Of a stretch of DNA of 64,000 bases, positions 1 to 64,000 are shown in pieces. The notes under the pieces were generated by a model. It searched no databases. It saw nothing but the letters and a program-made list of their open reading frames with translations, and was not told the DNA's origin. Both the position numbers and the translations under genes were made by a program. Source of the stretch: Actinomycetota bacterium. GTDB lineage: Bacteria; Actinomycetota; JAHEXW01. The stretch is taken from positions 20,604 through 84,603 of the forward strand of contig JANXYU010000035.1 in assembly GCA_025355855.1 (NCBI GenBank), read 5' to 3'. Every line of letters begins with the position of its first letter. The first letter of the stretch is position 1.

Positions 1-185
1 CGGGTACGTGGTTTAATGTGGCCTACGTCACGCACTCCAATGGCGCGGTACTGCTGGTTGTCATCACTTTGGTGACACATTTCTATAATATATACTGGTC
101 AACAGGGCATTTGTCGGACTGTATGATCATCTTTACCGGACAGATGACAGTCCGGCGAGCAAAACTTGACTAAAAGGTTATTCAT

Positions 186-215
186 TTGACAGGACCGGCC
201 GGCGTTATGTAATAT
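186..215 (+). promoter_or_regulatory. Candidate sigma70-type promoter: TTGACA (186-191), 18-nt spacer, TAATAT (210-215); predicted TSS ~222, upstream of RBS GAGGTGG (250-256)
   Basis: Hexamers read directly in the AT-richer 5' region preceding the first cytochrome gene. Confidence 0.3.
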
Positions 216-259
216 TGGTCGGTAGTTCCGACCAGGATTCAACAGGACTGAGGTGGCAG

Positions 260-1093
260 ATGGCAGATCAAGAACGGCGATCCGTGTGGCGCATATTTCT
301 CAACCGGGACAATCTAAAAAGACCCGTTTTCTGGCTTTCCGCGTTAGGTTTCGTTTTTATTATCGCTCTGATTTTGGGCATTCCCGCCTATATTTCGACT
401 CAGAACTCTTATTGCGCCAGCTGTCATGCCATGGAGCATTATTACAAGACCTGGCAGAATTCCACCCACGGCAACTACGCCTGCGTCGATTGCCACGTCG
501 AGCCTGGCGTCTCCAATCTAATGAAGCATTATGTGCGTTCAACGCGCGAGATATTTACCAACCTGGTCGGACAGTCCGGCCATAGCAACAACTTTGTCCG
601 GCCGACCAACGCTTTGTGTTTCACTTGCCACACCGAATACCGCAGCGTTTCGGCCAGCGGCGATCTCTTGATCCCGCATCAGCAACATGTCAAGATGCGC
701 AATCTGGAATGCGTCGACTGTCACCGCTACCTGGTTCACTATACGAATCCGGAAGGCACGTATACCCCGTCAATGACCATTTGTTACAAGTGTCATGACG
801 GCAAGAAGGCGACCAAGGAATGCAAAGCTTGTCATACCAAAAAGGCCTTCCCGGATAGCCACAAAGCGGCCGACTGGGATCAAGTTCATGGCGCTCAAGC
901 CAAGGTTAGCGGCAAGGAATGCGCCAAGTGTCACGCTTGGACCCCGCGCTACTGCGAGGACTGCCATTCGAAGAGACCGGCGTCACACGGCGGCGTTACC
1001 TGGCGAACGATGCATAAAGACCAGGCCATTGAGCGAGCCGACGGTTGCTATGTCTGCCACGGCAAGGCTTACTGTAAGAACTGTCACGACTGA
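260..1093 (+). CDS. Membrane-anchored NapC/NirT-family decaheme c-type cytochrome (putative quinol dehydrogenase); ORF-track start 215 is TTG, ATG at 260 has RBS GAGGTGG
   Basis: N-terminal TM helix followed immediately by CASCH; 10 CXXCH motifs in total (CASCH, CVDCH, CFTCH, CVDCH, CYKCH, CKACH, CAKCH, CEDCH, CYVCH, CKNCH); repeating W..H..CXXCH units in the C-terminal half. Confidence 0.85.
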   Translation: MADQERRSVWRIFLNRDNLKRPVFWLSALGFVFIIALILGIPAYISTQNSYCASCHAMEHYYKTWQNSTHGNYACVDCHVEPGVSNLMKHYVRSTREIFTNLVGQSGHSNNFVRPTNALCFTCHTEYRSVSASGDLLIPHQQHVKMRNLECVDCHRYLVHYTNPEGTYTPSMTICYKCHDGKKATKECKACHTKKAFPDSHKAADWDQVHGAQAKVSGKECAKCHAWTPRYCEDCHSKRPASHGGVTWRTMHKDQAIERADGCYVCHGKAYCKNCHD

Positions 1094-1114
1094 TAATTAG
1101 GAGAGGAACAATAG

Positions 1115-1963
1115 ATGGCTAGATTCGAGCGCCTGAGAAGTTGGTGGAAGCGCACATTCAACAAGGAAAACGCGCGCAAACCGATGTTCTGGGTTATCTG
1201 CGCCGGCATTCTTGGGGCCGTTATCATAGTGGTCGGCTCCGTTCTGTGGGTGACTGAGCAACCGTTTTTCTGCAATTCCTGTCACATCATGAACGCGCCT
1301 TATAAAACTTGGTCTAAATCGACGCATGCCAATGTGCGCTGTACCCAGTGCCATGTTAAGCCCGGCTTCATAGCGATGATTGAACACAAGCCGCAGGGCC
1401 TAAAGGAACTGTGGTCGGTAATTACCAAGAATCCTTCCAAGCCGAGTGAGGTACACCCGCCGGACAACGTGAACTGTGAGCTCTGTCATAAATCGAAACG
1501 CAAAGTCTCGTCAACCGGTGATTTGCTCATCCCGCACGAACAGCACACGAAACTGCGCGGCCTAAAATGTGTCGATTGCCACCGCTGGCTGGTTCATAAG
1601 CAAGGCACAGCGGGCAGCCGCAACCGTCCGCCAATGATCGTCTGTTATAAATGTCATGACGGCAAAAAGGCGCCGAACCGTTGTACCACTTGTCACACCG
1701 AAAAAAATGTGCCTGAGAACCACCTGACGGCCGAGTGGCCGGCGACCCACGCTGAGGTCCAGAAACAGGATCCGGCCTATTGCGAGAAGTGCCATGGCTG
1801 GGTTAAGGACTATTGCACAGAGTGTCATCAGCGCCGTCCGAAGAGTCATGACACCAAGTGGCGTAGTAATCATCGAACCATCGTCGCGGAACGAGGCAAA
1901 GCGGGCTGCATGTTCTGCCACAAAGATGAGTTCTGCGTCCGATGCCACGGTTTGATACCTTAG
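1115..1963 (+). CDS. Paralogous NapC/NirT-family decaheme membrane cytochrome c
   Basis: RBS GGAGAGG upstream; single TM helix; 10 CXXCH; colinear with the 260-1093 protein (e.g. LLIPH.QH.K.R.L.CVDCHR.LVH, CYKCHDGKKA). Confidence 0.85.
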   Translation: MARFERLRSWWKRTFNKENARKPMFWVICAGILGAVIIVVGSVLWVTEQPFFCNSCHIMNAPYKTWSKSTHANVRCTQCHVKPGFIAMIEHKPQGLKELWSVITKNPSKPSEVHPPDNVNCELCHKSKRKVSSTGDLLIPHEQHTKLRGLKCVDCHRWLVHKQGTAGSRNRPPMIVCYKCHDGKKAPNRCTTCHTEKNVPENHLTAEWPATHAEVQKQDPAYCEKCHGWVKDYCTECHQRRPKSHDTKWRSNHRTIVAERGKAGCMFCHKDEFCVRCHGLIP

Positions 1964-2003
1964 ATAATGTCGGGACAAGCGCCCGCGAACAACTGATTGA
2001 CGG

Positions 2004-2040
2004 ACAAGCAACCGCGCAAGTAGGGGTTGCTTGTTTGTCT
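2004..2040 (+). terminator. Rho-independent terminator: perfect 10-bp stem ACAAGCAACC/GGTTGCTTGT, 11-nt loop, T-rich tail (TTTGTCTT)
   Basis: Inverted repeat read directly, 40 nt after the stop of the second cytochrome gene. Confidence 0.5.
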
Positions 2041-2051
2041 TAAGAGGTTAA

Positions 2052-2573
2052 ATGCGTCATCACTCGGAAAAACCCGGAAAACCAGCGTTGTTGCGCCGCG
2101 GCTGTCTTGTCTTGCTCGGTCTGCTTCTACTGATGCCGTTGGCGTCGGGCTGCCAGCAACTGGCGACGCTGACGAAGACGGTTTCCAAAAGTACCTCGTC
2201 GTCGAGCCCATCAGGTCAAACTACCGACACCACCGGCCCTCTCAAAATGGATAAGCGCGACGCTCCAGGCACCGACGTCGGGGATCTAGCCCGCTATCCC
2301 GGCAGTGTGCGGCAATCGGATACGGTCGTGGCCGGACCGGGTGGCAAACAGAGCGGCACGTTAATCTACCAAACACCTGACCAGGTTTCTGAAGTCCTTA
2401 ACTTCTTTGAGAAAGAAGCGGACCGGCAAGACTGGACTATCGACGTCGTGTTGGATACTAAGGACGGCAAGATAATGCAGCTGGTCAAGGGTAATCGCAA
2501 GGCCGCGTTGAATATCGCGCGCCGCGAAGGCATCGACTTTACCGATATCATAATCCAATACAGGGAATTCTAA
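2052..2573 (+). CDS. Hypothetical lipoprotein (lipobox LASGC; Ser/Thr-rich linker)
   Basis: RBS AAGAGG 5 nt before the ATG; signal peptide with lipobox cysteine. Confidence 0.6.
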   Translation: MRHHSEKPGKPALLRRGCLVLLGLLLLMPLASGCQQLATLTKTVSKSTSSSSPSGQTTDTTGPLKMDKRDAPGTDVGDLARYPGSVRQSDTVVAGPGGKQSGTLIYQTPDQVSEVLNFFEKEADRQDWTIDVVLDTKDGKIMQLVKGNRKAALNIARREGIDFTDIIIQYREF

Positions 2574-2579
2574 TGTCCC

Positions 2580-4091
2580 GTGACTTGCGCTAAGCGTATC
2601 GTTTTAGCCGCCCTCGCGGGCGGCCTCCTAATTCTCAGTTTCCCTTGGGCCCGCCAAGGGTGGCTGGTCTATCTCGCGTTGCTTCCTCTTTTGGTAATAA
2701 TCTATAACACTCGCCCTTGGCAAGCCTGGCTTTACGGCTGGCTAACCGGCGCCGTCTTCTTTGGCGGGTTGTGTTATTGGGTCAGCTTTTATGGCCTTCT
2801 GCCGTGGTTGATAATGGCCGTCGGTATTGGGATATTCTTTGGCGCGGCGGCCGCCGGCGCGAGCTGGCTGGCGGCTCGCCTTGGGTCCGCGGCACGATTG
2901 TTGGCGCTGCCGGCCCTTTGGGCGGGGCTCGAGATATTGCGGTCGGAGACAGGCGTCTACAGTTTTCCCTTCGGCGTGCTCGGTTATTCCCAAGCCGGCT
3001 GGCAACCGGCGCTCGGGCTCGCGTCCTTCATCGGGGTCTATGGTATTTCCTTTGTCATTGTCATTGTAAACGTCGCTTTGTTTGAGGCGGCGCGCGTTTG
3101 GCGCAAGGAGAAAAGCCCGCGCTTCAGTGCCGCCGCGGCGGCCTTGTCTGTCGCGATCCTGGCGTTGGCCTTGGGCGCGTGGTCGGCGGCGACGGTTCCG
3201 GCAGGCGCGGGACCGGTCATCAAGGTAGCCTTAGTCCAGGCTAGTGTGCCCCAAGACGAGAAATGGCTGGCGACAAAACGAGATCAGATTATGACCGAGT
3301 ATAAGTCGCTGGTGCGCCGCGCCGCGCGCGGCCATCCCGACGTGATTGTCTTGCCGGAGGCAGCTTTGCCGGCTTATGTAGAAAAGGACAGTCCGCTATA
3401 CGAGGAGCTGGTTGGATGGGCTAAAGATGTCGAGACGCCGATTTTAGCCGGAGTTCCTCTTCTTAAAGGTAACGAAGCCATGAATACGGCGGTTCTGTTT
3501 GACGGCCGGGGCCGTTTCCTAGCTGACTACGCGAAGATGATCCCGACCCTATTTGGAGAGCAAGTGCCCTGGCGGCCGGTGACCGAGTTTATCTACCCGA
3601 TGTTCCGTTCGATCGGCGACATCACAGCCGGGCGGACCCAAACGATATTCCGCCTCCCCATACACCGCGAGGCGTTGACCTTTGGGGTATTGATCTGCTC
3701 GGAGTCGTTTTACCAGAGTCTAGCGCGGCAAGCGGTTGGCCGGGGCGGCGAGACCCTTTTCGTAATTACCAATGACGCCTGGTTTCGTTCATCGTCGGAA
3801 GCGCGTCTCCACTTCGACATGACCGCGTTCCGGGCGGCTGAAAATGGGCGGGAGGTAACGCAGACCGGCAACACCGGCATATCGGGTCACTTTGACGCCT
3901 CCGGTCACCCGGTCGAGACACTTGGGTTGGGGAACACGGGCGTTGTATTCGCAAAAGTGCAGGCTCGGACTGGGCGCACACTATATGGCCGGGGCGGCTG
4001 GTTTTTTCCCTACGCTTTGCTGATGGTCACGGCGTTGCTGCTAGGTCTATACCTAGCTGGTGAACGTTTGCACAAAGCCACAAAAGGCTAG
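2580..4091 (+). CDS. lnt: Apolipoprotein N-acyltransferase (Lnt): polytopic N-terminal membrane domain plus C-terminal CN-hydrolase (nitrilase-like) domain
   Basis: Multiple N-terminal TM helices; CN-hydrolase catalytic-triad context (VLPEAALPAY Glu, Lys, ICSESFY Cys); GTG start. Confidence 0.75.
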   Translation: MTCAKRIVLAALAGGLLILSFPWARQGWLVYLALLPLLVIIYNTRPWQAWLYGWLTGAVFFGGLCYWVSFYGLLPWLIMAVGIGIFFGAAAAGASWLAARLGSAARLLALPALWAGLEILRSETGVYSFPFGVLGYSQAGWQPALGLASFIGVYGISFVIVIVNVALFEAARVWRKEKSPRFSAAAAALSVAILALALGAWSAATVPAGAGPVIKVALVQASVPQDEKWLATKRDQIMTEYKSLVRRAARGHPDVIVLPEAALPAYVEKDSPLYEELVGWAKDVETPILAGVPLLKGNEAMNTAVLFDGRGRFLADYAKMIPTLFGEQVPWRPVTEFIYPMFRSIGDITAGRTQTIFRLPIHREALTFGVLICSESFYQSLARQAVGRGGETLFVITNDAWFRSSSEARLHFDMTAFRAAENGREVTQTGNTGISGHFDASGHPVETLGLGNTGVVFAKVQARTGRTLYGRGGWFFPYALLMVTALLLGLYLAGERLHKATKG

Positions 4092-4143
4092 TATAATTTA
4101 GTGGATATGCCCTATCGCGTAGCATAAACCATTTAGCATAAAC
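4067..4143 (+). promoter_or_regulatory. Candidate promoter (TTGCAC 4067-4072, 18-nt spacer, TATAAT 4092-4097) followed by a 9-bp direct repeat AGCATAAAC (4121-4129 and 4135-4143, 5-nt spacer) in the leader of the dodecaheme cytochrome gene
   Basis: Read directly. A second TATAAT (4152-4157) overlaps the ATG and is therefore not taken as the promoter. Confidence 0.25.
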
Positions 4144-4155
4144 AAAGTTGGTATA

Positions 4156-5235
4156 ATGGCAGACGAGACGCCACAAGATAAGAAAGCGCAACCGCCGAAG
4201 AAATCTTCCGTGCCGGTAGAAGCGGCCGGCAAGGCTCAGCCGCAGCGGCGGCCGGTTCCGCGCAAGAGACCGGTGCGGCGTCGCGCTCTAGATCGCCGGG
4301 GTCATCCGGTATTGCGCCGGGTCATTAATATTGCCGCCGCCGTCGGTGTCCTGCTCCTCCTACTGGTTTTCCTTGGTTTGCCCAATCTTGTGACCTATCA
4401 GCCGAGTTTCTGCGGCGCTTGCCATCCTGAAGTCTACAGAGAATGGTCTACTTCCACACACGCCAAGACAGGGTGTATGACCTGCCACGTCAAAAGCGGC
4501 TTCGGCAACCTCATGCTCAGCCGCGTAGGCCTGCTGCAGCGCATCTATCTGAGGATTAATCCTGGCGAAGTGACCAGAATGAAAGCGAGCAAAGAGAAAC
4601 CGATCGGTTTCGTGGCACCGCCTCCGAACGAGGTTTGTCTGCCGTGTCATGAGGCTCGCAAAAGGATTTCCCAGGGCGGCGACATTATTATCCCGCATCA
4701 GTCCCACATCAAGATCAGACAGCTGTCCTGTACCGATTGTCATGAGAGTTTTGTTTGCGCCCGCATCGGGAAAACAAAAGCGATTGTTACGATGGAAGGC
4801 TGTTACCGTTGTCACAATGGTCGCCGGGCGACCAACGAGTGTACCGCTTGCCACACAGAAAAAGGCGCTCCGCCGTCGCACCGGGGCAAGTGGGTCCTAA
4901 GTCACGGGGCGGAAGCGCAAGCAGATAAAAACGCTTGCATGGAATGCCATTCGAAGCCGAAGGACTTTTGCAAGAACTGTCACGGCAACAAGCCCCCTAG
5001 CCATGTCGCGGACTTTGCCGTGACGCACAGTGTGGTCGCTGCGCAGAACAAGGCGGCTTGCCTGGAGTGTCACGACGAGAAGGTGACTTGCGCCAAATGC
5101 CATGGTGAAAGCGGCCAGGCGCATGACTCCAACTGGCGCAGCGTTCATCCGACTATCGCCCGTAACGGCATTCGGGATTGTTTTACCTGTCATAGTAAAT
5201 ACCACTGCAACGCGTGCCATCGTAATCCGTCCTAA
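4156..5235 (+). CDS. NapC/NirT-family dodecaheme membrane cytochrome c with a Lys/Pro/Arg-rich cytoplasmic N-terminal tail
   Basis: ~55-aa basic low-complexity tail, then a TM helix; 12 CXXCH (CGACH ... CNACH); paralogous to the 260 and 1115 proteins. Confidence 0.85.
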   Translation: MADETPQDKKAQPPKKSSVPVEAAGKAQPQRRPVPRKRPVRRRALDRRGHPVLRRVINIAAAVGVLLLLLVFLGLPNLVTYQPSFCGACHPEVYREWSTSTHAKTGCMTCHVKSGFGNLMLSRVGLLQRIYLRINPGEVTRMKASKEKPIGFVAPPPNEVCLPCHEARKRISQGGDIIIPHQSHIKIRQLSCTDCHESFVCARIGKTKAIVTMEGCYRCHNGRRATNECTACHTEKGAPPSHRGKWVLSHGAEAQADKNACMECHSKPKDFCKNCHGNKPPSHVADFAVTHSVVAAQNKAACLECHDEKVTCAKCHGESGQAHDSNWRSVHPTIARNGIRDCFTCHSKYHCNACHRNPS

Positions 5236-5259
5236 CGCACTAAGGAGGCGTATCGCTTC

Positions 5260-5892
5260 ATGCGTCCGGAAATCATCCCCGAGCCAACGTTAGTCAGACT
5301 CACCATCTACGGACGGTGTTTGAACGACCTGATGGAAGAAGGGGCCACCCTCGTCGCCTCGGATGAATTAGCGCATCGAGCCGGGGTAAACGCGGCCCAA
5401 GTGCGTAAAGACCTTTCCTATCTAGGCAGTTTCGGCCGACGGGGTGTCGGTTATGACGTCAGGCATCTTTCTGATCGGATTGCCACCGCCATGGGATTAA
5501 CCAAAGAGCGAGGTTTCATAATCGTCGGGGCTGGCCGCTTAGGCAGCGCGCTCATGGGTTACGACGGTTTTAACAAGAAGGGTTTTCGGGCTGCCGCAGC
5601 CTTTGACGCGGATATAAACAAGGTCGGGCAAGCGATCGGGTCGATAACGATTCGCGACATAAATGAACTGCCGTCGTTCGTCCACTCAAACGGCACTGAG
5701 ATCGGGATTATTACGGTGCCCGCCTCCCATGCCCAAGCGGTGGCCGACAACTTGGTGAAATCCGGTATCAAAGCCATCCTTAATTTCGCACCGATCGTTA
5801 TCAAGGTGCCAGCCGGGATTCGTTACCGGCAGGTTGAGTTGTCGAGCGAGATGGAAGTCCTAGCCCACTACCTCAACTCTCAGGGGGATTAA
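5260..5892 (+). CDS. rex: Redox-sensing transcriptional repressor Rex (NADH/NAD+ sensor)
   Basis: RBS AAGGAGG; N-terminal wHTH (PEPTLVRLTIYGRCLNDL..ASDELAHRAGVNAAQVRKDLSYLGSFGRRGVGYDV) plus a Rossmann GAGRLG motif, which is the Rex family hallmark. Confidence 0.9.
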   Translation: MRPEIIPEPTLVRLTIYGRCLNDLMEEGATLVASDELAHRAGVNAAQVRKDLSYLGSFGRRGVGYDVRHLSDRIATAMGLTKERGFIIVGAGRLGSALMGYDGFNKKGFRAAAAFDADINKVGQAIGSITIRDINELPSFVHSNGTEIGIITVPASHAQAVADNLVKSGIKAILNFAPIVIKVPAGIRYRQVELSSEMEVLAHYLNSQGD

Positions 5893-5904
5893 TGTCGCGA
5901 CGGT

Positions 5905-6615
5905 ATGGATCCAGCTGAGAAGCGCCGCGTAATGGTCGCCGGTGCCGCTTCTCTCACGGTCGTGTTCGTGCTGGCCTATATCATGTTACGCTTATCCGCC
6001 GGCCTAGCCCCCCAGGCCGATGCCTACCGTCGGGCCGACAACCGACAAACATTGGGCACGCATAGCCGTTTCATAGTTTACGATTTCTCCCGCGGCTCCA
6101 GTGTAGCCGTCGATATGGTTTGCGTGAAAGTGAGTCGCCATGCCGCCGTGTATGCTGAGCCCGCCTTAACATTGGCGCCCGGTTTGGTTGATCGGATCGG
6201 CACGGAATTTGACGATAACATCTTCCCGCTCAATAAAGCCGGCCTGGCGCCCCCGGCTTTAATGGGTTTGAACGGGACGAAGATGACAAAGATATTACTT
6301 CTGGAAGAGAGGCGCGGGCGGTCGGCCAATGGGAAGAAGATGCTGGCCGGCTATTACACGCAACAGAACGAACAGTTGCGCGCCTATCAGTCTGCCAGCA
6401 ACCAAGCCAAAATCGTGCATGTGTTTGTCGGTAATTTCGATGTCGACCAGGACGATATTATGGATACGGTCGCGCACGAAACACGTCATCTTACCAATTG
6501 GGCGGAAACACGCAACAACGTTGGCATGGCAATTAGCGGTCTCTTCGCCCTGGCCACTGTCATAACCCTTTATCTAGGTTTATCTCATATGTATTTGAGG
6601 AGCTTCGCGGCGTGA
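5905..6615 (+). CDS. Membrane protein with an HExxH motif (HETRH); putative Zn-metallopeptidase-like
   Basis: N- and C-terminal TM helices; a single HExxH; no further family assignment possible by eye. Confidence 0.45.
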   Translation: MDPAEKRRVMVAGAASLTVVFVLAYIMLRLSAGLAPQADAYRRADNRQTLGTHSRFIVYDFSRGSSVAVDMVCVKVSRHAAVYAEPALTLAPGLVDRIGTEFDDNIFPLNKAGLAPPALMGLNGTKMTKILLLEERRGRSANGKKMLAGYYTQQNEQLRAYQSASNQAKIVHVFVGNFDVDQDDIMDTVAHETRHLTNWAETRNNVGMAISGLFALATVITLYLGLSHMYLRSFAA

Positions 6616-8027
6616 ACCACGACATCTTTGATCGCGTTATCATGGCCTTGATATTCATTTTCTATGTTGTCTTATTCGAGGCATGGTTGATTATCTCGCC
6701 CGATCCCAGCTGGGGCGGAGTTGAGTTGATCTTCATGACCATCCCGATTCTGACGATGGTCATCCTCTACAATCTGGGAGTGGGAGCCGCCGTTGGCATA
6801 TTTTTGCTCGCGCTTTACGTTCCGGCAATTTCACCGGCTATGGCGGCCGGTACTGTTTCCGGGCCCGAATTATTGATGAAATTCATCCTGATCGGCGCTT
6901 TGGCATTCGGAGCGGCAATCTACAAAAGATTTGAGGAGAAGAAAAGGGAACGCATACGCCGTTTGGCGACCCGTCTGCAGCGCAAGGTTGATCAACAGAC
7001 CGACATCATTCAAGCGCAACAAGCTCTCGGCGCCAATCTGGACTTATCCGGCCAGCTGGACGCTTTTCTGCACTGGTCGATCCGGCTGGTCAACGCGCGG
7101 GCTGGCTACATCGCGGTCTATGACAAAGAGAGACGTCGGATAGTCGGGGCGCACTCGGACCGGCGGGGTGCGACCCCAGGCGCAACCGTTTTGCCGCCGC
7201 CTTTCACAAAGCTTAAACAGCAGGGTTCGACCGCCCCCGACAGCAGCGTTATAGACACGTTTATAAGCGAAATGGAACAACTGGACGACAGCATCTGCGT
7301 GCCTCTGCGGGTGCGTAAAGAGACCGTGGGAGCGCTCTGCCTGACGCCGCATCCAGAGCGATATTTTTCCGACGAGGACGCGGAGTTGATCGCGATGCTT
7401 GGGGTCAAGGCGGCCATCGCGATCGAGAACGCCAAACTTCACGAACTTAATATCCAGTTGTTCGTTGACAGCATCCGGGCCCTGGCTAAGATAATCAATC
7501 TGCGCGACCCTTTGACAAAGGACCACTCGGATAGAGTTGCGCATATGGCCGGACGTCTGGCCCGGCATATAGGGTTGCGCGGACAACCGCTGTCGAATGT
7601 TGTCCTAGCGGCTGACCTGCACGACATAGGCCGCATTGTGATCCCGGACAAGATTTTGAATAAACCGGGCCGACTGACCAAACAAGAATATGAGGTAGTT
7701 AAGCAACACCCGGCAGCGGGCTTTGATCTACTGCAAGGTGTGCGCGCGCTAAAGGACGTGTTGCCCGGCATCCGCTACCACCACGAACGATTTGACGGCG
7801 ACGGCTATCCGGATGGCTTAAGCGGCGAAGCGATACCTTTGATTGCCCGGATCATCGCTGTCGCCGATGTTTTCGAGGCGCTGACTTCAACCCGGTCCCA
7901 TCGCGGAGCGGTCACTCCGGAGGAAGCTGGGAAGGTCCTAAATGAGGTCGCTGGCAGCCAGCTCGACCCCGAGCTCGTGAAAGCTTTCCTAAATACCTAC
8001 AAGCTGGCGGAAGGCGTCGCCAAATGA
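6612..8027 (+). CDS. Membrane-anchored GAF plus HD-GYP domain protein (c-di-GMP phosphodiesterase)
   Basis: N-terminal TM helices, coiled-coil, GAF-like middle region; HD motif (LHDIGRIVIPDKILNKPGRLT) and GYP-like motif (HHERFDGDGYPDGL). Confidence 0.8.
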   Translation: MNHDIFDRVIMALIFIFYVVLFEAWLIISPDPSWGGVELIFMTIPILTMVILYNLGVGAAVGIFLLALYVPAISPAMAAGTVSGPELLMKFILIGALAFGAAIYKRFEEKKRERIRRLATRLQRKVDQQTDIIQAQQALGANLDLSGQLDAFLHWSIRLVNARAGYIAVYDKERRRIVGAHSDRRGATPGATVLPPPFTKLKQQGSTAPDSSVIDTFISEMEQLDDSICVPLRVRKETVGALCLTPHPERYFSDEDAELIAMLGVKAAIAIENAKLHELNIQLFVDSIRALAKIINLRDPLTKDHSDRVAHMAGRLARHIGLRGQPLSNVVLAADLHDIGRIVIPDKILNKPGRLTKQEYEVVKQHPAAGFDLLQGVRALKDVLPGIRYHHERFDGDGYPDGLSGEAIPLIARIIAVADVFEALTSTRSHRGAVTPEEAGKVLNEVAGSQLDPELVKAFLNTYKLAEGVAK

Positions 8028-8084
8028 AGCCTTGTGAGCAGGCGTTATGCTGAACACTAGTTGTCACGAGGCGGCGCCGCAAGC

Positions 8085-8113
8085 TTGCCAAGACCAGGTG
8101 GACTTGTTACAAT
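8085..8113 (+). promoter_or_regulatory. Candidate promoter: TTGCCA (8085-8090), 17-nt spacer, TACAAT (8108-8113), upstream of the 15-heme cytochrome gene
   Basis: Read directly in the 214-bp intergenic region. Confidence 0.3.
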
Positions 8114-8241
8114 TGAAGGGCTCCAATTTCGCACTTGAAACGCTATATTTGCTCCCTATTCGGCTGTTTGGAAGGCATCAAACTGTCGATACACTAGGTA
8201 GGGAGTATTGTCGTGCGCTCCGTGGCGAACATTAAGGATAA

Positions 8242-9762
8242 TTGATGGCAGACGACAACATCAACGACAAACAAAAAAAGGGACAGGAACCGGACGACAG
8301 CAATAAGCCGTCCGACCCGAAGGAGCCGGTAAGGTCCAAGAAACCGGCGCCTCGAAAAGCGGTTCCGCCCAAACCTGGTTCGTCCCAGGCGGGCGTCGTC
8401 CGGCCAGCCGCCGGCAAGAAACCGGTAAATCGGCCGTTGCCGGCTGGGGCGGCCGCGATGACCATCAACGGGGACAAGGACGAAGAAGAGGAGCGCCGCC
8501 GGCGGCTCATTCTAGCTCTGTGGTTGTTCATGTTTACCATCCTGATTGTCATCTTTGTTTTTGTCTTCTACAACCTTTTTTCCCCTTATCGCGGCAAGGA
8601 TGTTACCCAGAAGAAATGCCTGTCCTGCCACGCCAAAGAGATGGCTCGCCAACTTGGCTCGCAATACTTGCACGAACCGTTCGCTAAGGAATCTTGCACC
8701 AACTGTCATATCGAGCCGGACACGCCGGACAAGGCGTGCGACCCGACCAAGAAGATATACGCGGTCGTCGCCAATAAACTGGACAAGGTCTGCCTGAAAT
8801 GCCACACCCAAGCGAAAGGCGAAATGGGCAAGGTGGCGACGCACAAACCGTTCAAGAACGCGCAGTGCACCGACTGTCACGATCCCCACGGATCTCAGTT
8901 TGAACGGTTGTTGGTATCGCCGCCGACCGAGTTATGCGTATCCTGCCACTATGGCAAGGGATTCACGCAAGCGCATCAACACCAGCCAGCGCAGGCGAGA
9001 AACTGCGTTGACTGTCATGAACCGCACGCCAGTGACACTAAGAACGATCTCGTTCTACCGGTCGGTCAGCTGTGCTATTCCTGCCACTTCAAGGTAGCCC
9101 AGCAGAACCTGCGGCCTTTCAAGCACCAGCCATTCTTAACCGGTGACTGCACGAGCTGTCATCAGCCGCACAGTACAGCGGAGCCAAGGCTGATGGCGAA
9201 GGAATATAACACGCTTTGCATTTCCTGTCACCCGGCCATCGGCTCCGACTTTAATCGGCTGAGTCATCACCCTCTAGGACGGGAGCCGATGAAGAATTGC
9301 GGGGTTTGTCACCTGTACCATGCCGCGGACAATAAGAAGTTGTTGCCGCATCAAAATACAGTCAACTGTTATCAAGCCAACTGTCATCCCGGACTTCAGG
9401 CATATTTTGATACCTCGGAACACAACAGTACGGTCATGGGCATGTTGGCCAAGAAAGATCTGGAGGTTACCTGCAGCGCTTGCCATTCGCCGCACGGCGC
9501 CGACTTTGGCAAGCTCCTGACCGTTGATCGCTATGTCGTTTGCCTGGTCTGCCATGCCAAAGAAACTGGAGACCCAGCCCACCAGGTTTTCGCGCACGCT
9601 TTCGGACCACCGTTCGCCGACAGCTGGCATGGCGGGTACATCTGGTGCGGCAGCTGTCACAACTTCCACGGCTCACCGAATCCGGCCATGCGGCTGGCGT
9701 TAGGTGATGATCTTTGCTTGAAGTGTCATAACGCTGATACGCTTACTAGTACGTTCCGATAA
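8242..9762 (+). CDS. Multiheme cytochrome c of the 'paired/doubled CXXCH' type, ~15 hemes, membrane-anchored with a ~100-aa Lys/Pro-rich N-terminal tail
   Basis: 14 CXXCH plus 1 CX4CH (CYQANCH), arranged as 7 repeats of C..CH-x(12-20)-H..PF-x-C..CH.PH; TM helix after the basic tail. Confidence 0.85.
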   Translation: MMADDNINDKQKKGQEPDDSNKPSDPKEPVRSKKPAPRKAVPPKPGSSQAGVVRPAAGKKPVNRPLPAGAAAMTINGDKDEEEERRRRLILALWLFMFTILIVIFVFVFYNLFSPYRGKDVTQKKCLSCHAKEMARQLGSQYLHEPFAKESCTNCHIEPDTPDKACDPTKKIYAVVANKLDKVCLKCHTQAKGEMGKVATHKPFKNAQCTDCHDPHGSQFERLLVSPPTELCVSCHYGKGFTQAHQHQPAQARNCVDCHEPHASDTKNDLVLPVGQLCYSCHFKVAQQNLRPFKHQPFLTGDCTSCHQPHSTAEPRLMAKEYNTLCISCHPAIGSDFNRLSHHPLGREPMKNCGVCHLYHAADNKKLLPHQNTVNCYQANCHPGLQAYFDTSEHNSTVMGMLAKKDLEVTCSACHSPHGADFGKLLTVDRYVVCLVCHAKETGDPAHQVFAHAFGPPFADSWHGGYIWCGSCHNFHGSPNPAMRLALGDDLCLKCHNADTLTSTFR

Positions 9763-9800
9763 ATGAACATGCTTAAACAATTGAAAAGAGGTACCCTAAA

Positions 9801-10565
9801 GTGGTTCTAGACAATCTTTCTGACGCTTCGCTGAACAAGGCGATAAAATATGTTGCGATCGCCGTAGCGGCGGTCATTGTTATCGGAATCGGCCTGGTGA
9901 TATATCAAGCGATTCCTTCCAACCAATTGTCCCCGGCGGTGCGGGACGAGATTGCGAAGACTAAGGCGGCGATCACTAAGGATCCGACAGACGCGGACGC
10001 CCACGTCAAATTGGCCAGCATCTATATCACGGAAGAGATGTATTCCGACGCCCAAACCGAACTGGACAAGGCACTGAAACTAAACAGCAACAACATGGCG
10101 GCCCTGCAGTTGATGGGCGCGTTATTTGAAAGGAACGGCAACCCCGCTAAAGCGGTCACCTACTACAACAAGGTCATCACACTGGGTGACAAGACGGAAT
10201 TCAAGTCGCTCAACCCATACCTGTACGAAGCCATTTACCGCCTAGGCAAGATCTATGTCGACGAGAAGAAGAACAAACAGGCGATCACCGTTCTGGAGAA
10301 AGGTGTTGCGATAAACTCGATAGACTCCGACCTAAGGTACGTCCTCGGCCTTGGCTACCTACACGACAACCAGCCGGACAAAGCGATATCTGAATTCGAG
10401 ACCGCTTTGAAGTATGTACCTGATTTCGCCGAAGCCTATTTCGGGCTCGGTCAAGCTTACGCCAAGAAAGGCGACAAGGCGCAAGCCAAAGCCGCGTACC
10501 AAAAAGCGGTAGCGAACAAAGCAAACTATACGGAAGCTGAGGAGGCTTTGAAAAAACTAAAATGA
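9801..10565 (+). CDS. TPR-repeat protein with an N-terminal TM anchor
   Basis: Tandem 34-aa repeats with the A..Y/L..G signature (e.g. AEAYFGLGQAYAKKGDKAQAKAAYQKAV). Confidence 0.75.
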   Translation: MVLDNLSDASLNKAIKYVAIAVAAVIVIGIGLVIYQAIPSNQLSPAVRDEIAKTKAAITKDPTDADAHVKLASIYITEEMYSDAQTELDKALKLNSNNMAALQLMGALFERNGNPAKAVTYYNKVITLGDKTEFKSLNPYLYEAIYRLGKIYVDEKKNKQAITVLEKGVAINSIDSDLRYVLGLGYLHDNQPDKAISEFETALKYVPDFAEAYFGLGQAYAKKGDKAQAKAAYQKAVANKANYTEAEEALKKLK

Positions 10566-11563
10566 GCGTAGATAACATAATTCAACAATCTCAGAGCAAA
10601 CGTAACAAAAAGTTGCTTCTGCTCGGCGGTCTTATTCTCATCCTGATTCTGATTATCATCGCGGTGCTCTATTATTTCCTGCACAAGCAATCGATTACCA
10701 GCGCCTTGCCGGGCCGGGCCACGGCGCCGATTTACCGCAGCTCTTTGGAGGGCGGTCTGGATTGGCCGCTCGGGGTTACGGTCAGCCCGGACGGTAATAC
10801 CATTTACGTGGTCGATTCCAATAACAAGATGGTCAAGATGTTCGACCCCAATGGCACGCAAACCGGCAACTTTGGACAAAGACCGGCCGACAAAACCGCG
10901 GACACGGCTTTCTCCAACCCGCTGTACGCCGCGGCGGCGTCGAATGGAAAAGTTTACGTGACCGACAGAAGCTCGGCGATGGTCGTGGTCTACGACCCCG
11001 CCACAAAGCAGACGACCAGATTCAGTCCGCAGGTCGATAAGACTTTTACCTGGAGCCCTCTCGGCATCTGCGTCGACAAGAAAGACAATATCTATGTTAC
11101 CGACGCGACCAAAGGCACCCATCGGGTCCTGGTTTTCAATCCGAACGGCAAGTTGATTCTTCAATTCGGCAAGGAAGGCCAGAACCAAGGCGAGTTCTCC
11201 TTCCCGAACGGGATCACCGTCGGAGGGGACGGCTCTATATATGTGGCCGACAGCAATAACAGCCGCGTCCAGGTCTTTAGTAAAACCGGCAAATACAAGT
11301 TCAGCATAGGGAACGCCGGCGGCAAGGCCGCGCTGGGTCATCCTGTGGGGATTTGTTTCGATGTCAGCGGAAACCTGAACGTGACCGACACGTTCGGCCA
11401 TGCCGTGCAGGTGTACGATAAAAACGGTAAATATCTCTATAAATATGGCGAATACGGAACGAAAAATGGGCAGTTCCAATTTCCTATGGGTATTGCGTCG
11501 CTAAATAATTCGGTGTATGTTGTCGATAGAGAAGGTAAGAGGGTTCAAATCTGGCAGCATTGA
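10562..11563 (+). CDS. NHL-repeat six-bladed beta-propeller protein, N-terminally membrane-anchored
   Basis: Six repeats of the NHL signature (G...YV.D..N.R..VF...G; FS.P.GI). Confidence 0.8.
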   Translation: MSVDNIIQQSQSKRNKKLLLLGGLILILILIIIAVLYYFLHKQSITSALPGRATAPIYRSSLEGGLDWPLGVTVSPDGNTIYVVDSNNKMVKMFDPNGTQTGNFGQRPADKTADTAFSNPLYAAAASNGKVYVTDRSSAMVVVYDPATKQTTRFSPQVDKTFTWSPLGICVDKKDNIYVTDATKGTHRVLVFNPNGKLILQFGKEGQNQGEFSFPNGITVGGDGSIYVADSNNSRVQVFSKTGKYKFSIGNAGGKAALGHPVGICFDVSGNLNVTDTFGHAVQVYDKNGKYLYKYGEYGTKNGQFQFPMGIASLNNSVYVVDREGKRVQIWQH

Positions 11564-11723
11564 TGACTCGAAAAGGTTGTTTTTTGCTTACCGAAGTGTT
11601 ACATTGGAAAGGTGCTAGAGGTAAACGTATCTACTGGTCATAATGCACCTCAGCTCTGATAGTGAGTAGCAGTTCCGGCGAACAAGCATAAGGAATGAGC
11701 TTACTAGCAAGGCAAGGGGCATC

Positions 11724-12827
11724 GTGGCGAACACAGGGTTCTTGAGGAATAAACGCGAATTTTCAACAAAGCCCGGCCATTGGGCTTTGTTTGCGCTTTA
11801 CAAAACTCTATTCCTATCAGCCGCGACACTCCTTTTTGTACTACCCCAAACAGCCGCAGCGGTCGGACCGCATGGTGGCTATTCAAACAAGACAGACCTC
11901 TGTAGCACTTGCCATATGGTCCATACCGCCAAGACGAAAACGCTACTGTCGCAAAGTACGGCTACCGGAACCTGTCTTTCGTGTCACTCGAACGGTATCG
12001 GTTCGGATACCGCCGTTAACGCCGGCGCGCTGATGCATCCGGTCAATCCGGGTGATCCGATTCCGACCACCTGGCCAAAGCTTTTGGGCGGCGGTTTCGT
12101 GACGGTAGGTAACGCGAGTCCGGTTACTCTGGGAAAACACACGCTTGGGTATTCTAACCATCCAGCCGGTAACAACAACGCCGGTGAGGTCTATCAGATG
12201 GAATGCACATCCTGTCATACACCGCATTTTGGCCCGAACTACCGGCTCCTGCGCCAGCGGCCGGGAGACGCGGCTAGTGACATCTCCGTCCCTTGGAACG
12301 GCCCGGAGACAACAACCGCAACCGACGCGAATGGCGTCTCGACAACGACTACCGACAACAAATATACAGAAGTCGACTATTCCGGCGGCAACCCGGCCGC
12401 TTCGAAAGAGATGACCCGCAACTACAAAGCGAACATTGCCACCTGGTGTACCGCGTGTCATGAGCGTTATATGACACGGGTAGACGAGACGGCCTTCAAC
12501 ACCGGCGACATGATCGGCAACGTCGCCCGGTATCGGCACGCCGTGGACGTGACGATAAATAAAGATACTCCGGATGTGATTAATTCCCGCGTCTATAAAC
12601 TAACGACCGACCTGCCTCTGCAGGATTTGACGGGCAACGGCCGGACGCCGGATGACACGATGACATGTCTTTCGTGCCACCGGGCACACGGTACGGACGC
12701 GACCGTCGGCGGCGAAGCTGTTCTGCCGGCGGCCGAACGCGGACCTTTGCCGGCAGGCGAAGACGCGATGCTTCTGCGTTTGAACGACAGGCTAGTGTGC
12801 AAGTCCTGTCATAAGGTAAGTGCCTAA
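11724..12827 (+). CDS. Secreted hexaheme c-type cytochrome, OmcS-like (nanowire cytochrome family) paralog 1
   Basis: Signal peptide; 6 CXXCH; motif pattern matches OmcS as recalled (HGGYS..CSTCH.VH, CLSCHSNG.GSDT, LLGGGF, CTSCHTPH...NYRLLR, TWCTACH.RYMTR, RYRH, CLSCHRAHGTD, C-terminal C..CH). Confidence 0.8.
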   Translation: MANTGFLRNKREFSTKPGHWALFALYKTLFLSAATLLFVLPQTAAAVGPHGGYSNKTDLCSTCHMVHTAKTKTLLSQSTATGTCLSCHSNGIGSDTAVNAGALMHPVNPGDPIPTTWPKLLGGGFVTVGNASPVTLGKHTLGYSNHPAGNNNAGEVYQMECTSCHTPHFGPNYRLLRQRPGDAASDISVPWNGPETTTATDANGVSTTTTDNKYTEVDYSGGNPAASKEMTRNYKANIATWCTACHERYMTRVDETAFNTGDMIGNVARYRHAVDVTINKDTPDVINSRVYKLTTDLPLQDLTGNGRTPDDTMTCLSCHRAHGTDATVGGEAVLPAAERGPLPAGEDAMLLRLNDRLVCKSCHKVSA

Positions 12828-12828
12828 G

Positions 12829-13950
12829 ATGAGGGTGAAGAAGATGCGCGGTCGTAATCTTACGACAATTAAAGAGAGCATCATCCGCCGGGCGGCGGTA
12901 GTGTTCGCCGCCGCCGCCACGGTGTTGATTTTGGCCGCTCCCTCCGCCTTCGGGCTTGATTTCTCGGGCGGATCGCACGTCGGCTTCACGTCCGGTTCGG
13001 GCTCGTGCGCTCTGTGCCACCGCTCTCACACCGGCGCGGCTAAGAACCTCTTAAAATCTAACTCGATGTGCGTCACCTGCCACGGGCACTTAATGGGTGC
13101 CGACACAGACACGGTCGACGGCGTTTACGCGGATTCGAAGAACCCGGCCCATTCCTGGGCCACCGACGGCGGTACGCTGCTCGGCGGCGGTTTCAAGTAC
13201 CTCGGCGGGACGGCCGGCAAACCGGTTACCTCCGCGCACCATATCGGGGACATCGACGGCGTCGCGCTCGATCCTATCACGCCGTACGGTTCGACGACCG
13301 GGGCCAGCATCGCGCTGGGCTGTACGGATTGTCACAGCATGCACTCCGATTTCGAGAATCCGGCCAGCGTTGGCCAATACCGATTATTGAGTCTGGATCC
13401 AGGCAAGAGCGGGCAAAGTCTGGCCGTTGCTTGGAATGGACCTTGGACGGACGGCACTCAGACGGCCAAGACGGCCGCGATCACGGCTACGACCAACATG
13501 GGATATACCGAGCATGACTTCTCCGGAGACCCCGCTCCGGCCTCAGGTTTGGTAGAATATACAAGGAACTATAGAAGCGGTATGTCCGCTTGGTGTGAAG
13601 GTTGCCATTCCGTTTACGGAACGCCGGAAGGCGCTGGCGGCAGTCCCGATAACGTCCCGTATCACCGGCACAAGATGGACGTGCCCTTGGTTTGGACGGC
13701 TCGTCTTTCTGGCGCGCCCGCGACCGATCTCCCCCTGAACGACCTGGGTGCTTTGGGTCGGTCGAGCGAGGACTTGATGAACTGCGCCACTTGCCATCGG
13801 GCGCATGGTACCGACAAACAGATGTCAGGGACGTTCCTAACGGCCGGCCGGATAGGCCTGCCAGCGATGAATACGAGTATGTTGCTTCGGTTGGATAACC
13901 GGGGCGTTTGCATAAACTGTCACGCTTATTTGAATTCGGACACTTACTAA
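12829..13950 (+). CDS. Secreted hexaheme OmcS-like cytochrome paralog 2 (ORF track starts at GTG 12820; ATG 12829 preferred, AAGGTAAG 8 nt upstream)
   Basis: Signal peptide; 6 CXXCH (CALCHRSHTGAAKN, CVTCH, CTDCH, WCEGCH, CATCHRAHGTD, CINCH); colinear with 11724-12827. Confidence 0.8.
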   Translation: MRVKKMRGRNLTTIKESIIRRAAVVFAAAATVLILAAPSAFGLDFSGGSHVGFTSGSGSCALCHRSHTGAAKNLLKSNSMCVTCHGHLMGADTDTVDGVYADSKNPAHSWATDGGTLLGGGFKYLGGTAGKPVTSAHHIGDIDGVALDPITPYGSTTGASIALGCTDCHSMHSDFENPASVGQYRLLSLDPGKSGQSLAVAWNGPWTDGTQTAKTAAITATTNMGYTEHDFSGDPAPASGLVEYTRNYRSGMSAWCEGCHSVYGTPEGAGGSPDNVPYHRHKMDVPLVWTARLSGAPATDLPLNDLGALGRSSEDLMNCATCHRAHGTDKQMSGTFLTAGRIGLPAMNTSMLLRLDNRGVCINCHAYLNSDTY

Positions 13951-13982
13951 CATGATGCTTCACATGAGGAAAGGATAAGGCC

Positions 13983-16900
13983 TTGGTTAAACTAGCTAAG
14001 AGCCACCCGCTTAAGTTCATAGGACTTGTTCTCGGTCTTGTCGTCATCTATGTGTGTCTGGGGACAAATGTCCTTATCCGAACCGCGCAAGGCGAAGGCG
14101 CCATCGGCGCCGCCTGGGCCATCCACGTTGATACGCCCGTTACGGTTAAACTTAACCAGACTTTTACCGTTAAGGTCGGTTTAGTCGACCAAATGGGCAA
14201 ACCGCTGACCGGGCGGACCTACGGTACCGGTTACGGCCAGTTCTACCTCCCCGGTGACGCCATTAAGAACGCCGACGGACAAGTGGCCGAATACTGGGCC
14301 GACACCAAGAACGTGCGTGAGGTCAAAGACAAGTCAGATAACGGCACCGGCGTTTACGCGATACCGGTAATCGTCAAAGCCTGGCCCGCTCCCGTCAGCT
14401 CTAATATATATACACTGGAAGCATCCTACATCGGCCAGGGTGCCGGTTCGGCCGATCAGGCGACTGATCCGACGTTTGCCTTGGTTGACAGGACGACGTT
14501 CACCGCCGACGGCGCCGACGGTACGGAAGGCGTGATCAGGTACGCGCCGGTACTCACTAATAAGCTGACTGTTAAAGTCCCGGTGACGCAACCCGATAAA
14601 CCTACACCTGAACCACTCCAAAACATAGTCACCGTTCGTGTGAAGCCGATTGCCCAGATAAGAGACTCTGTGCATCACAACCGGAAACTGAGCGGCTTGG
14701 CTGATCCCCTGGATACGAGCAACTGGCTGGCACCGACCGCCGTTGATAATACCGGCCACAATGTCGCTGTCACCTTCGGAACGATTAAAGAAGAGACCGT
14801 CATCAAGCACGGAGCCAAAGGCAACACAACCGTGGGGATAGGCGTTTATGATGTTCAGCTGATTATTACGAGCCCGGTCACACTGGCCGGCAAGCGGGCC
14901 GCGATCACGTTCGGCTTGGACGCGACCGGCGTGCAGATGAAGATGAGTACGACCGTCAACTTCTCGACGGCGGTGGAAGAATCCGCGAATTATAACTCTC
15001 TGTACGGTGTCCCATATCTCGTAGAGGTGCCGCACACTCCGGTTATCTACGATGATCCGGATATGGATTTCTTCTGGGTCGGAGTCACGCCGCTAAATGC
15101 CGAAGAGCGCTTTGCCGATTACGACGTCTATCCGGTGACCGACACCGGCGAGGTCACGAACTCCTTCTACATGATTAACGAAGAGGGGTTACGGGTCAGG
15201 ATCAAGTGTCTTCGCCTGTATGCCACAATCGAAGATCCCGATATGATCGAAGTTGGCACTCCGCCGGAACAGGTCTCGCTTAACGTCAAGGGCGCCGAGA
15301 TGTTCGTGCGCGAGAAAACCGGCAATCCGGCGCAAGACGTTCCGCCGGCTGGCGCGGGCGGCGGCGCCGGAGTTGGCGCCAACGGTACCGGATTTGCGAT
15401 GCGGGCGGTCGACGGAGCCTTTAACAGTCCTTACGAGCAAGTCAAATATGATATGTATCCGACCGGCTCCGACCCGACTTCACTCTACGCCAGTACGCTG
15501 GCCGAGAAACAATATCTGTTCTGGGTCCATGGTAAGAATCAGCTGGATGTTTGGGGTTACTACGGTATAGACGCAACGTCTATCCCGGTTCCCAAGATAC
15601 TAAGCATCGACCGGACGGCGCCGACGGTATCGATTACCGACCCGCCTTTCGAGAACCCGGCCCGACAAGTAGCCGGCAATCACTTAAGCGTAGCCGGAAC
15701 GGTCAACGCCGACAACGGCGGCACTTTCAGGTCTTCGCTCAACAGCGTCGAGATCTATGACGGCTGGGACGCCGCCTGGACCGACGCCGGCATCAACCTA
15801 GACAAATATACGAATACCTGGTCCACCATGTACGACACGCTTTTCGAACCCGGCAACGCGTACACGCTGCAAGCCAGAGCGATCGACGGGGCCGGCAACA
15901 TGACACCTGCCGGCAGCTACGGTACGCGCAACGTCATCATCGATAACACCAAGCCGCTTGCCAGTGTTTCTTCGCCCGGCGACGGCATGGGCTATCCGAC
16001 CGGGACGACTAATATCACCGTTACCGGCGCTGTCTATGATCCGGACACGGCCACGATCGGCGACTTGAGTTTTGACCATTACACTGTGGAGTGGGCTCCG
16101 GGTATCAAATTGAGCGGCGACGCCGACACCGGCTGGACAATGATCAATAGCGGCACCGCGGCCGTGGGCGGGGCGTCGACGACGGGTACCTTGGCCAACT
16201 GGAACGTTGGACCGACCGGGGCCAACCTTACGGAAGGTCCGTATTCGCTGCGCGTCCGTTGCTGGGACAAGGCAGGCAACCGCAGCGATGAGAACCCGAC
16301 CGGGTATAACAACCTGATGTACGTGTTTATCGACAGCAGTAACCCGTTTTCCGCGCTGACCGTTCCTTATGTTGACGGGTCGGCGAACAATTGGACAGCC
16401 TCGACGATTCGCGGGACCGGGCGCGATTTCATGGCGGTTGGCGGAGCGCAGCGCTACGAGGAAGACGCCGCCGGCATCAGCTACTTCACTAGCTCCGGTT
16501 CGGCGGGCGGCTGGGCACTGGCAACCTCGACCGATAATTCCTTTAGCAATAACGGGGCTCGCTACGCGGCCACAGCCAATTATTACGCTCAATTCACCTT
16601 CACCGGCACCTATGTAACCTGGGTTTCTACCCGAGGCCCGAACCGAGGTTCCGCTCAAGTGTGGATCGATGGCGCTTTCGTCAAAACCGTCAATCTGAAT
16701 GCCCCTGGAGTAACCTATTATTATCAGCAAGAGGTCTTTTCCAAGACATTTACCACGGGCGGATCACATACCCTAAAAATCGTCGTTGTCAGCGGTCAGG
16801 TCGACGTCGACGCAATGGATCTTTACGCCGGGTCCGGTGTCAACCTTATCGACACTCGGATCAGACGAGTTGCGGATGGCTACTACTGGCATGACAGCAC

Positions 16901-19900
16901 CGACGCCACCCCGAGCTACCGGAACACTTTCCAGCCGGCTTCAGCAGGCACGCCTTGGCTGGCCGCTACCGTTAATTCCGGGCGGCATACCGCCTACGTG
17001 ACCAACTGGCAATACAGCGTCGCGGCGATTCCCAGTCATACCCAGGTCGATATCTCTACGAGGGCTACGGATGACACGGGGAACGTGGAAGCGTCACCGA
17101 CTTCAACACGGATCCTGGTGCAAACCGAAGCACCCGTCACTACCTATCAACCGCCGGCCAACGGTCTGAATAACTGGTACGTTCTTGTTATGCCGGACAA
17201 CATAGTGCCGCCGTTGCTGCTTACCGGTACGGAGCCGTCCTCGCCCAACGCTGGCGCCAAAAACATCTACTATCAGTGGACTTCAACGGCCGTCGGGACA
17301 GCACCGACTTCAGGCTACATAAATTATTCCGCCGCTTCTCCGGCGACCTCGATCTCGCATATCTTAGATTTGGATTCACCAAGCCACGGGTTGACACAGG
17401 ATGGAACTCGGCGCCTTTGGTATTATTCCAGCGACATTGTGGGTAACTCGGAAACGCCCCACTATACTGACTTCAGCCGCGATATCGTCGCGCCCGTCGC
17501 GCCGGCATTCACGGCGCCCCAGCTGCCCGATTATCAATACCAGCGGGCCACGGTTTCCTTGACGGGCAATACCAGTGACGCGACTTCCGGCGTCAACAAA
17601 GTGGAGATGACAGCTCAGAACAATGCTGGTCTGTACTGGGGCGGACCCGGTACGACTACTTGGACTTCGACACCGGTCTGGTTCCAAATCTCCGGAACAA
17701 CGGCTTGGACCTACGGCTTCAACTCAGTCGCCGCGGCCGGCGGTGACGGCAACTATACCTTTAGAGCTAGGTCGACAGACAACGCGGGCAACGTGTCCGG
17801 TGTCGGGGCGCTGACGTGCGTTATTGACAATACGGCCCCGACGACGTATCACACGTTTAGCATCCCGTCACCCGACGGCGACAACGGCTGGTACAAGACT
17901 GATATCTCGGTCAGCTTGGTTCCTAGGGATCCGGCGCCCGGTTCCGGAATCAATTTGACCTATGGCGGCTGGAACTTCAATAACAGTAATGTGAATATAA
18001 CGGGTCAATGGGGCGGCCTTAGCACCAATCCCGACTTGAACGGCACGTATTATTTCGGTTACTATTCAACCGATAATTCCGGAAATAGCCAGACCCCTGT
18101 GTTTGTCAACTTCAAGAAAGACTCCGAACGTCCATTCTCGACGATCACGACTCCGACTTTAGACGGCCAGTATCTCAGACGGTCCATCGCTTTCGCCGGT
18201 ACGGCCTGGGATCCCACGAACCCCGGTTCCCCCGGGTCCGGATTGCAGCGGGAAGAAGTCACCATTCGGGAGAACTTCGCCCCATTCTATTATTGGAATG
18301 GTGTTGCCGGAGCGGGGGCCGCTTGGACCGCTACACCCGTTTGGGTACCGGCGACCGGCTCGACCAGTTGGACCTATAGCTGGGATACGCTCAATACGAA
18401 TGTTCCGCAGGATAACGCGGATTACAAATTAGTAGCGCGGGCCGTAGACAATGCGGGCGGCGCCCAAGTTACCCCGGTGGAGCGGGTTGTTCACGTCGAT
18501 AACACGCCTCCGGTCGTTACCTTAGTCGACCCGCCGGACAACGAAGGTTTGGTCCCGACGGACTATCCAATCCGCGCTACGTTTAGCGAGAAAATGGCGC
18601 CGGGAACAATAAATAGCCCGGCGGCCAACTTTATTATCAAGAATTCCGTAGGTGCGGCGATGCCCGGAACGATTCTGTATAGCGAGCAAGGCGCCAGCTA
18701 TTTCGCGGTCTTCAGTGTAACCGGTACGTTCTCGCGCGGCGCCGTTTTGACCGGTGTCGTCAACCGGGGCGCGACCGACTTGGCCGGTAACCCCGTCATC
18801 GTGAATCACTCGGCCTCCGGCACTTCGATTGTCGGCCAGGAGCCTTGGAGCGCCATAACGTATTCCGGCGCCGGCTGGAGTACGGTAAGCGACGCGGGCG
18901 CCAGCGGCGGCGCCTACAAACACTCCAACGTAGACACCAACTACGCCGAGGTCACATTCACCGGAACCGACTTCAAATGGCTCTCCGGCAAAGGTCCGAA
19001 TTACGGTATCGCGCACGTTTGGTTGGATGACACCGTCGATCAGGGCACATTTGATTTATATAATGCCAGCCAGCAATACAAACAGGCAATCGTCAACTTA
19101 ACCGGGCTGACGGACACCACTCATAAGCTGAAAATCATTGTCACCAACGCGAAGAACGCCGCCTCCTCCGACTATTTCATCGACATTGACGCGTTCGAGG
19201 GGGCAGTTAACACGACTTGGAAATTCACGACCGCCGGCGTTGACGCTCAGATCTGGCAGCCGGTAACGGGTTCGCGCGTCTATGGTCAAGTGCCGATCAT
19301 GGGTCAGGCCAACGGCGAAGCGTTCCAGCAGTACAAGCTGCAGTATAAAAAGAACGACGGAACGGATACATTCCACGACTTCGGCGTGGTTCATACGACG
19401 CCACAGGTTTCGCAGGTCTGGCCTTTCCAGACTGACTGGTCCGACGGCGCGACCGGCGGACCTAGCCCGCAAGAGGTCATTGACCCGGCGAATCCGGAAC
19501 ATCCGGCGGGACGTTATCACACGGCCACTAATATCACGGCCAACGGCGCGGACGCCGCCTCATCGTTGCAGCTGTCATCGGCCGGCACAGTCTGGCCTTA
19601 TCGCAAAGCAATCACAATAACTAATACGGGCGCCCAGATGACGGATTATCAGATTCGTGTACCTGTAACTTTCGTCACCAGCCACATGAAGGCAAATTTT
19701 GACGATATCCGGTTCACCGACAGTAACGGCCAAGACATCCTAGCCCACTGGAAGGAATCCTTTACGGCGTCGTCGGCGGCCGTCTTCTGGACAAAGATCC
19801 CCGTAGTACCCGCGGGCACACCGGCGAACCCAACGGTTAAAACTATCTACATGAACTACGGCAACTTTAATGCCCAGAGCGGATCATCTAATGGCGCCAA

Positions 19901-22900
19901 TGTCTTTGACCGTTTCGATGACTTTAACGACGCCTCGCTCAATAGCAGCGTGTGGACCAACCTGGGCGGAGCGTCCGAAGGCAGTGGCACGCTGAACTTC
20001 AATGTCGACGCCTACAACTACAACGATTGGACGGCCGGCGGCCGCAGCGCGCCGGCGGTGAAATTGGCGACGCCGCCGACTGGCGACTTTACCGCGCGAA
20101 TCAAGATTTCCGCGTTCTCGGCGCAAGCCTATACTCAGGCCGGTATCTCCGCTTATAACTCTGATATCTCGGCTTATCTGATGGGGTTGGAGAATAACGC
20201 AACCGTAACGCGATACCAGCTCGACAAGATCGGCGGAACGGCTATCCCGGCGACTTACTACGCCAATAACCAGGCGACGAAGTTCCTGTATATCACCAGG
20301 TTAGGCGCAAGCTATATCTTCCAGATCTCAGACATAGACGGTACCAACCTGCAGCAGATCGGCACGACACCATACAACGACATTCCGTTGAGTAACGTCG
20401 TCCTATTCGCACGCGAATGGTACAACCCGGCGACCGGTACTTCCGGCTATCCGAGCGTAAACATGGACGACTTTTTTGTCCAGAAATATTCCGGTACGGC
20501 CACCGCGTCTACTTTCGTCAACAATGTCACAGTGGGTAATCCCGGAGCGGAAAATATGGACGGGCCGTTGGCGACCGCTTACGCGGCCAGCGGTTCGCTG
20601 GTTTCATCCGTCTTTAACTCCACATCCCCCAACGATTGGGGCTTGGTTAAGTGGACGGAGAGCGTCCCGACGGGTACGAGAATTACGATTCAGGTACGAC
20701 ACAACACGACTGCCGCCGACAACAATCCCGAAGACGGGGGTTGGAGCGCTTGGTCGGCTCCGATAACCGTATCGGCCGGTGAACAGATTCCCGGATTTAA
20801 CGCGCAGTACATTCAGTACAAGGTGAACATGTTCGCCAACTCTAACGCGACTAAGACGCCGGTTTTGAACGACATCACTTTCTATAACGGAGTCCTGGAG
20901 ACTTGGGACACAACGTCGTTACCTCTAGGAGACGGCTCATACACAATCCGCCTGCTAGTGTCCGATCAGCTGACCGATCCGCCTGATCCGTGGAAAACTG
21001 ACGCTCCCGGCAAGCACTCGATTTCCGCTCAGGTCGTCGTGAATGTTGAAAACACCAGCAAGCCGACATCAACCATAACAGCCCCGGCAATTGCGCCACC
21101 GAAAAACACCACGGCCGTACAGATCAAAGGCACGACCGATGTCACGGGTACCGGTTACGACGAGTTCCCGGGCGTGGGTAAAATCGAGATCAGAGTGAAG
21201 AGAAGTTCCGACGGTCTCTACTGGAGCGGCAGCGGCAACAATTGGTCGTCCAATGCCAACCAATGGATTTTGACGACCGATATCGAGGGGGCGGCGGCGT
21301 ACCGGTATTGGAAATACTCACTCAATACAACGTTGCAGGATTCCGGAAACTCGGTCTTTACCGACGGTTTATATACGATTGAATCTAAAGCGACGGACAA
21401 AGCGGGGGCCCAAGCGCTGTTAAGTCCGGATCCCTATCCTTTGATTACCATTAGAATAGACAATACCCCGCCGACCGGATCGATAACGTTCCCGGCGTCC
21501 AATGGCTATGTCAGCGGCGGGTTTGTCTCTGTTGACGGCGGCGTCAACGATCCGCCGGACGACGCCAACCTTCTTGACTTCAAACTAGAATATCGCAAAA
21601 CCGGGGCGTCGACCTGGAACGTGATCGCCAACGATAGCTATGAACATCCGCGGCTGCCGTTAGGTACCCGCTACTGGAAGCAAACGTCCGGCGCGGACTT
21701 CAACGCCGGTTCGAACGCGCTGGCCAACGGTAACGGAACGACCTTGATGGCCACAACCGTTTTGGCTCAAGGCACGACGACAACCGCCCTGGCGGATACG
21801 CTGTATCTGGGCGGCGCCTGGACCTTCGACGCCAACAGCGGACTATATACGCTGGTTTTCGCCAATCGTACGCTGCTTGCCGACGTCGATTTCCTGACGC
21901 TGCAAGGGGAAGTCAGGTTGGCGCCCGGCTCGTGGCTGCCGTATCGGACTATCCTTTTGGTCGGCACGACTACGACCAGCTTCGACGATACCACCAATAT
22001 CGGCGGTGTCTGGTCGAATGCCAACGGACTATATACTTTAATCACGGCCAACCGCTTGGTGTCGACCGGAGTCACCTTGCAAGGCAAGTTGAATATGGGC
22101 GGGCGGGTCGAGATGGATAGGTTCTTGTTGACGGACGGCTTTAACGGGTCATCTATCAACGGTACGAACTGGCTGAGTGTCGACACGGGCGGTAACATGT
22201 CAGTAGCTAATGCCGTCTCGGTCAACGGCCCAAACGATTCACAGCAGATGACATACACGCCGGCTTTGGCTACGGTACGCAATTTTGACCGGTCGACCAC
22301 GCAAAACATCGAGGCGGACTTCACTTTCAGCAGCTTTACGGCGACTTCCTTGGGCAATGCCGGCACTTATTTCGGCTGGAAGAACACGACATCGCTCTAT
22401 GACCTCGGGCAGTATGTCCACGCGTTTTGGATTTTCAACGGCCAGGTTAATGTTTATAACAATGGCGCCTCGGCCAGTACAGGCTACTCTCTGACAGCCG
22501 GTGTCAAGTACCGTTTACGGGTCGATCTGAAAACCGCCGGCGGAGCGACCTACTATTTCAGTAACGACGGAGGTATGACCTGGACTACGGCCTACGACAC
22601 CGCCGCCGGCACGGCTACGCCCCTTAAGGCGGGATTCACGAATAACAAGTATCCCTACCTCGGTTATCCCGTCAACACTTTCACGTTCGACACTGTGACT
22701 ATTCAAAAATATCTGACCGGTCCGAGCACCTACACGTCGGCCGTTTACGACGCCGGCGCATCCATCAACTGGAACACCACCGGCCAGATCAAATGGAGCG
22801 AAGCCAACGTCAACGGAACCACGAGCGATGTTACACTGCAGACGCGAACCGGTTCCTCGGCGACCGCCGGAGATCAAAACTGGACCGGCTGGAGCACGTC

Positions 22901-25900
22901 GTATACCAACCCGGCCGGCGAAGCCATCACGTCGGTGCCCAATCGCTATATCCAATACCGTGTGTCCGAGACGTATACAGGCACCTATGCCCCGAACTCG
23001 CCACTGCCTGCCGTGGGCGATGTAACGTTAAGCTACACCGGCGGTACGGGCGCCAGTCAACTGGAATACTGGAATACATCCGGGTTGCAAGAAGGCACCT
23101 ATACGCTGCGCCTGACAATTACAGACAAAGCCGGCAACACCAATACGACGCCGATTGAGAGCAAACCGGTAACGCTGGACAAGACGGCGCCGCACGCTTC
23201 TTTGAACAATATTGGCACCGTTTTCGGCGCCAAGCGCTATATCCGGGCTAACATCGGCTTAACCGGCACGGCTGACGACGGCATGTGGACCAATAGAATG
23301 CCGATAGCGATCACTAACCCGACCGGCAGCGCGCAGACCGATTACCAAGTCAAGGTCCCCGTTACGTTTGCCGCGGGCATGCGGTCGGATTTCAATGACC
23401 TGAGGTTCACGGATGGCTCGGGCAACAAGTTGCCGTACTGGATCGAGACATTTACCGCCAGCTCGGCCGCGACGGTCTGGGTTCTGTTGCCGGCACTGCC
23501 GTCGCCGGGCGGCACGACCATCTATATGACGTATGGCAACAGCGCCGCCGACGTCACTAACCAATCTTTCAACAAAGTTATGCGCGACGCGAACGATATG
23601 GCCAATGCCTACCGGCAGGATCTGCCGGTCACCGGCGCTGTCGGTCTCTGGCATTTAGAGACGCCGACAACCAGCGGTCTCAACTACCTCTGGACCGATT
23701 CCACGGCCAACGCGAATAACGCGGTACTAGACAACGGCGCTTGGTCGTACACCCAGTATGGGCATATGCAAGGGGCAGCCGGCGCTTACTTCGACGGCAT
23801 TGATGACGTCGCTACCGTTGCCAACAGCGCTTCACTGCAAGCCTTGACCGGCAACGCGACCTTTGAGTTCTGGATCTACCCGCAGAACATCAGCGCCGGC
23901 CGGTCCAATCCGATCGACAAATCATATGGCGGTCAGTTCTCCTTTACGCTGGAGACAAATGGCAGCTTGACCTACTATCATGGTACAGCCAAGACCAACG
24001 GCAGTTATACCACCTTCATGGCGGTGCCGCCGGGTTCGTTAGAGAATAATAACTGGTACCATGTCGCGGTCGTGCGGGATAATACGGCCAAGACTTTAAA
24101 GGGCTATCTGAACGGTGTTCTTGTCAGCTCGACAACCTACACGATTCTACCGGGCGCCGCGACGGATAACATGACGTTTGGAATCGGCTACGCCGGCACG
24201 CCGTTCAAGGGCTTGTTGGACGAGGTGCGAATCAGCAACGCCGCCTTGACGTCAGACGCGATCATGAAGGACGTCGGCATCCGGAAATGGTCCGCCAGCG
24301 AGCCGGTCGCGGGCGCTCCGGGCGCGAACGCGGCCAACATATATGAGTGGGGTAATTTCGGGCATTACGAATTAACCTTTGCCGGGCCGGAAGGCGGAAC
24401 AATCCCGCCGGCATTCGCGGGCGGCACGACGCCTGTTACGGGGGGCGCGCTGGGCACTTGGAACACCCGCGCCGTTCAGGATGGCGATAACTATTCGGTT
24501 AAGCTCTATGACATCGATTTGGCTAATAACACCGCGACGACCAGCCTTACCGGTATGACGATCGACAATACCCCGCCACGCGTTTCGTCAATGGTTCCGG
24601 CGAAGAACGAGACTTTTGTCGATGACCGAATCTCGCAAAAGGCGTATTTCACCGAATCTGTTCGGGCGGCTACGCTGGATACGCCAGCCGTCTCATTTAC
24701 CAAGAAGCTAATGAATTTGCCGAACACGCTTGTGGCCGGAACGGTCAAATATACCGAGCTCGGCGCCATGTACTATGCGACCTTTACCCAGACGACACCG
24801 CCGCTTACCTATGACGCCTGGTATACGGATACCATTTCCCCGGCCGTCAAGGACCAGGCGGGCAATCCGCTGGCCGTAGCGTTTGAGGAAACCGACGCGC
24901 TTGTCTCGTATACCGGCACCGGCTGGACCGACGCGACGAGCGCCAGCGCCAGCGGCGGCGCTTATAAGTGGTCAAACACCGCCGCCGATGATGTCACTAT
25001 CGGCTTCGATACAGACACGGCCGCGGGGACGGGAACGGCCGTGGCTTGGGTCGGCCAGAAAGGGCCGAACCGCGGTATCGCTCGCGTTTATCTGGACGGT
25101 GTAGATGTCGGCACAATCGATCAGTACTCGGCCACAACGGTTTGGCAACAGCCGCTCTATAAGACCGGCGATTTCACCAACGGACATCACACGTTGCGCA
25201 TTGTCGCCACCGGCACGAAGAATGGCGCGTCGTCCGATACCAGGGTCGATGTTGACGCTTTTTGGCTGGACTTCAACACGGTCTGGAACTTCCAGGTGGC
25301 GGGGATCGAAGTCGGCATAAGCTCGCCGACCCCGAATCAACGACTGCGCGGTACGGCGCCGATCACCGGCACGGCGGACGGCAGCGTTGCCAGCTTCCAG
25401 AATTGGATCCTGGAATACGCGCCTCATGGGACGAACAGCTGGACAAACATAACGACCAGCACCACTCGAGTCGTCAACGGTTTGCTGGCCAATTGGGCGA
25501 CACCGGCCAGCGGCCAGTATGACGTGCGGCTGACGGTCAACGATACCACCAGCCCGACCCCGAGATTTAAACAGAAGACGGTAGTGGTGACGGTTGACAA
25601 CACCAACCCGACGGTAAGCGTCGATAGGCTGACCTACTTCCGTGACTCGTTTGACGCCCGCGACGCGACCAATTGGAGCTATAACAACGCGCTGACAACC
25701 GTTCCTGTCTCACTAAATGGTCAGAACGTAATTCGTAACGTCGGAGCCGGCGGTCAGACGTGGGCCAGTAATTTCTACCGGCCGAACTATACCATCAAGG
25801 ATCGCGACCAGGTGTCATTTGACTTCAGGATGGCCAGCGGGGCTACCTCTTTCTACAACTTCCTGGAAGGCAATGATAACCAGGGCGAATACATGCGCTG

Positions 25901-28900
25901 GGGTATCGTCGCCACGGCGCCGTCAAGCATCGTCGCGGAAAGCAAGGATAAGTCCGGCTACGCGAGTACCGCACTTGCTCTGGGAGACATGACTAATAAA
26001 TGGTTCCACGCGACGCTGTCAGTGGACGATGCCGCAGCCGGGACTTTCTCGACATTTGTTTATGAAATAAATAACCCGGGCAACAGCGCGACCTTTACCA
26101 AGGCGATGCCGCGCGGCATTTCGTGGCGCTTCCATAGCTCTATGGACGTGGGAACGGGATATATCGATAACTATGAGGAAGTGCGGCCCGCAGCCGCGAC
26201 GGTCATTCAAGGTCAATCATTTACGCTCGCCGGTACGGCAAATGACGCCCTGACGGGCATCGACGACGTGCAAATCAATATTGACGGGCGAGCCTGGTGG
26301 GAACCGATGGGCCCGTCGACGATAGTTGACACGTGCGATGCGATTGCGGGTTGGGCCAGCTCGTCGGGCACCTTATTGCTTAACGCACCCGACATTGTCA
26401 GCAGTTTTAGTTCTAACGGAACATTCGTCATGCCCAGCGGGCCGAGCACGGTTAAAGCGCTTGTGGTTGGCGGCGGCGGCGGCGGGGCCAATACCGGGTC
26501 CGGCGGCGGCGCCGGAGGCTATATATACCAATCCGCTTTGTCGCTAACCCCGGGTAGCTATCCTATAGTGGTTGGCGGCGGCGGCGCGGGCGGCGCGACC
26601 ACCGCAGCTGCCGGAACAAAAGGCAATAATTCGACCTTCGCCGGTATGACAGCCGAGGGCGGAGGTAATGGGGTATCGCACGGCAGCGGCAACGGCGGTA
26701 ACGGCGGCAGTGGCGGCGGCGGCGCGATTTCGACAACAACTCTGTTTGCGGGCGGTACAGGGTCGCAAGGCAACGCCGGCGGTGCCGGTTTCCTTGAAAC
26801 CAACTGGCTCGGTAATAGCGGCGGCGGCGGCGGCGCGGGAACCGCGGGCGTAACCGGAGGAAACTACCCCGGCGCCGGTAACGGCGGCACCGGTCTTAGT
26901 AACTTTATTTCAGGATCGGCTGTGACATATGCGGGCGGCGGCGGCGCTGGCGAGGTCAACGGAAGCTACGTTGGCGTTGGCGTCGACGGCGGCGGCAATG
27001 CGAACGTGAACGCGGCCGGTTCCAACGGGGTCAACGGCCGGGGCGGCGGCGGCGGCGGCGGTTCCTATAATTCTGGAACCTATACCAACGGCGGCAGCGG
27101 CGGATCCGGAGTGGTGATTGTCAGCTACGCCGATTCCAGCGGCACGTCCCAGATCGAAGGCAATTCCGCGTTGCGGCTGCAAAAGACGTCAACAGCTTCG
27201 ACACAGAACGCCTTTAGTAAAACAATCAGTGCGACTGATATGAGCGGCAAGCGGATCAATGTCTGGCTGTATGTTCGTGACGCTACGGCTCGCAATAAGA
27301 TTTCCCAAGTCCAAATGTACGTCGGCGGATCGACCTGGCTGCTGCAGAAAGCAGTCGACCGGAGCAGTTTGGCAATAGGTTGGAACACAATCTCCATCGA
27401 TATGATGAGCCCGGACGGGGTTTGGTTCAGCGGGGGTACTCCCGATTTGCGCTCCGTAACCACGATTAGGCTTGACGTGAATACTAACAACGCGTCTGAC
27501 TTATACGGTAGCGGTGAATTCATCATGGACCGCTGGACCTTATCGCCGTCGACCCGGGTCGATCAATCTGTGGGGACGACTTCCACCGGGCTGGTCGGGG
27601 ACTGGCATCTCGACGAGAATGCCGCGACGACGGCAATCGATTCTACCGGCAACAATAACGGCACAGTATCGGGTACCGGCTACTGGACCACCGGGCGCTA
27701 CGGCGCGTCCGCGATGTTGGGCAGCGGCGACGATATGGTCAACGTGCCTGAGACCAACACGGCGCTCAGATTAGGCGCTCAGCAGAGTACGGAAGCGTGG
27801 GTAAAATTCAACGGTACCGCGGCGGATTCGGTTCGCCTGGTCGGCAAAGGCAACGGTAATAACCGCAATTACGGCCTCTGGTTAATGACCGACGGATCGA
27901 TTCTTAATCAATTCCAGAATACCTCGTGGGCAGTTTATAGTTGTCAATCAACCACAAAGGTTAATGACGGGGCCTGGCATCACGTGGTCGGCACGTATAA
28001 CGGCAGTGTCATGAAAGTCTACATCGATGGCGTGGAAGCTGCCTCCTACAGTCCTGGAGCGATAACGCCGGTTACCTCGGTCGATCCGCTGACGATTGGC
28101 TACGGCAACGCCGGCGCCGCCTTGAACGGCGTCATCGACGAGGTCAAAGTATATAATGTAGCGCTCACGGCCGATCAGGTATCCAGCCGCTACGTAGAAG
28201 GGCCGGTAACCAGCGGTTCGCCTTATCTGACTTACCAAGGCAACTGGCGCCACCTGCTTAACCCGGTCGGTACCTACATGAGCGGCGGCAGCGTTAAGAC
28301 CAGCAATCACGCGACTGATACGGCGACAGTTACGTTCACCGGAACGTCCGTTACCTGGATCGGTACGCGCGGTCCGGACCGAGGAATTGCTCAACTGTTT
28401 GTCGACGGCTTCCGCGTGACGGACGGCGATACTCTGCTTACTGGAGATACAGGTACGGGGTCGAACGGTTTGCCAAACATGAGCGGTTTTGACCTCTACA
28501 GTGTAGCCGGTTCGTACCGGCAACTCCTGTACACCAAGAGCGGTTTGTCGAATGCTCAGCATACGTTGACAATAACTGTTACCGGCGCGAAAAATGGTGC
28601 CGCGACCGACGGTTATGTCGATGTTGACGCCGTCGACCTCGGCAACGCATATCCCTGGACCTATACCTTTAGCACGGCCGGTTGGGCCGCGGGCGCCCAT
28701 ACGCTAACGGCCCGAACTTTTGATAAGGCCGGCAATACGGCGACCGCGCCGACTGCGTATACGATTAATATTGACGACGCCGATCCTGTCGTTGCCCTAA
28801 CCAGCCCGGCGGATGGCATTTGGTCCAACGCGTCCGCCTTTGACATCAAAGGCCGGGCGACCGACGCCGACTTCAATTACTATATGCTGGAATACGGCTT

Positions 28901-31900
28901 GACCGCCTCGCCGTCTTACTGGTTCCCGGTCAACTCGAATCCGCGCTACAATCAGGTGACGGGCACCCCGCCCAACGATTATCTCGGTAAATTCAAGCCG
29001 CCATATGCCACACTCGACCCAGGCAACCAATTCCTGGCTGGGTGGGACCGTGCCAGCGCGGAAGGCTGGACGGCCGCCGGTTTTACGGCCGGACTTTCGA
29101 ATGGCGCTATCGGCGGTACGACCAATTCGACCGACGCCAGCTTGACGAGTCCGGGGATTGCCCTTGACAGTAACGTGTCTAAGGTCTTGCACGTGCGGAT
29201 GAAGAACGCCAATACAGCGGGCGATTCCGCCCAGTTCTACTGGTTGTACAGCTACCCCTATTCGGGATATTATGTGACCGGCAATGAATTTCTGCAACTC
29301 GGCGAGCTGCAGCCGACAACCCAGAATGAAAACGGCACATTCTCGGCGAGCCGAGGCATCTCGTGGCCGCTTGGACCGGCCAGTTACGCCGGTAAGTGGG
29401 TCGACTATCGCCTGAACATGAAGACCGGACAGGTTAGCGGTACGGCCAGAACGGAAGGCCCGACCACGACCACCGGTACCTGGACGACGGAGACCAATCC
29501 CGACGCCAGTGACGGTACCTCGCTGTACGCGACCGCCGCCGGCTCGGCGTCATATACGTTTAGCAACAACAATATCTCGGTCTTTACGACCAAGGGACCC
29601 AATCGCGGCAAGGCGCGTGTGTATTTTGACAACGCGTTAATAGTGGACGGGGACAATAAACTGACGACCGACAACCCGAACGATATCAACAAGTCCGGGC
29701 TTGATCTATACGCTCCGGTCACCCTGGGCCAACAGCTGGTCTACAGCAAGACGGCGATTCCGGATGTCTATACTTTATCGTCACCACGCACGCTGTCCAG
29801 CGGGTCGTCACTCCAGAGCCAGATGAACCTGACCGCCGGATCCGTCTTATCGATTGGCTCGACGCTAAAGATCGGCACCATCGCTCAAAATGCCGGCGAC
29901 GTCGCCAATATCGGCGGCTTTTGGACCGGAACCGGCCCTTGGACCCTCATCGGCACGCGCGCGATCATCAACAGCAACGTGGGTCTTCAAGGACCGTTAA
30001 CGGTAGTCCAAGGAGCGATCTTGCTCGCAAACTCCGCTATCAATACGAACTCGACAACCAACTCCTTGGTCGATACGCTTAATGTCGGCGGCAACTGGGT
30101 ATTCAGCAATACTCATACGATAAAGATCGAGTACACGGGTGAGAAAAACACCCTCTCCACCGGGACCCGAATCGATGTTGACGCCTACGAGGATACGTCT
30201 CTGCTGCAGGACTACCCCACCGGCTGGCCGGCGGTAGGCTTCTGGGCCGGCACCATCACCCAGATCAGACTTGATCCTAATTCAACCAGCGGCAACATAT
30301 TCGGTGTTGACTACATATCCCGGGAGGCGTCGGACGGCGTCTATAAGATCCGCTTGAGCGCATACGATAGGGCCGGACGGACCGCATCCACGCAAAGAAC
30401 CATAAACGTCGATACCACGCCGCCGAAGTGCATTCTAACGACGCCGACCAATATGCAATTCCTGTCCAGCGGCACCAACGTCAGCGTTACGGGCAACGCC
30501 GGCGACTACAACACCAACGGTGTCCAGAGCGGGGTCAACAAGGTTGAAGTCAGGGTTATCGCGGGTGTCAACGGCTTGACCGCGAATCCGGGTCCGTGGC
30601 AATTGGCAACGGGCACGACCAGCTGGAGCAAGACGATAAGTATCGCCGATGGCTGGTACGGGGTGCAGGCGCGCGCTACGGATAACGCCGGCAACATCCG
30701 GGAATCGAACATCGTCTATGTCACCGTCGACAACACACCGCCGCCGGTGCCGCGCTTGCGAGCGGTTACGTCCAAAACCGCGGGCGGAATACTCTTATCC
30801 TGGACGCCGGTCAAGGATGAGGGGTCAGGCGTCGACTACTATGTCGTCTATCGGAACAATGTTCCGATCACCGATAAGCTGTACTATCCGGACATGCGGA
30901 CAATCGACACCGTGGAAACCGGTACTACGCCAAAGAACTTCGGCGGTTCCAGCGACGAGATCTTCCGCAAATATTATGGCTGTAACGCGATCGATAAAGA
31001 CGGGTTTGGCTTTAACGCGAACGCGAACGTCAGATACGCGGTTCGCGCCGTAGACGCCGCCGGAAACTATTCGGCTAAGTACAGTCTGGCCGTGTACTAT
31101 GACACCAGACCGCCGGACGCGCCGGGTAACCCTGCCGCGTCGGTCGCCGGTGTCACCAATACAGGTCTGCTTTCATGGAGTCCTTCGGCCGACAACCAGG
31201 GCGTCGCCGAATACCGGATATATCGCGGTACTTCGCCGGGCTTCGTCGCTCCTGACGAAACGAAACAGGTCGGTTCCTGCGACGTGTCCGATCCGGGTAG
31301 CGGCGCCACAACGGTCACCAAGTTCTACGACCCGAATCTAGCCTGGAACCAGGACTACTACTATAAGGTAGTGGCCTTCGACGATATGATGAACTACTCA
31401 TCTCCGAGCGCCGAGGTCCATATCAAGACGCCGGCGTCCAAGACCGACTTTAACAGCGCCCTGCCTCACCTGGCTTATTCCAGCAATCCGACCGAGTGCG
31501 CCTTGTGTCACCGGGCGCATACGGCCAAAGGCGAGAAGCTAATCAACGAGACATATGAAGCCAAGTTATGCTTTACCTGTCACGACGGCTCCGGTTCGAA
31601 CTCCCCGACCAAGGCCGAGTTCGACTACTCGCCATCCGGCGCGCATCGTGTCCGAGACGAGCTGTATCCGGCGGGCAAGTTGTCTTGTATCGATTGTCAT
31701 AACCCGCACTTGAATACGGAAGCGGCCTCGGTCGACAACTTTGACGATGACCTTAGGCTTAACACCGATCCGGTTACAGGTAAGCCGATATCCATAATTC
31801 CCACCGTCCCCAGTGATTGGACCTGCACAGGCGGGAATTGGGCGATGTCTACCAGCCTGATCGGCAGCCCGGCCTATCCTGATCCGACCCACGCGGAGCT

Positions 31901-34900
31901 GCGCCAATCAGACACCGGCGCGAGTGCCGCGTTCGCCAAAAAGGATACCGGCTTGGTCGGAATTGCCAGCAAGGGCGGCTACTTCTCAACAGAGGTGAAA
32001 CTCAATAGTGACGGCCGGGCTTATCTAAGCATCGCGGGAGACGGATCGGCCTCCAGCGGGCTGATTGGCTCGATTACGCGGACGGGATCATCGGCTGTCT
32101 TCTCACTGACGGATGGTATCACGACCAAAACCGCCAGTTTCGCGTACGATTCCGCGATTCAGTATCGCATTAACTTAAAGATCAACCCGGAGCGCTGGGT
32201 GCAAGGAACCGTTACTACGGTTACCAAGGCCGATCTGCCGGACGGTCACGATACGATAACCGACGCGGCGGTTGCGCGCGGCGACTTCATCGCTAGCGCC
32301 ACTTCGTTTGTGGGCTCCTGGGTCGGTCTCGGCACCAGCGGCGCGTCGGCCGATTTTGACATGGTCAAGATCAATAATCCGGGCATGCTCCAGACTCGCT
32401 ATCGCGAGTTCACTCAGACGTCAGGTTCCAGCTATAGCATTCCCGATGACCGTGTTCTTACCGAAGCGTTCTGTCTGTCCTGCCACGGCACGTCGAATGA
32501 CAACCCGGGCGGCAGCCAGATGCAGTACTATACCTCCATCCATAACCCGGAAATGGGCGGCATGCAGGGTCAGATCAGCGACCAAGACTTAACCAACTAT
32601 GTCCGGAACAACCCGGGCCAGGTCACGCCTCGTTGGCAGGTTATCCGGGATGAATGGAAGGATCTTAAGACCAATCCTGCCTACGTCCTGTTGGGCACGG
32701 GACAAACCATCGGGTCATCGCTGAAGAATACCTCGAACGGTTGTTTCTACTGCCATGGCTACCACGGCCTGCAGTTCTACTATAGAACGCAGAAGGGCGA
32801 GGAAGAGCTGTGTTACAACTGCCATGGTCGGACGGCCAACAAATCCAGGGACGGCTGGAATGTCTACCAGCAATACAACGGCTTTGTCCAGCAGAACTCG
32901 CCCTTCCTGACCTACGCGGGCACCTGGCTGACCGAGGAAAGCGCCAACTATGGCGACAACGCCGTCAAATACGCCGTCGGCGGCGTCGTTGTCCCGCCCT
33001 GGTACAACGCCTCGTGGGTAAGCCGGAAACTGATCACGATCAATAATCCAAACGTCGGCGTGGACAACTATCAAGTCAAACTGACTATCGCCAAAGAGCC
33101 CGGCATGAAGGCGGATTATTCCGATCTTAGGTTTGCCACCTCAGACGGCACGACGATGCGGACTTTCTGGATGGAGAAATACGATTCCGCCTCGGCTATC
33201 GTCTGGGTCAACCTGCCGCGTTTGGACAGCGGCAACAGCTCCAACAACAATAAACTCTATCTATACTATGGCAACCCCGGCGCGGCGTCGGCCTCCAATA
33301 TTGTCGGAACGTTCCTATACGCCGATGACTTTACCGCAACAACGATCGACTCATCCTGGTCACCGGTCGGTTCGGTGACAATGGACGGAACCGCTGCCGG
33401 TTGGGTTACGCTGAATTCCGTCGGCGCCACCGGCCCGGCGACCATTACTCATAGCTATCCGGTCCAGACCGGCGACTATGTGGTTGAGGCTAAGGCGAAG
33501 TTCCCGTCCGTCTACCGTCAGCGCCCGCGTCTGTTGAAATCGGACAACACCGATCCGACGGGCATCACCGACTACGGTTTCGGCGACAACCAGGTAACTG
33601 TCACCGCCTACGGCGGCGGCACTACCTTGACCGATTACATGACCAGCTGGTGGAATGGTGATCCGTCAGCGACAACAGCAGTACCCCCGTGGGACAACAA
33701 TGCCGGGAACGACTATGTTACCGGCTTGACACCGCAGGAACTCTTGATGCAATATAAACTGCAAGCCTCACCACAGCAATTCACCTGGCAATATTACGAC
33801 TACGCCGGTTATAACAGCGGCGGCGCCCCCCTGCGGACGCACAGCACGACCGGCGGAACCACCAATACCTATGCTAAGGTTCAATTCTCGGGTTCGCAGA
33901 GCGACAACTCCGACTGGCTGATCGATTGGGTCCGCGTTCGCAAGTACTTGCCGACAGACCCGACGGTCGTCTATAGTCCCCCTGACGGCACAACGGCCAA
34001 TTCGGTTTCCTTCACGTTCACCGGAACGGAATTCTCCTGGGCCTCGACCAAGGGACCGGATCGCGGCGTCGCCACCGTCTTTATCGACAATGTCTCGCAA
34101 GGCGACGTAAACTTGCAGCTGCCGCCCGAGCAAGGTTATCTCTACAACACGACCGTATTCAACAAGCAATACCTGTCACTGACGCCGCACACCGTAGTCA
34201 TCACGGCGAAAGCCGGCCGAGTCGACATCGACGCGGTTCAGGGCGGCACCAACGGTTCACGCCATGGTTTGACGATTCGCGACGCCCAGATAAAATGTAC
34301 CAGCTGTCACGGCCAGCGGGCGATGACCGACCGGCATGTCTACGAGGGCTTTGCGACGTCGATTATCGCCAACCCGGCTAATATCAAGCAGTACTGGTCT
34401 GACATGCGCAACGTCAACAAGACAATCAATGACTACTGCAACACGTGTCACAAGGAAGCGGATACGAGAGGCCGCGTCTTGCGCGAGACCCATACGTCCA
34501 GCAAGATCATTCCTTATACCATCAAGTATCCGCCGCTGATCACTACGACCTCGGCTAACGGTTTCGACCGGACCGGTTATACCCTGGGCGATATCTACCC
34601 GATCCAGGAGAACTTCACTGGCGTGGTGAAATATCCGCTGGCCGCTTGGACGACCGATTCGCCGGGTACGGACGATTATGAAGGCGGCGAGGATATCTAT
34701 AGTTCGCCGACCAGCCCCGATATCACCGCTTACGTAGAGTACACGTTCACCGGTACCTACTGCGCCTACGTGGCGCGCTATGGACCGGACAGCGGAATCG
34801 CTCAGGTGCTCATCGACGGGCAACGCTACACAGACGGCAACGTCTCGTTGCCTGGGGATAACCCCAACGAATACTCGGGTGTCGACCTCTATAGCTCTGT

Positions 34901-35516
34901 GCCTGCCTATCGAATCGTCGCGGCCACCCGCAGCAGTCTCCCGATGGGTTCGCACACGATAAGAGTAAAGGTTACGAGCAATAAGAATGCCTTGTCCAGC
35001 GGTTATAGAATTGATGTCGACGCGTTCAAATATGCGGTACCGCGCGTCGGCCACTATCTGTTCGCGCCGCAAGGCCCGGCCACGACGATAATATCGATAG
35101 CCGATCCGACTCACTTCACAGTGGCGAACGCCGGGATGGCTCAGTTGGCGGTCGGCAACACCATCACCATCGACTTCGGCGAAGTGCCGCATCCGGCGCA
35201 ATCGATGACAATCGTCAGTTTGGCGGGCAATGCCGTCGAGGTATCGAGCGGGCTTAACGCCAGTCACACGGTTGACTGCACGGTATCCAACACGACCAAG
35301 GCCAACTGCGCCGGTGTTTGTCACGACCCGTTGCCTGACTATATCAAGAACTCTCAGGAAGCCAAGACCAAGATCACCTGCGTCACCTGTCACCATCCGC
35401 ACGCGACGCCGTATCAAAGGGTTGTCAGGTGGCCGGAAGACACCAAAGTAGGTAATATCGTGACCGAGGGAGCCTGCCTCCACTGTCACAACGGCTCGGT
35501 TAAGTATAATTATTGA
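13983..35516 (+). CDS. Giant (7177 aa) mosaic cell-surface protein: N-terminal TM/signal anchor, tandem Ig-like modules, 8x ~110-aa 'TFTGT..GPNRG' beta-modules, 3x DUF2341, 2x LamG, Gly-rich (PF12810-like) domain, 2x FN3, and a C-terminal OmcS-like multiheme module (10 CXXCH + 1 CX3CH) split by lectin-like insertions
   Basis: 21.5 kb without an in-frame stop; TTG start with RBS GAGGAAAGG; domain signatures read from the translation (see findings); ends in TGA at 35514-35516. Confidence 0.85.
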   Translation: MVKLAKSHPLKFIGLVLGLVVIYVCLGTNVLIRTAQGEGAIGAAWAIHVDTPVTVKLNQTFTVKVGLVDQMGKPLTGRTYGTGYGQFYLPGDAIKNADGQVAEYWADTKNVREVKDKSDNGTGVYAIPVIVKAWPAPVSSNIYTLEASYIGQGAGSADQATDPTFALVDRTTFTADGADGTEGVIRYAPVLTNKLTVKVPVTQPDKPTPEPLQNIVTVRVKPIAQIRDSVHHNRKLSGLADPLDTSNWLAPTAVDNTGHNVAVTFGTIKEETVIKHGAKGNTTVGIGVYDVQLIITSPVTLAGKRAAITFGLDATGVQMKMSTTVNFSTAVEESANYNSLYGVPYLVEVPHTPVIYDDPDMDFFWVGVTPLNAEERFADYDVYPVTDTGEVTNSFYMINEEGLRVRIKCLRLYATIEDPDMIEVGTPPEQVSLNVKGAEMFVREKTGNPAQDVPPAGAGGGAGVGANGTGFAMRAVDGAFNSPYEQVKYDMYPTGSDPTSLYASTLAEKQYLFWVHGKNQLDVWGYYGIDATSIPVPKILSIDRTAPTVSITDPPFENPARQVAGNHLSVAGTVNADNGGTFRSSLNSVEIYDGWDAAWTDAGINLDKYTNTWSTMYDTLFEPGNAYTLQARAIDGAGNMTPAGSYGTRNVIIDNTKPLASVSSPGDGMGYPTGTTNITVTGAVYDPDTATIGDLSFDHYTVEWAPGIKLSGDADTGWTMINSGTAAVGGASTTGTLANWNVGPTGANLTEGPYSLRVRCWDKAGNRSDENPTGYNNLMYVFIDSSNPFSALTVPYVDGSANNWTASTIRGTGRDFMAVGGAQRYEEDAAGISYFTSSGSAGGWALATSTDNSFSNNGARYAATANYYAQFTFTGTYVTWVSTRGPNRGSAQVWIDGAFVKTVNLNAPGVTYYYQQEVFSKTFTTGGSHTLKIVVVSGQVDVDAMDLYAGSGVNLIDTRIRRVADGYYWHDSTDATPSYRNTFQPASAGTPWLAATVNSGRHTAYVTNWQYSVAAIPSHTQVDISTRATDDTGNVEASPTSTRILVQTEAPVTTYQPPANGLNNWYVLVMPDNIVPPLLLTGTEPSSPNAGAKNIYYQWTSTAVGTAPTSGYINYSAASPATSISHILDLDSPSHGLTQDGTRRLWYYSSDIVGNSETPHYTDFSRDIVAPVAPAFTAPQLPDYQYQRATVSLTGNTSDATSGVNKVEMTAQNNAGLYWGGPGTTTWTSTPVWFQISGTTAWTYGFNSVAAAGGDGNYTFRARSTDNAGNVSGVGALTCVIDNTAPTTYHTFSIPSPDGDNGWYKTDISVSLVPRDPAPGSGINLTYGGWNFNNSNVNITGQWGGLSTNPDLNGTYYFGYYSTDNSGNSQTPVFVNFKKDSERPFSTITTPTLDGQYLRRSIAFAGTAWDPTNPGSPGSGLQREEVTIRENFAPFYYWNGVAGAGAAWTATPVWVPATGSTSWTYSWDTLNTNVPQDNADYKLVARAVDNAGGAQVTPVERVVHVDNTPPVVTLVDPPDNEGLVPTDYPIRATFSEKMAPGTINSPAANFIIKNSVGAAMPGTILYSEQGASYFAVFSVTGTFSRGAVLTGVVNRGATDLAGNPVIVNHSASGTSIVGQEPWSAITYSGAGWSTVSDAGASGGAYKHSNVDTNYAEVTFTGTDFKWLSGKGPNYGIAHVWLDDTVDQGTFDLYNASQQYKQAIVNLTGLTDTTHKLKIIVTNAKNAASSDYFIDIDAFEGAVNTTWKFTTAGVDAQIWQPVTGSRVYGQVPIMGQANGEAFQQYKLQYKKNDGTDTFHDFGVVHTTPQVSQVWPFQTDWSDGATGGPSPQEVIDPANPEHPAGRYHTATNITANGADAASSLQLSSAGTVWPYRKAITITNTGAQMTDYQIRVPVTFVTSHMKANFDDIRFTDSNGQDILAHWKESFTASSAAVFWTKIPVVPAGTPANPTVKTIYMNYGNFNAQSGSSNGANVFDRFDDFNDASLNSSVWTNLGGASEGSGTLNFNVDAYNYNDWTAGGRSAPAVKLATPPTGDFTARIKISAFSAQAYTQAGISAYNSDISAYLMGLENNATVTRYQLDKIGGTAIPATYYANNQATKFLYITRLGASYIFQISDIDGTNLQQIGTTPYNDIPLSNVVLFAREWYNPATGTSGYPSVNMDDFFVQKYSGTATASTFVNNVTVGNPGAENMDGPLATAYAASGSLVSSVFNSTSPNDWGLVKWTESVPTGTRITIQVRHNTTAADNNPEDGGWSAWSAPITVSAGEQIPGFNAQYIQYKVNMFANSNATKTPVLNDITFYNGVLETWDTTSLPLGDGSYTIRLLVSDQLTDPPDPWKTDAPGKHSISAQVVVNVENTSKPTSTITAPAIAPPKNTTAVQIKGTTDVTGTGYDEFPGVGKIEIRVKRSSDGLYWSGSGNNWSSNANQWILTTDIEGAAAYRYWKYSLNTTLQDSGNSVFTDGLYTIESKATDKAGAQALLSPDPYPLITIRIDNTPPTGSITFPASNGYVSGGFVSVDGGVNDPPDDANLLDFKLEYRKTGASTWNVIANDSYEHPRLPLGTRYWKQTSGADFNAGSNALANGNGTTLMATTVLAQGTTTTALADTLYLGGAWTFDANSGLYTLVFANRTLLADVDFLTLQGEVRLAPGSWLPYRTILLVGTTTTSFDDTTNIGGVWSNANGLYTLITANRLVSTGVTLQGKLNMGGRVEMDRFLLTDGFNGSSINGTNWLSVDTGGNMSVANAVSVNGPNDSQQMTYTPALATVRNFDRSTTQNIEADFTFSSFTATSLGNAGTYFGWKNTTSLYDLGQYVHAFWIFNGQVNVYNNGASASTGYSLTAGVKYRLRVDLKTAGGATYYFSNDGGMTWTTAYDTAAGTATPLKAGFTNNKYPYLGYPVNTFTFDTVTIQKYLTGPSTYTSAVYDAGASINWNTTGQIKWSEANVNGTTSDVTLQTRTGSSATAGDQNWTGWSTSYTNPAGEAITSVPNRYIQYRVSETYTGTYAPNSPLPAVGDVTLSYTGGTGASQLEYWNTSGLQEGTYTLRLTITDKAGNTNTTPIESKPVTLDKTAPHASLNNIGTVFGAKRYIRANIGLTGTADDGMWTNRMPIAITNPTGSAQTDYQVKVPVTFAAGMRSDFNDLRFTDGSGNKLPYWIETFTASSAATVWVLLPALPSPGGTTIYMTYGNSAADVTNQSFNKVMRDANDMANAYRQDLPVTGAVGLWHLETPTTSGLNYLWTDSTANANNAVLDNGAWSYTQYGHMQGAAGAYFDGIDDVATVANSASLQALTGNATFEFWIYPQNISAGRSNPIDKSYGGQFSFTLETNGSLTYYHGTAKTNGSYTTFMAVPPGSLENNNWYHVAVVRDNTAKTLKGYLNGVLVSSTTYTILPGAATDNMTFGIGYAGTPFKGLLDEVRISNAALTSDAIMKDVGIRKWSASEPVAGAPGANAANIYEWGNFGHYELTFAGPEGGTIPPAFAGGTTPVTGGALGTWNTRAVQDGDNYSVKLYDIDLANNTATTSLTGMTIDNTPPRVSSMVPAKNETFVDDRISQKAYFTESVRAATLDTPAVSFTKKLMNLPNTLVAGTVKYTELGAMYYATFTQTTPPLTYDAWYTDTISPAVKDQAGNPLAVAFEETDALVSYTGTGWTDATSASASGGAYKWSNTAADDVTIGFDTDTAAGTGTAVAWVGQKGPNRGIARVYLDGVDVGTIDQYSATTVWQQPLYKTGDFTNGHHTLRIVATGTKNGASSDTRVDVDAFWLDFNTVWNFQVAGIEVGISSPTPNQRLRGTAPITGTADGSVASFQNWILEYAPHGTNSWTNITTSTTRVVNGLLANWATPASGQYDVRLTVNDTTSPTPRFKQKTVVVTVDNTNPTVSVDRLTYFRDSFDARDATNWSYNNALTTVPVSLNGQNVIRNVGAGGQTWASNFYRPNYTIKDRDQVSFDFRMASGATSFYNFLEGNDNQGEYMRWGIVATAPSSIVAESKDKSGYASTALALGDMTNKWFHATLSVDDAAAGTFSTFVYEINNPGNSATFTKAMPRGISWRFHSSMDVGTGYIDNYEEVRPAAATVIQGQSFTLAGTANDALTGIDDVQINIDGRAWWEPMGPSTIVDTCDAIAGWASSSGTLLLNAPDIVSSFSSNGTFVMPSGPSTVKALVVGGGGGGANTGSGGGAGGYIYQSALSLTPGSYPIVVGGGGAGGATTAAAGTKGNNSTFAGMTAEGGGNGVSHGSGNGGNGGSGGGGAISTTTLFAGGTGSQGNAGGAGFLETNWLGNSGGGGGAGTAGVTGGNYPGAGNGGTGLSNFISGSAVTYAGGGGAGEVNGSYVGVGVDGGGNANVNAAGSNGVNGRGGGGGGGSYNSGTYTNGGSGGSGVVIVSYADSSGTSQIEGNSALRLQKTSTASTQNAFSKTISATDMSGKRINVWLYVRDATARNKISQVQMYVGGSTWLLQKAVDRSSLAIGWNTISIDMMSPDGVWFSGGTPDLRSVTTIRLDVNTNNASDLYGSGEFIMDRWTLSPSTRVDQSVGTTSTGLVGDWHLDENAATTAIDSTGNNNGTVSGTGYWTTGRYGASAMLGSGDDMVNVPETNTALRLGAQQSTEAWVKFNGTAADSVRLVGKGNGNNRNYGLWLMTDGSILNQFQNTSWAVYSCQSTTKVNDGAWHHVVGTYNGSVMKVYIDGVEAASYSPGAITPVTSVDPLTIGYGNAGAALNGVIDEVKVYNVALTADQVSSRYVEGPVTSGSPYLTYQGNWRHLLNPVGTYMSGGSVKTSNHATDTATVTFTGTSVTWIGTRGPDRGIAQLFVDGFRVTDGDTLLTGDTGTGSNGLPNMSGFDLYSVAGSYRQLLYTKSGLSNAQHTLTITVTGAKNGAATDGYVDVDAVDLGNAYPWTYTFSTAGWAAGAHTLTARTFDKAGNTATAPTAYTINIDDADPVVALTSPADGIWSNASAFDIKGRATDADFNYYMLEYGLTASPSYWFPVNSNPRYNQVTGTPPNDYLGKFKPPYATLDPGNQFLAGWDRASAEGWTAAGFTAGLSNGAIGGTTNSTDASLTSPGIALDSNVSKVLHVRMKNANTAGDSAQFYWLYSYPYSGYYVTGNEFLQLGELQPTTQNENGTFSASRGISWPLGPASYAGKWVDYRLNMKTGQVSGTARTEGPTTTTGTWTTETNPDASDGTSLYATAAGSASYTFSNNNISVFTTKGPNRGKARVYFDNALIVDGDNKLTTDNPNDINKSGLDLYAPVTLGQQLVYSKTAIPDVYTLSSPRTLSSGSSLQSQMNLTAGSVLSIGSTLKIGTIAQNAGDVANIGGFWTGTGPWTLIGTRAIINSNVGLQGPLTVVQGAILLANSAINTNSTTNSLVDTLNVGGNWVFSNTHTIKIEYTGEKNTLSTGTRIDVDAYEDTSLLQDYPTGWPAVGFWAGTITQIRLDPNSTSGNIFGVDYISREASDGVYKIRLSAYDRAGRTASTQRTINVDTTPPKCILTTPTNMQFLSSGTNVSVTGNAGDYNTNGVQSGVNKVEVRVIAGVNGLTANPGPWQLATGTTSWSKTISIADGWYGVQARATDNAGNIRESNIVYVTVDNTPPPVPRLRAVTSKTAGGILLSWTPVKDEGSGVDYYVVYRNNVPITDKLYYPDMRTIDTVETGTTPKNFGGSSDEIFRKYYGCNAIDKDGFGFNANANVRYAVRAVDAAGNYSAKYSLAVYYDTRPPDAPGNPAASVAGVTNTGLLSWSPSADNQGVAEYRIYRGTSPGFVAPDETKQVGSCDVSDPGSGATTVTKFYDPNLAWNQDYYYKVVAFDDMMNYSSPSAEVHIKTPASKTDFNSALPHLAYSSNPTECALCHRAHTAKGEKLINETYEAKLCFTCHDGSGSNSPTKAEFDYSPSGAHRVRDELYPAGKLSCIDCHNPHLNTEAASVDNFDDDLRLNTDPVTGKPISIIPTVPSDWTCTGGNWAMSTSLIGSPAYPDPTHAELRQSDTGASAAFAKKDTGLVGIASKGGYFSTEVKLNSDGRAYLSIAGDGSASSGLIGSITRTGSSAVFSLTDGITTKTASFAYDSAIQYRINLKINPERWVQGTVTTVTKADLPDGHDTITDAAVARGDFIASATSFVGSWVGLGTSGASADFDMVKINNPGMLQTRYREFTQTSGSSYSIPDDRVLTEAFCLSCHGTSNDNPGGSQMQYYTSIHNPEMGGMQGQISDQDLTNYVRNNPGQVTPRWQVIRDEWKDLKTNPAYVLLGTGQTIGSSLKNTSNGCFYCHGYHGLQFYYRTQKGEEELCYNCHGRTANKSRDGWNVYQQYNGFVQQNSPFLTYAGTWLTEESANYGDNAVKYAVGGVVVPPWYNASWVSRKLITINNPNVGVDNYQVKLTIAKEPGMKADYSDLRFATSDGTTMRTFWMEKYDSASAIVWVNLPRLDSGNSSNNNKLYLYYGNPGAASASNIVGTFLYADDFTATTIDSSWSPVGSVTMDGTAAGWVTLNSVGATGPATITHSYPVQTGDYVVEAKAKFPSVYRQRPRLLKSDNTDPTGITDYGFGDNQVTVTAYGGGTTLTDYMTSWWNGDPSATTAVPPWDNNAGNDYVTGLTPQELLMQYKLQASPQQFTWQYYDYAGYNSGGAPLRTHSTTGGTTNTYAKVQFSGSQSDNSDWLIDWVRVRKYLPTDPTVVYSPPDGTTANSVSFTFTGTEFSWASTKGPDRGVATVFIDNVSQGDVNLQLPPEQGYLYNTTVFNKQYLSLTPHTVVITAKAGRVDIDAVQGGTNGSRHGLTIRDAQIKCTSCHGQRAMTDRHVYEGFATSIIANPANIKQYWSDMRNVNKTINDYCNTCHKEADTRGRVLRETHTSSKIIPYTIKYPPLITTTSANGFDRTGYTLGDIYPIQENFTGVVKYPLAAWTTDSPGTDDYEGGEDIYSSPTSPDITAYVEYTFTGTYCAYVARYGPDSGIAQVLIDGQRYTDGNVSLPGDNPNEYSGVDLYSSVPAYRIVAATRSSLPMGSHTIRVKVTSNKNALSSGYRIDVDAFKYAVPRVGHYLFAPQGPATTIISIADPTHFTVANAGMAQLAVGNTITIDFGEVPHPAQSMTIVSLAGNAVEVSSGLNASHTVDCTVSNTTKANCAGVCHDPLPDYIKNSQEAKTKITCVTCHHPHATPYQRVVRWPEDTKVGNIVTEGACLHCHNGSVKYNY

Positions 35517-35518
35517 TG

Positions 35519-35527
35519 TGGTATAAT
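35519..35527 (+). promoter_or_regulatory. Extended -10 element TGgTATAAT at the very 3' end of the giant gene, positioned to drive the downstream cytochrome gene
   Basis: TG at 35519-35520, TATAAT at 35522-35527; no obvious -35. Confidence 0.3.
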
Positions 35528-35563
35528 CGAAAAACACCAGTCAACAGCGATAATGAGGGAGAA

Positions 35564-37978
35564 ATGATGAACCGATTGCACCGGTTCCAGCCGGTAGGTA
35601 GGGGCGGATTTACCCCGTGGTTGATTGCGGCGGTCGGCGTTTTGGCAACGCTGTTTCTGACCTATTTCTCCGCTTCCGGGCTGACCTACAAAAATATTGA
35701 AACGGATTATCAGAAGACTTATTCCCATTACGCTCCGGCGGGCAAGCACAGCGATACCGAAACCTATGCCTGGGATCCGTCCCTTGGCTCGACCGACGTC
35801 GAACGGCTGACGGCCAATCTCAGCAAGCGGCACGCTAATTGCGACGACTGCCATGATCCGCATTCGGCCACGCGAGCCTCGTCACCTCTCGGTAGCTATT
35901 TCGGCGCCGGGACGCAAGCCAATGTCAGCGGCGTCCGCCCGGTTTACGGATTGACGGCAGGCACGGTACCGCAGTTCGCTTTCGAAGCCTCAGTCGTCAA
36001 AGAGTACGAGCTCTGTTTCAAGTGCCATTCCAGCTATGCTTTCAACTACGATTTGTATCAGGCGACCTATGGACACCCAATGGCGTTCAACTGGACAAAG
36101 CGGCGTTACTGGCAGCCCGGCGATCCGGGGACTGACGATATTATCAACGAGACGGATACCGCCAAAGAATTCAACCCGAACAACGTTTCTTACCACCCCG
36201 TGCTAAAGCAAGGACCAATCCCGGGAAACAAGACTCTAACCTGGGCCAACGGAATATATTTCGACGAGACGTTCGTGCCGGGGATGGGCGCGGGCAGCTA
36301 CATAAAATGCAGCGACTGCCATACCAGCGACACCAATAACGCCAAAGGCCCGCACGGGTCCAACCAGCGTTATATCCTAGCGGCGCGCGCGCCGACGCAG
36401 GAACCGACGATTACCCGGTCCATCACACTTGGCGCCATCCGGCCGACCAACGGGGGCGGCCGATCTGCGGCGGCCATGGTCTGGTACATCCGGACAACTG
36501 AACTCCTCTGTTATAAATGCCATAGCGTCGACTATTATGGTCCAGGCAAAGGGCATCCGTCGCACGGTAAGCATTCGACCAACTGTACCTGGCACCGGCC
36601 TATCGCCTTAGATGAAGTAGGCTGCGCGACGTGCAAGGCGACGCCGATTCACGGCTCAGTGGCGACACCTTATTTGATGATTTTTAATAACGGCAGCTGG
36701 TGCTACAACTGCCACCCGTTTAGGGCTGGCGCGCGCGGTTCCGACTATATGGGCGGCGAACCGTCCTGCCCCCGCTTCTATTCCGTTGCCTCCGACGGGA
36801 CGACAGTCGAAGAGACCCGCGTCCACTTCCAGTCCTCTCGCCTGAAGGCGGGCGCTGAGTACGATGTGCCCCTGCCGACGCCGGACATGCCTAACCTGAA
36901 GGGCCTGGGCAACATCCCGGCCTACAGATACTACAATCGCGACGACGACTACGTCCTGTTCAAAAAAGGCACACCGGTCATCGATGCGAAAGCCAACACA
37001 TACTCGGTCACCTTCAACCAACCCTCCTCGGGCGACAGGCCCGACGGCCAACCGGTGGGCGAGGTCGGCTACGAGGACCAGATATCATTGTGGACGGTAG
37101 ACCACGCCAAAGACAGTCAGGTCTATGTCTCCGTCGAGGGGAACGTGACCGCAGTCAAACCTACCGACGTAGTCACGCCGAAGACGGCCACCGACAACCT
37201 GGGCAACGACGTAACCGACGTCATCGCTCGCCGGACGCTCTCGACCGAGGACCGCTCCGGCTGGTTTACCGGCACCGTCGGCTACGGCAACACCATCGAC
37301 GAGATCTACAAATCAGGCAACTCCTTCGTCATGGACTTCGGGGACTTGAGTTCCGCCAAGACGGTCAAGCTCCTCTGGGGCGTCAACGAGGAGAAAGGCG
37401 GCAAACTGCCGATATACGTCCAGACGAAGAACGCCAAAGGACAATGGGTCACCCGAGGGAGTGCCCGACACTCCGAGGACCGTTTCGGCTACCTCGACTT
37501 GACCGGACTCTTCCCCAAGGGGACCCGTCACTTCCAGGTGAAGATCATCCCAACCTTGAACTCCATTGACTACATGGCGATCGCCACGAAAGACTCGCCC
37601 GTCAAGGTAAATAAGCTACCTATCAAGCAAGCGACCTATACCAAGTATCAGGGAGAGACGACCGACGTCACGGCCTTACTAAACGCGCGCGACAACCAAT
37701 ACGTCACATATGATTATCGCGATACGAGCAATCTCTTATTCACCATACCCGCCAAGGACAAGACCTTGACGCGACGCGACTTCCTGTTCGCGCCCGTCGG
37801 CTACTACGAGACTGGCGGCGACATCAACCCGAAAGCAACGCTGGACCCAATGACGGCGGAGAAGGCGCAAGACTTCGCCACGGTCACTCCGGCCGGCGGT
37901 TACGCCAATCATTACAACATCGGCTTGATCGACCCGGGCGCTTGGAACGAGACTTGGGATAGCAGGCTGGTGAAGTGA
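35564..37978 (+). CDS. Membrane-anchored pentaheme c-type cytochrome (N-terminal ~400 aa) fused to a C-terminal ~400-aa beta-rich domain of unknown function (ORF-track start 35513; ATG 35564 with RBS GAGGGAG preferred)
   Basis: TM helix; CDDCHDPH, CFKCH, CSDCHTSDTNNAKGPHGS, CYKCH, CYNCH; no heme motifs in the C-terminal half. Confidence 0.8.
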   Translation: MMNRLHRFQPVGRGGFTPWLIAAVGVLATLFLTYFSASGLTYKNIETDYQKTYSHYAPAGKHSDTETYAWDPSLGSTDVERLTANLSKRHANCDDCHDPHSATRASSPLGSYFGAGTQANVSGVRPVYGLTAGTVPQFAFEASVVKEYELCFKCHSSYAFNYDLYQATYGHPMAFNWTKRRYWQPGDPGTDDIINETDTAKEFNPNNVSYHPVLKQGPIPGNKTLTWANGIYFDETFVPGMGAGSYIKCSDCHTSDTNNAKGPHGSNQRYILAARAPTQEPTITRSITLGAIRPTNGGGRSAAAMVWYIRTTELLCYKCHSVDYYGPGKGHPSHGKHSTNCTWHRPIALDEVGCATCKATPIHGSVATPYLMIFNNGSWCYNCHPFRAGARGSDYMGGEPSCPRFYSVASDGTTVEETRVHFQSSRLKAGAEYDVPLPTPDMPNLKGLGNIPAYRYYNRDDDYVLFKKGTPVIDAKANTYSVTFNQPSSGDRPDGQPVGEVGYEDQISLWTVDHAKDSQVYVSVEGNVTAVKPTDVVTPKTATDNLGNDVTDVIARRTLSTEDRSGWFTGTVGYGNTIDEIYKSGNSFVMDFGDLSSAKTVKLLWGVNEEKGGKLPIYVQTKNAKGQWVTRGSARHSEDRFGYLDLTGLFPKGTRHFQVKIIPTLNSIDYMAIATKDSPVKVNKLPIKQATYTKYQGETTDVTALLNARDNQYVTYDYRDTSNLLFTIPAKDKTLTRRDFLFAPVGYYETGGDINPKATLDPMTAEKAQDFATVTPAGGYANHYNIGLIDPGAWNETWDSRLVK

Positions 37979-39087
37979 GCCGGCGCGCCATTATGGCCAC
38001 CATTGGCGTTGTCATAGCGGCGATCGTGCTAATTGGCGGAGGATACCTGCTCTACCGGTATCTGAGGCCGAGTTACAAGTTGCAAGCGGTATATGTAACG
38101 ACAGAACCAAAGTTGGACGGCCAAGGGAATGACGCGGTCTGGAAAAACGCGCCGGAGCTGACGATTCCGATAGATCAGGCCGAGCCGATTACGATTAAGG
38201 CGGTCTATACGAAGACCAAGATTTTCTTTCTGGCGCGTTATGCCGATTCGAGCCAAGACGCGGTCTTCTCGCCCTGGGTGTACGACGGCAAGACTTGGGC
38301 ACACGGACGCCGCGGGGACGCTCTGGAGCTGTTTTTTGACATCGGAAACTCGGTGGTTGGTTTCCCGGACAAGGGTTTCAAGATAATGACCTACGGGTTT
38401 AAGCCGGGTTTAGAGATTTATAATTTTGGCCAGATAAACAAAGGGAAAAGCAAGAAGGTCTGGCCGGGCAGCCGGGGACGCGCCGATGTATGGCTGATGG
38501 GCGCGGGTAACGGGGCCGCTTTCGGAATCGGAGACGATATGATCTACCAGGCTAATCAGGACTATCTATTCAGTCCGGAGACAAGTCAGGCGCAAGTTTG
38601 GCCGCAATGGGATCAATTCACGAATCTTCGGGCCATCAACTTGAATAGTGACACGTGGCGCGAGGCCATCGCGGCCAGTGAAGGCGGCGAAGCGAAAAGC
38701 GTTAAGCAGGAGCAGCCGTATCTAATGTACACAGAGGGATTGAATCTCAACAATACGCCATATCCCTTCGACGATCAGCTGACGCCGATGACCGCCAGCG
38801 CGACCGCTCGAGCGGGCGACAAACTGCCTTTTGTCTACTACGCTCGCGATACCAAGGGAAATTGGGGTGGCAGCCGGGGAGACGTTAAGGGCACCATGAA
38901 ATGGTTGGCCGGAAACTGGACCGTCGAGATGGGCCGAAGTCTGAACACCAAGAACCCGGACGACATCGTATTTCGGACCAGAGAAGTAAATAACGTTCAT
39001 TTCGGGGCTTTGGTGCGGCGCGACGGGCAGACGACCCGGTTTAGCCCGCCGGCCACACTTGAGCTAGTGCCCCAGGGAGGCGAATAG
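37975..39087 (+). CDS. DOMON/CBM9/EB_dh-like secreted protein, family member 1 (TM-anchored, no heme-c motif)
   Basis: Family motifs: KLDGQGNDAVWKNAPELTI, GDDMIY, NNTPYPFD, WGGSRGDV, LNTKNPDDIVF; GTG start overlapping the upstream stop. Confidence 0.65.
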   Translation: MSRRAIMATIGVVIAAIVLIGGGYLLYRYLRPSYKLQAVYVTTEPKLDGQGNDAVWKNAPELTIPIDQAEPITIKAVYTKTKIFFLARYADSSQDAVFSPWVYDGKTWAHGRRGDALELFFDIGNSVVGFPDKGFKIMTYGFKPGLEIYNFGQINKGKSKKVWPGSRGRADVWLMGAGNGAAFGIGDDMIYQANQDYLFSPETSQAQVWPQWDQFTNLRAINLNSDTWREAIAASEGGEAKSVKQEQPYLMYTEGLNLNNTPYPFDDQLTPMTASATARAGDKLPFVYYARDTKGNWGGSRGDVKGTMKWLAGNWTVEMGRSLNTKNPDDIVFRTREVNNVHFGALVRRDGQTTRFSPPATLELVPQGGE

Positions 39088-39088
39088 C

Positions 39089-40138
39089 ATGATAAAAAGA
39101 CATGGCTTAGTTAGTCTGGCGTTATTTGTCCTCCTCGCGGCGGCTTCCGGCTGCGCGACCGCTAGCAAAGCGGCGACATTCAAGGCTCCGGCCAACACCT
39201 TAAGCGCAGTCAAGGTAACCGGCGCGTTTACGATTGACGGCAATTCCAGTGAACCGGCCTGGAGTAAAGCCACAGCGGTAATGATTCCGCTCAAGGCTGA
39301 AGCAGGCGTCGAGGCCAAAAAGGTCACACTGCGCGCCGTCTACGACGACAAAAACATATATGTGGCGGCGGCTTACGCCGACGCGACACCGCTTAAATTA
39401 GGCGAGGCGTGGACATTTGACGGCGCGGCCTGGAAGAAGGGCAGCTTTGACGACACGCTGGCTTTCGTTTGGAACATTAATGACTCCATTCCCGGCTTCA
39501 ATCAGCGGGGCATGGGTGTCATGACGAAACCGCTGACGAAGGGTATGGACGTTTTCGACTTCCAGCTGGCTGCCTCCGACAATAAGACAGCGGCCGCCAA
39601 AGCTGATTTTTGGGGCTGGTGCGGGATGCCGGAATTCTATGGCCGGGGCGACGACATGATATTTGCGCTTGATGAGCAAACCAAACTGGGCGGGCTAACA
39701 AAGACGCTAACGGTGCGGCATGACGCGCATACGAACAGCACGCCTTGGATTCGCAACGAAGCCACGGTCAACGGCTCGGCCGTTCCTAAGTATAAATATA
39801 AAGCGGGTTTCGACATCAACAACACGCCCCGGCCTTACGAGGATCAAGTGGAAGCTATCACCGACTACTCGACGTTCAAAGCCGGAGACCGAGCTCCATA
39901 TGTAGTAGGTATTAGGGGCGCCACCTGGGGCGGCAGTAAGGACGACATTAGAACAAAAGGCAGGCGTTCCGCGGGTGATTGGCAGGTTGAGTACGCGCGA
40001 GCGCTGGACACAGGACACGCCGACGATATCAAACTCGTACCCGGCGAGACGGTGACGTTCATCGTTGTTTTGCGCGATGACGCTAAGGGCTACGCGATCA
40101 GCGCTCCCGTTACGCTAAGACTCGGAGAAGGTGGGTAG
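39089..40138 (+). CDS. DOMON/CBM9/EB_dh-like lipoprotein, family member 2
   Basis: RBS GGGAGG; lipobox AASGC; motifs IDGNSSEPAWSKATAVMIPL, WNINDSIPGFNQRG, FWGWCGMPEFYGRGDDMIF, NNTPRPYED, WGGSKDD, LDTGHADDI. Confidence 0.7.
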   Translation: MIKRHGLVSLALFVLLAAASGCATASKAATFKAPANTLSAVKVTGAFTIDGNSSEPAWSKATAVMIPLKAEAGVEAKKVTLRAVYDDKNIYVAAAYADATPLKLGEAWTFDGAAWKKGSFDDTLAFVWNINDSIPGFNQRGMGVMTKPLTKGMDVFDFQLAASDNKTAAAKADFWGWCGMPEFYGRGDDMIFALDEQTKLGGLTKTLTVRHDAHTNSTPWIRNEATVNGSAVPKYKYKAGFDINNTPRPYEDQVEAITDYSTFKAGDRAPYVVGIRGATWGGSKDDIRTKGRRSAGDWQVEYARALDTGHADDIKLVPGETVTFIVVLRDDAKGYAISAPVTLRLGEGG

Positions 40139-40141
40139 GTC

Positions 40142-41206
40142 ATGAACAGACAATACAGGGCTTTTGCCAAAATTTCCGTAACGATTGTCCCCTTGATTCT
40201 TCTCCTGGGGGCCGTTACCGGCTGCGCTACATCAGGCAAGGCGGCGACCGTTAACAAATCTGCCGCACCTGTGCTACCGGCAGTCAAAACAATCGGCCGG
40301 ATTATCATTGACGGGAAGACGAACGAGGCAGCTTGGAACGATGCGCAAGCGCTGACTATTCCACTAAAAGCCGAGGCGGGCGTGGAGGCCAAAAAAGTTA
40401 CTCTGCGCGCTGTTTATGACAAAGAGAACATATATTTGGCGGCGGAATATGCCGACGCAACGCCTGTCAAGATGAATGAGGCCTGGGTTTATGACGGTAC
40501 GGCCTGGAAGAAAGGAAGCTACGACGACACCCTGGCGTTCGTCTGGAACATGGATAACTCAATCCCCGGTTTCAACGAACGCGGCCTAGGCGTGATGACC
40601 ACTCCGCTAGTCAACGGCAAGGATGTTTTTGATTTCCAGTTGGCCGCCGCCACCGACGCGACGGCCGATTCCAAGGCTGATTTCTGGGGTTGGTGAAGCA
40701 TCCCCGAACTCTACGGTCGTGGAGACGATATGATCTTTAAGCTCAATGAGGAAACCAAACTGGGAGGTCTGACCAAGACCCTCACGGTTCAGCACGACGC
40801 GCACATCAATGACCGGCCCTGGATCGCCAATACGACCAAGAGCAACAACGGGGACGGCCAGCCCATTTACCGCTTCAAGGACGGGTTGTCGTTTGCTAAT
40901 ACGCCTAACCCTTACCGGGGCGATGTTGTAGAGATAACGCCCGCCGATACGTTCAAAGCAGGCGACCGAGCCCCCTTTGCCATCGGTGTCCCGGGCGCCG
41001 TCTGGGGCGGCAGCAAGGACGACATCTTAACCAAAGGCATCAGCGCTAATGGTACGTGGACCGTCGAGTTCGCGCGGCGCTTAAATACCGGCAATCCCGA
41101 CGACATCAAACTTGTCCCCGGACAGGCAGCCACATTTGTCGTTGTCGTCCGCGATGACGCCAAGGGCTACGCTCTCAGCGCTCCGGTTACGCTTAATCTT
41201 GAATAA
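40142..41206 (+). pseudogene. DOMON-like lipoprotein family member 3, one reading frame interrupted by an in-frame TGA (40694-40696) where the adjacent paralog has Cys (TGC); pseudogene, sequencing error or selenocysteine
   Basis: ORFs 40142-40696 and 40730-41206 are in the same frame and colinear with 39089-40138 (FWGW*SIPELYGRGDDMIF versus FWGWCGMPEFYGRGDDMIF). Confidence 0.6.
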
Positions 41207-41238
41207 GGAAGGTAACGCGAACGGCGCGTAATTCACAT

Positions 41239-42294
41239 ATGCGGCAAATAATCACCACCAGCCGGCCGATTGCGGTCGCGCTCACGTCTATGATCCTCTT
41301 GCTCGGCCTAAGCGGCTGCAAAACCGGCGCGTCACCTGACTCAACGGCGGCAACAGCGCCTACGGTCAAAGCTGTCTTTACCAAGATCGCCCCGAGCGTT
41401 GACGGCAAGAGTGACGCTATCTGGAAAACCGCCCCGGAGACAAAGGTTAAGCTGCTGGAGACCAACGAAACAATCAACCTTAGGTTTCTGTACACGAATA
41501 CATCCATCTACGTCAAGGCGACATATCCGGACAGTACGCACGACTATATCGATCGGCCTTGGCGATTTGACGGCCAGAAATGGAAGCAAATAGGCCAGCA
41601 AGACTCCCTTTGTTTTATCTGGAATGTCAATGATTCGATTCGCGATTTCAACGCACGCGGCTTTGCTATCCTGACCCGCGGTTTGGAAGAGAACCGGCAT
41701 CCCTGGGATATCGAGATTGAAGGAGGCAAGCAGGCCGCCGTGCCTCCCTGGTTCAAAGCGCAAAAAGGGGACTTCTGGTCGACGGGGCTGCAATTGCCGT
41801 ACGGCAAGGCGGAAGACTGGGTCCTGAAGACGGGCAAAGCTCGCTGGTCGAACGGTGACTGGCATATCAAGCTGGTGAATCAGCACGACGCTTTTACCAA
41901 CCCCGCTCCATGGGTGCTGAACAAAGCAGCCGATTGGACACAGCCTATCTGGATACTCAAGCCGGGCCTAACGCTGCAATCCGACCCTTACCCGGTAAGC
42001 GCCGACATGGTCGAGATCGGCGACCACGTGCCGGTGGCCGGTGAGATGCAGCCGTTCATCGTCTATCGAACTCGACAAGCCCGTTGGGGCGGCAGCAAGG
42101 ACGACATTGACGGAGCGGAGGCCTGGCGCTCCGGCGTCTGGACGGTCGAGATGGGGCGGTTGTTGAATACGGGGCATAGCGACGATATTTATTTTCAACC
42201 TAAAAGCGGCCGGACGTACACTTTCGGCCTTCTGGTTCGGCGGACGGGCAGCCGCTACCAGCCGACGGATCCGGTGAAGCTTGTTTTTAACTAA
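41239..42294 (+). CDS. DOMON/CBM9/EB_dh-like lipoprotein, family member 4
   Basis: Lipobox LSGC; motifs SVDGKSDAIWKTAPE, WNVNDSIRDFNARG, WGGSKDDI, LNTGHSDDIYF. Confidence 0.7.
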   Translation: MRQIITTSRPIAVALTSMILLLGLSGCKTGASPDSTAATAPTVKAVFTKIAPSVDGKSDAIWKTAPETKVKLLETNETINLRFLYTNTSIYVKATYPDSTHDYIDRPWRFDGQKWKQIGQQDSLCFIWNVNDSIRDFNARGFAILTRGLEENRHPWDIEIEGGKQAAVPPWFKAQKGDFWSTGLQLPYGKAEDWVLKTGKARWSNGDWHIKLVNQHDAFTNPAPWVLNKAADWTQPIWILKPGLTLQSDPYPVSADMVEIGDHVPVAGEMQPFIVYRTRQARWGGSKDDIDGAEAWRSGVWTVEMGRLLNTGHSDDIYFQPKSGRTYTFGLLVRRTGSRYQPTDPVKLVFN

Positions 42295-44722
42295 AGCGCA
42301 ATCAGACGGGAATCAGCAAAATATTAACCCAGGCCCGACCTCGGCCAGGCCTAACGCGGATAGAAGAGTAGGCTACGTAGGGCTATTCTTTCTTTCTCTA
42401 GCTCTATTGATGATTGAGATCGTTTACTCGCGTACCGCACGCGTGTCTTTTGGCTATGAGTATCAGCTGTTGGTGATTTCTCTGGCCATCTCCGGCCTAG
42501 GTCTCGGCGGAATCCCCGTTTACTATCTTTTCAAACGTGTCAATCAGAGCTTTAACCGCTGGTTGAGCCCGCTGGCTTTGGTTTTTACCGCGTCTCTGCC
42601 TCTGCCATTTCTTACTGTAAATAGTCTAGGCGTTGAATACGCGGCCAAAAACGTGGGTAACGAGCTTACCTATTTCGGTGTTTCGACGGCCACAATGACG
42701 CAATTCTCATTGGCGGTTTTCGCTGTGTATTTTGTGGCCGGCGTGCTGATTGCAGCTTTCCTTAGCCACTATAGTGAGCGCGTGTCGTCGGTCTACGCCG
42801 TGAACTTGGTCGGTTCGGCTGTCGGCGCGTTGGCGGTGATACCGTTGATGAACCTGTTCGGTATGGAAACGACGATTGTAATAATCTATGCCGTGGCTGC
42901 CGCCGCCGCTTTATTGTTTGTCTCGCGGGCCGGTTTGAAGCCGGTGCTCATGGCGGCTTTAATCATAGTTGTTCTGCTTAGCATAGGTTTGCTGGCTCGC
43001 ACTGCGCCGGCCTTGCGCGCCGGCGGCAGGGACAGCAAGGCTGTTATATCGGCTTCTAATTCTTTCTCGCAGATCGATGTGTTTCGGGTCGACCCGACCA
43101 GCCTGGCGAAGGGTCTAAGCGCCTCGTTTGGTGAGGCTATTAAACCGAGCGTGCACGCCTACAGCTTGGTGTACGACCGGAAACTTAAAACTAACGCCAT
43201 CGTCTACACAAATCTGGCCGATGTTAAGTATCTAACCTATGATCTTTTCTATTTCCCGTACTATTTGAAGCCTCGTTCCGACGTTTTGATCATCGGTGCG
43301 GGCGGCGGTGTTGATGTGGCGCGGGCCAGCCTGGCGGACAGCCGAACGATTGACGCCGTGGAGGTCAATCCGCTGATGATTGATATCGCTCGCAACCGGC
43401 TGAGGACCAAGGCGTTCGACGCCCCCAACGTCCGCTTGCATGTGGGCGAGGCCAGAAATTTTGTCACCGGCTCGAAAAGACCATATGATCTCATCTTCTT
43501 ATCCAACACCGGCGGATTCGGCGGCCGCAGTGTCAACTCGAATTACTACCCTGACAATTACCTTCATACCAAGGAAGCCTACGTTACTTATCTGAAACAT
43601 CTTAGACAGAACGGTATCCTAGCTGTCAGTAACAAAGATATGGTTGTGCGCGAGTTTGTCGGAGTCGGTATAGCCGCATTGGGTCAGCAGGGGATCGCGG
43701 CCGCGCATCACGTCGCGCTGCTGGCGGGTCACGGCTATTCTGTCGTCCTTTTCAAGCCGGCAGGTTTTTCGCGCCAAGAGGAACGTCTGATCGCCAAAAA
43801 GGCGGCGCGTCTAAACTTCAGCGCTGAATTTCCCGCGTCTTTGCCCGCTGACGCTATCATGGGAGCAAGCCTAACTGACGATAAGCCTTTCTTGTCTGAT
43901 AGGACTTCGCTTCTCCAGATACTATCTTCTCCCCCCACTAAGTCAGAAGCGATGGCGCCTGCGACACTCCCGGGAGCGGTAGCTTTGCCGACGACGAACG
44001 CGGGAGGGACGGGTGAGGCGGATGGATATCTGGCAATTCGTTTTCTGGCGTGGCTGGGCGGCCTCGGTTTAGCCGTTGTGCTTTTATTGCTGGCGGCGCC
44101 GCCTCTGTCTTCCGGGATTCGGGGAACGCGGCAGTCGCTTAACGTTTTGCTCTCACTTGGGTACTTTGTCGCCTTGGGTCTCGGCTTTATCGTCTTCCAG
44201 ATGGTCATGTTGCAGCGAGCTTTCCTGTTTATCGGTAATCCATCGTACTCCATGGTTCTTGTCCTCGCTTCATTCTTGTTATTTGGAGGTTTGGGAAGCC
44301 TAGCCACGGCCAAGATTAAGCCCGAACGATTCCGGTTCGCGATTGGCATCGCCGGCGGAGCATCCGCAGCCTGCCTGCTGGTTTACTCATATTCGCTGAA
44401 TCGGCTGTTCGTCGATCTGATCTATCTCAGCCCGGCCGTTCGCGCTCCTTTGCTTGTCTTGCTGCTCGCCGTCCCTTGTTGGCTGGCCGGTCTCATGTTT
44501 CCAATCGGCCTAAAGCTAACAAACTCCCTAACCGAGCAGCTAATACCGTTGATGTGGAGCATTAACGGGGTCGCAATCGTTTTGGGCGGCGCCACCGCGG
44601 CTTTGCTCGCATTCTTCTACGGATTTAGGATTACCCTGGGCGCAGGCGCAGGCTTCTATCTCGCCGCGGTTTTCCTGTTTATCGGCGTCAAAACTAAGAG
44701 CTTGCGGTCATTTACAGAATGA
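42281..44722 (+). CDS. Polytopic membrane protein with an embedded spermidine-synthase-like (aminopropyl/methyltransferase-fold) domain; start uncertain (track start is a TTG inside the previous gene)
   Basis: ~7 N-terminal TM helices; Rossmann motif VLIIGAGGGVDVARASLADSRTIDAVEVNP and YDLIFLSN resembling spermidine synthase; more TM helices at the C-terminus. Confidence 0.65.
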   Translation: MFLTKAQSDGNQQNINPGPTSARPNADRRVGYVGLFFLSLALLMIEIVYSRTARVSFGYEYQLLVISLAISGLGLGGIPVYYLFKRVNQSFNRWLSPLALVFTASLPLPFLTVNSLGVEYAAKNVGNELTYFGVSTATMTQFSLAVFAVYFVAGVLIAAFLSHYSERVSSVYAVNLVGSAVGALAVIPLMNLFGMETTIVIIYAVAAAAALLFVSRAGLKPVLMAALIIVVLLSIGLLARTAPALRAGGRDSKAVISASNSFSQIDVFRVDPTSLAKGLSASFGEAIKPSVHAYSLVYDRKLKTNAIVYTNLADVKYLTYDLFYFPYYLKPRSDVLIIGAGGGVDVARASLADSRTIDAVEVNPLMIDIARNRLRTKAFDAPNVRLHVGEARNFVTGSKRPYDLIFLSNTGGFGGRSVNSNYYPDNYLHTKEAYVTYLKHLRQNGILAVSNKDMVVREFVGVGIAALGQQGIAAAHHVALLAGHGYSVVLFKPAGFSRQEERLIAKKAARLNFSAEFPASLPADAIMGASLTDDKPFLSDRTSLLQILSSPPTKSEAMAPATLPGAVALPTTNAGGTGEADGYLAIRFLAWLGGLGLAVVLLLLAAPPLSSGIRGTRQSLNVLLSLGYFVALGLGFIVFQMVMLQRAFLFIGNPSYSMVLVLASFLLFGGLGSLATAKIKPERFRFAIGIAGGASAACLLVYSYSLNRLFVDLIYLSPAVRAPLLVLLLAVPCWLAGLMFPIGLKLTNSLTEQLIPLMWSINGVAIVLGGATAALLAFFYGFRITLGAGAGFYLAAVFLFIGVKTKSLRSFTE

Positions 44723-44895
44723 CCCGGGTTTGATAGAATATGTCCAGAATTACGGCAAGTGTTGACTTGCTTGACCTGCAACAACAGCTCTCAAGTACTA
44801 AGTGTACACAACGGTTCTGCCGATACTAGTAATAGGTCTTCTACCCGCGCTAAGACTGGGGTCCGGCGACTAGGCTAAAGGACGCGCAGCTTGGA

Positions 44896-45963
44896 ATGGG
44901 GCAGAAGATGGCAGGAGAGAGGCTTTTGACGCAAACTGAATGCATCAAATCCGTCGGCGACGGCCTGGGACGGACGATTTTCGCTTATACGGCATTTGTC
45001 TTGACCATGACATTAGTCATGGTCATGCTGTTGTCTTCTCCTGTTTTCGCGGCCGATGACAGCCCTCACGGCCACTTTACCTCCAATACCGATAAATGCA
45101 AATCCTGTCACCGGGTGCACAGCGGCAGCACGGCCAGCTTGCTTCCTGAACAATCCATAACGCAGACTTGCGTTTCTTGCCATTCCAACGGTTCGGGCGC
45201 CGACACCGGTGTTATGCAAGGCGCCTATTTCGACGCCGGGCATCCGGGGCACTCCTGGGGAGTCAACGGCGGCACTTTGGTCGGAGGCGGTTTTGCTCTG
45301 GTAGGCAATAGCGCCGCTGTGACCGGCAGTCATCAATTGGACGCGGCCGGGAAGCCGTACGGCACGACAACTGGTGTTTCTTATGTACTGACATGTGTTA
45401 GTTGCCATACCCCGCACGAGGGCCCTAACTATCGTTTGCTCCGGCGTAATGTCGCCGATTCCCCGACTGACATCCGCGTTACCAGCAACGAACTCGACAA
45501 AAACTACTGTGTGACCGATTACGGCGCGGCGCCGGGTATTCAGGAATACACTCGGAATTATAAAAGCGGGATTGCGGCGTGGTGCACGGCCTGCCACGCC
45601 AAGTACATGACGCGCGGCGGCGTTTTTGGGGCCGATGTTTATAACGCCGGCGACATGTACGGTTCAGTCACGCGATACCGCCATGCCATCGACGTGCCGA
45701 TAACCGGACGCGCTGATGCCGCCAACGGTATCGCCTACAATCTGACGACAAATCTGCCGCTGCAGGATCTGACCGGCGACGGACGGACAGCCGACGACAC
45801 GATAACCTGTTTGACGTGCCATCAAGCGCACGGCGGCGCAGCGATAATGCACGGAGCGGCGATTCTGACATCCGGCCAGCGCGGCGCCTTACCGAGTAGC
45901 GGCGATAGTACGTTACTAAGGCAGGACGATCGGAATGTCTGCCGCGACTGCCATAATCTGTGA
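44896..45963 (+). CDS. Secreted hexaheme OmcS-like cytochrome paralog 3
   Basis: Signal peptide; 6 CXXCH (CKSCHRVHSG, CVSCHSNGSGADTG, CVSCHTPHEGPNYRLLRR, WCTACHAKYMTRGG, RYRH, CLTCHQAHGG, CRDCH). Confidence 0.8.
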   Translation: MGQKMAGERLLTQTECIKSVGDGLGRTIFAYTAFVLTMTLVMVMLLSSPVFAADDSPHGHFTSNTDKCKSCHRVHSGSTASLLPEQSITQTCVSCHSNGSGADTGVMQGAYFDAGHPGHSWGVNGGTLVGGGFALVGNSAAVTGSHQLDAAGKPYGTTTGVSYVLTCVSCHTPHEGPNYRLLRRNVADSPTDIRVTSNELDKNYCVTDYGAAPGIQEYTRNYKSGIAAWCTACHAKYMTRGGVFGADVYNAGDMYGSVTRYRHAIDVPITGRADAANGIAYNLTTNLPLQDLTGDGRTADDTITCLTCHQAHGGAAIMHGAAILTSGQRGALPSSGDSTLLRQDDRNVCRDCHNL

Positions 45964-45986
45964 TTGAGAAGTGAGAGGAGAGGGAA

Positions 45987-47099
45987 ATGAACGTGCTTAG
46001 AAGATTATCACGATTTACACATTTTTCTGGAAAGGTGGTGAAACCAATGAAAACCAAATTGCTAGGAACGACTGTCATTACGTTGGTCGTGTTCCTGTGC
46101 TTGAGCGGCTCAGCTTGGGCGGCATATCCGCACGGCTTGTTCGGCGCGACGCCGGACGCTTGCGCGGCTTGCCATCGCATGCACACGGCGACCAGCAACA
46201 ACTTGATCGCCGACCCGAACGGTTCATCGATGTGCGATTCTTGCCATCGGGGCGGTACGGGAGCCGATACGGACGTCGGGACAGGCACCTACGTAACCAA
46301 CGGAGAGCCCGGCCATGCCTGGGGCGCGAATGGCGGTACACTGCTCGGCGGTGGTTTTGTGACTGTTAACGGGGCAACGGCGACATCGATGCACGTCATG
46401 AATACAGCTTTGACGCCGCCCGGGTCGACGACTGGCGCGACGATTAAGTTGCGCTGTATTGACTGTCACAGCCCGCACCCGGACAAGAGCTATCCGAACC
46501 AGTACCGGTTGCTGAGGCTGAATCCGAACAACGTAGCTGCGGCTCGACCGGTCGCGTGGAACGGTCCTTGGACCGACGCCACTCAGACGGCCTATCAGTC
46601 AGACGGCTATCGCGGTTATACGGAAACGGACTTTGTCTCCGGAACAGCCGGAACACAGTATTATACCCACAACTATAAAACGGGTATCGAGAATTGGTGC
46701 ATCGCGTGCCACAGCAAATACATGACGCGCGGCGGCCAATTCGGTACTGACGTGTACAACACGGGAGACAAGTACGATAGCGACCCCGCGGCTGTTAACG
46801 GACGTTTCCGCCACGGCGTCGGCGTGCCTCTGAAGAGCGGGAATCCGGATCAAGCGAACCAGATCACCTATGACCTGACAACCGATCTGCCCTTGGAGGA
46901 CGTAAACGGCAGCATGACGCGTGACTATACGACCGATCTGTTGACATGTACGTCGTGTCACCGGTCGCATGGCACGAACGCGACGATGTCCGGCGAAGCG
47001 GTACTTGAAAATCGCGGCACCGTTTTACCGGCCGGAGTGGACAGCATGCTCTTGCGTCAGAACGACCGTGTCATGTGCGTTAACTGTCACAACATGTAA
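45987..47099 (+). CDS. Secreted hexaheme OmcS-like cytochrome paralog 4 (strong RBS GAGGAGAGGG; alternative ATG at 46047)
   Basis: 6 CXXCH (CAACHRMHTA, CDSCH, CIDCHSPHPDKSYPNQYRLLR, WCIACHSKYMTRGG, RFRH, CTSCHRSHGTN, CVNCH). Confidence 0.8.
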   Translation: MNVLRRLSRFTHFSGKVVKPMKTKLLGTTVITLVVFLCLSGSAWAAYPHGLFGATPDACAACHRMHTATSNNLIADPNGSSMCDSCHRGGTGADTDVGTGTYVTNGEPGHAWGANGGTLLGGGFVTVNGATATSMHVMNTALTPPGSTTGATIKLRCIDCHSPHPDKSYPNQYRLLRLNPNNVAAARPVAWNGPWTDATQTAYQSDGYRGYTETDFVSGTAGTQYYTHNYKTGIENWCIACHSKYMTRGGQFGTDVYNTGDKYDSDPAAVNGRFRHGVGVPLKSGNPDQANQITYDLTTDLPLEDVNGSMTRDYTTDLLTCTSCHRSHGTNATMSGEAVLENRGTVLPAGVDSMLLRQNDRVMCVNCHNM

Positions 47100-47174
47100 A
47101 AAGTACCTAATTGAAGGAGAAGAACCGCTTTCTTGACGGATAGCCTAGAGATCCAAGAGCAAAGCGAGAGAATC

Positions 47175-48227
47175 ATGAAGAACAGAGTGTGGGTATCAGG
47201 GATGATCTTAATAGCGATGTACCTGGCCTTGGGCGGCAACGCCCTGGCCGGGTATCCGCACGCGTCATTTAGCGGTCACCCTGATGCCTGCGCTTCTTGT
47301 CACCGCGTTCACACGGCCACGGCCGGTAACTTGATCAAGGATCCAGCCGGTACGTCCTTATGCTACTCCTGTCATTGGGGCGGATTGGGTGCGGATACGG
47401 ATGTAAAGAACGGTCAGTATGTCAGCACAGGAGAGACGGATCACAGCTGGGGCGATCCTAATATGCCTCTGCTGGGCGGCGGTTTCGCTCAAGTCAAAAG
47501 CACATCGACCACAACCAGCCATCACATCATGGATACAGCCATAACCCCGCCGGGCGTCAATGATTATCAAGACCCGGGTGCGGTAATCACCTTGAAATGT
47601 ATGTCTTGTCACAGCGCGCATCCCGACAAGGGCTACCCAAATCAATACCGCTTGTTGCGCGTTTGGCCGAATGGTGTTGCCAAAAACGACCCGCGCGAGG
47701 TTAAGTGGAACGGGCCGTGGGATGACGCGACGCAAACGACCAAGAATAACCCGGCTCGTGAATATCGGGCTTACTCCGATAAGGACTGGAATCCCGACCT
47801 GCCGGGCACGCAAATCTACACAATGAACTACGGCGAAGGCATGAGTCAGTGGTGCGTAAGCTGCCACACGAAGTATTTGACCCCCAAGGATAGCTCGCCT
47901 TACGACGCCGGCGACGCCTACGGCGCTTTGGTACGCTACCGGCATCACGCGGACACCAAGATTACCAATCTGACCGATACGAACAGCGGTCTGGCCTATA
48001 ACCTCCACACCGATCTGCCTTTGGCGCACGTCGATGACCCCGGGATCCCGGCGGCCGACCGGAGCAAAATGAACTGCGTTACTTGTCACCGCTCGCACGG
48101 AACCGACGCGGTCATGGTGGGCGAGGCGATTCTGAGCCCGACCACGCGGGTCAGCCTGCCGACCGACAGCACCTTGCTGAGGCGGGACAACCGCGGGGTC
48201 TGCGGCAACTGCCACACCAACATCTAG
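47175..48227 (+). CDS. Secreted hexaheme OmcS-like cytochrome paralog 5 (track start TTG 47133; ATG 47175 gives a clean signal peptide)
   Basis: 6 CXXCH; motifs MSQWCVSCHTKY, NCVTCHRSHGTDA and C-terminal CGNCH match OmcS (MSEWCANCH; NCLSCHRAHASG) as recalled. Confidence 0.8.
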   Translation: MKNRVWVSGMILIAMYLALGGNALAGYPHASFSGHPDACASCHRVHTATAGNLIKDPAGTSLCYSCHWGGLGADTDVKNGQYVSTGETDHSWGDPNMPLLGGGFAQVKSTSTTTSHHIMDTAITPPGVNDYQDPGAVITLKCMSCHSAHPDKGYPNQYRLLRVWPNGVAKNDPREVKWNGPWDDATQTTKNNPAREYRAYSDKDWNPDLPGTQIYTMNYGEGMSQWCVSCHTKYLTPKDSSPYDAGDAYGALVRYRHHADTKITNLTDTNSGLAYNLHTDLPLAHVDDPGIPAADRSKMNCVTCHRSHGTDAVMVGEAILSPTTRVSLPTDSTLLRRDNRGVCGNCHTNI

Positions 48228-48509
48228 TCCGTGCCTCAACGCCTTTTGGCCGCTGACCTTAGCCTGGGTTATAATTAACCTAGACAAGCGTGCGAGAAAG
48301 GTTATCCGATAATAGCTATAAACAACACCAGTAAGATTGTAGTCATTGCGACCTTATTACTATTCCTTAGCGGCTGCGGCTATGCCAACCGACCGGCCAA
48401 TAACCCTTCGTCGCCGACAGCCCGTGTCCTTGAAGCCGAGTTCGGGCCTGCTCCGGTCGTCGATGGTCGGGCCGGTGACCCGGTCTGGTCTTCCGCCCGG
48501 TCTCTCACC

Positions 48510-49385
48510 GTGACCACCGCAGGCGGACCGGCGGTAACGCTTAAATCAGCAATTTCGGGAGAATACATATACATGTTGCTCACATGGGCCGATTCGACGA
48601 ACGATAACGTGGATGAAGTGTGGCGATATGACGGCGCGACCTGGACGCAGGGCCCGATTGACGACGCCGTTGCCGTGTTCTGGAATATCGACGAGTCAAT
48701 CAACGGTTTCGACAGGAGCGGCTGCCGGGTCCTATGTCACGCGGTTAACGGCCAACCAGCGATGAGCCTGGTGGGGCCGGTAACGCCCACGGGGAAATGG
48801 AGCGGCGTCAAACAGCGAGGCGATATCTGGGATATGTCGTTGGGCATCAGCAATGTCAGAGGGGTAGGGAACGACTATTTCTTCGGCATCGACGAGGCCT
48901 ACGTTAAGAATCCGACGACCATCACGCCGGTGATCCGGCGCCGGCACGACGCCTATACCGCCCGGGCTCCCTTCGAGCTCAACAAGCGCGTCGATCCGGC
49001 CACCGGTAAAAACGTGCCGCGCTATCGTTTGCGCGCCGGCTTGACGACGACCACGACCCCTTACCCCCAGATCGACCAGGTTGAATTAATCACAGGTGAC
49101 ATGTCTTTCGCCGCCGGGGATACTATACCGTATGTCGTTTTCTATCCGCTTGACACACCGTGGGGCGGCAGTCGCGATGACTTGGTAGCTAAGGGCGTCT
49201 GGCTGGACGGACAGTGGACGGTTGAGTTCAAGCGTAAACTAGACACGGGTCACCCAGCGGACGATATAAAGTTCGTTAAAAAGGCGGGACAGACAAGCTA
49301 TTATGTATTTGACGTCGCGCTGTTTAACAGGACGATCAGCCAACATACCTATTCGGGACCAATTAGTCTGGAGATCAAACAATGA
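48510..49385 (+). CDS. DOMON-like family member 5 carrying a CX3CH heme-c-type motif (GCRVLCH); true start probably upstream (~48309-48336) at a non-ATG codon, giving a lipoprotein signal ...LLLFLSGC
   Basis: Family motifs VVDGRAGDPVWSSA, WNIDESINGFDRSGCRVLCHAVNG, WGGSRDDL, LDTGHPADDIKF; the in-frame upstream extension encodes KIVVIATLLLFLSGCGYAN. Confidence 0.65.
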   Translation: MTTAGGPAVTLKSAISGEYIYMLLTWADSTNDNVDEVWRYDGATWTQGPIDDAVAVFWNIDESINGFDRSGCRVLCHAVNGQPAMSLVGPVTPTGKWSGVKQRGDIWDMSLGISNVRGVGNDYFFGIDEAYVKNPTTITPVIRRRHDAYTARAPFELNKRVDPATGKNVPRYRLRAGLTTTTTPYPQIDQVELITGDMSFAAGDTIPYVVFYPLDTPWGGSRDDLVAKGVWLDGQWTVEFKRKLDTGHPADDIKFVKKAGQTSYYVFDVALFNRTISQHTYSGPISLEIKQ

Positions 49386-49401
49386 AGGCCGAATACCAAT
49401 A

Positions 49402-50556
49402 GTGAGACCCAAATACCTAAGTAGCATCGCGCTCAGTTTAATGTTAATCGCAGCGCTCGCCTCGACGGGTTGCGCGACGAAAACAGGCGCCGTTAAGGCG
49501 CCTACCAAGCTAACGGTAAAAGCGGTCAAGGTTGATACATCGCCCAAGCTGGACGGTCAGGGCAGTGATGCCGTATGGCGCCAAGCCAAGCCGGCCACTA
49601 TCCACACGAAGAATGGCGCGGATCTAGTCCTAAGAACCGTTTACACGGCGGACAGCATCTACTTTCTGGCGACATGGAAAGACTGGACTCCGCAAAAAGG
49701 CTTGCTGTATTGGGAGTATGACGGGCAAAAGTGGCATTCGAATCTAAACGAAGACGACAAAATCTCATTTATCTGGAATATCGACCGTTCCATCGACGGT
49801 TTCGACAAGACCGGCTGCGCGGCCATCTGCCACAAGGGACCGGAAGGTCGCGACGAGATGGCTGTCTTTGGACCGCCCAAACAAAGCGGGAAAGTCTGGC
49901 CCGGATATAAAGAAAAAGCAGACGCCTGGAAATGGGCGCCCGGTGTGATGAGTGAGAAGCACGTTGTTGACGATGGGCTGTTTAGTGCGGGCCGCGAAGC
50001 CTTAGCGCGCCCGGAGATGCAAACAAGATTTAAGTTGTCCCTTTTATTTGACGGGGGCGACCAGGGAACAAAACAATGGTGGACACGCAACCCGAACGCA
50101 GCCGGCGGGATGCACGGTGATGAGGAAGAAGAGAACGAGACGCCGGGCAGTTTTAAACCGACGTATATGCCCAAGCCGGGCTATGATCTAAGCAAGCACC
50201 CTTTCCCGAACGCTCGCGATATGGTGCCGATCACGGACTACTCGATCTTCAAAGCGGGCGACAAGGTGCCGTTGGTAATGTACTTCGATCTGACAACCGC
50301 GAAGAATAAGATAGACTTTCCCGCTGGGCGGCCCTCCGGCAGCCGGGTCGATCTATCCGGGCAAGCGGTTTATAAGGACGGGCATTATACTCTCGAGTTC
50401 GGGCGTAAGCTTGATACCAAGCACAACGACGACGTCCAGTTCCGGCCGCAGAGCGGTCGGGCGGTGGCTGAGAATGTCTTTGGGGTGGCGCTCTTTAACG
50501 ACACCCGCTACGGTCATACCACCAGCGATCCCGTGACCTTAACCCTAGAACCGTAG
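49402..50556 (+). CDS. DOMON-like lipoprotein family member 6 with a CX3CH motif (GCAAICH); the ORF-track start 49303 overlaps the previous gene and is unlikely
   Basis: GTG 49402 yields MRPKYLSSIALSLMLIAALASTGC (lipobox); motifs KLDGQGSDAVWRQAKPATI, WNIDRSIDGFDKTGCAAICHKGPEG, LDTKHNDDVQF. Confidence 0.65.
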   Translation: MRPKYLSSIALSLMLIAALASTGCATKTGAVKAPTKLTVKAVKVDTSPKLDGQGSDAVWRQAKPATIHTKNGADLVLRTVYTADSIYFLATWKDWTPQKGLLYWEYDGQKWHSNLNEDDKISFIWNIDRSIDGFDKTGCAAICHKGPEGRDEMAVFGPPKQSGKVWPGYKEKADAWKWAPGVMSEKHVVDDGLFSAGREALARPEMQTRFKLSLLFDGGDQGTKQWWTRNPNAAGGMHGDEEEENETPGSFKPTYMPKPGYDLSKHPFPNARDMVPITDYSIFKAGDKVPLVMYFDLTTAKNKIDFPAGRPSGSRVDLSGQAVYKDGHYTLEFGRKLDTKHNDDVQFRPQSGRAVAENVFGVALFNDTRYGHTTSDPVTLTLEP

Positions 50557-50557
50557 C

Positions 50558-51880
50558 ATGAAGAATACCATTTTGCTCTATTCGCCTCCGCCGGTTCTGG
50601 AGAAGCCCTCGACCCGGGCGCCTCTGGCCTTGCTGGCCATCGCCGGTCCGCTGACCGTCGCCGGCTATCGCGTGATAATTTTGCCTCGCGATCCGGCCGC
50701 CCATTCCGCCGTTTTCCAGGCCTTAGCCGGGGACATTCTATGTTATGGCCTGTCGGTCATGACGGGGCCGCAGATCAATATAGCGTTGGCCTCGACGCGA
50801 GCGTTTAAGGAGTGCTGCAGCGCGCCGGTCGTCTGGGGCGGTTGGCATCCGACAATATTCCCCGAACAAGTCGCCCGGCAGGCGGAGATTGATTTTGCCG
50901 TCGCCGGACGGGGTGAGGACGCATTCCTCGCGCTGGCAAAATGCTTGTCAGGAAAGATGTCTTACCGGGGCATTGAGGGTCTGGTTTTCGCGGCAGACGG
51001 TCGCCTGATTAATAACGGTATAGCGCGCGGTAAGGACATCAATGGGTATCCGCCGCTTGACTATGGTCTTCTGGAAATGGACAACTATATATTTGCCGAC
51101 GATATTGCGGCGCGCACCATCAATTATGTATCAAGCCGGGGCTGTCCGAAGAACTGCCCATCCTGCGCCCAGAGCCTGGTTAGCGGCGGAACTTGGCGAG
51201 CCTATACGCCGGCGCGCCTGGTGAATGAGGCTATCCGCCTGCGCGACAACTTTGGCATAGGTGGGATACTTTTTGACGACGCCAATTTCTTTGTCGACGG
51301 CGACCGGGCGCGCGATTTCGCTGCGGGATTGATTAACCGGCAGGCCGCTTTACATTGGGGGATGCCGACAGCGCGCCTGGAGGACGCTGTTGGCTTCAGC
51401 GATTTGTTTTGGGACCTGCTGCGTAATAGTGGTCTGCAAAGCGTTTTTGTCGGCCTCGAGCCGCGTTGCGGCGCTATCAGCCGAAGCCAGACAGACGTTT
51501 ATGGTGAGTTTCGTCCCGCGGTCGATGGTCTAGCCGGCACCTTAAACCGCCACGGCATCGCTCTAAAGCTGTCCATTCTGGTTGGATTTCCTCCGAGCGG
51601 CGTTTATAAGTGGACCTTTGAGGACGAACTGACTGCGGCTACACAGTTAATTGACTCCGCTATAACCGCCGGCGCCTCGGTCAGTCCATCGATATCCCTT
51701 TACCTGCCTTTTCCTCACGCGCCCTTGTACGATCTGGCCCTGAAGAGCGGCCTCAGGCCGCCGACTACCCTGGACGGATGGGGCAGTTGGGATCCCGGTT
51801 CCCAAGATATGCCCTGGGTTCCAACGGGAGCCAAAGAGAAGATAGGCAACCTCAATAACGTCTACTCGAGGACCTCCTGA
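50558..51880 (+). CDS. B12-binding-domain radical SAM enzyme (class B)
   Basis: N-terminal B12-binding-like Rossmann region; radical SAM cluster motif CPKNCPSC (CX3CX2C). Confidence 0.75.
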   Translation: MKNTILLYSPPPVLEKPSTRAPLALLAIAGPLTVAGYRVIILPRDPAAHSAVFQALAGDILCYGLSVMTGPQINIALASTRAFKECCSAPVVWGGWHPTIFPEQVARQAEIDFAVAGRGEDAFLALAKCLSGKMSYRGIEGLVFAADGRLINNGIARGKDINGYPPLDYGLLEMDNYIFADDIAARTINYVSSRGCPKNCPSCAQSLVSGGTWRAYTPARLVNEAIRLRDNFGIGGILFDDANFFVDGDRARDFAAGLINRQAALHWGMPTARLEDAVGFSDLFWDLLRNSGLQSVFVGLEPRCGAISRSQTDVYGEFRPAVDGLAGTLNRHGIALKLSILVGFPPSGVYKWTFEDELTAATQLIDSAITAGASVSPSISLYLPFPHAPLYDLALKSGLRPPTTLDGWGSWDPGSQDMPWVPTGAKEKIGNLNNVYSRTS

Positions 51881-53340
51881 TGACCGTGGACACCCGGACG
51901 GCGCGTCTACTTGATCCGCTGACTCGATTCATGCGTTGGCTTGAGGACCTGCCGATCTCTCTGCCTGGGGTACTTGCTTTCTATATTGTGATTGCGTTTA
52001 TCAGATCATATTTCGAAACGACGCTTTTACATCCCGGAATCTTCCTGGTAATTTGGTTCTTTTGGAACGCGTATTTCTGTTTCTGTTTCATCAGCGCCTC
52101 GTATATCGCCAGCATCGCCGCTCAGCGCCCGTCCCTCAAGACATTGCGGGCCTCGATGGCAATCGTCTGGCTCGTCATCATACCGCCGCTTTTTGACTAC
52201 TACCTTGTCGGCCGGCGTTTGCCCTATGACTACCTCTTTAGCCAGCAAATATTTAAGGCAGTCGTCGAATTCTTCACTGCGGGAACTGTCAGTGTCGGGA
52301 TGCGTCTGGAAGTCAGTTTGTATGTATTAGCCGTCACCGTCTACGTCGGTCTAATGGCGCGCTCATGGACGAGGGCGATAATATCGGGAATCATCTTCTT
52401 TTTTGTCGGCATAGTCTTGGTCGCTCAATATCCGGGACTGTGGGTGCCGCTCGCCAACTACGCCGCGCCGATGCTCCCCGACCGGCCTTATCAGCCGAGC
52501 TTTCTGTTGCTTTTATACCTGGTCTTAGCTATCGCGTTTTTAGCGATCGTTATGAGACGGCAGGATAAGGATTGGGCCGCCCGTATTGTCCGCGCAGTGA
52601 CGGCTCCCCCGTTGGGAATGGTTCTGCTAGCTTGTCTGACTGGTTTGGTCTTCGCTCGACAGACAATCATCCTGGCGCTCACTGGTCCCGTATATGCGGC
52701 TCTTAGCCTGATTACCGTCACTTTTTGTCTGGCCGCTGTGCGGTGGGCCGGGGTCGGTGACGGGCGCGGCAAGCCGTTGGTGCTTTGGGATTGGGCGGCG
52801 CTGGCCGCTGTCTTGGCTTTAGCGTTAGGTTATCTGATCAGCGGCATTTATGGCGTCATAGTTGTCGCCGTTTGGTTGTTCGTGGCTGCTGCGGCGAAGA
52901 TTCTAACTAGCGGTAAGCCGGCCGGCATTTACGGGCAAGCCGCGCTGACGTCGATATGGGTCTTATTGGCCTTTCTGTTCGGCGCCGTCGCGACTCGATA
53001 TCAACTTTTGCCGGAGCACTTATTTGAAATCGGGCGAGCGGCGGCTGTCGTCGCGATCGTCGCTGTCGGAGTTTGTCTCGGGCCGGCGCTAGTGGATGCC
53101 GGAAAAACAAAAAGACGGAGGCAAGAGGCCGGCCTGCTGGTCTGGTTTACGTTTCTCAGCCCGTTGTTCTTCAGCCAAGCGAAGCCGGTCCTATTCTTTA
53201 CCATCGGCGGCGCCAGTCTGGCCGCGCTTACGATTTGGCACGGGCGTTGGCCGCGGCTCGTTCAACCGCTCGGGTTAATGGTGGCGTTGGTGGCTTTTAT
53301 ATTCGGCTCCGGCCTGTTGGCGACCCCTATTGTGCTTTAG
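51880..53340 (+). CDS. Polytopic integral membrane protein (>=12 TM helices), function unknown
   Basis: Uniformly hydrophobic helices; 1-nt overlap with the upstream gene. Confidence 0.55.
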   Translation: MTVDTRTARLLDPLTRFMRWLEDLPISLPGVLAFYIVIAFIRSYFETTLLHPGIFLVIWFFWNAYFCFCFISASYIASIAAQRPSLKTLRASMAIVWLVIIPPLFDYYLVGRRLPYDYLFSQQIFKAVVEFFTAGTVSVGMRLEVSLYVLAVTVYVGLMARSWTRAIISGIIFFFVGIVLVAQYPGLWVPLANYAAPMLPDRPYQPSFLLLLYLVLAIAFLAIVMRRQDKDWAARIVRAVTAPPLGMVLLACLTGLVFARQTIILALTGPVYAALSLITVTFCLAAVRWAGVGDGRGKPLVLWDWAALAAVLALALGYLISGIYGVIVVAVWLFVAAAAKILTSGKPAGIYGQAALTSIWVLLAFLFGAVATRYQLLPEHLFEIGRAAAVVAIVAVGVCLGPALVDAGKTKRRRQEAGLLVWFTFLSPLFFSQAKPVLFFTIGGASLAALTIWHGRWPRLVQPLGLMVALVAFIFGSGLLATPIVL

Positions 53341-53414
53341 CGTCGATCTGTTTACGGCCCTGACGTGTGATAAAATAATATATATAGTTTTCCAAGGAGA
53401 TAACCGAACAAAAC

Positions 53415-54269
53415 ATGACATCTTCAACACAAGAACGGCGCTATGCTGTCGCCCTCGTCCGGTCCGTCCGGTGGCCGGAAACCATTCATTTCTTGATCAT
53501 GGGCGGCGCGGGCCTTCTGCTGGCGGGCCGCGTTATCGGTCAAGGTTGGGCTGTTATCCCTATTTCGTTGATCACGTTCTTTATCGTGGCTTGCCTATAT
53601 ATGTTCGCTTCGTTGGTGAATGATGCCAATGACGTCCCGGTAGACATTGTCTCTAATCCGGACCGTCCGATTGTCGTCGGTTTAATGACGCCGGCCGACG
53701 CGATGCGGGCCGCCTGGTTTTTCGCCGCCGCGGCTCTGATATTGGGGTTCTTTATCGCGTCCGAGGTGCGCTGGCTAGTCGCTCTGGGCTTGGTGTTGGC
53801 CTGGGTGTACTCGGCCCCGCCGATCCGGCTTCGACGGTATGTTTTGAGCTCACTCGTAATTGGCGGAGGATCCATGTTGGCTTTCCTAATCGGATATATG
53901 ACGATGGATTTCAGCCACAGCTGGGGTCTGCCGGTGTCAATCAAACTAGTCGCGTTGGTGATTCTCGTAGCCTTCTCCGCCGGCCAGATGATTCGCGACC
54001 TGAAGGACTACGCGGGCGACAAGGCAGCGCGTATCACGACTTTGTTCACAATCTTTGGAAGGGAGCGCGGCAAACAGATAATGACAGGTTTGTTGGTGTT
54101 TTGCTTTCTGGTTCCATTAGTAATCCTGCACGGCTGGCCCGACGCGCTTGTTTACCTGACAGTCGGGGCCGCTTCGGTTTACTTCTTCCAGTTCAAGGAG
54201 GCTGTTGACCGCGTCATTCTGTTGTCTTCCGTGGTCTCCCTTTACACAGTAGTAAGGCTGTTGACCTGA
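53415..54269 (+). CDS. UbiA-family aromatic/isoprenoid prenyltransferase
   Basis: NDANDVPVDIVSNPDRP (UbiA NDxxDxxxD motif); ~8 TM helices; second Asp-rich region around DLKDYAGD. Confidence 0.8.
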   Translation: MTSSTQERRYAVALVRSVRWPETIHFLIMGGAGLLLAGRVIGQGWAVIPISLITFFIVACLYMFASLVNDANDVPVDIVSNPDRPIVVGLMTPADAMRAAWFFAAAALILGFFIASEVRWLVALGLVLAWVYSAPPIRLRRYVLSSLVIGGGSMLAFLIGYMTMDFSHSWGLPVSIKLVALVILVAFSAGQMIRDLKDYAGDKAARITTLFTIFGRERGKQIMTGLLVFCFLVPLVILHGWPDALVYLTVGAASVYFFQFKEAVDRVILLSSVVSLYTVVRLLT

Positions 54270-54270
54270 C

Positions 54271-55662
54271 ATGAAATTAGTGATCATTGTTCCGGCACCC
54301 AAAGATGTTCCTTCCCCCTGGTTCGGCCTACCGCTGCGGGCGCCGGGAGGCGGGCCGATGTCTGCTTGGCCGCCGCTGAACGCGATGTTGCTAGCGGCTT
54401 TATGCCCGCCGGATGTCGACGTTTCGATCATCGATGAATACGTGGACCGAGCTGACAATAATTTACAAGCTGATCTGGTGGCGATCTCCGTCTTAACGGC
54501 GGCTGCGCCGCGTGCCTACGAGTTGGCTGACCTTTTTCGGGCGAGAGCCATACCTGTAGTCTTGGGCGGGCCTCATGTTACCGGCGCTCCCGAAGATGCC
54601 GCGGCCCATGCCGACGCGATCGTGGTCGGGGAGGGCGAATCTGTTTGGCCAAACATAATCGCTGACGCCAGCGCCGGGTCACTCAAACCTGTTTATGTCG
54701 GGGAGCCGTTAACTGATCTTAGCGGCCTGCCGTTGCCTCGCTGGGATCTAGTGAAGCGCGAACGATATATCGTGCCCGACATCATCGGCATTTCCCGAGG
54801 ATGCACTAATTCTTGCGACTTCTGCTATTTGAACACTCAGTATAAGGCGCCGTACAGGTTGCGGCCGATCCCCGAGGTCATTGCAGAGATAAAAGCTATG
54901 CCGCCGGGGCGGTTCATGTTTCTGACCGACGACAATTTGGCCGCGGACCTGGCCTATGCCAAAGAGCTTCTTCGGGCGATGATCCCATTGAAGCGGCGCT
55001 GGCTGGGTCAAGCCACGAACGAGGTCACGGAGGACGACGAGTTGATGGAACTGCTGGCGCGCAGCGGTTGTCACACTCTGCTGTGGAACGCGAGATCATT
55101 CGCTACGGCCAAGGCTAAGAGCGATTTGAGCCAAACCGAAGAGGTCGCGTTCTATCGTCGGGCGGTTACACGGTTTCATCATTATGGAATCGCGACGGCG
55201 GCGACGATTATAGTGGGTGCTGAGGATTCAAAGAGAGATGTCGATGACGTGGTCTGGCCTTTCATTAAAGGCTGCGGTTTTGTCATGCCCTATGCATTTA
55301 TGATGACTCCCTTGCCCGGGACGCCGCTGGAACGCCGTTTACGCCGAGACGGTCGGCAAATGGACACCGACTGGGGCAAATACGATTTTTTCCACAGCGC
55401 TTTCGCGCCCCTAACCCAAACAAATGCCGAGGTCGAGACCATTTACGCCGACCTAATCAGGAAGATTCACGCGCCTGGTCAAATGGTGCGGCGGGGCATC
55501 CTTGGCACCTCGGTAATACTTCGCAGTCTGCGCTGGCAGCCCCGCGGTCCCGTCGCCCTCTGGGGCGATTTTCGCGTGTCGCTTCGATTTTTCCGTCTAT
55601 ATGTTAGACATGGCCGTGAACTTGTTCGCCGCCTCGGCCACCGCGGGGAGGGCAACGGCTAA
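54271..55662 (+). CDS. B12-binding-domain radical SAM enzyme (class B), paralog
   Basis: CTNSCDFC (CX3CX2C) after a B12-binding-like N-terminal region. Confidence 0.75.
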   Translation: MKLVIIVPAPKDVPSPWFGLPLRAPGGGPMSAWPPLNAMLLAALCPPDVDVSIIDEYVDRADNNLQADLVAISVLTAAAPRAYELADLFRARAIPVVLGGPHVTGAPEDAAAHADAIVVGEGESVWPNIIADASAGSLKPVYVGEPLTDLSGLPLPRWDLVKRERYIVPDIIGISRGCTNSCDFCYLNTQYKAPYRLRPIPEVIAEIKAMPPGRFMFLTDDNLAADLAYAKELLRAMIPLKRRWLGQATNEVTEDDELMELLARSGCHTLLWNARSFATAKAKSDLSQTEEVAFYRRAVTRFHHYGIATAATIIVGAEDSKRDVDDVVWPFIKGCGFVMPYAFMMTPLPGTPLERRLRRDGRQMDTDWGKYDFFHSAFAPLTQTNAEVETIYADLIRKIHAPGQMVRRGILGTSVILRSLRWQPRGPVALWGDFRVSLRFFRLYVRHGRELVRRLGHRGEGNG

Positions 55663-56837
55663 TGCGTTTATCCATCCCTACGAGCTGGGATAACAAACTT
55701 ATCACGGGCGTGACCGGCTTGCCGGTGACGGATGTCTACGGGAAGTTGGCCCGCGATGTTGTCGGCGGGGCGCGCTATCCGTATTGGCTGCCGCACGTAT
55801 CCGGAGCCGGAGCGGAGGCCCACATCAAGCTGGCCAGGGACGCCGGTATCGCTTTCAATTACGTTATCAACGCGACCTGCTTGGGTGGCGAAGAGAAGAA
55901 CCCGGAATACCGCCGCTCGGTTATCGAACTGCTGGATTGGATCAACGATCAAGGGGTTGAGATCATCACGGTCTCGTCCGTCTGGCTGCTCCGTCTGGCT
56001 AAGGAACTTTACCCGCGTCTTCGGGTCGCGACGTCGGCTTTCCAGCAGGTCCGATCGCTGGAGAAAGCCAAACAATTCGAGGCTCTGGGGGCGGACATAA
56101 TCACCATCCAGGACGCCAACCGCGACTTCCGACTACTTGAATCGTTGCGGCAGGGGCTGAACTGCGATATTCAGATGGTTGTCAACAATTCCTGTATCTT
56201 TAACTGTCCTTTCGAGTACGCGCACGGCAACACCATGAGCCACAGCTCCCAGACAGGCCATCGGAACAATGGCTATGTTGTCGACACGGCGGTGTTTGCC
56301 TGCGCCAACACGAAGTTCGCCGACCCGGTTGAGTTGATCCGGTCGCGGTGGATCCGCCCCGAGGATCTGAAGACGTATGAAGATATCGGCTTGGATCACT
56401 TCAAGCTGGTGGATCGCAACATGCCGACGGATCGTCTGATCGAGATCACCAAAGCCTATGCCGCGCGCCGTTGGGACGGCGACCTCCTGGACCTGCTGGT
56501 ATTTCCGCCGCGAGATTTTCCGCTTAAGTTCGGTACACCGCACCGGTTTAGGTATTTCCTAAGGAACTGGCGGCAGGCCAATCCACTGAAACTTCTGAGC
56601 CGCGTGACGTCCAAGGTGTCGGAATCGGTCGACCCGATCAGCATCGATAATAACCAGCTGGACGGGTTCCTGGAGCATTTTCGTAACATCGACTGCGCGG
56701 CTATCGATTGCGACACCTGCGGCTACTGCCGGCGCGTCGCCGACCAAGTGATGACGATCGACGAGACTGTAGTCCGCGACCAGCTGAAGGCGTACGACGA
56801 GATCCGCCATAACCTGACGGACGGCAAGATATTCTAG
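55662..56837 (+). CDS. Putative U32-family (UbiU/UbiV-like) Fe-S protein, TIM-barrel-type
   Basis: Alternating beta/alpha N-terminal region with Y.INATC..EE (U32-like Y-x-G-E-x-x-C context); Cys cluster CIFNCPF ... DCAAIDCDTCGYC. Confidence 0.4.
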   Translation: MRLSIPTSWDNKLITGVTGLPVTDVYGKLARDVVGGARYPYWLPHVSGAGAEAHIKLARDAGIAFNYVINATCLGGEEKNPEYRRSVIELLDWINDQGVEIITVSSVWLLRLAKELYPRLRVATSAFQQVRSLEKAKQFEALGADIITIQDANRDFRLLESLRQGLNCDIQMVVNNSCIFNCPFEYAHGNTMSHSSQTGHRNNGYVVDTAVFACANTKFADPVELIRSRWIRPEDLKTYEDIGLDHFKLVDRNMPTDRLIEITKAYAARRWDGDLLDLLVFPPRDFPLKFGTPHRFRYFLRNWRQANPLKLLSRVTSKVSESVDPISIDNNQLDGFLEHFRNIDCAAIDCDTCGYCRRVADQVMTIDETVVRDQLKAYDEIRHNLTDGKIF

Positions 56838-56839
56838 GG

Positions 56840-57814
56840 GTGACCATCAAGCGTTTATTTGTCGAAACCAATTGGGACGATGCGCTGCTGCCGGAGGTGG
56901 CCGGTACTTCCTGCCGCGGCATGTTCGGCCGTCCGGCCGGCGGTGTTCTGACGGAGGCGGCAGCCGGGCACATCCGGACCGTTAAGCGCGGCGGTCTTGC
57001 GTTCAGCTATGCCTTGGATGAGCTTTGTCTCGACAATCGTGAGCTCACGCGGGAGGGCAATCGGCGGCTGCGGCAACTGCTGGATAAGCTGGCGGCTCTG
57101 GAGGTGGACGAGGTGATCGTGTCTTCGTTCTTCTTGCTAGAGCTGATCAAGGACAAGTATCCGTCCCTGGCGGTCGTCATGTCCGATACTGTCGCCTTCG
57201 ACAGCGTCCAGCGGGTGCGTGAGTTTATGCAGCTGGGGGCACGCTACGTCTGGTTGCGCGACATGAATCGTGATTTTAAACAGCTCAAGACGCTCGCCGG
57301 CACGTCGCCCGGAGTCTGCCGTCTGGTCGCGAATCGCGCCTGCGGCTTCGATTGCGCGTTGGCCATTACCCACTCCAACGAGCGTTCCCATACCAGGGAC
57401 GATCACACGGGGACGGACCTTTTGGTAGCGGATTTATGCGTTCAAAGAATGCTGCGCGAACCGGCCGCTCTTATGAAAGCGCGTTGGATCAGGCCCGAGG
57501 ATCTGGAATTCTACGCGACCCGCGGTTTCTCTGATTTTGTGATTTATGCGCCGACCCCGGAGACGGTCCGGATAGTTGATGCCGTGCGAGCCTACGACTC
57601 GGCTGAATCTCCTGCCAACCTGTTGGACATCCTCAGCCTGCCAGACGACGTAAGATTTGACCAGGTACGACAGGCCGTGCAGCTGGATACCGCGCAGCTG
57701 GAAGATTTTGTCCAGGGATTCGGCGACAAGGATTGCCGACGGGCGGACTGCGACGTCTGCGGCTACTGCTCCGCTGCCGCGGCTGCCGCGGTGCGGCCGC
57801 GCTCGGCCAAATGA
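56840..57814 (+). CDS. Putative U32-family (UbiU/UbiV-like) protein, paralog of 55662-56837
   Basis: Colinear with the upstream gene (FSYALDELCLDNRE, CGFDCALAITHSNE, DCRRADCDVCGYC). Confidence 0.4.
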   Translation: MTIKRLFVETNWDDALLPEVAGTSCRGMFGRPAGGVLTEAAAGHIRTVKRGGLAFSYALDELCLDNRELTREGNRRLRQLLDKLAALEVDEVIVSSFFLLELIKDKYPSLAVVMSDTVAFDSVQRVREFMQLGARYVWLRDMNRDFKQLKTLAGTSPGVCRLVANRACGFDCALAITHSNERSHTRDDHTGTDLLVADLCVQRMLREPAALMKARWIRPEDLEFYATRGFSDFVIYAPTPETVRIVDAVRAYDSAESPANLLDILSLPDDVRFDQVRQAVQLDTAQLEDFVQGFGDKDCRRADCDVCGYCSAAAAAAVRPRSAK

Positions 57815-58419
57815 ACCAGCGCGATCTCGGTTCCTGCAAACAGCGGACGCATGGACTCGGCGGTCTCCAAACCGGCGCGGCGTACCAATCCGTCTAGGCC
57901 GACCTCCAGAAAGACAAAGAAGCTGGGCTCTTCTACGCGCCCAATCGTTTGTTTGAGCGCCCAGGTGCCTATTCTTGTGCGGGGCACGGCGAAGTCGGCC
58001 GCTACGATCGCCCGGCGCGTGACGCGCGCCATCTCTTTTAAGAAAGCCTCCGCGTCCGACAACGGCACCTCGTGCAACGCTAACGAAATAAAGCTGACAT
58101 CAAAACTGTTGTCAGGAAAGGGTAGGTCGGTCGCGTCCGCCTGGCGCAGATCCGCTCCGGTGCCGCGCAGACGGCGGGCTGCTCGTTCCAGCATCGCCGG
58201 AGACAAGTCGACCAACGTTACCGCCGCGTCATGCCGGGTCAAGCGTACCGCCAGGCTGCCCGTGCCACCTGCTACGTCCAACACGCGATCGCCTGGTTGC
58301 AGCCGGGCGATAGTCGCCATGCGGTTCCACGTTCGCCACATAAATGGCGTAACCAGACCGTAAACCTTGGCCAAATGGTCGAATCTGTCAATAATCTCGG
58401 TCTTGTCTCCAGCCGGCAT
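57763..58419 (-). CDS. Class I SAM-dependent methyltransferase (UbiE/MenG-like)
   Basis: Motif I VLDVAGGTGSLA; convergent with the upstream + genes; fills the only + strand coding gap of this region. Confidence 0.7.
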   Translation of the reverse strand: MPAGDKTEIIDRFDHLAKVYGLVTPFMWRTWNRMATIARLQPGDRVLDVAGGTGSLAVRLTRHDAAVTLVDLSPAMLERAARRLRGTGADLRQADATDLPFPDNSFDVSFISLALHEVPLSDAEAFLKEMARVTRRAIVAADFAVPRTRIGTWALKQTIGRVEEPSFFVFLEVGLDGLVRRAGLETAESMRPLFAGTEIALVHLAERGRTAAAAAAEQ

Positions 58420-58543
58420 GCGTGCGACTCCTTTAGACCCTTGCGTGTTGCGCCACCATTGGCAACATTATACGTCACGGGCGCTTTCGGTCTACGTTCA
58501 GTGTGCTTGGCGATGAACCGTTTGACCTGATAGAATTAAATCT

Positions 58544-59608
58544 ATGAGACAATCATCAAGACCGGCGTCGAGGCTTCGATCCCGTGGCATAATCATTTCC
58601 AATCTGCTGATCCCGCTTGTGTTGGCTGGTTTCGTCGTCGCCGCGACCGGCTGTGACCGTGCCGCATCTCCGCAGACCAGACTGGTAGTGCCAGCGAACT
58701 ATACCCAAGAAAAGATCAAGGCGGACGGCCAAATAACAGAAAAGGCCTGGACGACCGGAAAGTTTACTAAGATTCCGACGACGGGAGGCCCGGACGTCTA
58801 TATGAAGAGCGCCTACGGCGCTAAAGACATCCATTTCTTGCTAAAGTGGCGCGACTCGACTCAAAATAACATCTCTAAGGTCTGGGAATACGACGGCAAG
58901 ACTTGGAAGAACGGTCTAGAGCAGGACAAGTTGGCCATTCTCTGGAACAAAGACGACAGCGTCGCGTATTTCTCGCTCAAGGGTTGCGGCGCCGTCTGCC
59001 ATACCGAGAATAAGGACAAGAATCTTTGGTATATGGCGACCAATAGTCGCAAAGAGAAAACGGATGAATGGTTTTGGCTCGCCGGCATCACCAATGTGTA
59101 TGGTTTTGTTGAAGACCGTTATCTGGATGACGCGGTCGATCCAACCTTTATGAAAGCGGCTCTGAAGCGCGACCAGGGTGACCCGGGCTTTCTCAAGAAC
59201 GGCTACAAGACCGCGATTGAGCGCATCGCCCCGACCCGCCCGACGAAGAAACTGATCGGAGACTTGACAGTCGCGGACACGCCGTATCCCACCAGCGAGC
59301 AAATGGAGGACATAACTTCCTTTAAAACATTCAAGGCGGGGGACAAAGAACCTTTTATTTACTTTACGGGGACCCCGACGGGCAGCGCTGCCGACGTTCT
59401 TGGTCACGGCGTCTGGAAAGACGGCTGGTGGTATCTAGAGGTGTCCCGGAAGCTGGATACAGGCCGCCGGGACGATATGCCTTTCAAGCCCGGCCGCGGG
59501 CCGGTTTATTACATGTTCGGCTTGGCGGTTTTTGACCACACTGAACCGCCGCCGATTAAACATGGGACCAGTGCCCCGGTTTCGCTGGAACTCCTGCCAA
59601 AACCCTAA
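58544..59608 (+). CDS. DOMON-like lipoprotein family member 7 with a CX3CH motif (GCGAVCH)
   Basis: Lipobox ATGC; motifs KADGQITEKAWTTGKFTKIPT, WNKDDSVAYFSLKGCGAVCHTENKD, LDTGRRDDMPF. Confidence 0.7.
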   Translation: MRQSSRPASRLRSRGIIISNLLIPLVLAGFVVAATGCDRAASPQTRLVVPANYTQEKIKADGQITEKAWTTGKFTKIPTTGGPDVYMKSAYGAKDIHFLLKWRDSTQNNISKVWEYDGKTWKNGLEQDKLAILWNKDDSVAYFSLKGCGAVCHTENKDKNLWYMATNSRKEKTDEWFWLAGITNVYGFVEDRYLDDAVDPTFMKAALKRDQGDPGFLKNGYKTAIERIAPTRPTKKLIGDLTVADTPYPTSEQMEDITSFKTFKAGDKEPFIYFTGTPTGSAADVLGHGVWKDGWWYLEVSRKLDTGRRDDMPFKPGRGPVYYMFGLAVFDHTEPPPIKHGTSAPVSLELLPKP

Positions 59609-60187
59609 TTGATGTCCTATAATAATCTGATATACCTGACTACTGGAGCGTTCGAGACCTTGACTAATTTAGACTGTAATGTTGAATCTGTCCGTGCGGC
59701 GGTCGCCGTCCACATTGCCTCGCTGTCTGAAGCGCCGGCCGATGATTTACTGCTTTTCGAGAGGGGCCGCTGCCAACGGGCGATCCTACTTTATCGCACC
59801 GCGGACGGAGCCAGCGCTCCCGCCGAGTCGCTTCTGGCTACCGCGACCGCGCTGGAGTTGCTCGAGCTTGGTCTGACAAAACATTTTAAACAGGCGGAAC
59901 CGCCCGTCTATGGTCTGACGCCGGCCAATCTGGCGTTGATAACGGCCGACCGCTATTACGCGAAAGCCTTGGCGTTGGTGGTCGATCTAAGGGACGACCG
60001 TCTCGTCCGGATTCTTTGCGACGCGTTGGCTGAGGCCAGCGAAAGCTACAGTCAAGGCCAGCTAAATGGCAGTTCCGGCCGACCAGGCGCTCTCGCTCAG
60101 GCCGCGTCACACTTGGGCTGCCTGCTGGGCGGGCAGCGCGATTATCAGGAAGCATCGATAAACGACATTGATCGAGGAGGTCAATAG
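59609..60187 (+). CDS. Hypothetical protein; weak resemblance to the first helices of trans-polyprenyl synthases but lacking a DDxxD motif (possible non-catalytic small subunit)
   Basis: AAVAVHIASLSEAPADD region; ATG overlaps the upstream stop. Confidence 0.4.
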   Translation: MMSYNNLIYLTTGAFETLTNLDCNVESVRAAVAVHIASLSEAPADDLLLFERGRCQRAILLYRTADGASAPAESLLATATALELLELGLTKHFKQAEPPVYGLTPANLALITADRYYAKALALVVDLRDDRLVRILCDALAEASESYSQGQLNGSSGRPGALAQAASHLGCLLGGQRDYQEASINDIDRGGQ

Positions 60188-61923
60188 TGCTCTTTTCCCC
60201 AACCCATCCTGACTTGATATTTCTCCACGCGCCGAGCGTGTATGATTTTCGAGAGAAGTCTATTGTCTATGGACCGGTTAGTGATCTTGTCCCCTCGACG
60301 CCGATTTTCGAGATGTATCCGGTCGGTTTTTCGAGCATCTCTCACTACCTGCGCAAACATGGTTTGCATGTTCGGATAATCAACATCGCGCTCCAGATGC
60401 TTAAAAGTCGCGACTTCGACGCCGAGAAGTACATCGCGGGTCTGAAAAGCCCGGCGATTTTCGGTATCGACCTGCATTGGATGCCTCACTGCCACGGGTC
60501 GGTTGAGCTGGCCAAGATCGTCAAGAAATACCATCCGGACACGCCGATTGTTTTCGGCGGTTTTTCTTCGTCTTATTTCTACGACGAGCTGATCGAGTTG
60601 CCGGAAATCGATTTCGTCATGCGCGGCGACACCACTGAAGAGCCGATGAGGCAGCTCGTGGAGGCGGTCAAAACGGGCGGCGACCTGTCAGCCGTTCCGA
60701 ACCTCGTCTGGAAGAAGGACGGCCAACCCGTTGTTAATCCGTTCACCTACGTACCCGCGGACATCGACGAATACAGTATCGGCTACAACGAAATGGTACG
60801 GTCCGTTTTTAAGTATCGCGATTTCACCGGCGTTATCCCGTTCATGGACTGGACCAGGTATAACATCATGGCCGCTTTCGTCGGTCGCGGTTGTACGATG
60901 AACTGCGTGTTTTGCGGCGGATCGCGCTATACGTTTGATAATACATACAACCGCAAGAAGATGGCCTTTCGCAGCCCCGAGGCTTTTCTAAAAGACGTTC
61001 GGACGATCAGCCACCTGTCGCGCGGCCCCATTTTCATTCTGGGTGACTTACTTATGAACGACTGGGCGCACGGCGAGACGATTCTGCGCGGCATCGCCGA
61101 AATGAAGATCAAGAACAAGATTATTCTGGAGTTCTATGTATTGCCCCCGGTCGAGGTTTTCGACCTGGTCGACAAGTATCTAGATGACTATAGTTACGAA
61201 ATGTCGGTCGAGAGCCACGACGAAGACGTGCGAAAGCTGGTCGGCAAGGGCTACTCTGACGAGGATTTTGAGGCCTGCCTGGCGGCGGCGCTCTCGCATG
61301 AGGATTGCGAGCGATTCGATCTCTATTTCATGGTAGGCATGCCGGGCCAGACATATGAAAAGACCATGTCGACCATCGATTATTGCCGCAAACTATACAC
61401 TCAATTGGGCAACGACAAGCGTCTTTTGCCGTTCATTTCTCCGCTGGCGCCGTTCCTGGATCCGGGCAGCCGCGCTTTTGTCGAACCCGAGAAGCACGGA
61501 TACATATTGCTGGCCAAAACATTGGAAGAACATCGCCAGGCCCTGCTCCAACCCAGCTGGAAATACATCATGAACTATGAGACGAAATGGATGAACCGGG
61601 ATCAGATCGTTGACGCGACGTACGACTCGGCCTTTGAGCTAAATAGACTGAAACTCGAGGTAGGAGCCATTACCGAGAAGACCGCTCGGGACACCGAGAC
61701 TCGTATTGTGCGAGCCCGAGATATCATGCAGCGGGTTGATGAAATCATGGTTTTGCCGGACAAAGCCGAGGTCGAACAGAAGCTGAAAGAGCTGAAAGCG
61801 GAGGTCGACCGCTCCAGTATCTCAACTGTCGCAGATAAACAGGAGTTGGAATGGTCGGTGCGTCAGCTGACCAAGTTTCGTATTCCGCATATCATAAGAC
61901 TGATGTTCGGCGCCGGAGACTGA
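60187..61923 (+). CDS. B12-binding-domain radical SAM enzyme (class B), third paralog
   Basis: CTMNCVFC (CX3CX2C); N-terminal B12-binding-like region. Confidence 0.75.
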   Translation: MLFSPTHPDLIFLHAPSVYDFREKSIVYGPVSDLVPSTPIFEMYPVGFSSISHYLRKHGLHVRIINIALQMLKSRDFDAEKYIAGLKSPAIFGIDLHWMPHCHGSVELAKIVKKYHPDTPIVFGGFSSSYFYDELIELPEIDFVMRGDTTEEPMRQLVEAVKTGGDLSAVPNLVWKKDGQPVVNPFTYVPADIDEYSIGYNEMVRSVFKYRDFTGVIPFMDWTRYNIMAAFVGRGCTMNCVFCGGSRYTFDNTYNRKKMAFRSPEAFLKDVRTISHLSRGPIFILGDLLMNDWAHGETILRGIAEMKIKNKIILEFYVLPPVEVFDLVDKYLDDYSYEMSVESHDEDVRKLVGKGYSDEDFEACLAAALSHEDCERFDLYFMVGMPGQTYEKTMSTIDYCRKLYTQLGNDKRLLPFISPLAPFLDPGSRAFVEPEKHGYILLAKTLEEHRQALLQPSWKYIMNYETKWMNRDQIVDATYDSAFELNRLKLEVGAITEKTARDTETRIVRARDIMQRVDEIMVLPDKAEVEQKLKELKAEVDRSSISTVADKQELEWSVRQLTKFRIPHIIRLMFGAGD

Positions 61924-61926
61924 CGC

Positions 61927-62892
61927 GTGAATACCTATCCTGTTCCGGCCAGAATACGTCGAGATCTCAAAAAAGTTGAGAACGGACTGGGAACAGTATT
62001 AGCCGCCTATCCGGGTGTTTTGCGCGAACCGACCCAACACATCATAAAGGCCGGAGGCAAGCGTTTGCGTCCGGCTCTGGTACTGATCTCCGGCCAAGCG
62101 GGCGAGTATGATTATGACAGGCTGGAACCTCTGGCTCTCTGCGCTGAGCTGCTACACACGGCGACTTTAGTCCATGATGATGTTCTGGACGGAGCAGGGG
62201 AACGTCGGGGACGCGCAACCGTGAACGGACGGTGGGACGACAGGATTGCCCTAGCGACAGGGAATGTATTACTGGCGGCTAGTTTCGCGGCGTTATGCGA
62301 CAGAGCCGCGCCCCGTGTCATGGCCGGCATGGCCGTCGCCGCTGAACTGCTCAGTGCCGGCGAGACTATGCAGCAGCGAGCCTGGCGCGACACGTCTCTG
62401 TCTATTGAAGACTATACGCGCCGAGTTTGCTATAAGACGGCTTCTTTATTCGCGGCTTGCTGCGAACTGGGCGGCGTGGCCGGGGGCGCGCCGGAAGCGG
62501 ATATTCGGGCGCTTAAACAATTCGGCGAGTGCCTTGGCCTAGCGTTTCAAGTCTTTGACGACGTTTTAGATATCGTGGCAGACGAGGCCAAACTAGGCAA
62601 ATCGGTGGGTGCTGACGTTCGAGATGGGACCGTGACTTTGCCGGCGATATACGCGCTGGCGGGGGACGAGAGCGGGGAACTGAAAGCGATTCTTGAGGAT
62701 CCGACGTTGCCGGAGGACGCTGTTCAACGCGCTTTGCGCCTTATCGTCGCCAGCGGCGGCGTTGAAGAGGCAAAGAATGACGCGCGTGATTATGTCTCGC
62801 GAGCGCTTGAAGCCATTGAACACGTTAGTCGTAAGGCGTTAAAGACTGAATTGAAGGCAATCGGCGAATTCGTCGTTGACAGGTATAATTAG
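61927..62892 (+). CDS. trans-Polyprenyl diphosphate synthase (IspB/HepT/GGPPS family)
   Basis: FARM LVHDDVLD and SARM VFDDVLD Asp-rich motifs with conserved R/K context. Confidence 0.85.
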   Translation: MNTYPVPARIRRDLKKVENGLGTVLAAYPGVLREPTQHIIKAGGKRLRPALVLISGQAGEYDYDRLEPLALCAELLHTATLVHDDVLDGAGERRGRATVNGRWDDRIALATGNVLLAASFAALCDRAAPRVMAGMAVAAELLSAGETMQQRAWRDTSLSIEDYTRRVCYKTASLFAACCELGGVAGGAPEADIRALKQFGECLGLAFQVFDDVLDIVADEAKLGKSVGADVRDGTVTLPAIYALAGDESGELKAILEDPTLPEDAVQRALRLIVASGGVEEAKNDARDYVSRALEAIEHVSRKALKTELKAIGEFVVDRYN

Positions 62893-63004
62893 AAGTAGGA
62901 ACCGTAGGCAAGAGGAATGAGGCATGAGTGGCAACAAGGTCTGTTTTGGAAGCCAAACTCGCGCCTCGCGCCTCGTGCCTCACGCCTAGCAGGGAGAGAC
63001 TAAG

Positions 63005-63577
63005 ATGATCATGTTAGACAAAAAGAAAGCCGGGGTCTGGATAAAGATCGGCGCCGTAGTGGTCGCGCTGTCCTTTATACTCACCCTGATGCCTGCTTTA
63101 CGCTCCGGCGACCTTGGTGCTTTCTTCAAATCGATATTCCAAGGCAGTACGGGATCATCGGCGGATACCCAGGCGCAGGCGCAGATAATACAGCTGAAGG
63201 CGAAGTTGGCTAAGTCGCCCAAGGACACCCCTAGCTGGATCGCGTTGGGTAACGCCTATTTCGATACGGGCAAGTATCAGAACGCGATCGCCTCATACCA
63301 GAAGGTTCTCGCTCTGGAGCCGACAAACTATGACGTCATGACCGATATGGGGGTTGCCTACAACGCCTTGAATCAAAACGAGAAAGCGCTGGAAATATTC
63401 AAAAAGGTGACCGGCGCCAAACCGGACCATGCCATGGCCTGGTTCAACCTGGGCGTAATCTATAAGAGCAAGAACGACATTCCAAACATGAAGTTCGCCT
63501 GGCAGCGATTTTTGACTCTGCAACCGACCGGGGCCCAGGCCGACAATGTGCGGCAGGAGCTGGCCGCAGCGAAGTAA
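63005..63577 (+). CDS. TPR-repeat protein with an N-terminal TM anchor
   Basis: RBS AGGGAGAG; 3-4 TPR units (WIALGNAYFDTGKYQNAIASYQKVLALEP...). Confidence 0.7.
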   Translation: MIMLDKKKAGVWIKIGAVVVALSFILTLMPALRSGDLGAFFKSIFQGSTGSSADTQAQAQIIQLKAKLAKSPKDTPSWIALGNAYFDTGKYQNAIASYQKVLALEPTNYDVMTDMGVAYNALNQNEKALEIFKKVTGAKPDHAMAWFNLGVIYKSKNDIPNMKFAWQRFLTLQPTGAQADNVRQELAAAK

Positions 63578-63696
63578 AGTTTGCCGCGAAAAGTATGTAA
63601 CATATTTGACAATCTTTTAAGCCGGCATTAGAGTATTTCGTATCGAATGATACTTGAAGAGAAGGGACGACAGTTGTCCCGGGAGGTGTGTAAGTA

Positions 63697-63906
63697 GTGT
63701 TTGGTCTGGGTATTCCCGAACTAGTAATCATCTTGGTCATTGTGTTGATCATATTCGGTCCCTCCAAGCTGCCGCAGCTCGCGAAGTCTATCGGGCAGGG
63801 CGTGAAGGCTTTAAGAAAAGCCTCCAGCGAAGAGGAAACCGACGCCAAGAAAGAAGCCGACAAAGCGGACGACAAGACTAAAGAAAAGTCTAAAGACGAC
63901 GCCTAA
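63697..63906 (+). CDS. tatA: Twin-arginine translocase subunit TatA/E
   Basis: MFGLGIPELVIILVIVLIIFGPSKLPQL..., the canonical TatA TM helix plus amphipathic helix; acidic/Lys-rich tail. Confidence 0.85.
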   Translation: MFGLGIPELVIILVIVLIIFGPSKLPQLAKSIGQGVKALRKASSEEETDAKKEADKADDKTKEKSKDDA

Positions 63907-63910
63907 GAAC

Positions 63911-64000
63911 ATGGTCGATCGCCGCATGGCGTTTCTGGCTCATCTTGCTGAGCTTCGGAAACGCATCATAATATCAGCCTCCGTTCTCGCAGTCACGTTT
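63911..64000 (+). CDS. tatC: Twin-arginine translocase subunit TatC (5' fragment, runs off the window)
   Basis: MVDRRMAFLAHLAELRKRII matches the conserved TatC N-terminus (HL.ELR.R). Confidence 0.6.
   Translation, partial: MVDRRMAFLAHLAELRKRIIISASVLAVTF

Follow-up and report, generated by a model that had tools for sequence, protein, structure and literature searches.

Which product is made by the genes that occupy positions 50558–62892 of the window, i.e. the whole 64 000-nucleotide stretch of actinobacterial DNA analyzed here? An earlier note read them as a quinone-like biosynthesis cluster comprising three class-B (B12-binding) radical SAM enzymes, a UbiA prenyltransferase, a polytopic membrane protein, a UbiE/MenG-like methyltransferase, a polyprenyl diphosphate synthase, a possible small partner subunit and two U32 proteins. 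All these parts are present where they had been placed, with corrections to the strand of the methyltransferase and the nature of the membrane protein (coordinates below are on the plus strand unless stated otherwise). The best supported of the readings weighed, unproven and tenable rather than probable, is that the enzymes of the locus might build, independently of O2, a non-canonical redox lipid of a quinone-like kind with a long prenyl chain. If so, an uncultured, cytochrome-rich actinobacterium would make an unusual long-tailed quinone-like lipid without oxygen.

The cluster is real, conserved and modular. Its gene order is common to three lineages, namely the window, an Actinomycetes MAG (L001/L011) and the metagenome contig L171. 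L001/L011, a different species, keeps the order at 64–94% protein identity, and L171, a third lineage, keeps it without the U32/methyltransferase cassette, so that the cluster is more than a chance assemblage. The gene junctions are tight or overlapping. The core pairs a split UbiA, whose clade is uncharacterized, with a B12-binding radical SAM enzyme; in a further module, the long-chain prenyl synthase and the small subunit go together with the B12-binding radical SAM enzyme of the TIGR04190 family; and a swappable cassette contains rSAM2, U32-A, U32-B and the methyltransferase. The cassette is found in two lineages, and in L171 the position of rSAM2 is taken by a different B12-binding radical SAM enzyme (26% identity). 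B12-binding radical SAM enzymes lie on both sides of UbiA in all three variants.

Outside the window, TIGR04190 is strongly linked to quinone genes. The window representative, rSAM3 (60187–61923), is a true member of this family of Ta0216-like B12-binding radical SAM enzymes (651 bits; cutoff 500), and no other cluster gene is as conserved (94% identity in L001, 82% in L171). Its homologues, which share about 50% identity, number over 7000, are spread over several phyla and occur in variable contexts. In 33 of the 79 other metagenomic loci surveyed, a quinone-linked gene is located no more than three ORFs from TIGR04190: menA in 25, usually directly upstream, nuo in 6, ubiE in 5 and a prenyl synthase gene in 3. 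These neighbors include a MenA-type protein in L122 (TIGR00751, 134 bits; cutoff 102) and a UbiE/MenG protein (TIGR01934, 271 bits; cutoff 158), and TIGR04190 is also seen between nuoC and nuoD.

The adjoining all-trans polyprenyl diphosphate synthase (61927–62892; Pfam, 217 bits) is HepT/IspB-like and of the long-chain type, judging by its motifs and matches. It carries the motifs HTATLVHDDVLD and FDDVLD, and its HTATLVHDD motif matches that of E. coli IspB. Heptaprenyl synthase component 2 tops the PDB ranking (190 bits), ahead of deca- and octaprenyl synthases, and the PDB and NCBIfam matches together run from heptaprenyl synthase component II to deca-, octa- and solanesyl synthases; the NCBIfam HepT score is 245 bits, compared with an equivalog cutoff of 456. 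The 192-amino acid protein flagged earlier as a possible partner subunit (59609–60187) is indeed prenyl-synthase-like: in hhalign against a prenyl synthase profile (probability 95%, E = 3.5e-8) it aligns to residues 47–192, with TKHFK in place of DDxxD. It is catalytically dead and the probable partner of the synthase, with a HepS-like role, and its homologue in L097, where the gene order is small subunit–TIGR04190 radical SAM–ubiE–prenyl synthase, matches HepT (43.6 bits). The predicted heteromeric long-chain synthase flanks TIGR04190, and other loci show this arrangement next to menA, ubiE and nuo.

This module is reminiscent of the MenA, MenG/UbiE and HepS/HepT steps of the menaquinone pathway; in B. 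subtilis, hepS, menH and hepT form an operon. The pairing of a small non-catalytic subunit with a HepT-like large one is shared, the order small subunit–rSAM3–synthase parallels that of L097, and a MenA-type gene is the usual neighbor of TIGR04190 outside the window. Unlike these steps, the window locus includes no MenA-type gene, its methyltransferase scores under the MenG/UbiE cutoffs, its synthase falls short of the HepT cutoff, and a B12-binding radical SAM enzyme stands at a point with no known step.

Each of the three radical SAM enzymes has, as claimed, a B12-binding domain and a CX3CX2C motif. The core member rSAM1 (50558–51880; B12-binding, 47.5 bits; CPKNCPSC) reaches the cutoff of no NCBIfam family, the top match being BchE (82 bits; cutoff 481), and is 85% identical in L001 and 64% in L171. 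The cassette member rSAM2 (54271–55662; B12-binding, 52.5 bits; Radical_SAM, 42 bits; CTNSCDFC) is 31% identical to a B12-binding radical SAM enzyme adjoining a U32 pair in L087. Such enzymes, as was further claimed, are not known from any quinone pathway: in the papers found, menaquinone methylation is assigned to class C enzymes alone, and for Slr0320 there is a speculation. MenK, MqnK and MenK2 are HemN-like class C enzymes that methylate the ring of the finished quinone and so lower its potential. A similar role is proposed for the window enzymes, which differ in being class B (cobalamin) and unrelated by sequence to these radical SAM menaquinone methyltransferases, as the latter are cited in PMC8065906.

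The catalytic half of the split UbiA (53415–54269; Pfam UbiA, 95 bits) retains both Asp-rich motifs, N69DANDVPVD77 and D195LKDYAGD202. The clade to which this protein belongs is uncharacterized and scores nearest to DGGGPS, ChlG and HPT, with NCBIfam scores nowhere near the cutoffs (ChlG 65, PRK12884 63, HPT 58, DGGGPS 48 against a cutoff of 296, MenA 26), no match to the NCBIfam 4-HB transferase models and DGGGPS 6m31 as the sole PDB match (32 bits). Only 13 proteins among 1.84 billion are related to it at E ≤ 1e-30. Assignment to the 4-HB, DHNA or MqnP clades was rejected, and the clade scores far from UbiA, MenA and heme O synthase. The polytopic membrane protein next to it (486 amino acids, 51880–53340; no Pfam match) is not a separate type but, by alignment, a degenerate full-length paralogue of the neighboring UbiA from the same ‘N-domain + UbiA’ fusion family; its N-terminal domain is common to P0250, P0251 and others, and neither of the Asp-rich motif regions is retained. 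It is likely to be the partner of the adjoining UbiA (UbiA_284). In relatives, ‘N-domain + UbiA’ is a single fused protein, and in L171 one fused 505-amino acid gene replaces the two. The N-terminal membrane domain of about 220 amino acids is specific to this clade.

In the cassette, U32-A (55662–56837; Pfam U32, 25 bits) and its paralogue U32-B (56840–57814; 30.6 bits) score above the Pfam gathering score of 22.4, are about 29–32% identical and have a common cysteine pattern. The U32 fold of U32-A is confirmed at the level of the AF2 model (pLDDT 92), the top PDB match in Foldseek being the U32 protein 5d88 (E = 7.6e-12). U32-A represents an undescribed subfamily of Fe-S-type U32 TIM-barrels with invariant C178, C182, H188, C214, C345, C353 and C356 and a WIRPED motif, and has at least 597 relatives in species-representative genomes; loci of Omnitrophota, Planctomycetota and Desulfobacterium likewise have two U32 genes side by side. 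The earlier identification of the pair as UbiU/UbiV-type did not stand: there is no NCBIfam match to UbiU, UbiV, TrhP or RlhA, identity to E. coli UbiU/V is 15–18%, and the cysteine motifs differ, being CX3C plus a C-terminal CX4CX2CX2C in the window proteins. U32-A is a putative subunit of an O2-independent hydroxylase, with U32-B as its likely heterodimer partner, and the two probably form an undescribed branch of hydroxylases of this type.

Known U32 reactions are hydroxylations of aromatic or heteroaromatic carbons. The characterized UbiU/V, TrhP and RlhA are linked to O2-independent hydroxylation, and the prephenate dependence of UbiU/V has been proposed for the U32 family (PMC10990095). 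Relatives of U32-A have as neighbors a UbiE-family methyltransferase (12 loci), a type III PKS (10), a type II chorismate mutase or chorismate-mutase fusion (9) and an MMPL transporter (7); B12-binding radical SAM enzymes adjoin them in 45 of 79 loci, and LuxC/LuxE, KAS, CrtI-like and GGR-like genes occur as well. Chorismate mutase is a source of prephenate, the oxygen donor in the UbiU/UbiV pathway, and its presence beside relatives of the window proteins is one likeness to that pathway. The pathway in question, consisting of UbiU, UbiV and UbiT with UbiA, UbiE and UbiG in E. coli and Pseudomonas (PMC6747719, PMC10990095), is among the closest known systems. Like the locus, it has an anaerobic setting and paralogous U32 proteins encoded side by side, their cysteines conserved, and it also shares a prenyltransferase of the UbiA family, a methyltransferase of the UbiE kind and a long-chain prenyl synthase. 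The window locus differs in having neither UbiT nor UbiD/UbiX, a UbiA other than the 4-HB type, an optional U32 cassette and three additional B12-binding radical SAM enzymes. The polyketide-quinone and alkylresorcinol operons pkqABC and srsABC combine a type III PKS, a methyltransferase and an O2-dependent oxidoreductase (PMC9927152). The sets of type III PKS, MMPL, UbiE methyltransferase and U32 genes around U32-A relatives resemble these operons, with U32 at the hydroxylase position; this comparison concerns the U32 subfamily rather than the window locus, which has no PKS and where the tail would be isoprenoid and attached by UbiA.

The UbiE/COQ5-like class I SAM methyltransferase is present but encoded on the minus strand (57763–58419; Pfam Ubie_methyltran, 63 bits; Methyltransf_25, 80 bits); the plus-strand ORF at 57851–58363 is its shadow. 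Its 3′ end convergently overlaps U32-B by 52 bp, its NCBIfam MenG/UbiE scores (77–79 bits) are under the cutoff, and it is found in L001 and L002 and missing from L171. Since L171 lacks the whole set of U32 pair, rSAM2 and methyltransferase, hydroxylation appears to be an add-on rather than core chemistry.

The functional unit is probably wider than 50558–62892, extending upstream over at least both EB_dh (DOMON-like) genes (approximately 48309–50556) and downstream to the gene for a CcmH/CycH-type TPR protein (63005–63577; PF23914, 49.8 bits against 42), which is present in all three lineages (93% identity in L001, 64% in L171) and followed in L001 by TatA and TatC. EB_dh protein 1 (48309–49385; 63 bits; CRVLCH) and protein 2 (49303–50556; 73 bits; CAAICH, lipobox LASTGC) are preceded directly by three paralogous hexahaem c-type cytochromes (44896–45963, 45987–47099 and 47133–48227; six CXXCH each; Pfam Paired_CXXCH_1 and MtrC-like), an arrangement kept in L001 at 78–89% identity; the window also encodes membrane-anchored decahaem and other multihaem cytochromes. 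Protein 2 is conserved in L001 and L171, and its gene ends 1 bp from rSAM1. Inside the cluster, the CX3CH lipoprotein noticed earlier is EB_dh protein 3 (58544–59608; 72 bits), with lipobox AATGC and CGAVCH (86% identity in L001, 71% in L171, CX3CH kept); its stop codon directly adjoins the first codon of the small-subunit gene. The EB_dh haem lipoprotein genes are thus packed tightly with the cluster enzyme genes, and CX3CH is kept by all cluster-proximal copies in all three lineages and absent from distal paralogues.

In the quinone-like scheme, the cluster would be co-expressed with the haem proteins served by its product. The synthase would make a C35–C45 tail, which the UbiA pair would join to a head group, probably aromatic; rSAM1 and the TIGR04190 enzyme might use cobalamin to C-methylate the head group or the tail, or modify either by some other radical reaction. 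The U32 heterodimer would hydroxylate the ring with prephenate instead of O2, the UbiE-like methyltransferase and rSAM2 would methylate the product, and at the membrane surface electrons would pass between the finished lipid and two sets of haem proteins, the hexahaem cytochromes and the EB_dh lipoproteins that bear CX3CH. Against this scheme, Pfam and NCBIfam annotation finds no ring-precursor genes (UbiC, Men, Mqn) among the cluster genes, which also include no UbiD/UbiX decarboxylase or UbiT; the UbiA clade has weak ChlG, PRK12884, HPT and DGGGPS matches and relatives in archaeal-looking contexts; the U32 proteins are not UbiU/UbiV and are dispensable for the core, as in L171; and B12-binding radical SAM enzymes are not known from quinone pathways.

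The UbiA evidence feeds the main rival, in itself unlikely, which takes up the alternative of the earlier note, namely non-redox tailoring of a membrane, envelope or carotenoid-like isoprenoid lipid: UbiA would prenylate a non-aromatic acceptor, the radical SAM enzymes would methylate, cross-link or cyclize isoprenoid chains, and the U32 pair and methyltransferase would add a hydroxyl or methoxy group. Lycopene elongase, which goes with CruF, is a UbiA enzyme acting on a non-aromatic acceptor; the second motif of the window UbiA is of the D-x-x-D-x-x-G-D type, as in this enzyme and DGGGP synthase (6m31), and the best, weak matches of the clade include DGGGPS, ChlG and PRK12884. Its relatives lie on archaeal-looking contigs near genes for SPASM radical SAM enzymes, a CruF-like carotenoid protein and geranylgeranyl reductase: the one in L175 (35% identity) neighbors a UbiE-like methyltransferase, Caroten_synth/CruF-like and FAD enzymes, a SPASM radical SAM enzyme and geranylgeranyl reductase, and others adjoin a SPASM radical SAM enzyme or AMMECR1. 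The LuxC/LuxE, KAS, CrtI-like and GGR-like neighbors of U32 relatives fit as well, as does the almost exclusive preference of lipid-modifying radical SAM enzymes for isoprenoid lipids (PMC13459092). DGGGP synthase, however, lacks the N-terminal membrane domain of the window clade and the adjacent long-chain synthase, which is not of the C20 type; the cluster contains no GGGPS, G1P dehydrogenase, phytoene synthase or desaturase genes; the aromatic and heteroaromatic targets of U32 enzymes and the TIGR04190 link to menA, ubiE and nuo point elsewhere; and co-transcription with haem lipoproteins is left without an account.

The quinone module could also be a housekeeping neighbor. It is distinctly unlikely that the locus is composite and has no single product, an ordinary menaquinone tail/maturation operon (small subunit, TIGR04190, prenyl synthase, TPR, Tat) having come by chance to lie beside an island-specific set (rSAM1, the UbiA pair, the cassette). 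The exceptional conservation of TIGR04190, its wide spread in variable contexts and the housekeeping-like TPR and TatA/TatC genes downstream would fit, and since the three syntenic lineages are related, the shared order may reflect descent; yet this order outlasted UbiA divergence to 43% identity (43–67% across the lineages) and the cassette swap, and by the EB_dh2/rSAM1 and EB_dh3/small-subunit junctions the EB_dh family brackets both halves. Very improbable is a maturation system for the island haem proteins, in which prenylation, methylation or hydroxylation, for instance, would alter a tetrapyrrole cofactor or else the polypeptides of EB_dh or of the cytochromes: the unusual CX3CH, the tight packing of rSAM1 against EB_dh2, the weak top matches to BchE (rSAM1, the L171 enzyme) and ChlG (UbiA) and the CcmH-type TPR and Tat genes speak for it, but these matches are far under the family cutoffs, tetrapyrrole-pathway and haem-lyase genes are absent from the cluster, neither a long-chain synthase nor the association of TIGR04190 with menA, ubiE and nuo would be expected, and we know of no UbiA-type protein prenylation.

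As for EB_dh protein 1, the product is probably a lipoprotein, with translation beginning at the non-canonical codon ATA (48309 or 48312) rather than at GTG 48510: the in-frame upstream peptide contains the lipobox LFLSGC and is preceded by the SD-like GAGAAAGG.

The cluster at 50558-62892 lies in a large multihaem-cytochrome island with at least eight EB_dh paralogues and one ORF of 7177 aa. It starts one base pair after the end of EB_dh2 with rSAM1 (50558-51880) and continues with a polytopic membrane protein of 486 aa (51880-53340), a UbiA-family protein (53415-54269), rSAM2 (54271-55662), the adjacent U32 proteins U32-A (55662-56837) and U32-B (56840-57814), a UbiE-like methyltransferase on the minus strand (57763-58419), the EB_dh3 lipoprotein with a CGAVCH motif (58544-59608), a small protein of 192 aa (59609-60187), rSAM3 (60187-61923) and a polyprenyl synthase (61927-62892). 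All the genes listed for this stretch in the earlier note are present, with none beyond them. One-base overlaps join rSAM1 to the membrane protein, rSAM2 to U32-A and the small protein to rSAM3, and the start codon of the small protein follows the EB_dh3 stop codon with no base in between. An ORF on the plus strand (57851-58363) was rejected as a shadow ORF, its product being Arg/Ser-rich, without a family match and antisense to the well-scoring methyltransferase. Rfam gave no family at gathering score in the whole window (1-64000), and no cobalamin riboswitch ahead of the three B12-dependent enzymes.

Read from its genes, the locus might make a non-canonical, long-tailed quinone-like redox lipid anaerobically, a tentative reading that we hold with slightly less than even confidence. 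Four points speak for it: the module formed by TIGR04190 and the synthase, the evidence on the U32 proteins, the UbiE-like methyltransferase, and an electron-transfer island in which the genes are co-transcribed with haem lipoproteins. Its main weaknesses are that the cluster lacks genes for precursors, a decarboxylase and UbiT, a UbiA clade that is uncharacterised and has isoprenoid-type relatives, the optional nature of the U32 cassette and the unassigned head group.

The UbiA-family protein (UbiA_284) scores 95 bits with the Pfam UbiA model and keeps both Asp-rich motifs (NDANDVPVD and DLKDYAGD), which places it in the UbiA superfamily, but it reaches the cutoff of no curated subfamily. The NCBIfam scores are 65 bits against a cutoff of 313 for ChlG, 63 against 269 for PRK12884, 58 against 226 for HPT, 48 against 296 for DGGGPS and 25.9 against 277 for MenA; the 4-HB polyprenyltransferase model is not among the 15 families listed, and the protein does not come near the curated cutoffs of the quinone prenyltransferases (4-HB UbiA, MenA, MqnP). 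The earlier note had held that an assignment to the chlorophyll or heme O synthases or to DGGGPS would speak against a quinone; DGGGPS and ChlG are the nearest families, yet their cutoffs are far off, and heme O synthase gives no match among the families listed, an outcome that neither refutes the quinone reading nor clears it outright. The sole match of this UbiA among PDB sequences is the DGGGPS 6m31 (32 bits).

An exhaustive search of 1.84 billion proteins returned only 13 relatives of this UbiA at E<=1e-30; relatives from the clade show similar subfamily scores. Most relatives are 480-550 aa long, with the UbiA domain preceded by ~220 aa of membrane domain that has no annotation. UbiA_284 is devoid of the N-domain found in the fusions, and the 486-aa protein aligns with them over its full length, with both Asp-rich motif regions lost. 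In our reading, the two would have arisen by duplication followed by subfunctionalisation to a scaffold and a catalytic subunit, and they may form a complex. The 486-aa protein was also considered as a haem handler of the CcsA/ResC type, a candidate dropped given the lack of a Cytochrom_C_asm match and the full-length alignment with the UbiA fusion family.

The contexts of the UbiA relatives look archaeal or isoprenoid: a SPASM radical SAM enzyme with a second UbiA in one locus (L174), an AMMECR1 protein in another (L173), and a UbiE-like methyltransferase, a CruF-like Caroten_synth protein, FAD enzymes, a SPASM radical SAM enzyme and a geranylgeranyl reductase in a third (L175). Tailoring of an isoprenoid lipid with no redox role would fit these contexts and the DGGGPS match; set against the TIGR04190 and U32 evidence and the haem lipoproteins, we consider it unlikely. 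In L175, an aconitase_C-like protein of 166 aa and a FAD/PqqD-like protein of 420 aa (15579-17471) adjoin the UbiA relative, and they share 32-41% identity with two proteins encoded ahead of LuxE-LuxC-U32 in L048, L054, L063, L066 and L087; the UbiA and U32 clades therefore share a gene pool.

rSAM1, rSAM2 and rSAM3 are class B radical SAM enzymes, each with a B12-binding domain (PF02310, 47-52 bits) and a CX3CX2C radical SAM motif (CPKNCPSC, CTNSCDFC and CTMNCVFC, respectively); the Radical_SAM Pfam score of rSAM1 is weak (20 bits). Searches of PDB sequences gave nothing for rSAM2 and rSAM3 and a marginal match only for rSAM1. A tetraether synthase of the Tes/GDGT type was rejected, the Tes model being absent among the matches listed for all three enzymes. 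rSAM3 belongs to TIGR04190, the Ta0216 family (651 bits, cutoff 500, with 540 of the 554 profile positions covered), which has >7000 homologues at ~50% identity in Actinomycetota, Chloroflexota, former Deltaproteobacteria and archaea.

The neighbourhoods of this family, with neighbours defined as genes within three ORFs, were compared in 79 metagenomic loci recovered with the family alignment (L090-L169, including L097, L116, L122, L125, L127, L136, L161 and L166). A MenA-type prenyltransferase is a neighbour in 25 of these loci, usually directly upstream; by a rough estimate, menA adjacency would be expected by chance in well below one locus. The other neighbours include UbiE/MenG (5 loci), a prenyl synthase (3 loci) and a PTO1314-like radical SAM enzyme (4 loci), and in 6 loci TIGR04190 is found among nuo genes, as a rule with nuoC on one side and nuoD on the other (5-6 loci). 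In 33 of the 79 loci, the neighbours include one or more quinone-linked genes; the genes of L097 run from the small protein through TIGR04190 and ubiE to the synthase. TIGR04190 looks like an unrecognised quinone-related enzyme. The menaquinone ring methylases known so far are class C radical SAM enzymes. For the class B enzyme Slr0320, a role in plastoquinone methylation has merely been speculated (PMC8065906). Our literature searches found no paper describing a link of TIGR04190 to quinones, the Ta0216 and PTO1314 families included, and none tying cobalamin radical SAM enzymes to menaquinone as here.

The polyprenyl synthase has two DDxxD motifs, and small residues (A and T) precede the first one, DDVLD, at positions -4/-5 inside HTATLVHDD, which matches the long-chain pattern of E. 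coli IspB. Its best PDB match is heptaprenyl synthase component 2 (190 bits), followed by deca- and octaprenyl synthases; together, the motifs and these matches to C35-C50 enzymes make it a long-chain trans-prenyl synthase, with a score of 245 bits for the NCBIfam HepT equivalog (cutoff 456, not reached). The small protein aligns to synthase residues 47-192 in a profile-profile comparison (hhalign, probability 95%, E 3.5e-8) and has TKHFK in place of the first DDxxD, which agrees with its earlier description as a possible small partner subunit; it is a putative dead partner of the synthase. Only the profile-profile comparison gave this match: BLASTP between the two proteins yielded nothing significant, the PDB sequence search gave chance-level matches only (E about 1) and the single-sequence AF2 model has a pLDDT of 43.

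Among 185,579 species representatives, the sole fully syntenic genome is 'MAG: Actinomycetes bacterium isolate nzgw113' (L001/L011), with 64-94% protein identity to the window. A third variant of the cluster is found on a metagenome contig (L171) that carries a UbiA relative (P0250) 43% identical to the window UbiA. Its gene order is three EB_dh genes, rSAM1 (64% identity to the window), a single fused UbiA of 505 aa, a different B12-binding radical SAM enzyme (26% to rSAM2), EB_dh (71%), the small protein (40%), TIGR04190 (82%), the prenyl synthase (54%) and a TPR protein (64%), with no U32 proteins or methyltransferase in the cluster. The conserved core therefore consists of the EB_dh genes, rSAM1, UbiA, the small subunit, TIGR04190 and the synthase, and rSAM2, U32-A, U32-B and the methyltransferase are, judging from this comparison, an exchangeable tailoring cassette. 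The locus might also be a composite of a housekeeping menaquinone operon and an unrelated unit of the island; with EB_dh genes bracketing both halves, we regard this as rather improbable.

U32-A and U32-B score 25.0 and 30.6 bits with PF01136 (gathering 22.4), in matches confined to the N-terminal part of the profile. For U32-A, the AF2 model (pLDDT 92) is a TIM barrel, with the U32 protein Mk0906 (5d88) as the best solved structure in Foldseek (E 7.6e-12, TM 0.75 on target), so that score and fold place these proteins in the U32 family; they are paralogues, about 29-32% identical. They are not the UbiU/UbiV-type enzymes that had been proposed: neither matches any NCBIfam model at E<=0.01, and identity to E. 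coli UbiU/UbiV is 15-18%. The conserved cysteines of the subfamily are C178-X3-C182, C214 and the C-terminal C345-X4-C-X2-C-X2-C356; among the four Fe-S cysteines of UbiU (C169, C176, C193 and C232), only C176 aligns with a conserved cysteine (C178), a soft result from a low-identity alignment. No gene between 42 and 64 kb encodes a UbiT/SCP2 domain. The methyltransferase, previously described as UbiE/MenG-like, is so at the Pfam family level (63 bits) but scores 76.8 against 158 for TIGR01934, with only residues 8-149 aligned, and does not reach the UbiE/MenG cutoffs.

The U32 subfamily has at least 597 matches among species-representative genomes, with hosts that include Planctomycetota, Omnitrophota, Elusimicrobia, Desulfuromonadales, Thermodesulfobacteriota and Dehalococcoidales. 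When the U32 neighbours were clustered across 79 loci, B12-binding radical SAM enzymes were found in 45, often directly downstream of the U32 gene or flanking a U32 pair, UbiE-family methyltransferases in 12, type III PKS in 10, type II chorismate mutase in 9, MMPL in 7 (in the order PKS, MMPL, methyltransferase, U32) and LuxC/LuxE in 6-7. Chorismate mutase produces prephenate. Prephenate has been shown to donate the oxygen in the UbiU/V reaction, and the same is proposed for the U32 family as a whole (PMC10990095), and the U32-relative loci match the PKS, methyltransferase and hydroxylase logic of polyketide-quinone/alkylresorcinol operons (PMC9927152). Given these two lines of evidence, the subfamily is most reasonably a putative O2-independent ring hydroxylase. 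No paper linking U32 with B12 radical SAM enzymes was found in the literature searched.

At least four contexts recur in the U32 loci (L011-L089): type III PKS, MMPL, UbiE methyltransferase and U32; U32, B12-binding radical SAM enzyme, a 131-aa protein and chorismate mutase; aconitase_C-like, FAD, LuxE, LuxC and U32; and U32 pairs amid many B12-binding radical SAM enzymes with PMT_2 glycosyltransferases (examples are L027, L034, L039; L052, L061, L068-L070, L074-L078; L048, L054, L063, L066, L087). A RiPP cluster was discarded for the window, as nothing in the ORF listing of the cluster resembles a small precursor gene, although small ORFs do occur in some of the Omnitrophota U32 loci.

The three EB_dh lipoproteins nearest the enzymes (EB_dh1-3) score 63, 73 and 72 bits with Pfam EB_dh (gathering 33.3), have lipoboxes and contain CX3CH motifs (CRVLCH, CAAICH and CGAVCH) that are kept in the L001 and L171 orthologues; covalent haem attachment via these motifs is predicted. 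Maturation of a cofactor or protein for these haem proteins, a role to which their proximity might point, is very improbable next to the long-chain prenyl synthase and the menA, ubiE and nuo link of TIGR04190.

The superfamilies of all the cluster enzymes are known, and so is the kind of function proposed, quinone or prenyl-lipid biosynthesis; the combination of a split N-domain UbiA, three class B radical SAM enzymes, an exchangeable new U32 subfamily and linkage to CX3CH DOMON proteins appears to be undescribed. A further-reaching version of the quinone-like reading, which we consider doubtful, is that strictly anaerobic Actinomycetota have a class of respiratory lipid not previously described. 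The split, archaeal-type UbiA would join a long polyprenyl tail to a head group built or decorated through cobalamin radical SAM chemistry and, in some lineages, further altered by a new prephenate-dependent U32 hydroxylase and by methylation, and the lipid would specifically serve lipoprotein c-type DOMON cytochromes that transfer electrons out of the cell. It would follow that TIGR04190 is a general B12-dependent enzyme, responsible for an unrecognised but widespread step by which anaerobic bacteria and archaea make or modify (mena)quinones.

The redox window of a respiratory chain is determined by its quinones, for which few anaerobic routes are known: ubiquinone is made through UbiUVT, and methylmenaquinone through class C methylases. 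Should the product be a redox lipid, quinone biochemistry would gain the cobalamin radical SAM enzymes together with a new branch of U32 proteins, the locus would help to explain how uncultured Gram-positive-type bacteria feed extracellular cytochromes, and the product would be a candidate biomarker lipid. The TIGR04190 and U32-subfamily leads hold irrespective of the function of this locus, and resolving them would give functions to very large uncharacterised families.

Several minor features accompany these genes. In the TIGR04190 loci, a gene resembling the DUF62-type (R)-S-adenosyl-L-methionine hydrolase often precedes menA and TIGR04190 (L099, L109, L114, L117, L121, L134, L138 and L157), in the order gatB, SAM hydrolase, menA, radical SAM, and may be related to SAM handling for the radical SAM enzyme. 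In L122 (7079-8002) and L127 (6950-7996), a radical SAM gene resembling the PTO1314 family (117 bits, below cutoff) sits between the prenyl synthase and TIGR04190, in an operon of menA, synthase, radical SAM and TIGR04190; the two radical SAM families take their names from proteins of Thermoplasmatales.

Elsewhere in the island, the 7177-aa ORF (13983-35516) has a high content of Thr, Gly, Ala and Ser, a membrane helix at the N-terminus and 10 CXXCH motifs, and its product is a giant surface protein or cytochrome in mid-island. A tandem decahaem pair with an N-terminal membrane helix and proteins with 12 and 14 haems (215-1963, 4156-5235 and 8242-9762) are candidates for quinol oxidation at the membrane end of the chain. 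A polytopic membrane protein of 813 aa (42281-44722) has a central methyltransferase fold of the spermidine-synthase type (weak, 23 bits) and is 80% identical in L001, directly upstream of hexahaem cytochromes. Five further EB_dh-domain genes (37975-42294) have neither CX3CH nor CXXCH, two of which (40142-40696 and 40730-41206) look as if a single EB_dh domain had been split between them, with the N-terminal half in the former and the C-terminal half in the latter. For EB_dh1, no ATG, GTG or TTG start in 48276-48512 would include the in-frame signal peptide and lipobox (IVVIATLLLFLSGC), and translation probably starts from ATA at 48309 or 48312, 7-10 nt after GAGAAAGG; EB_dh1 therefore probably uses a non-canonical start codon.
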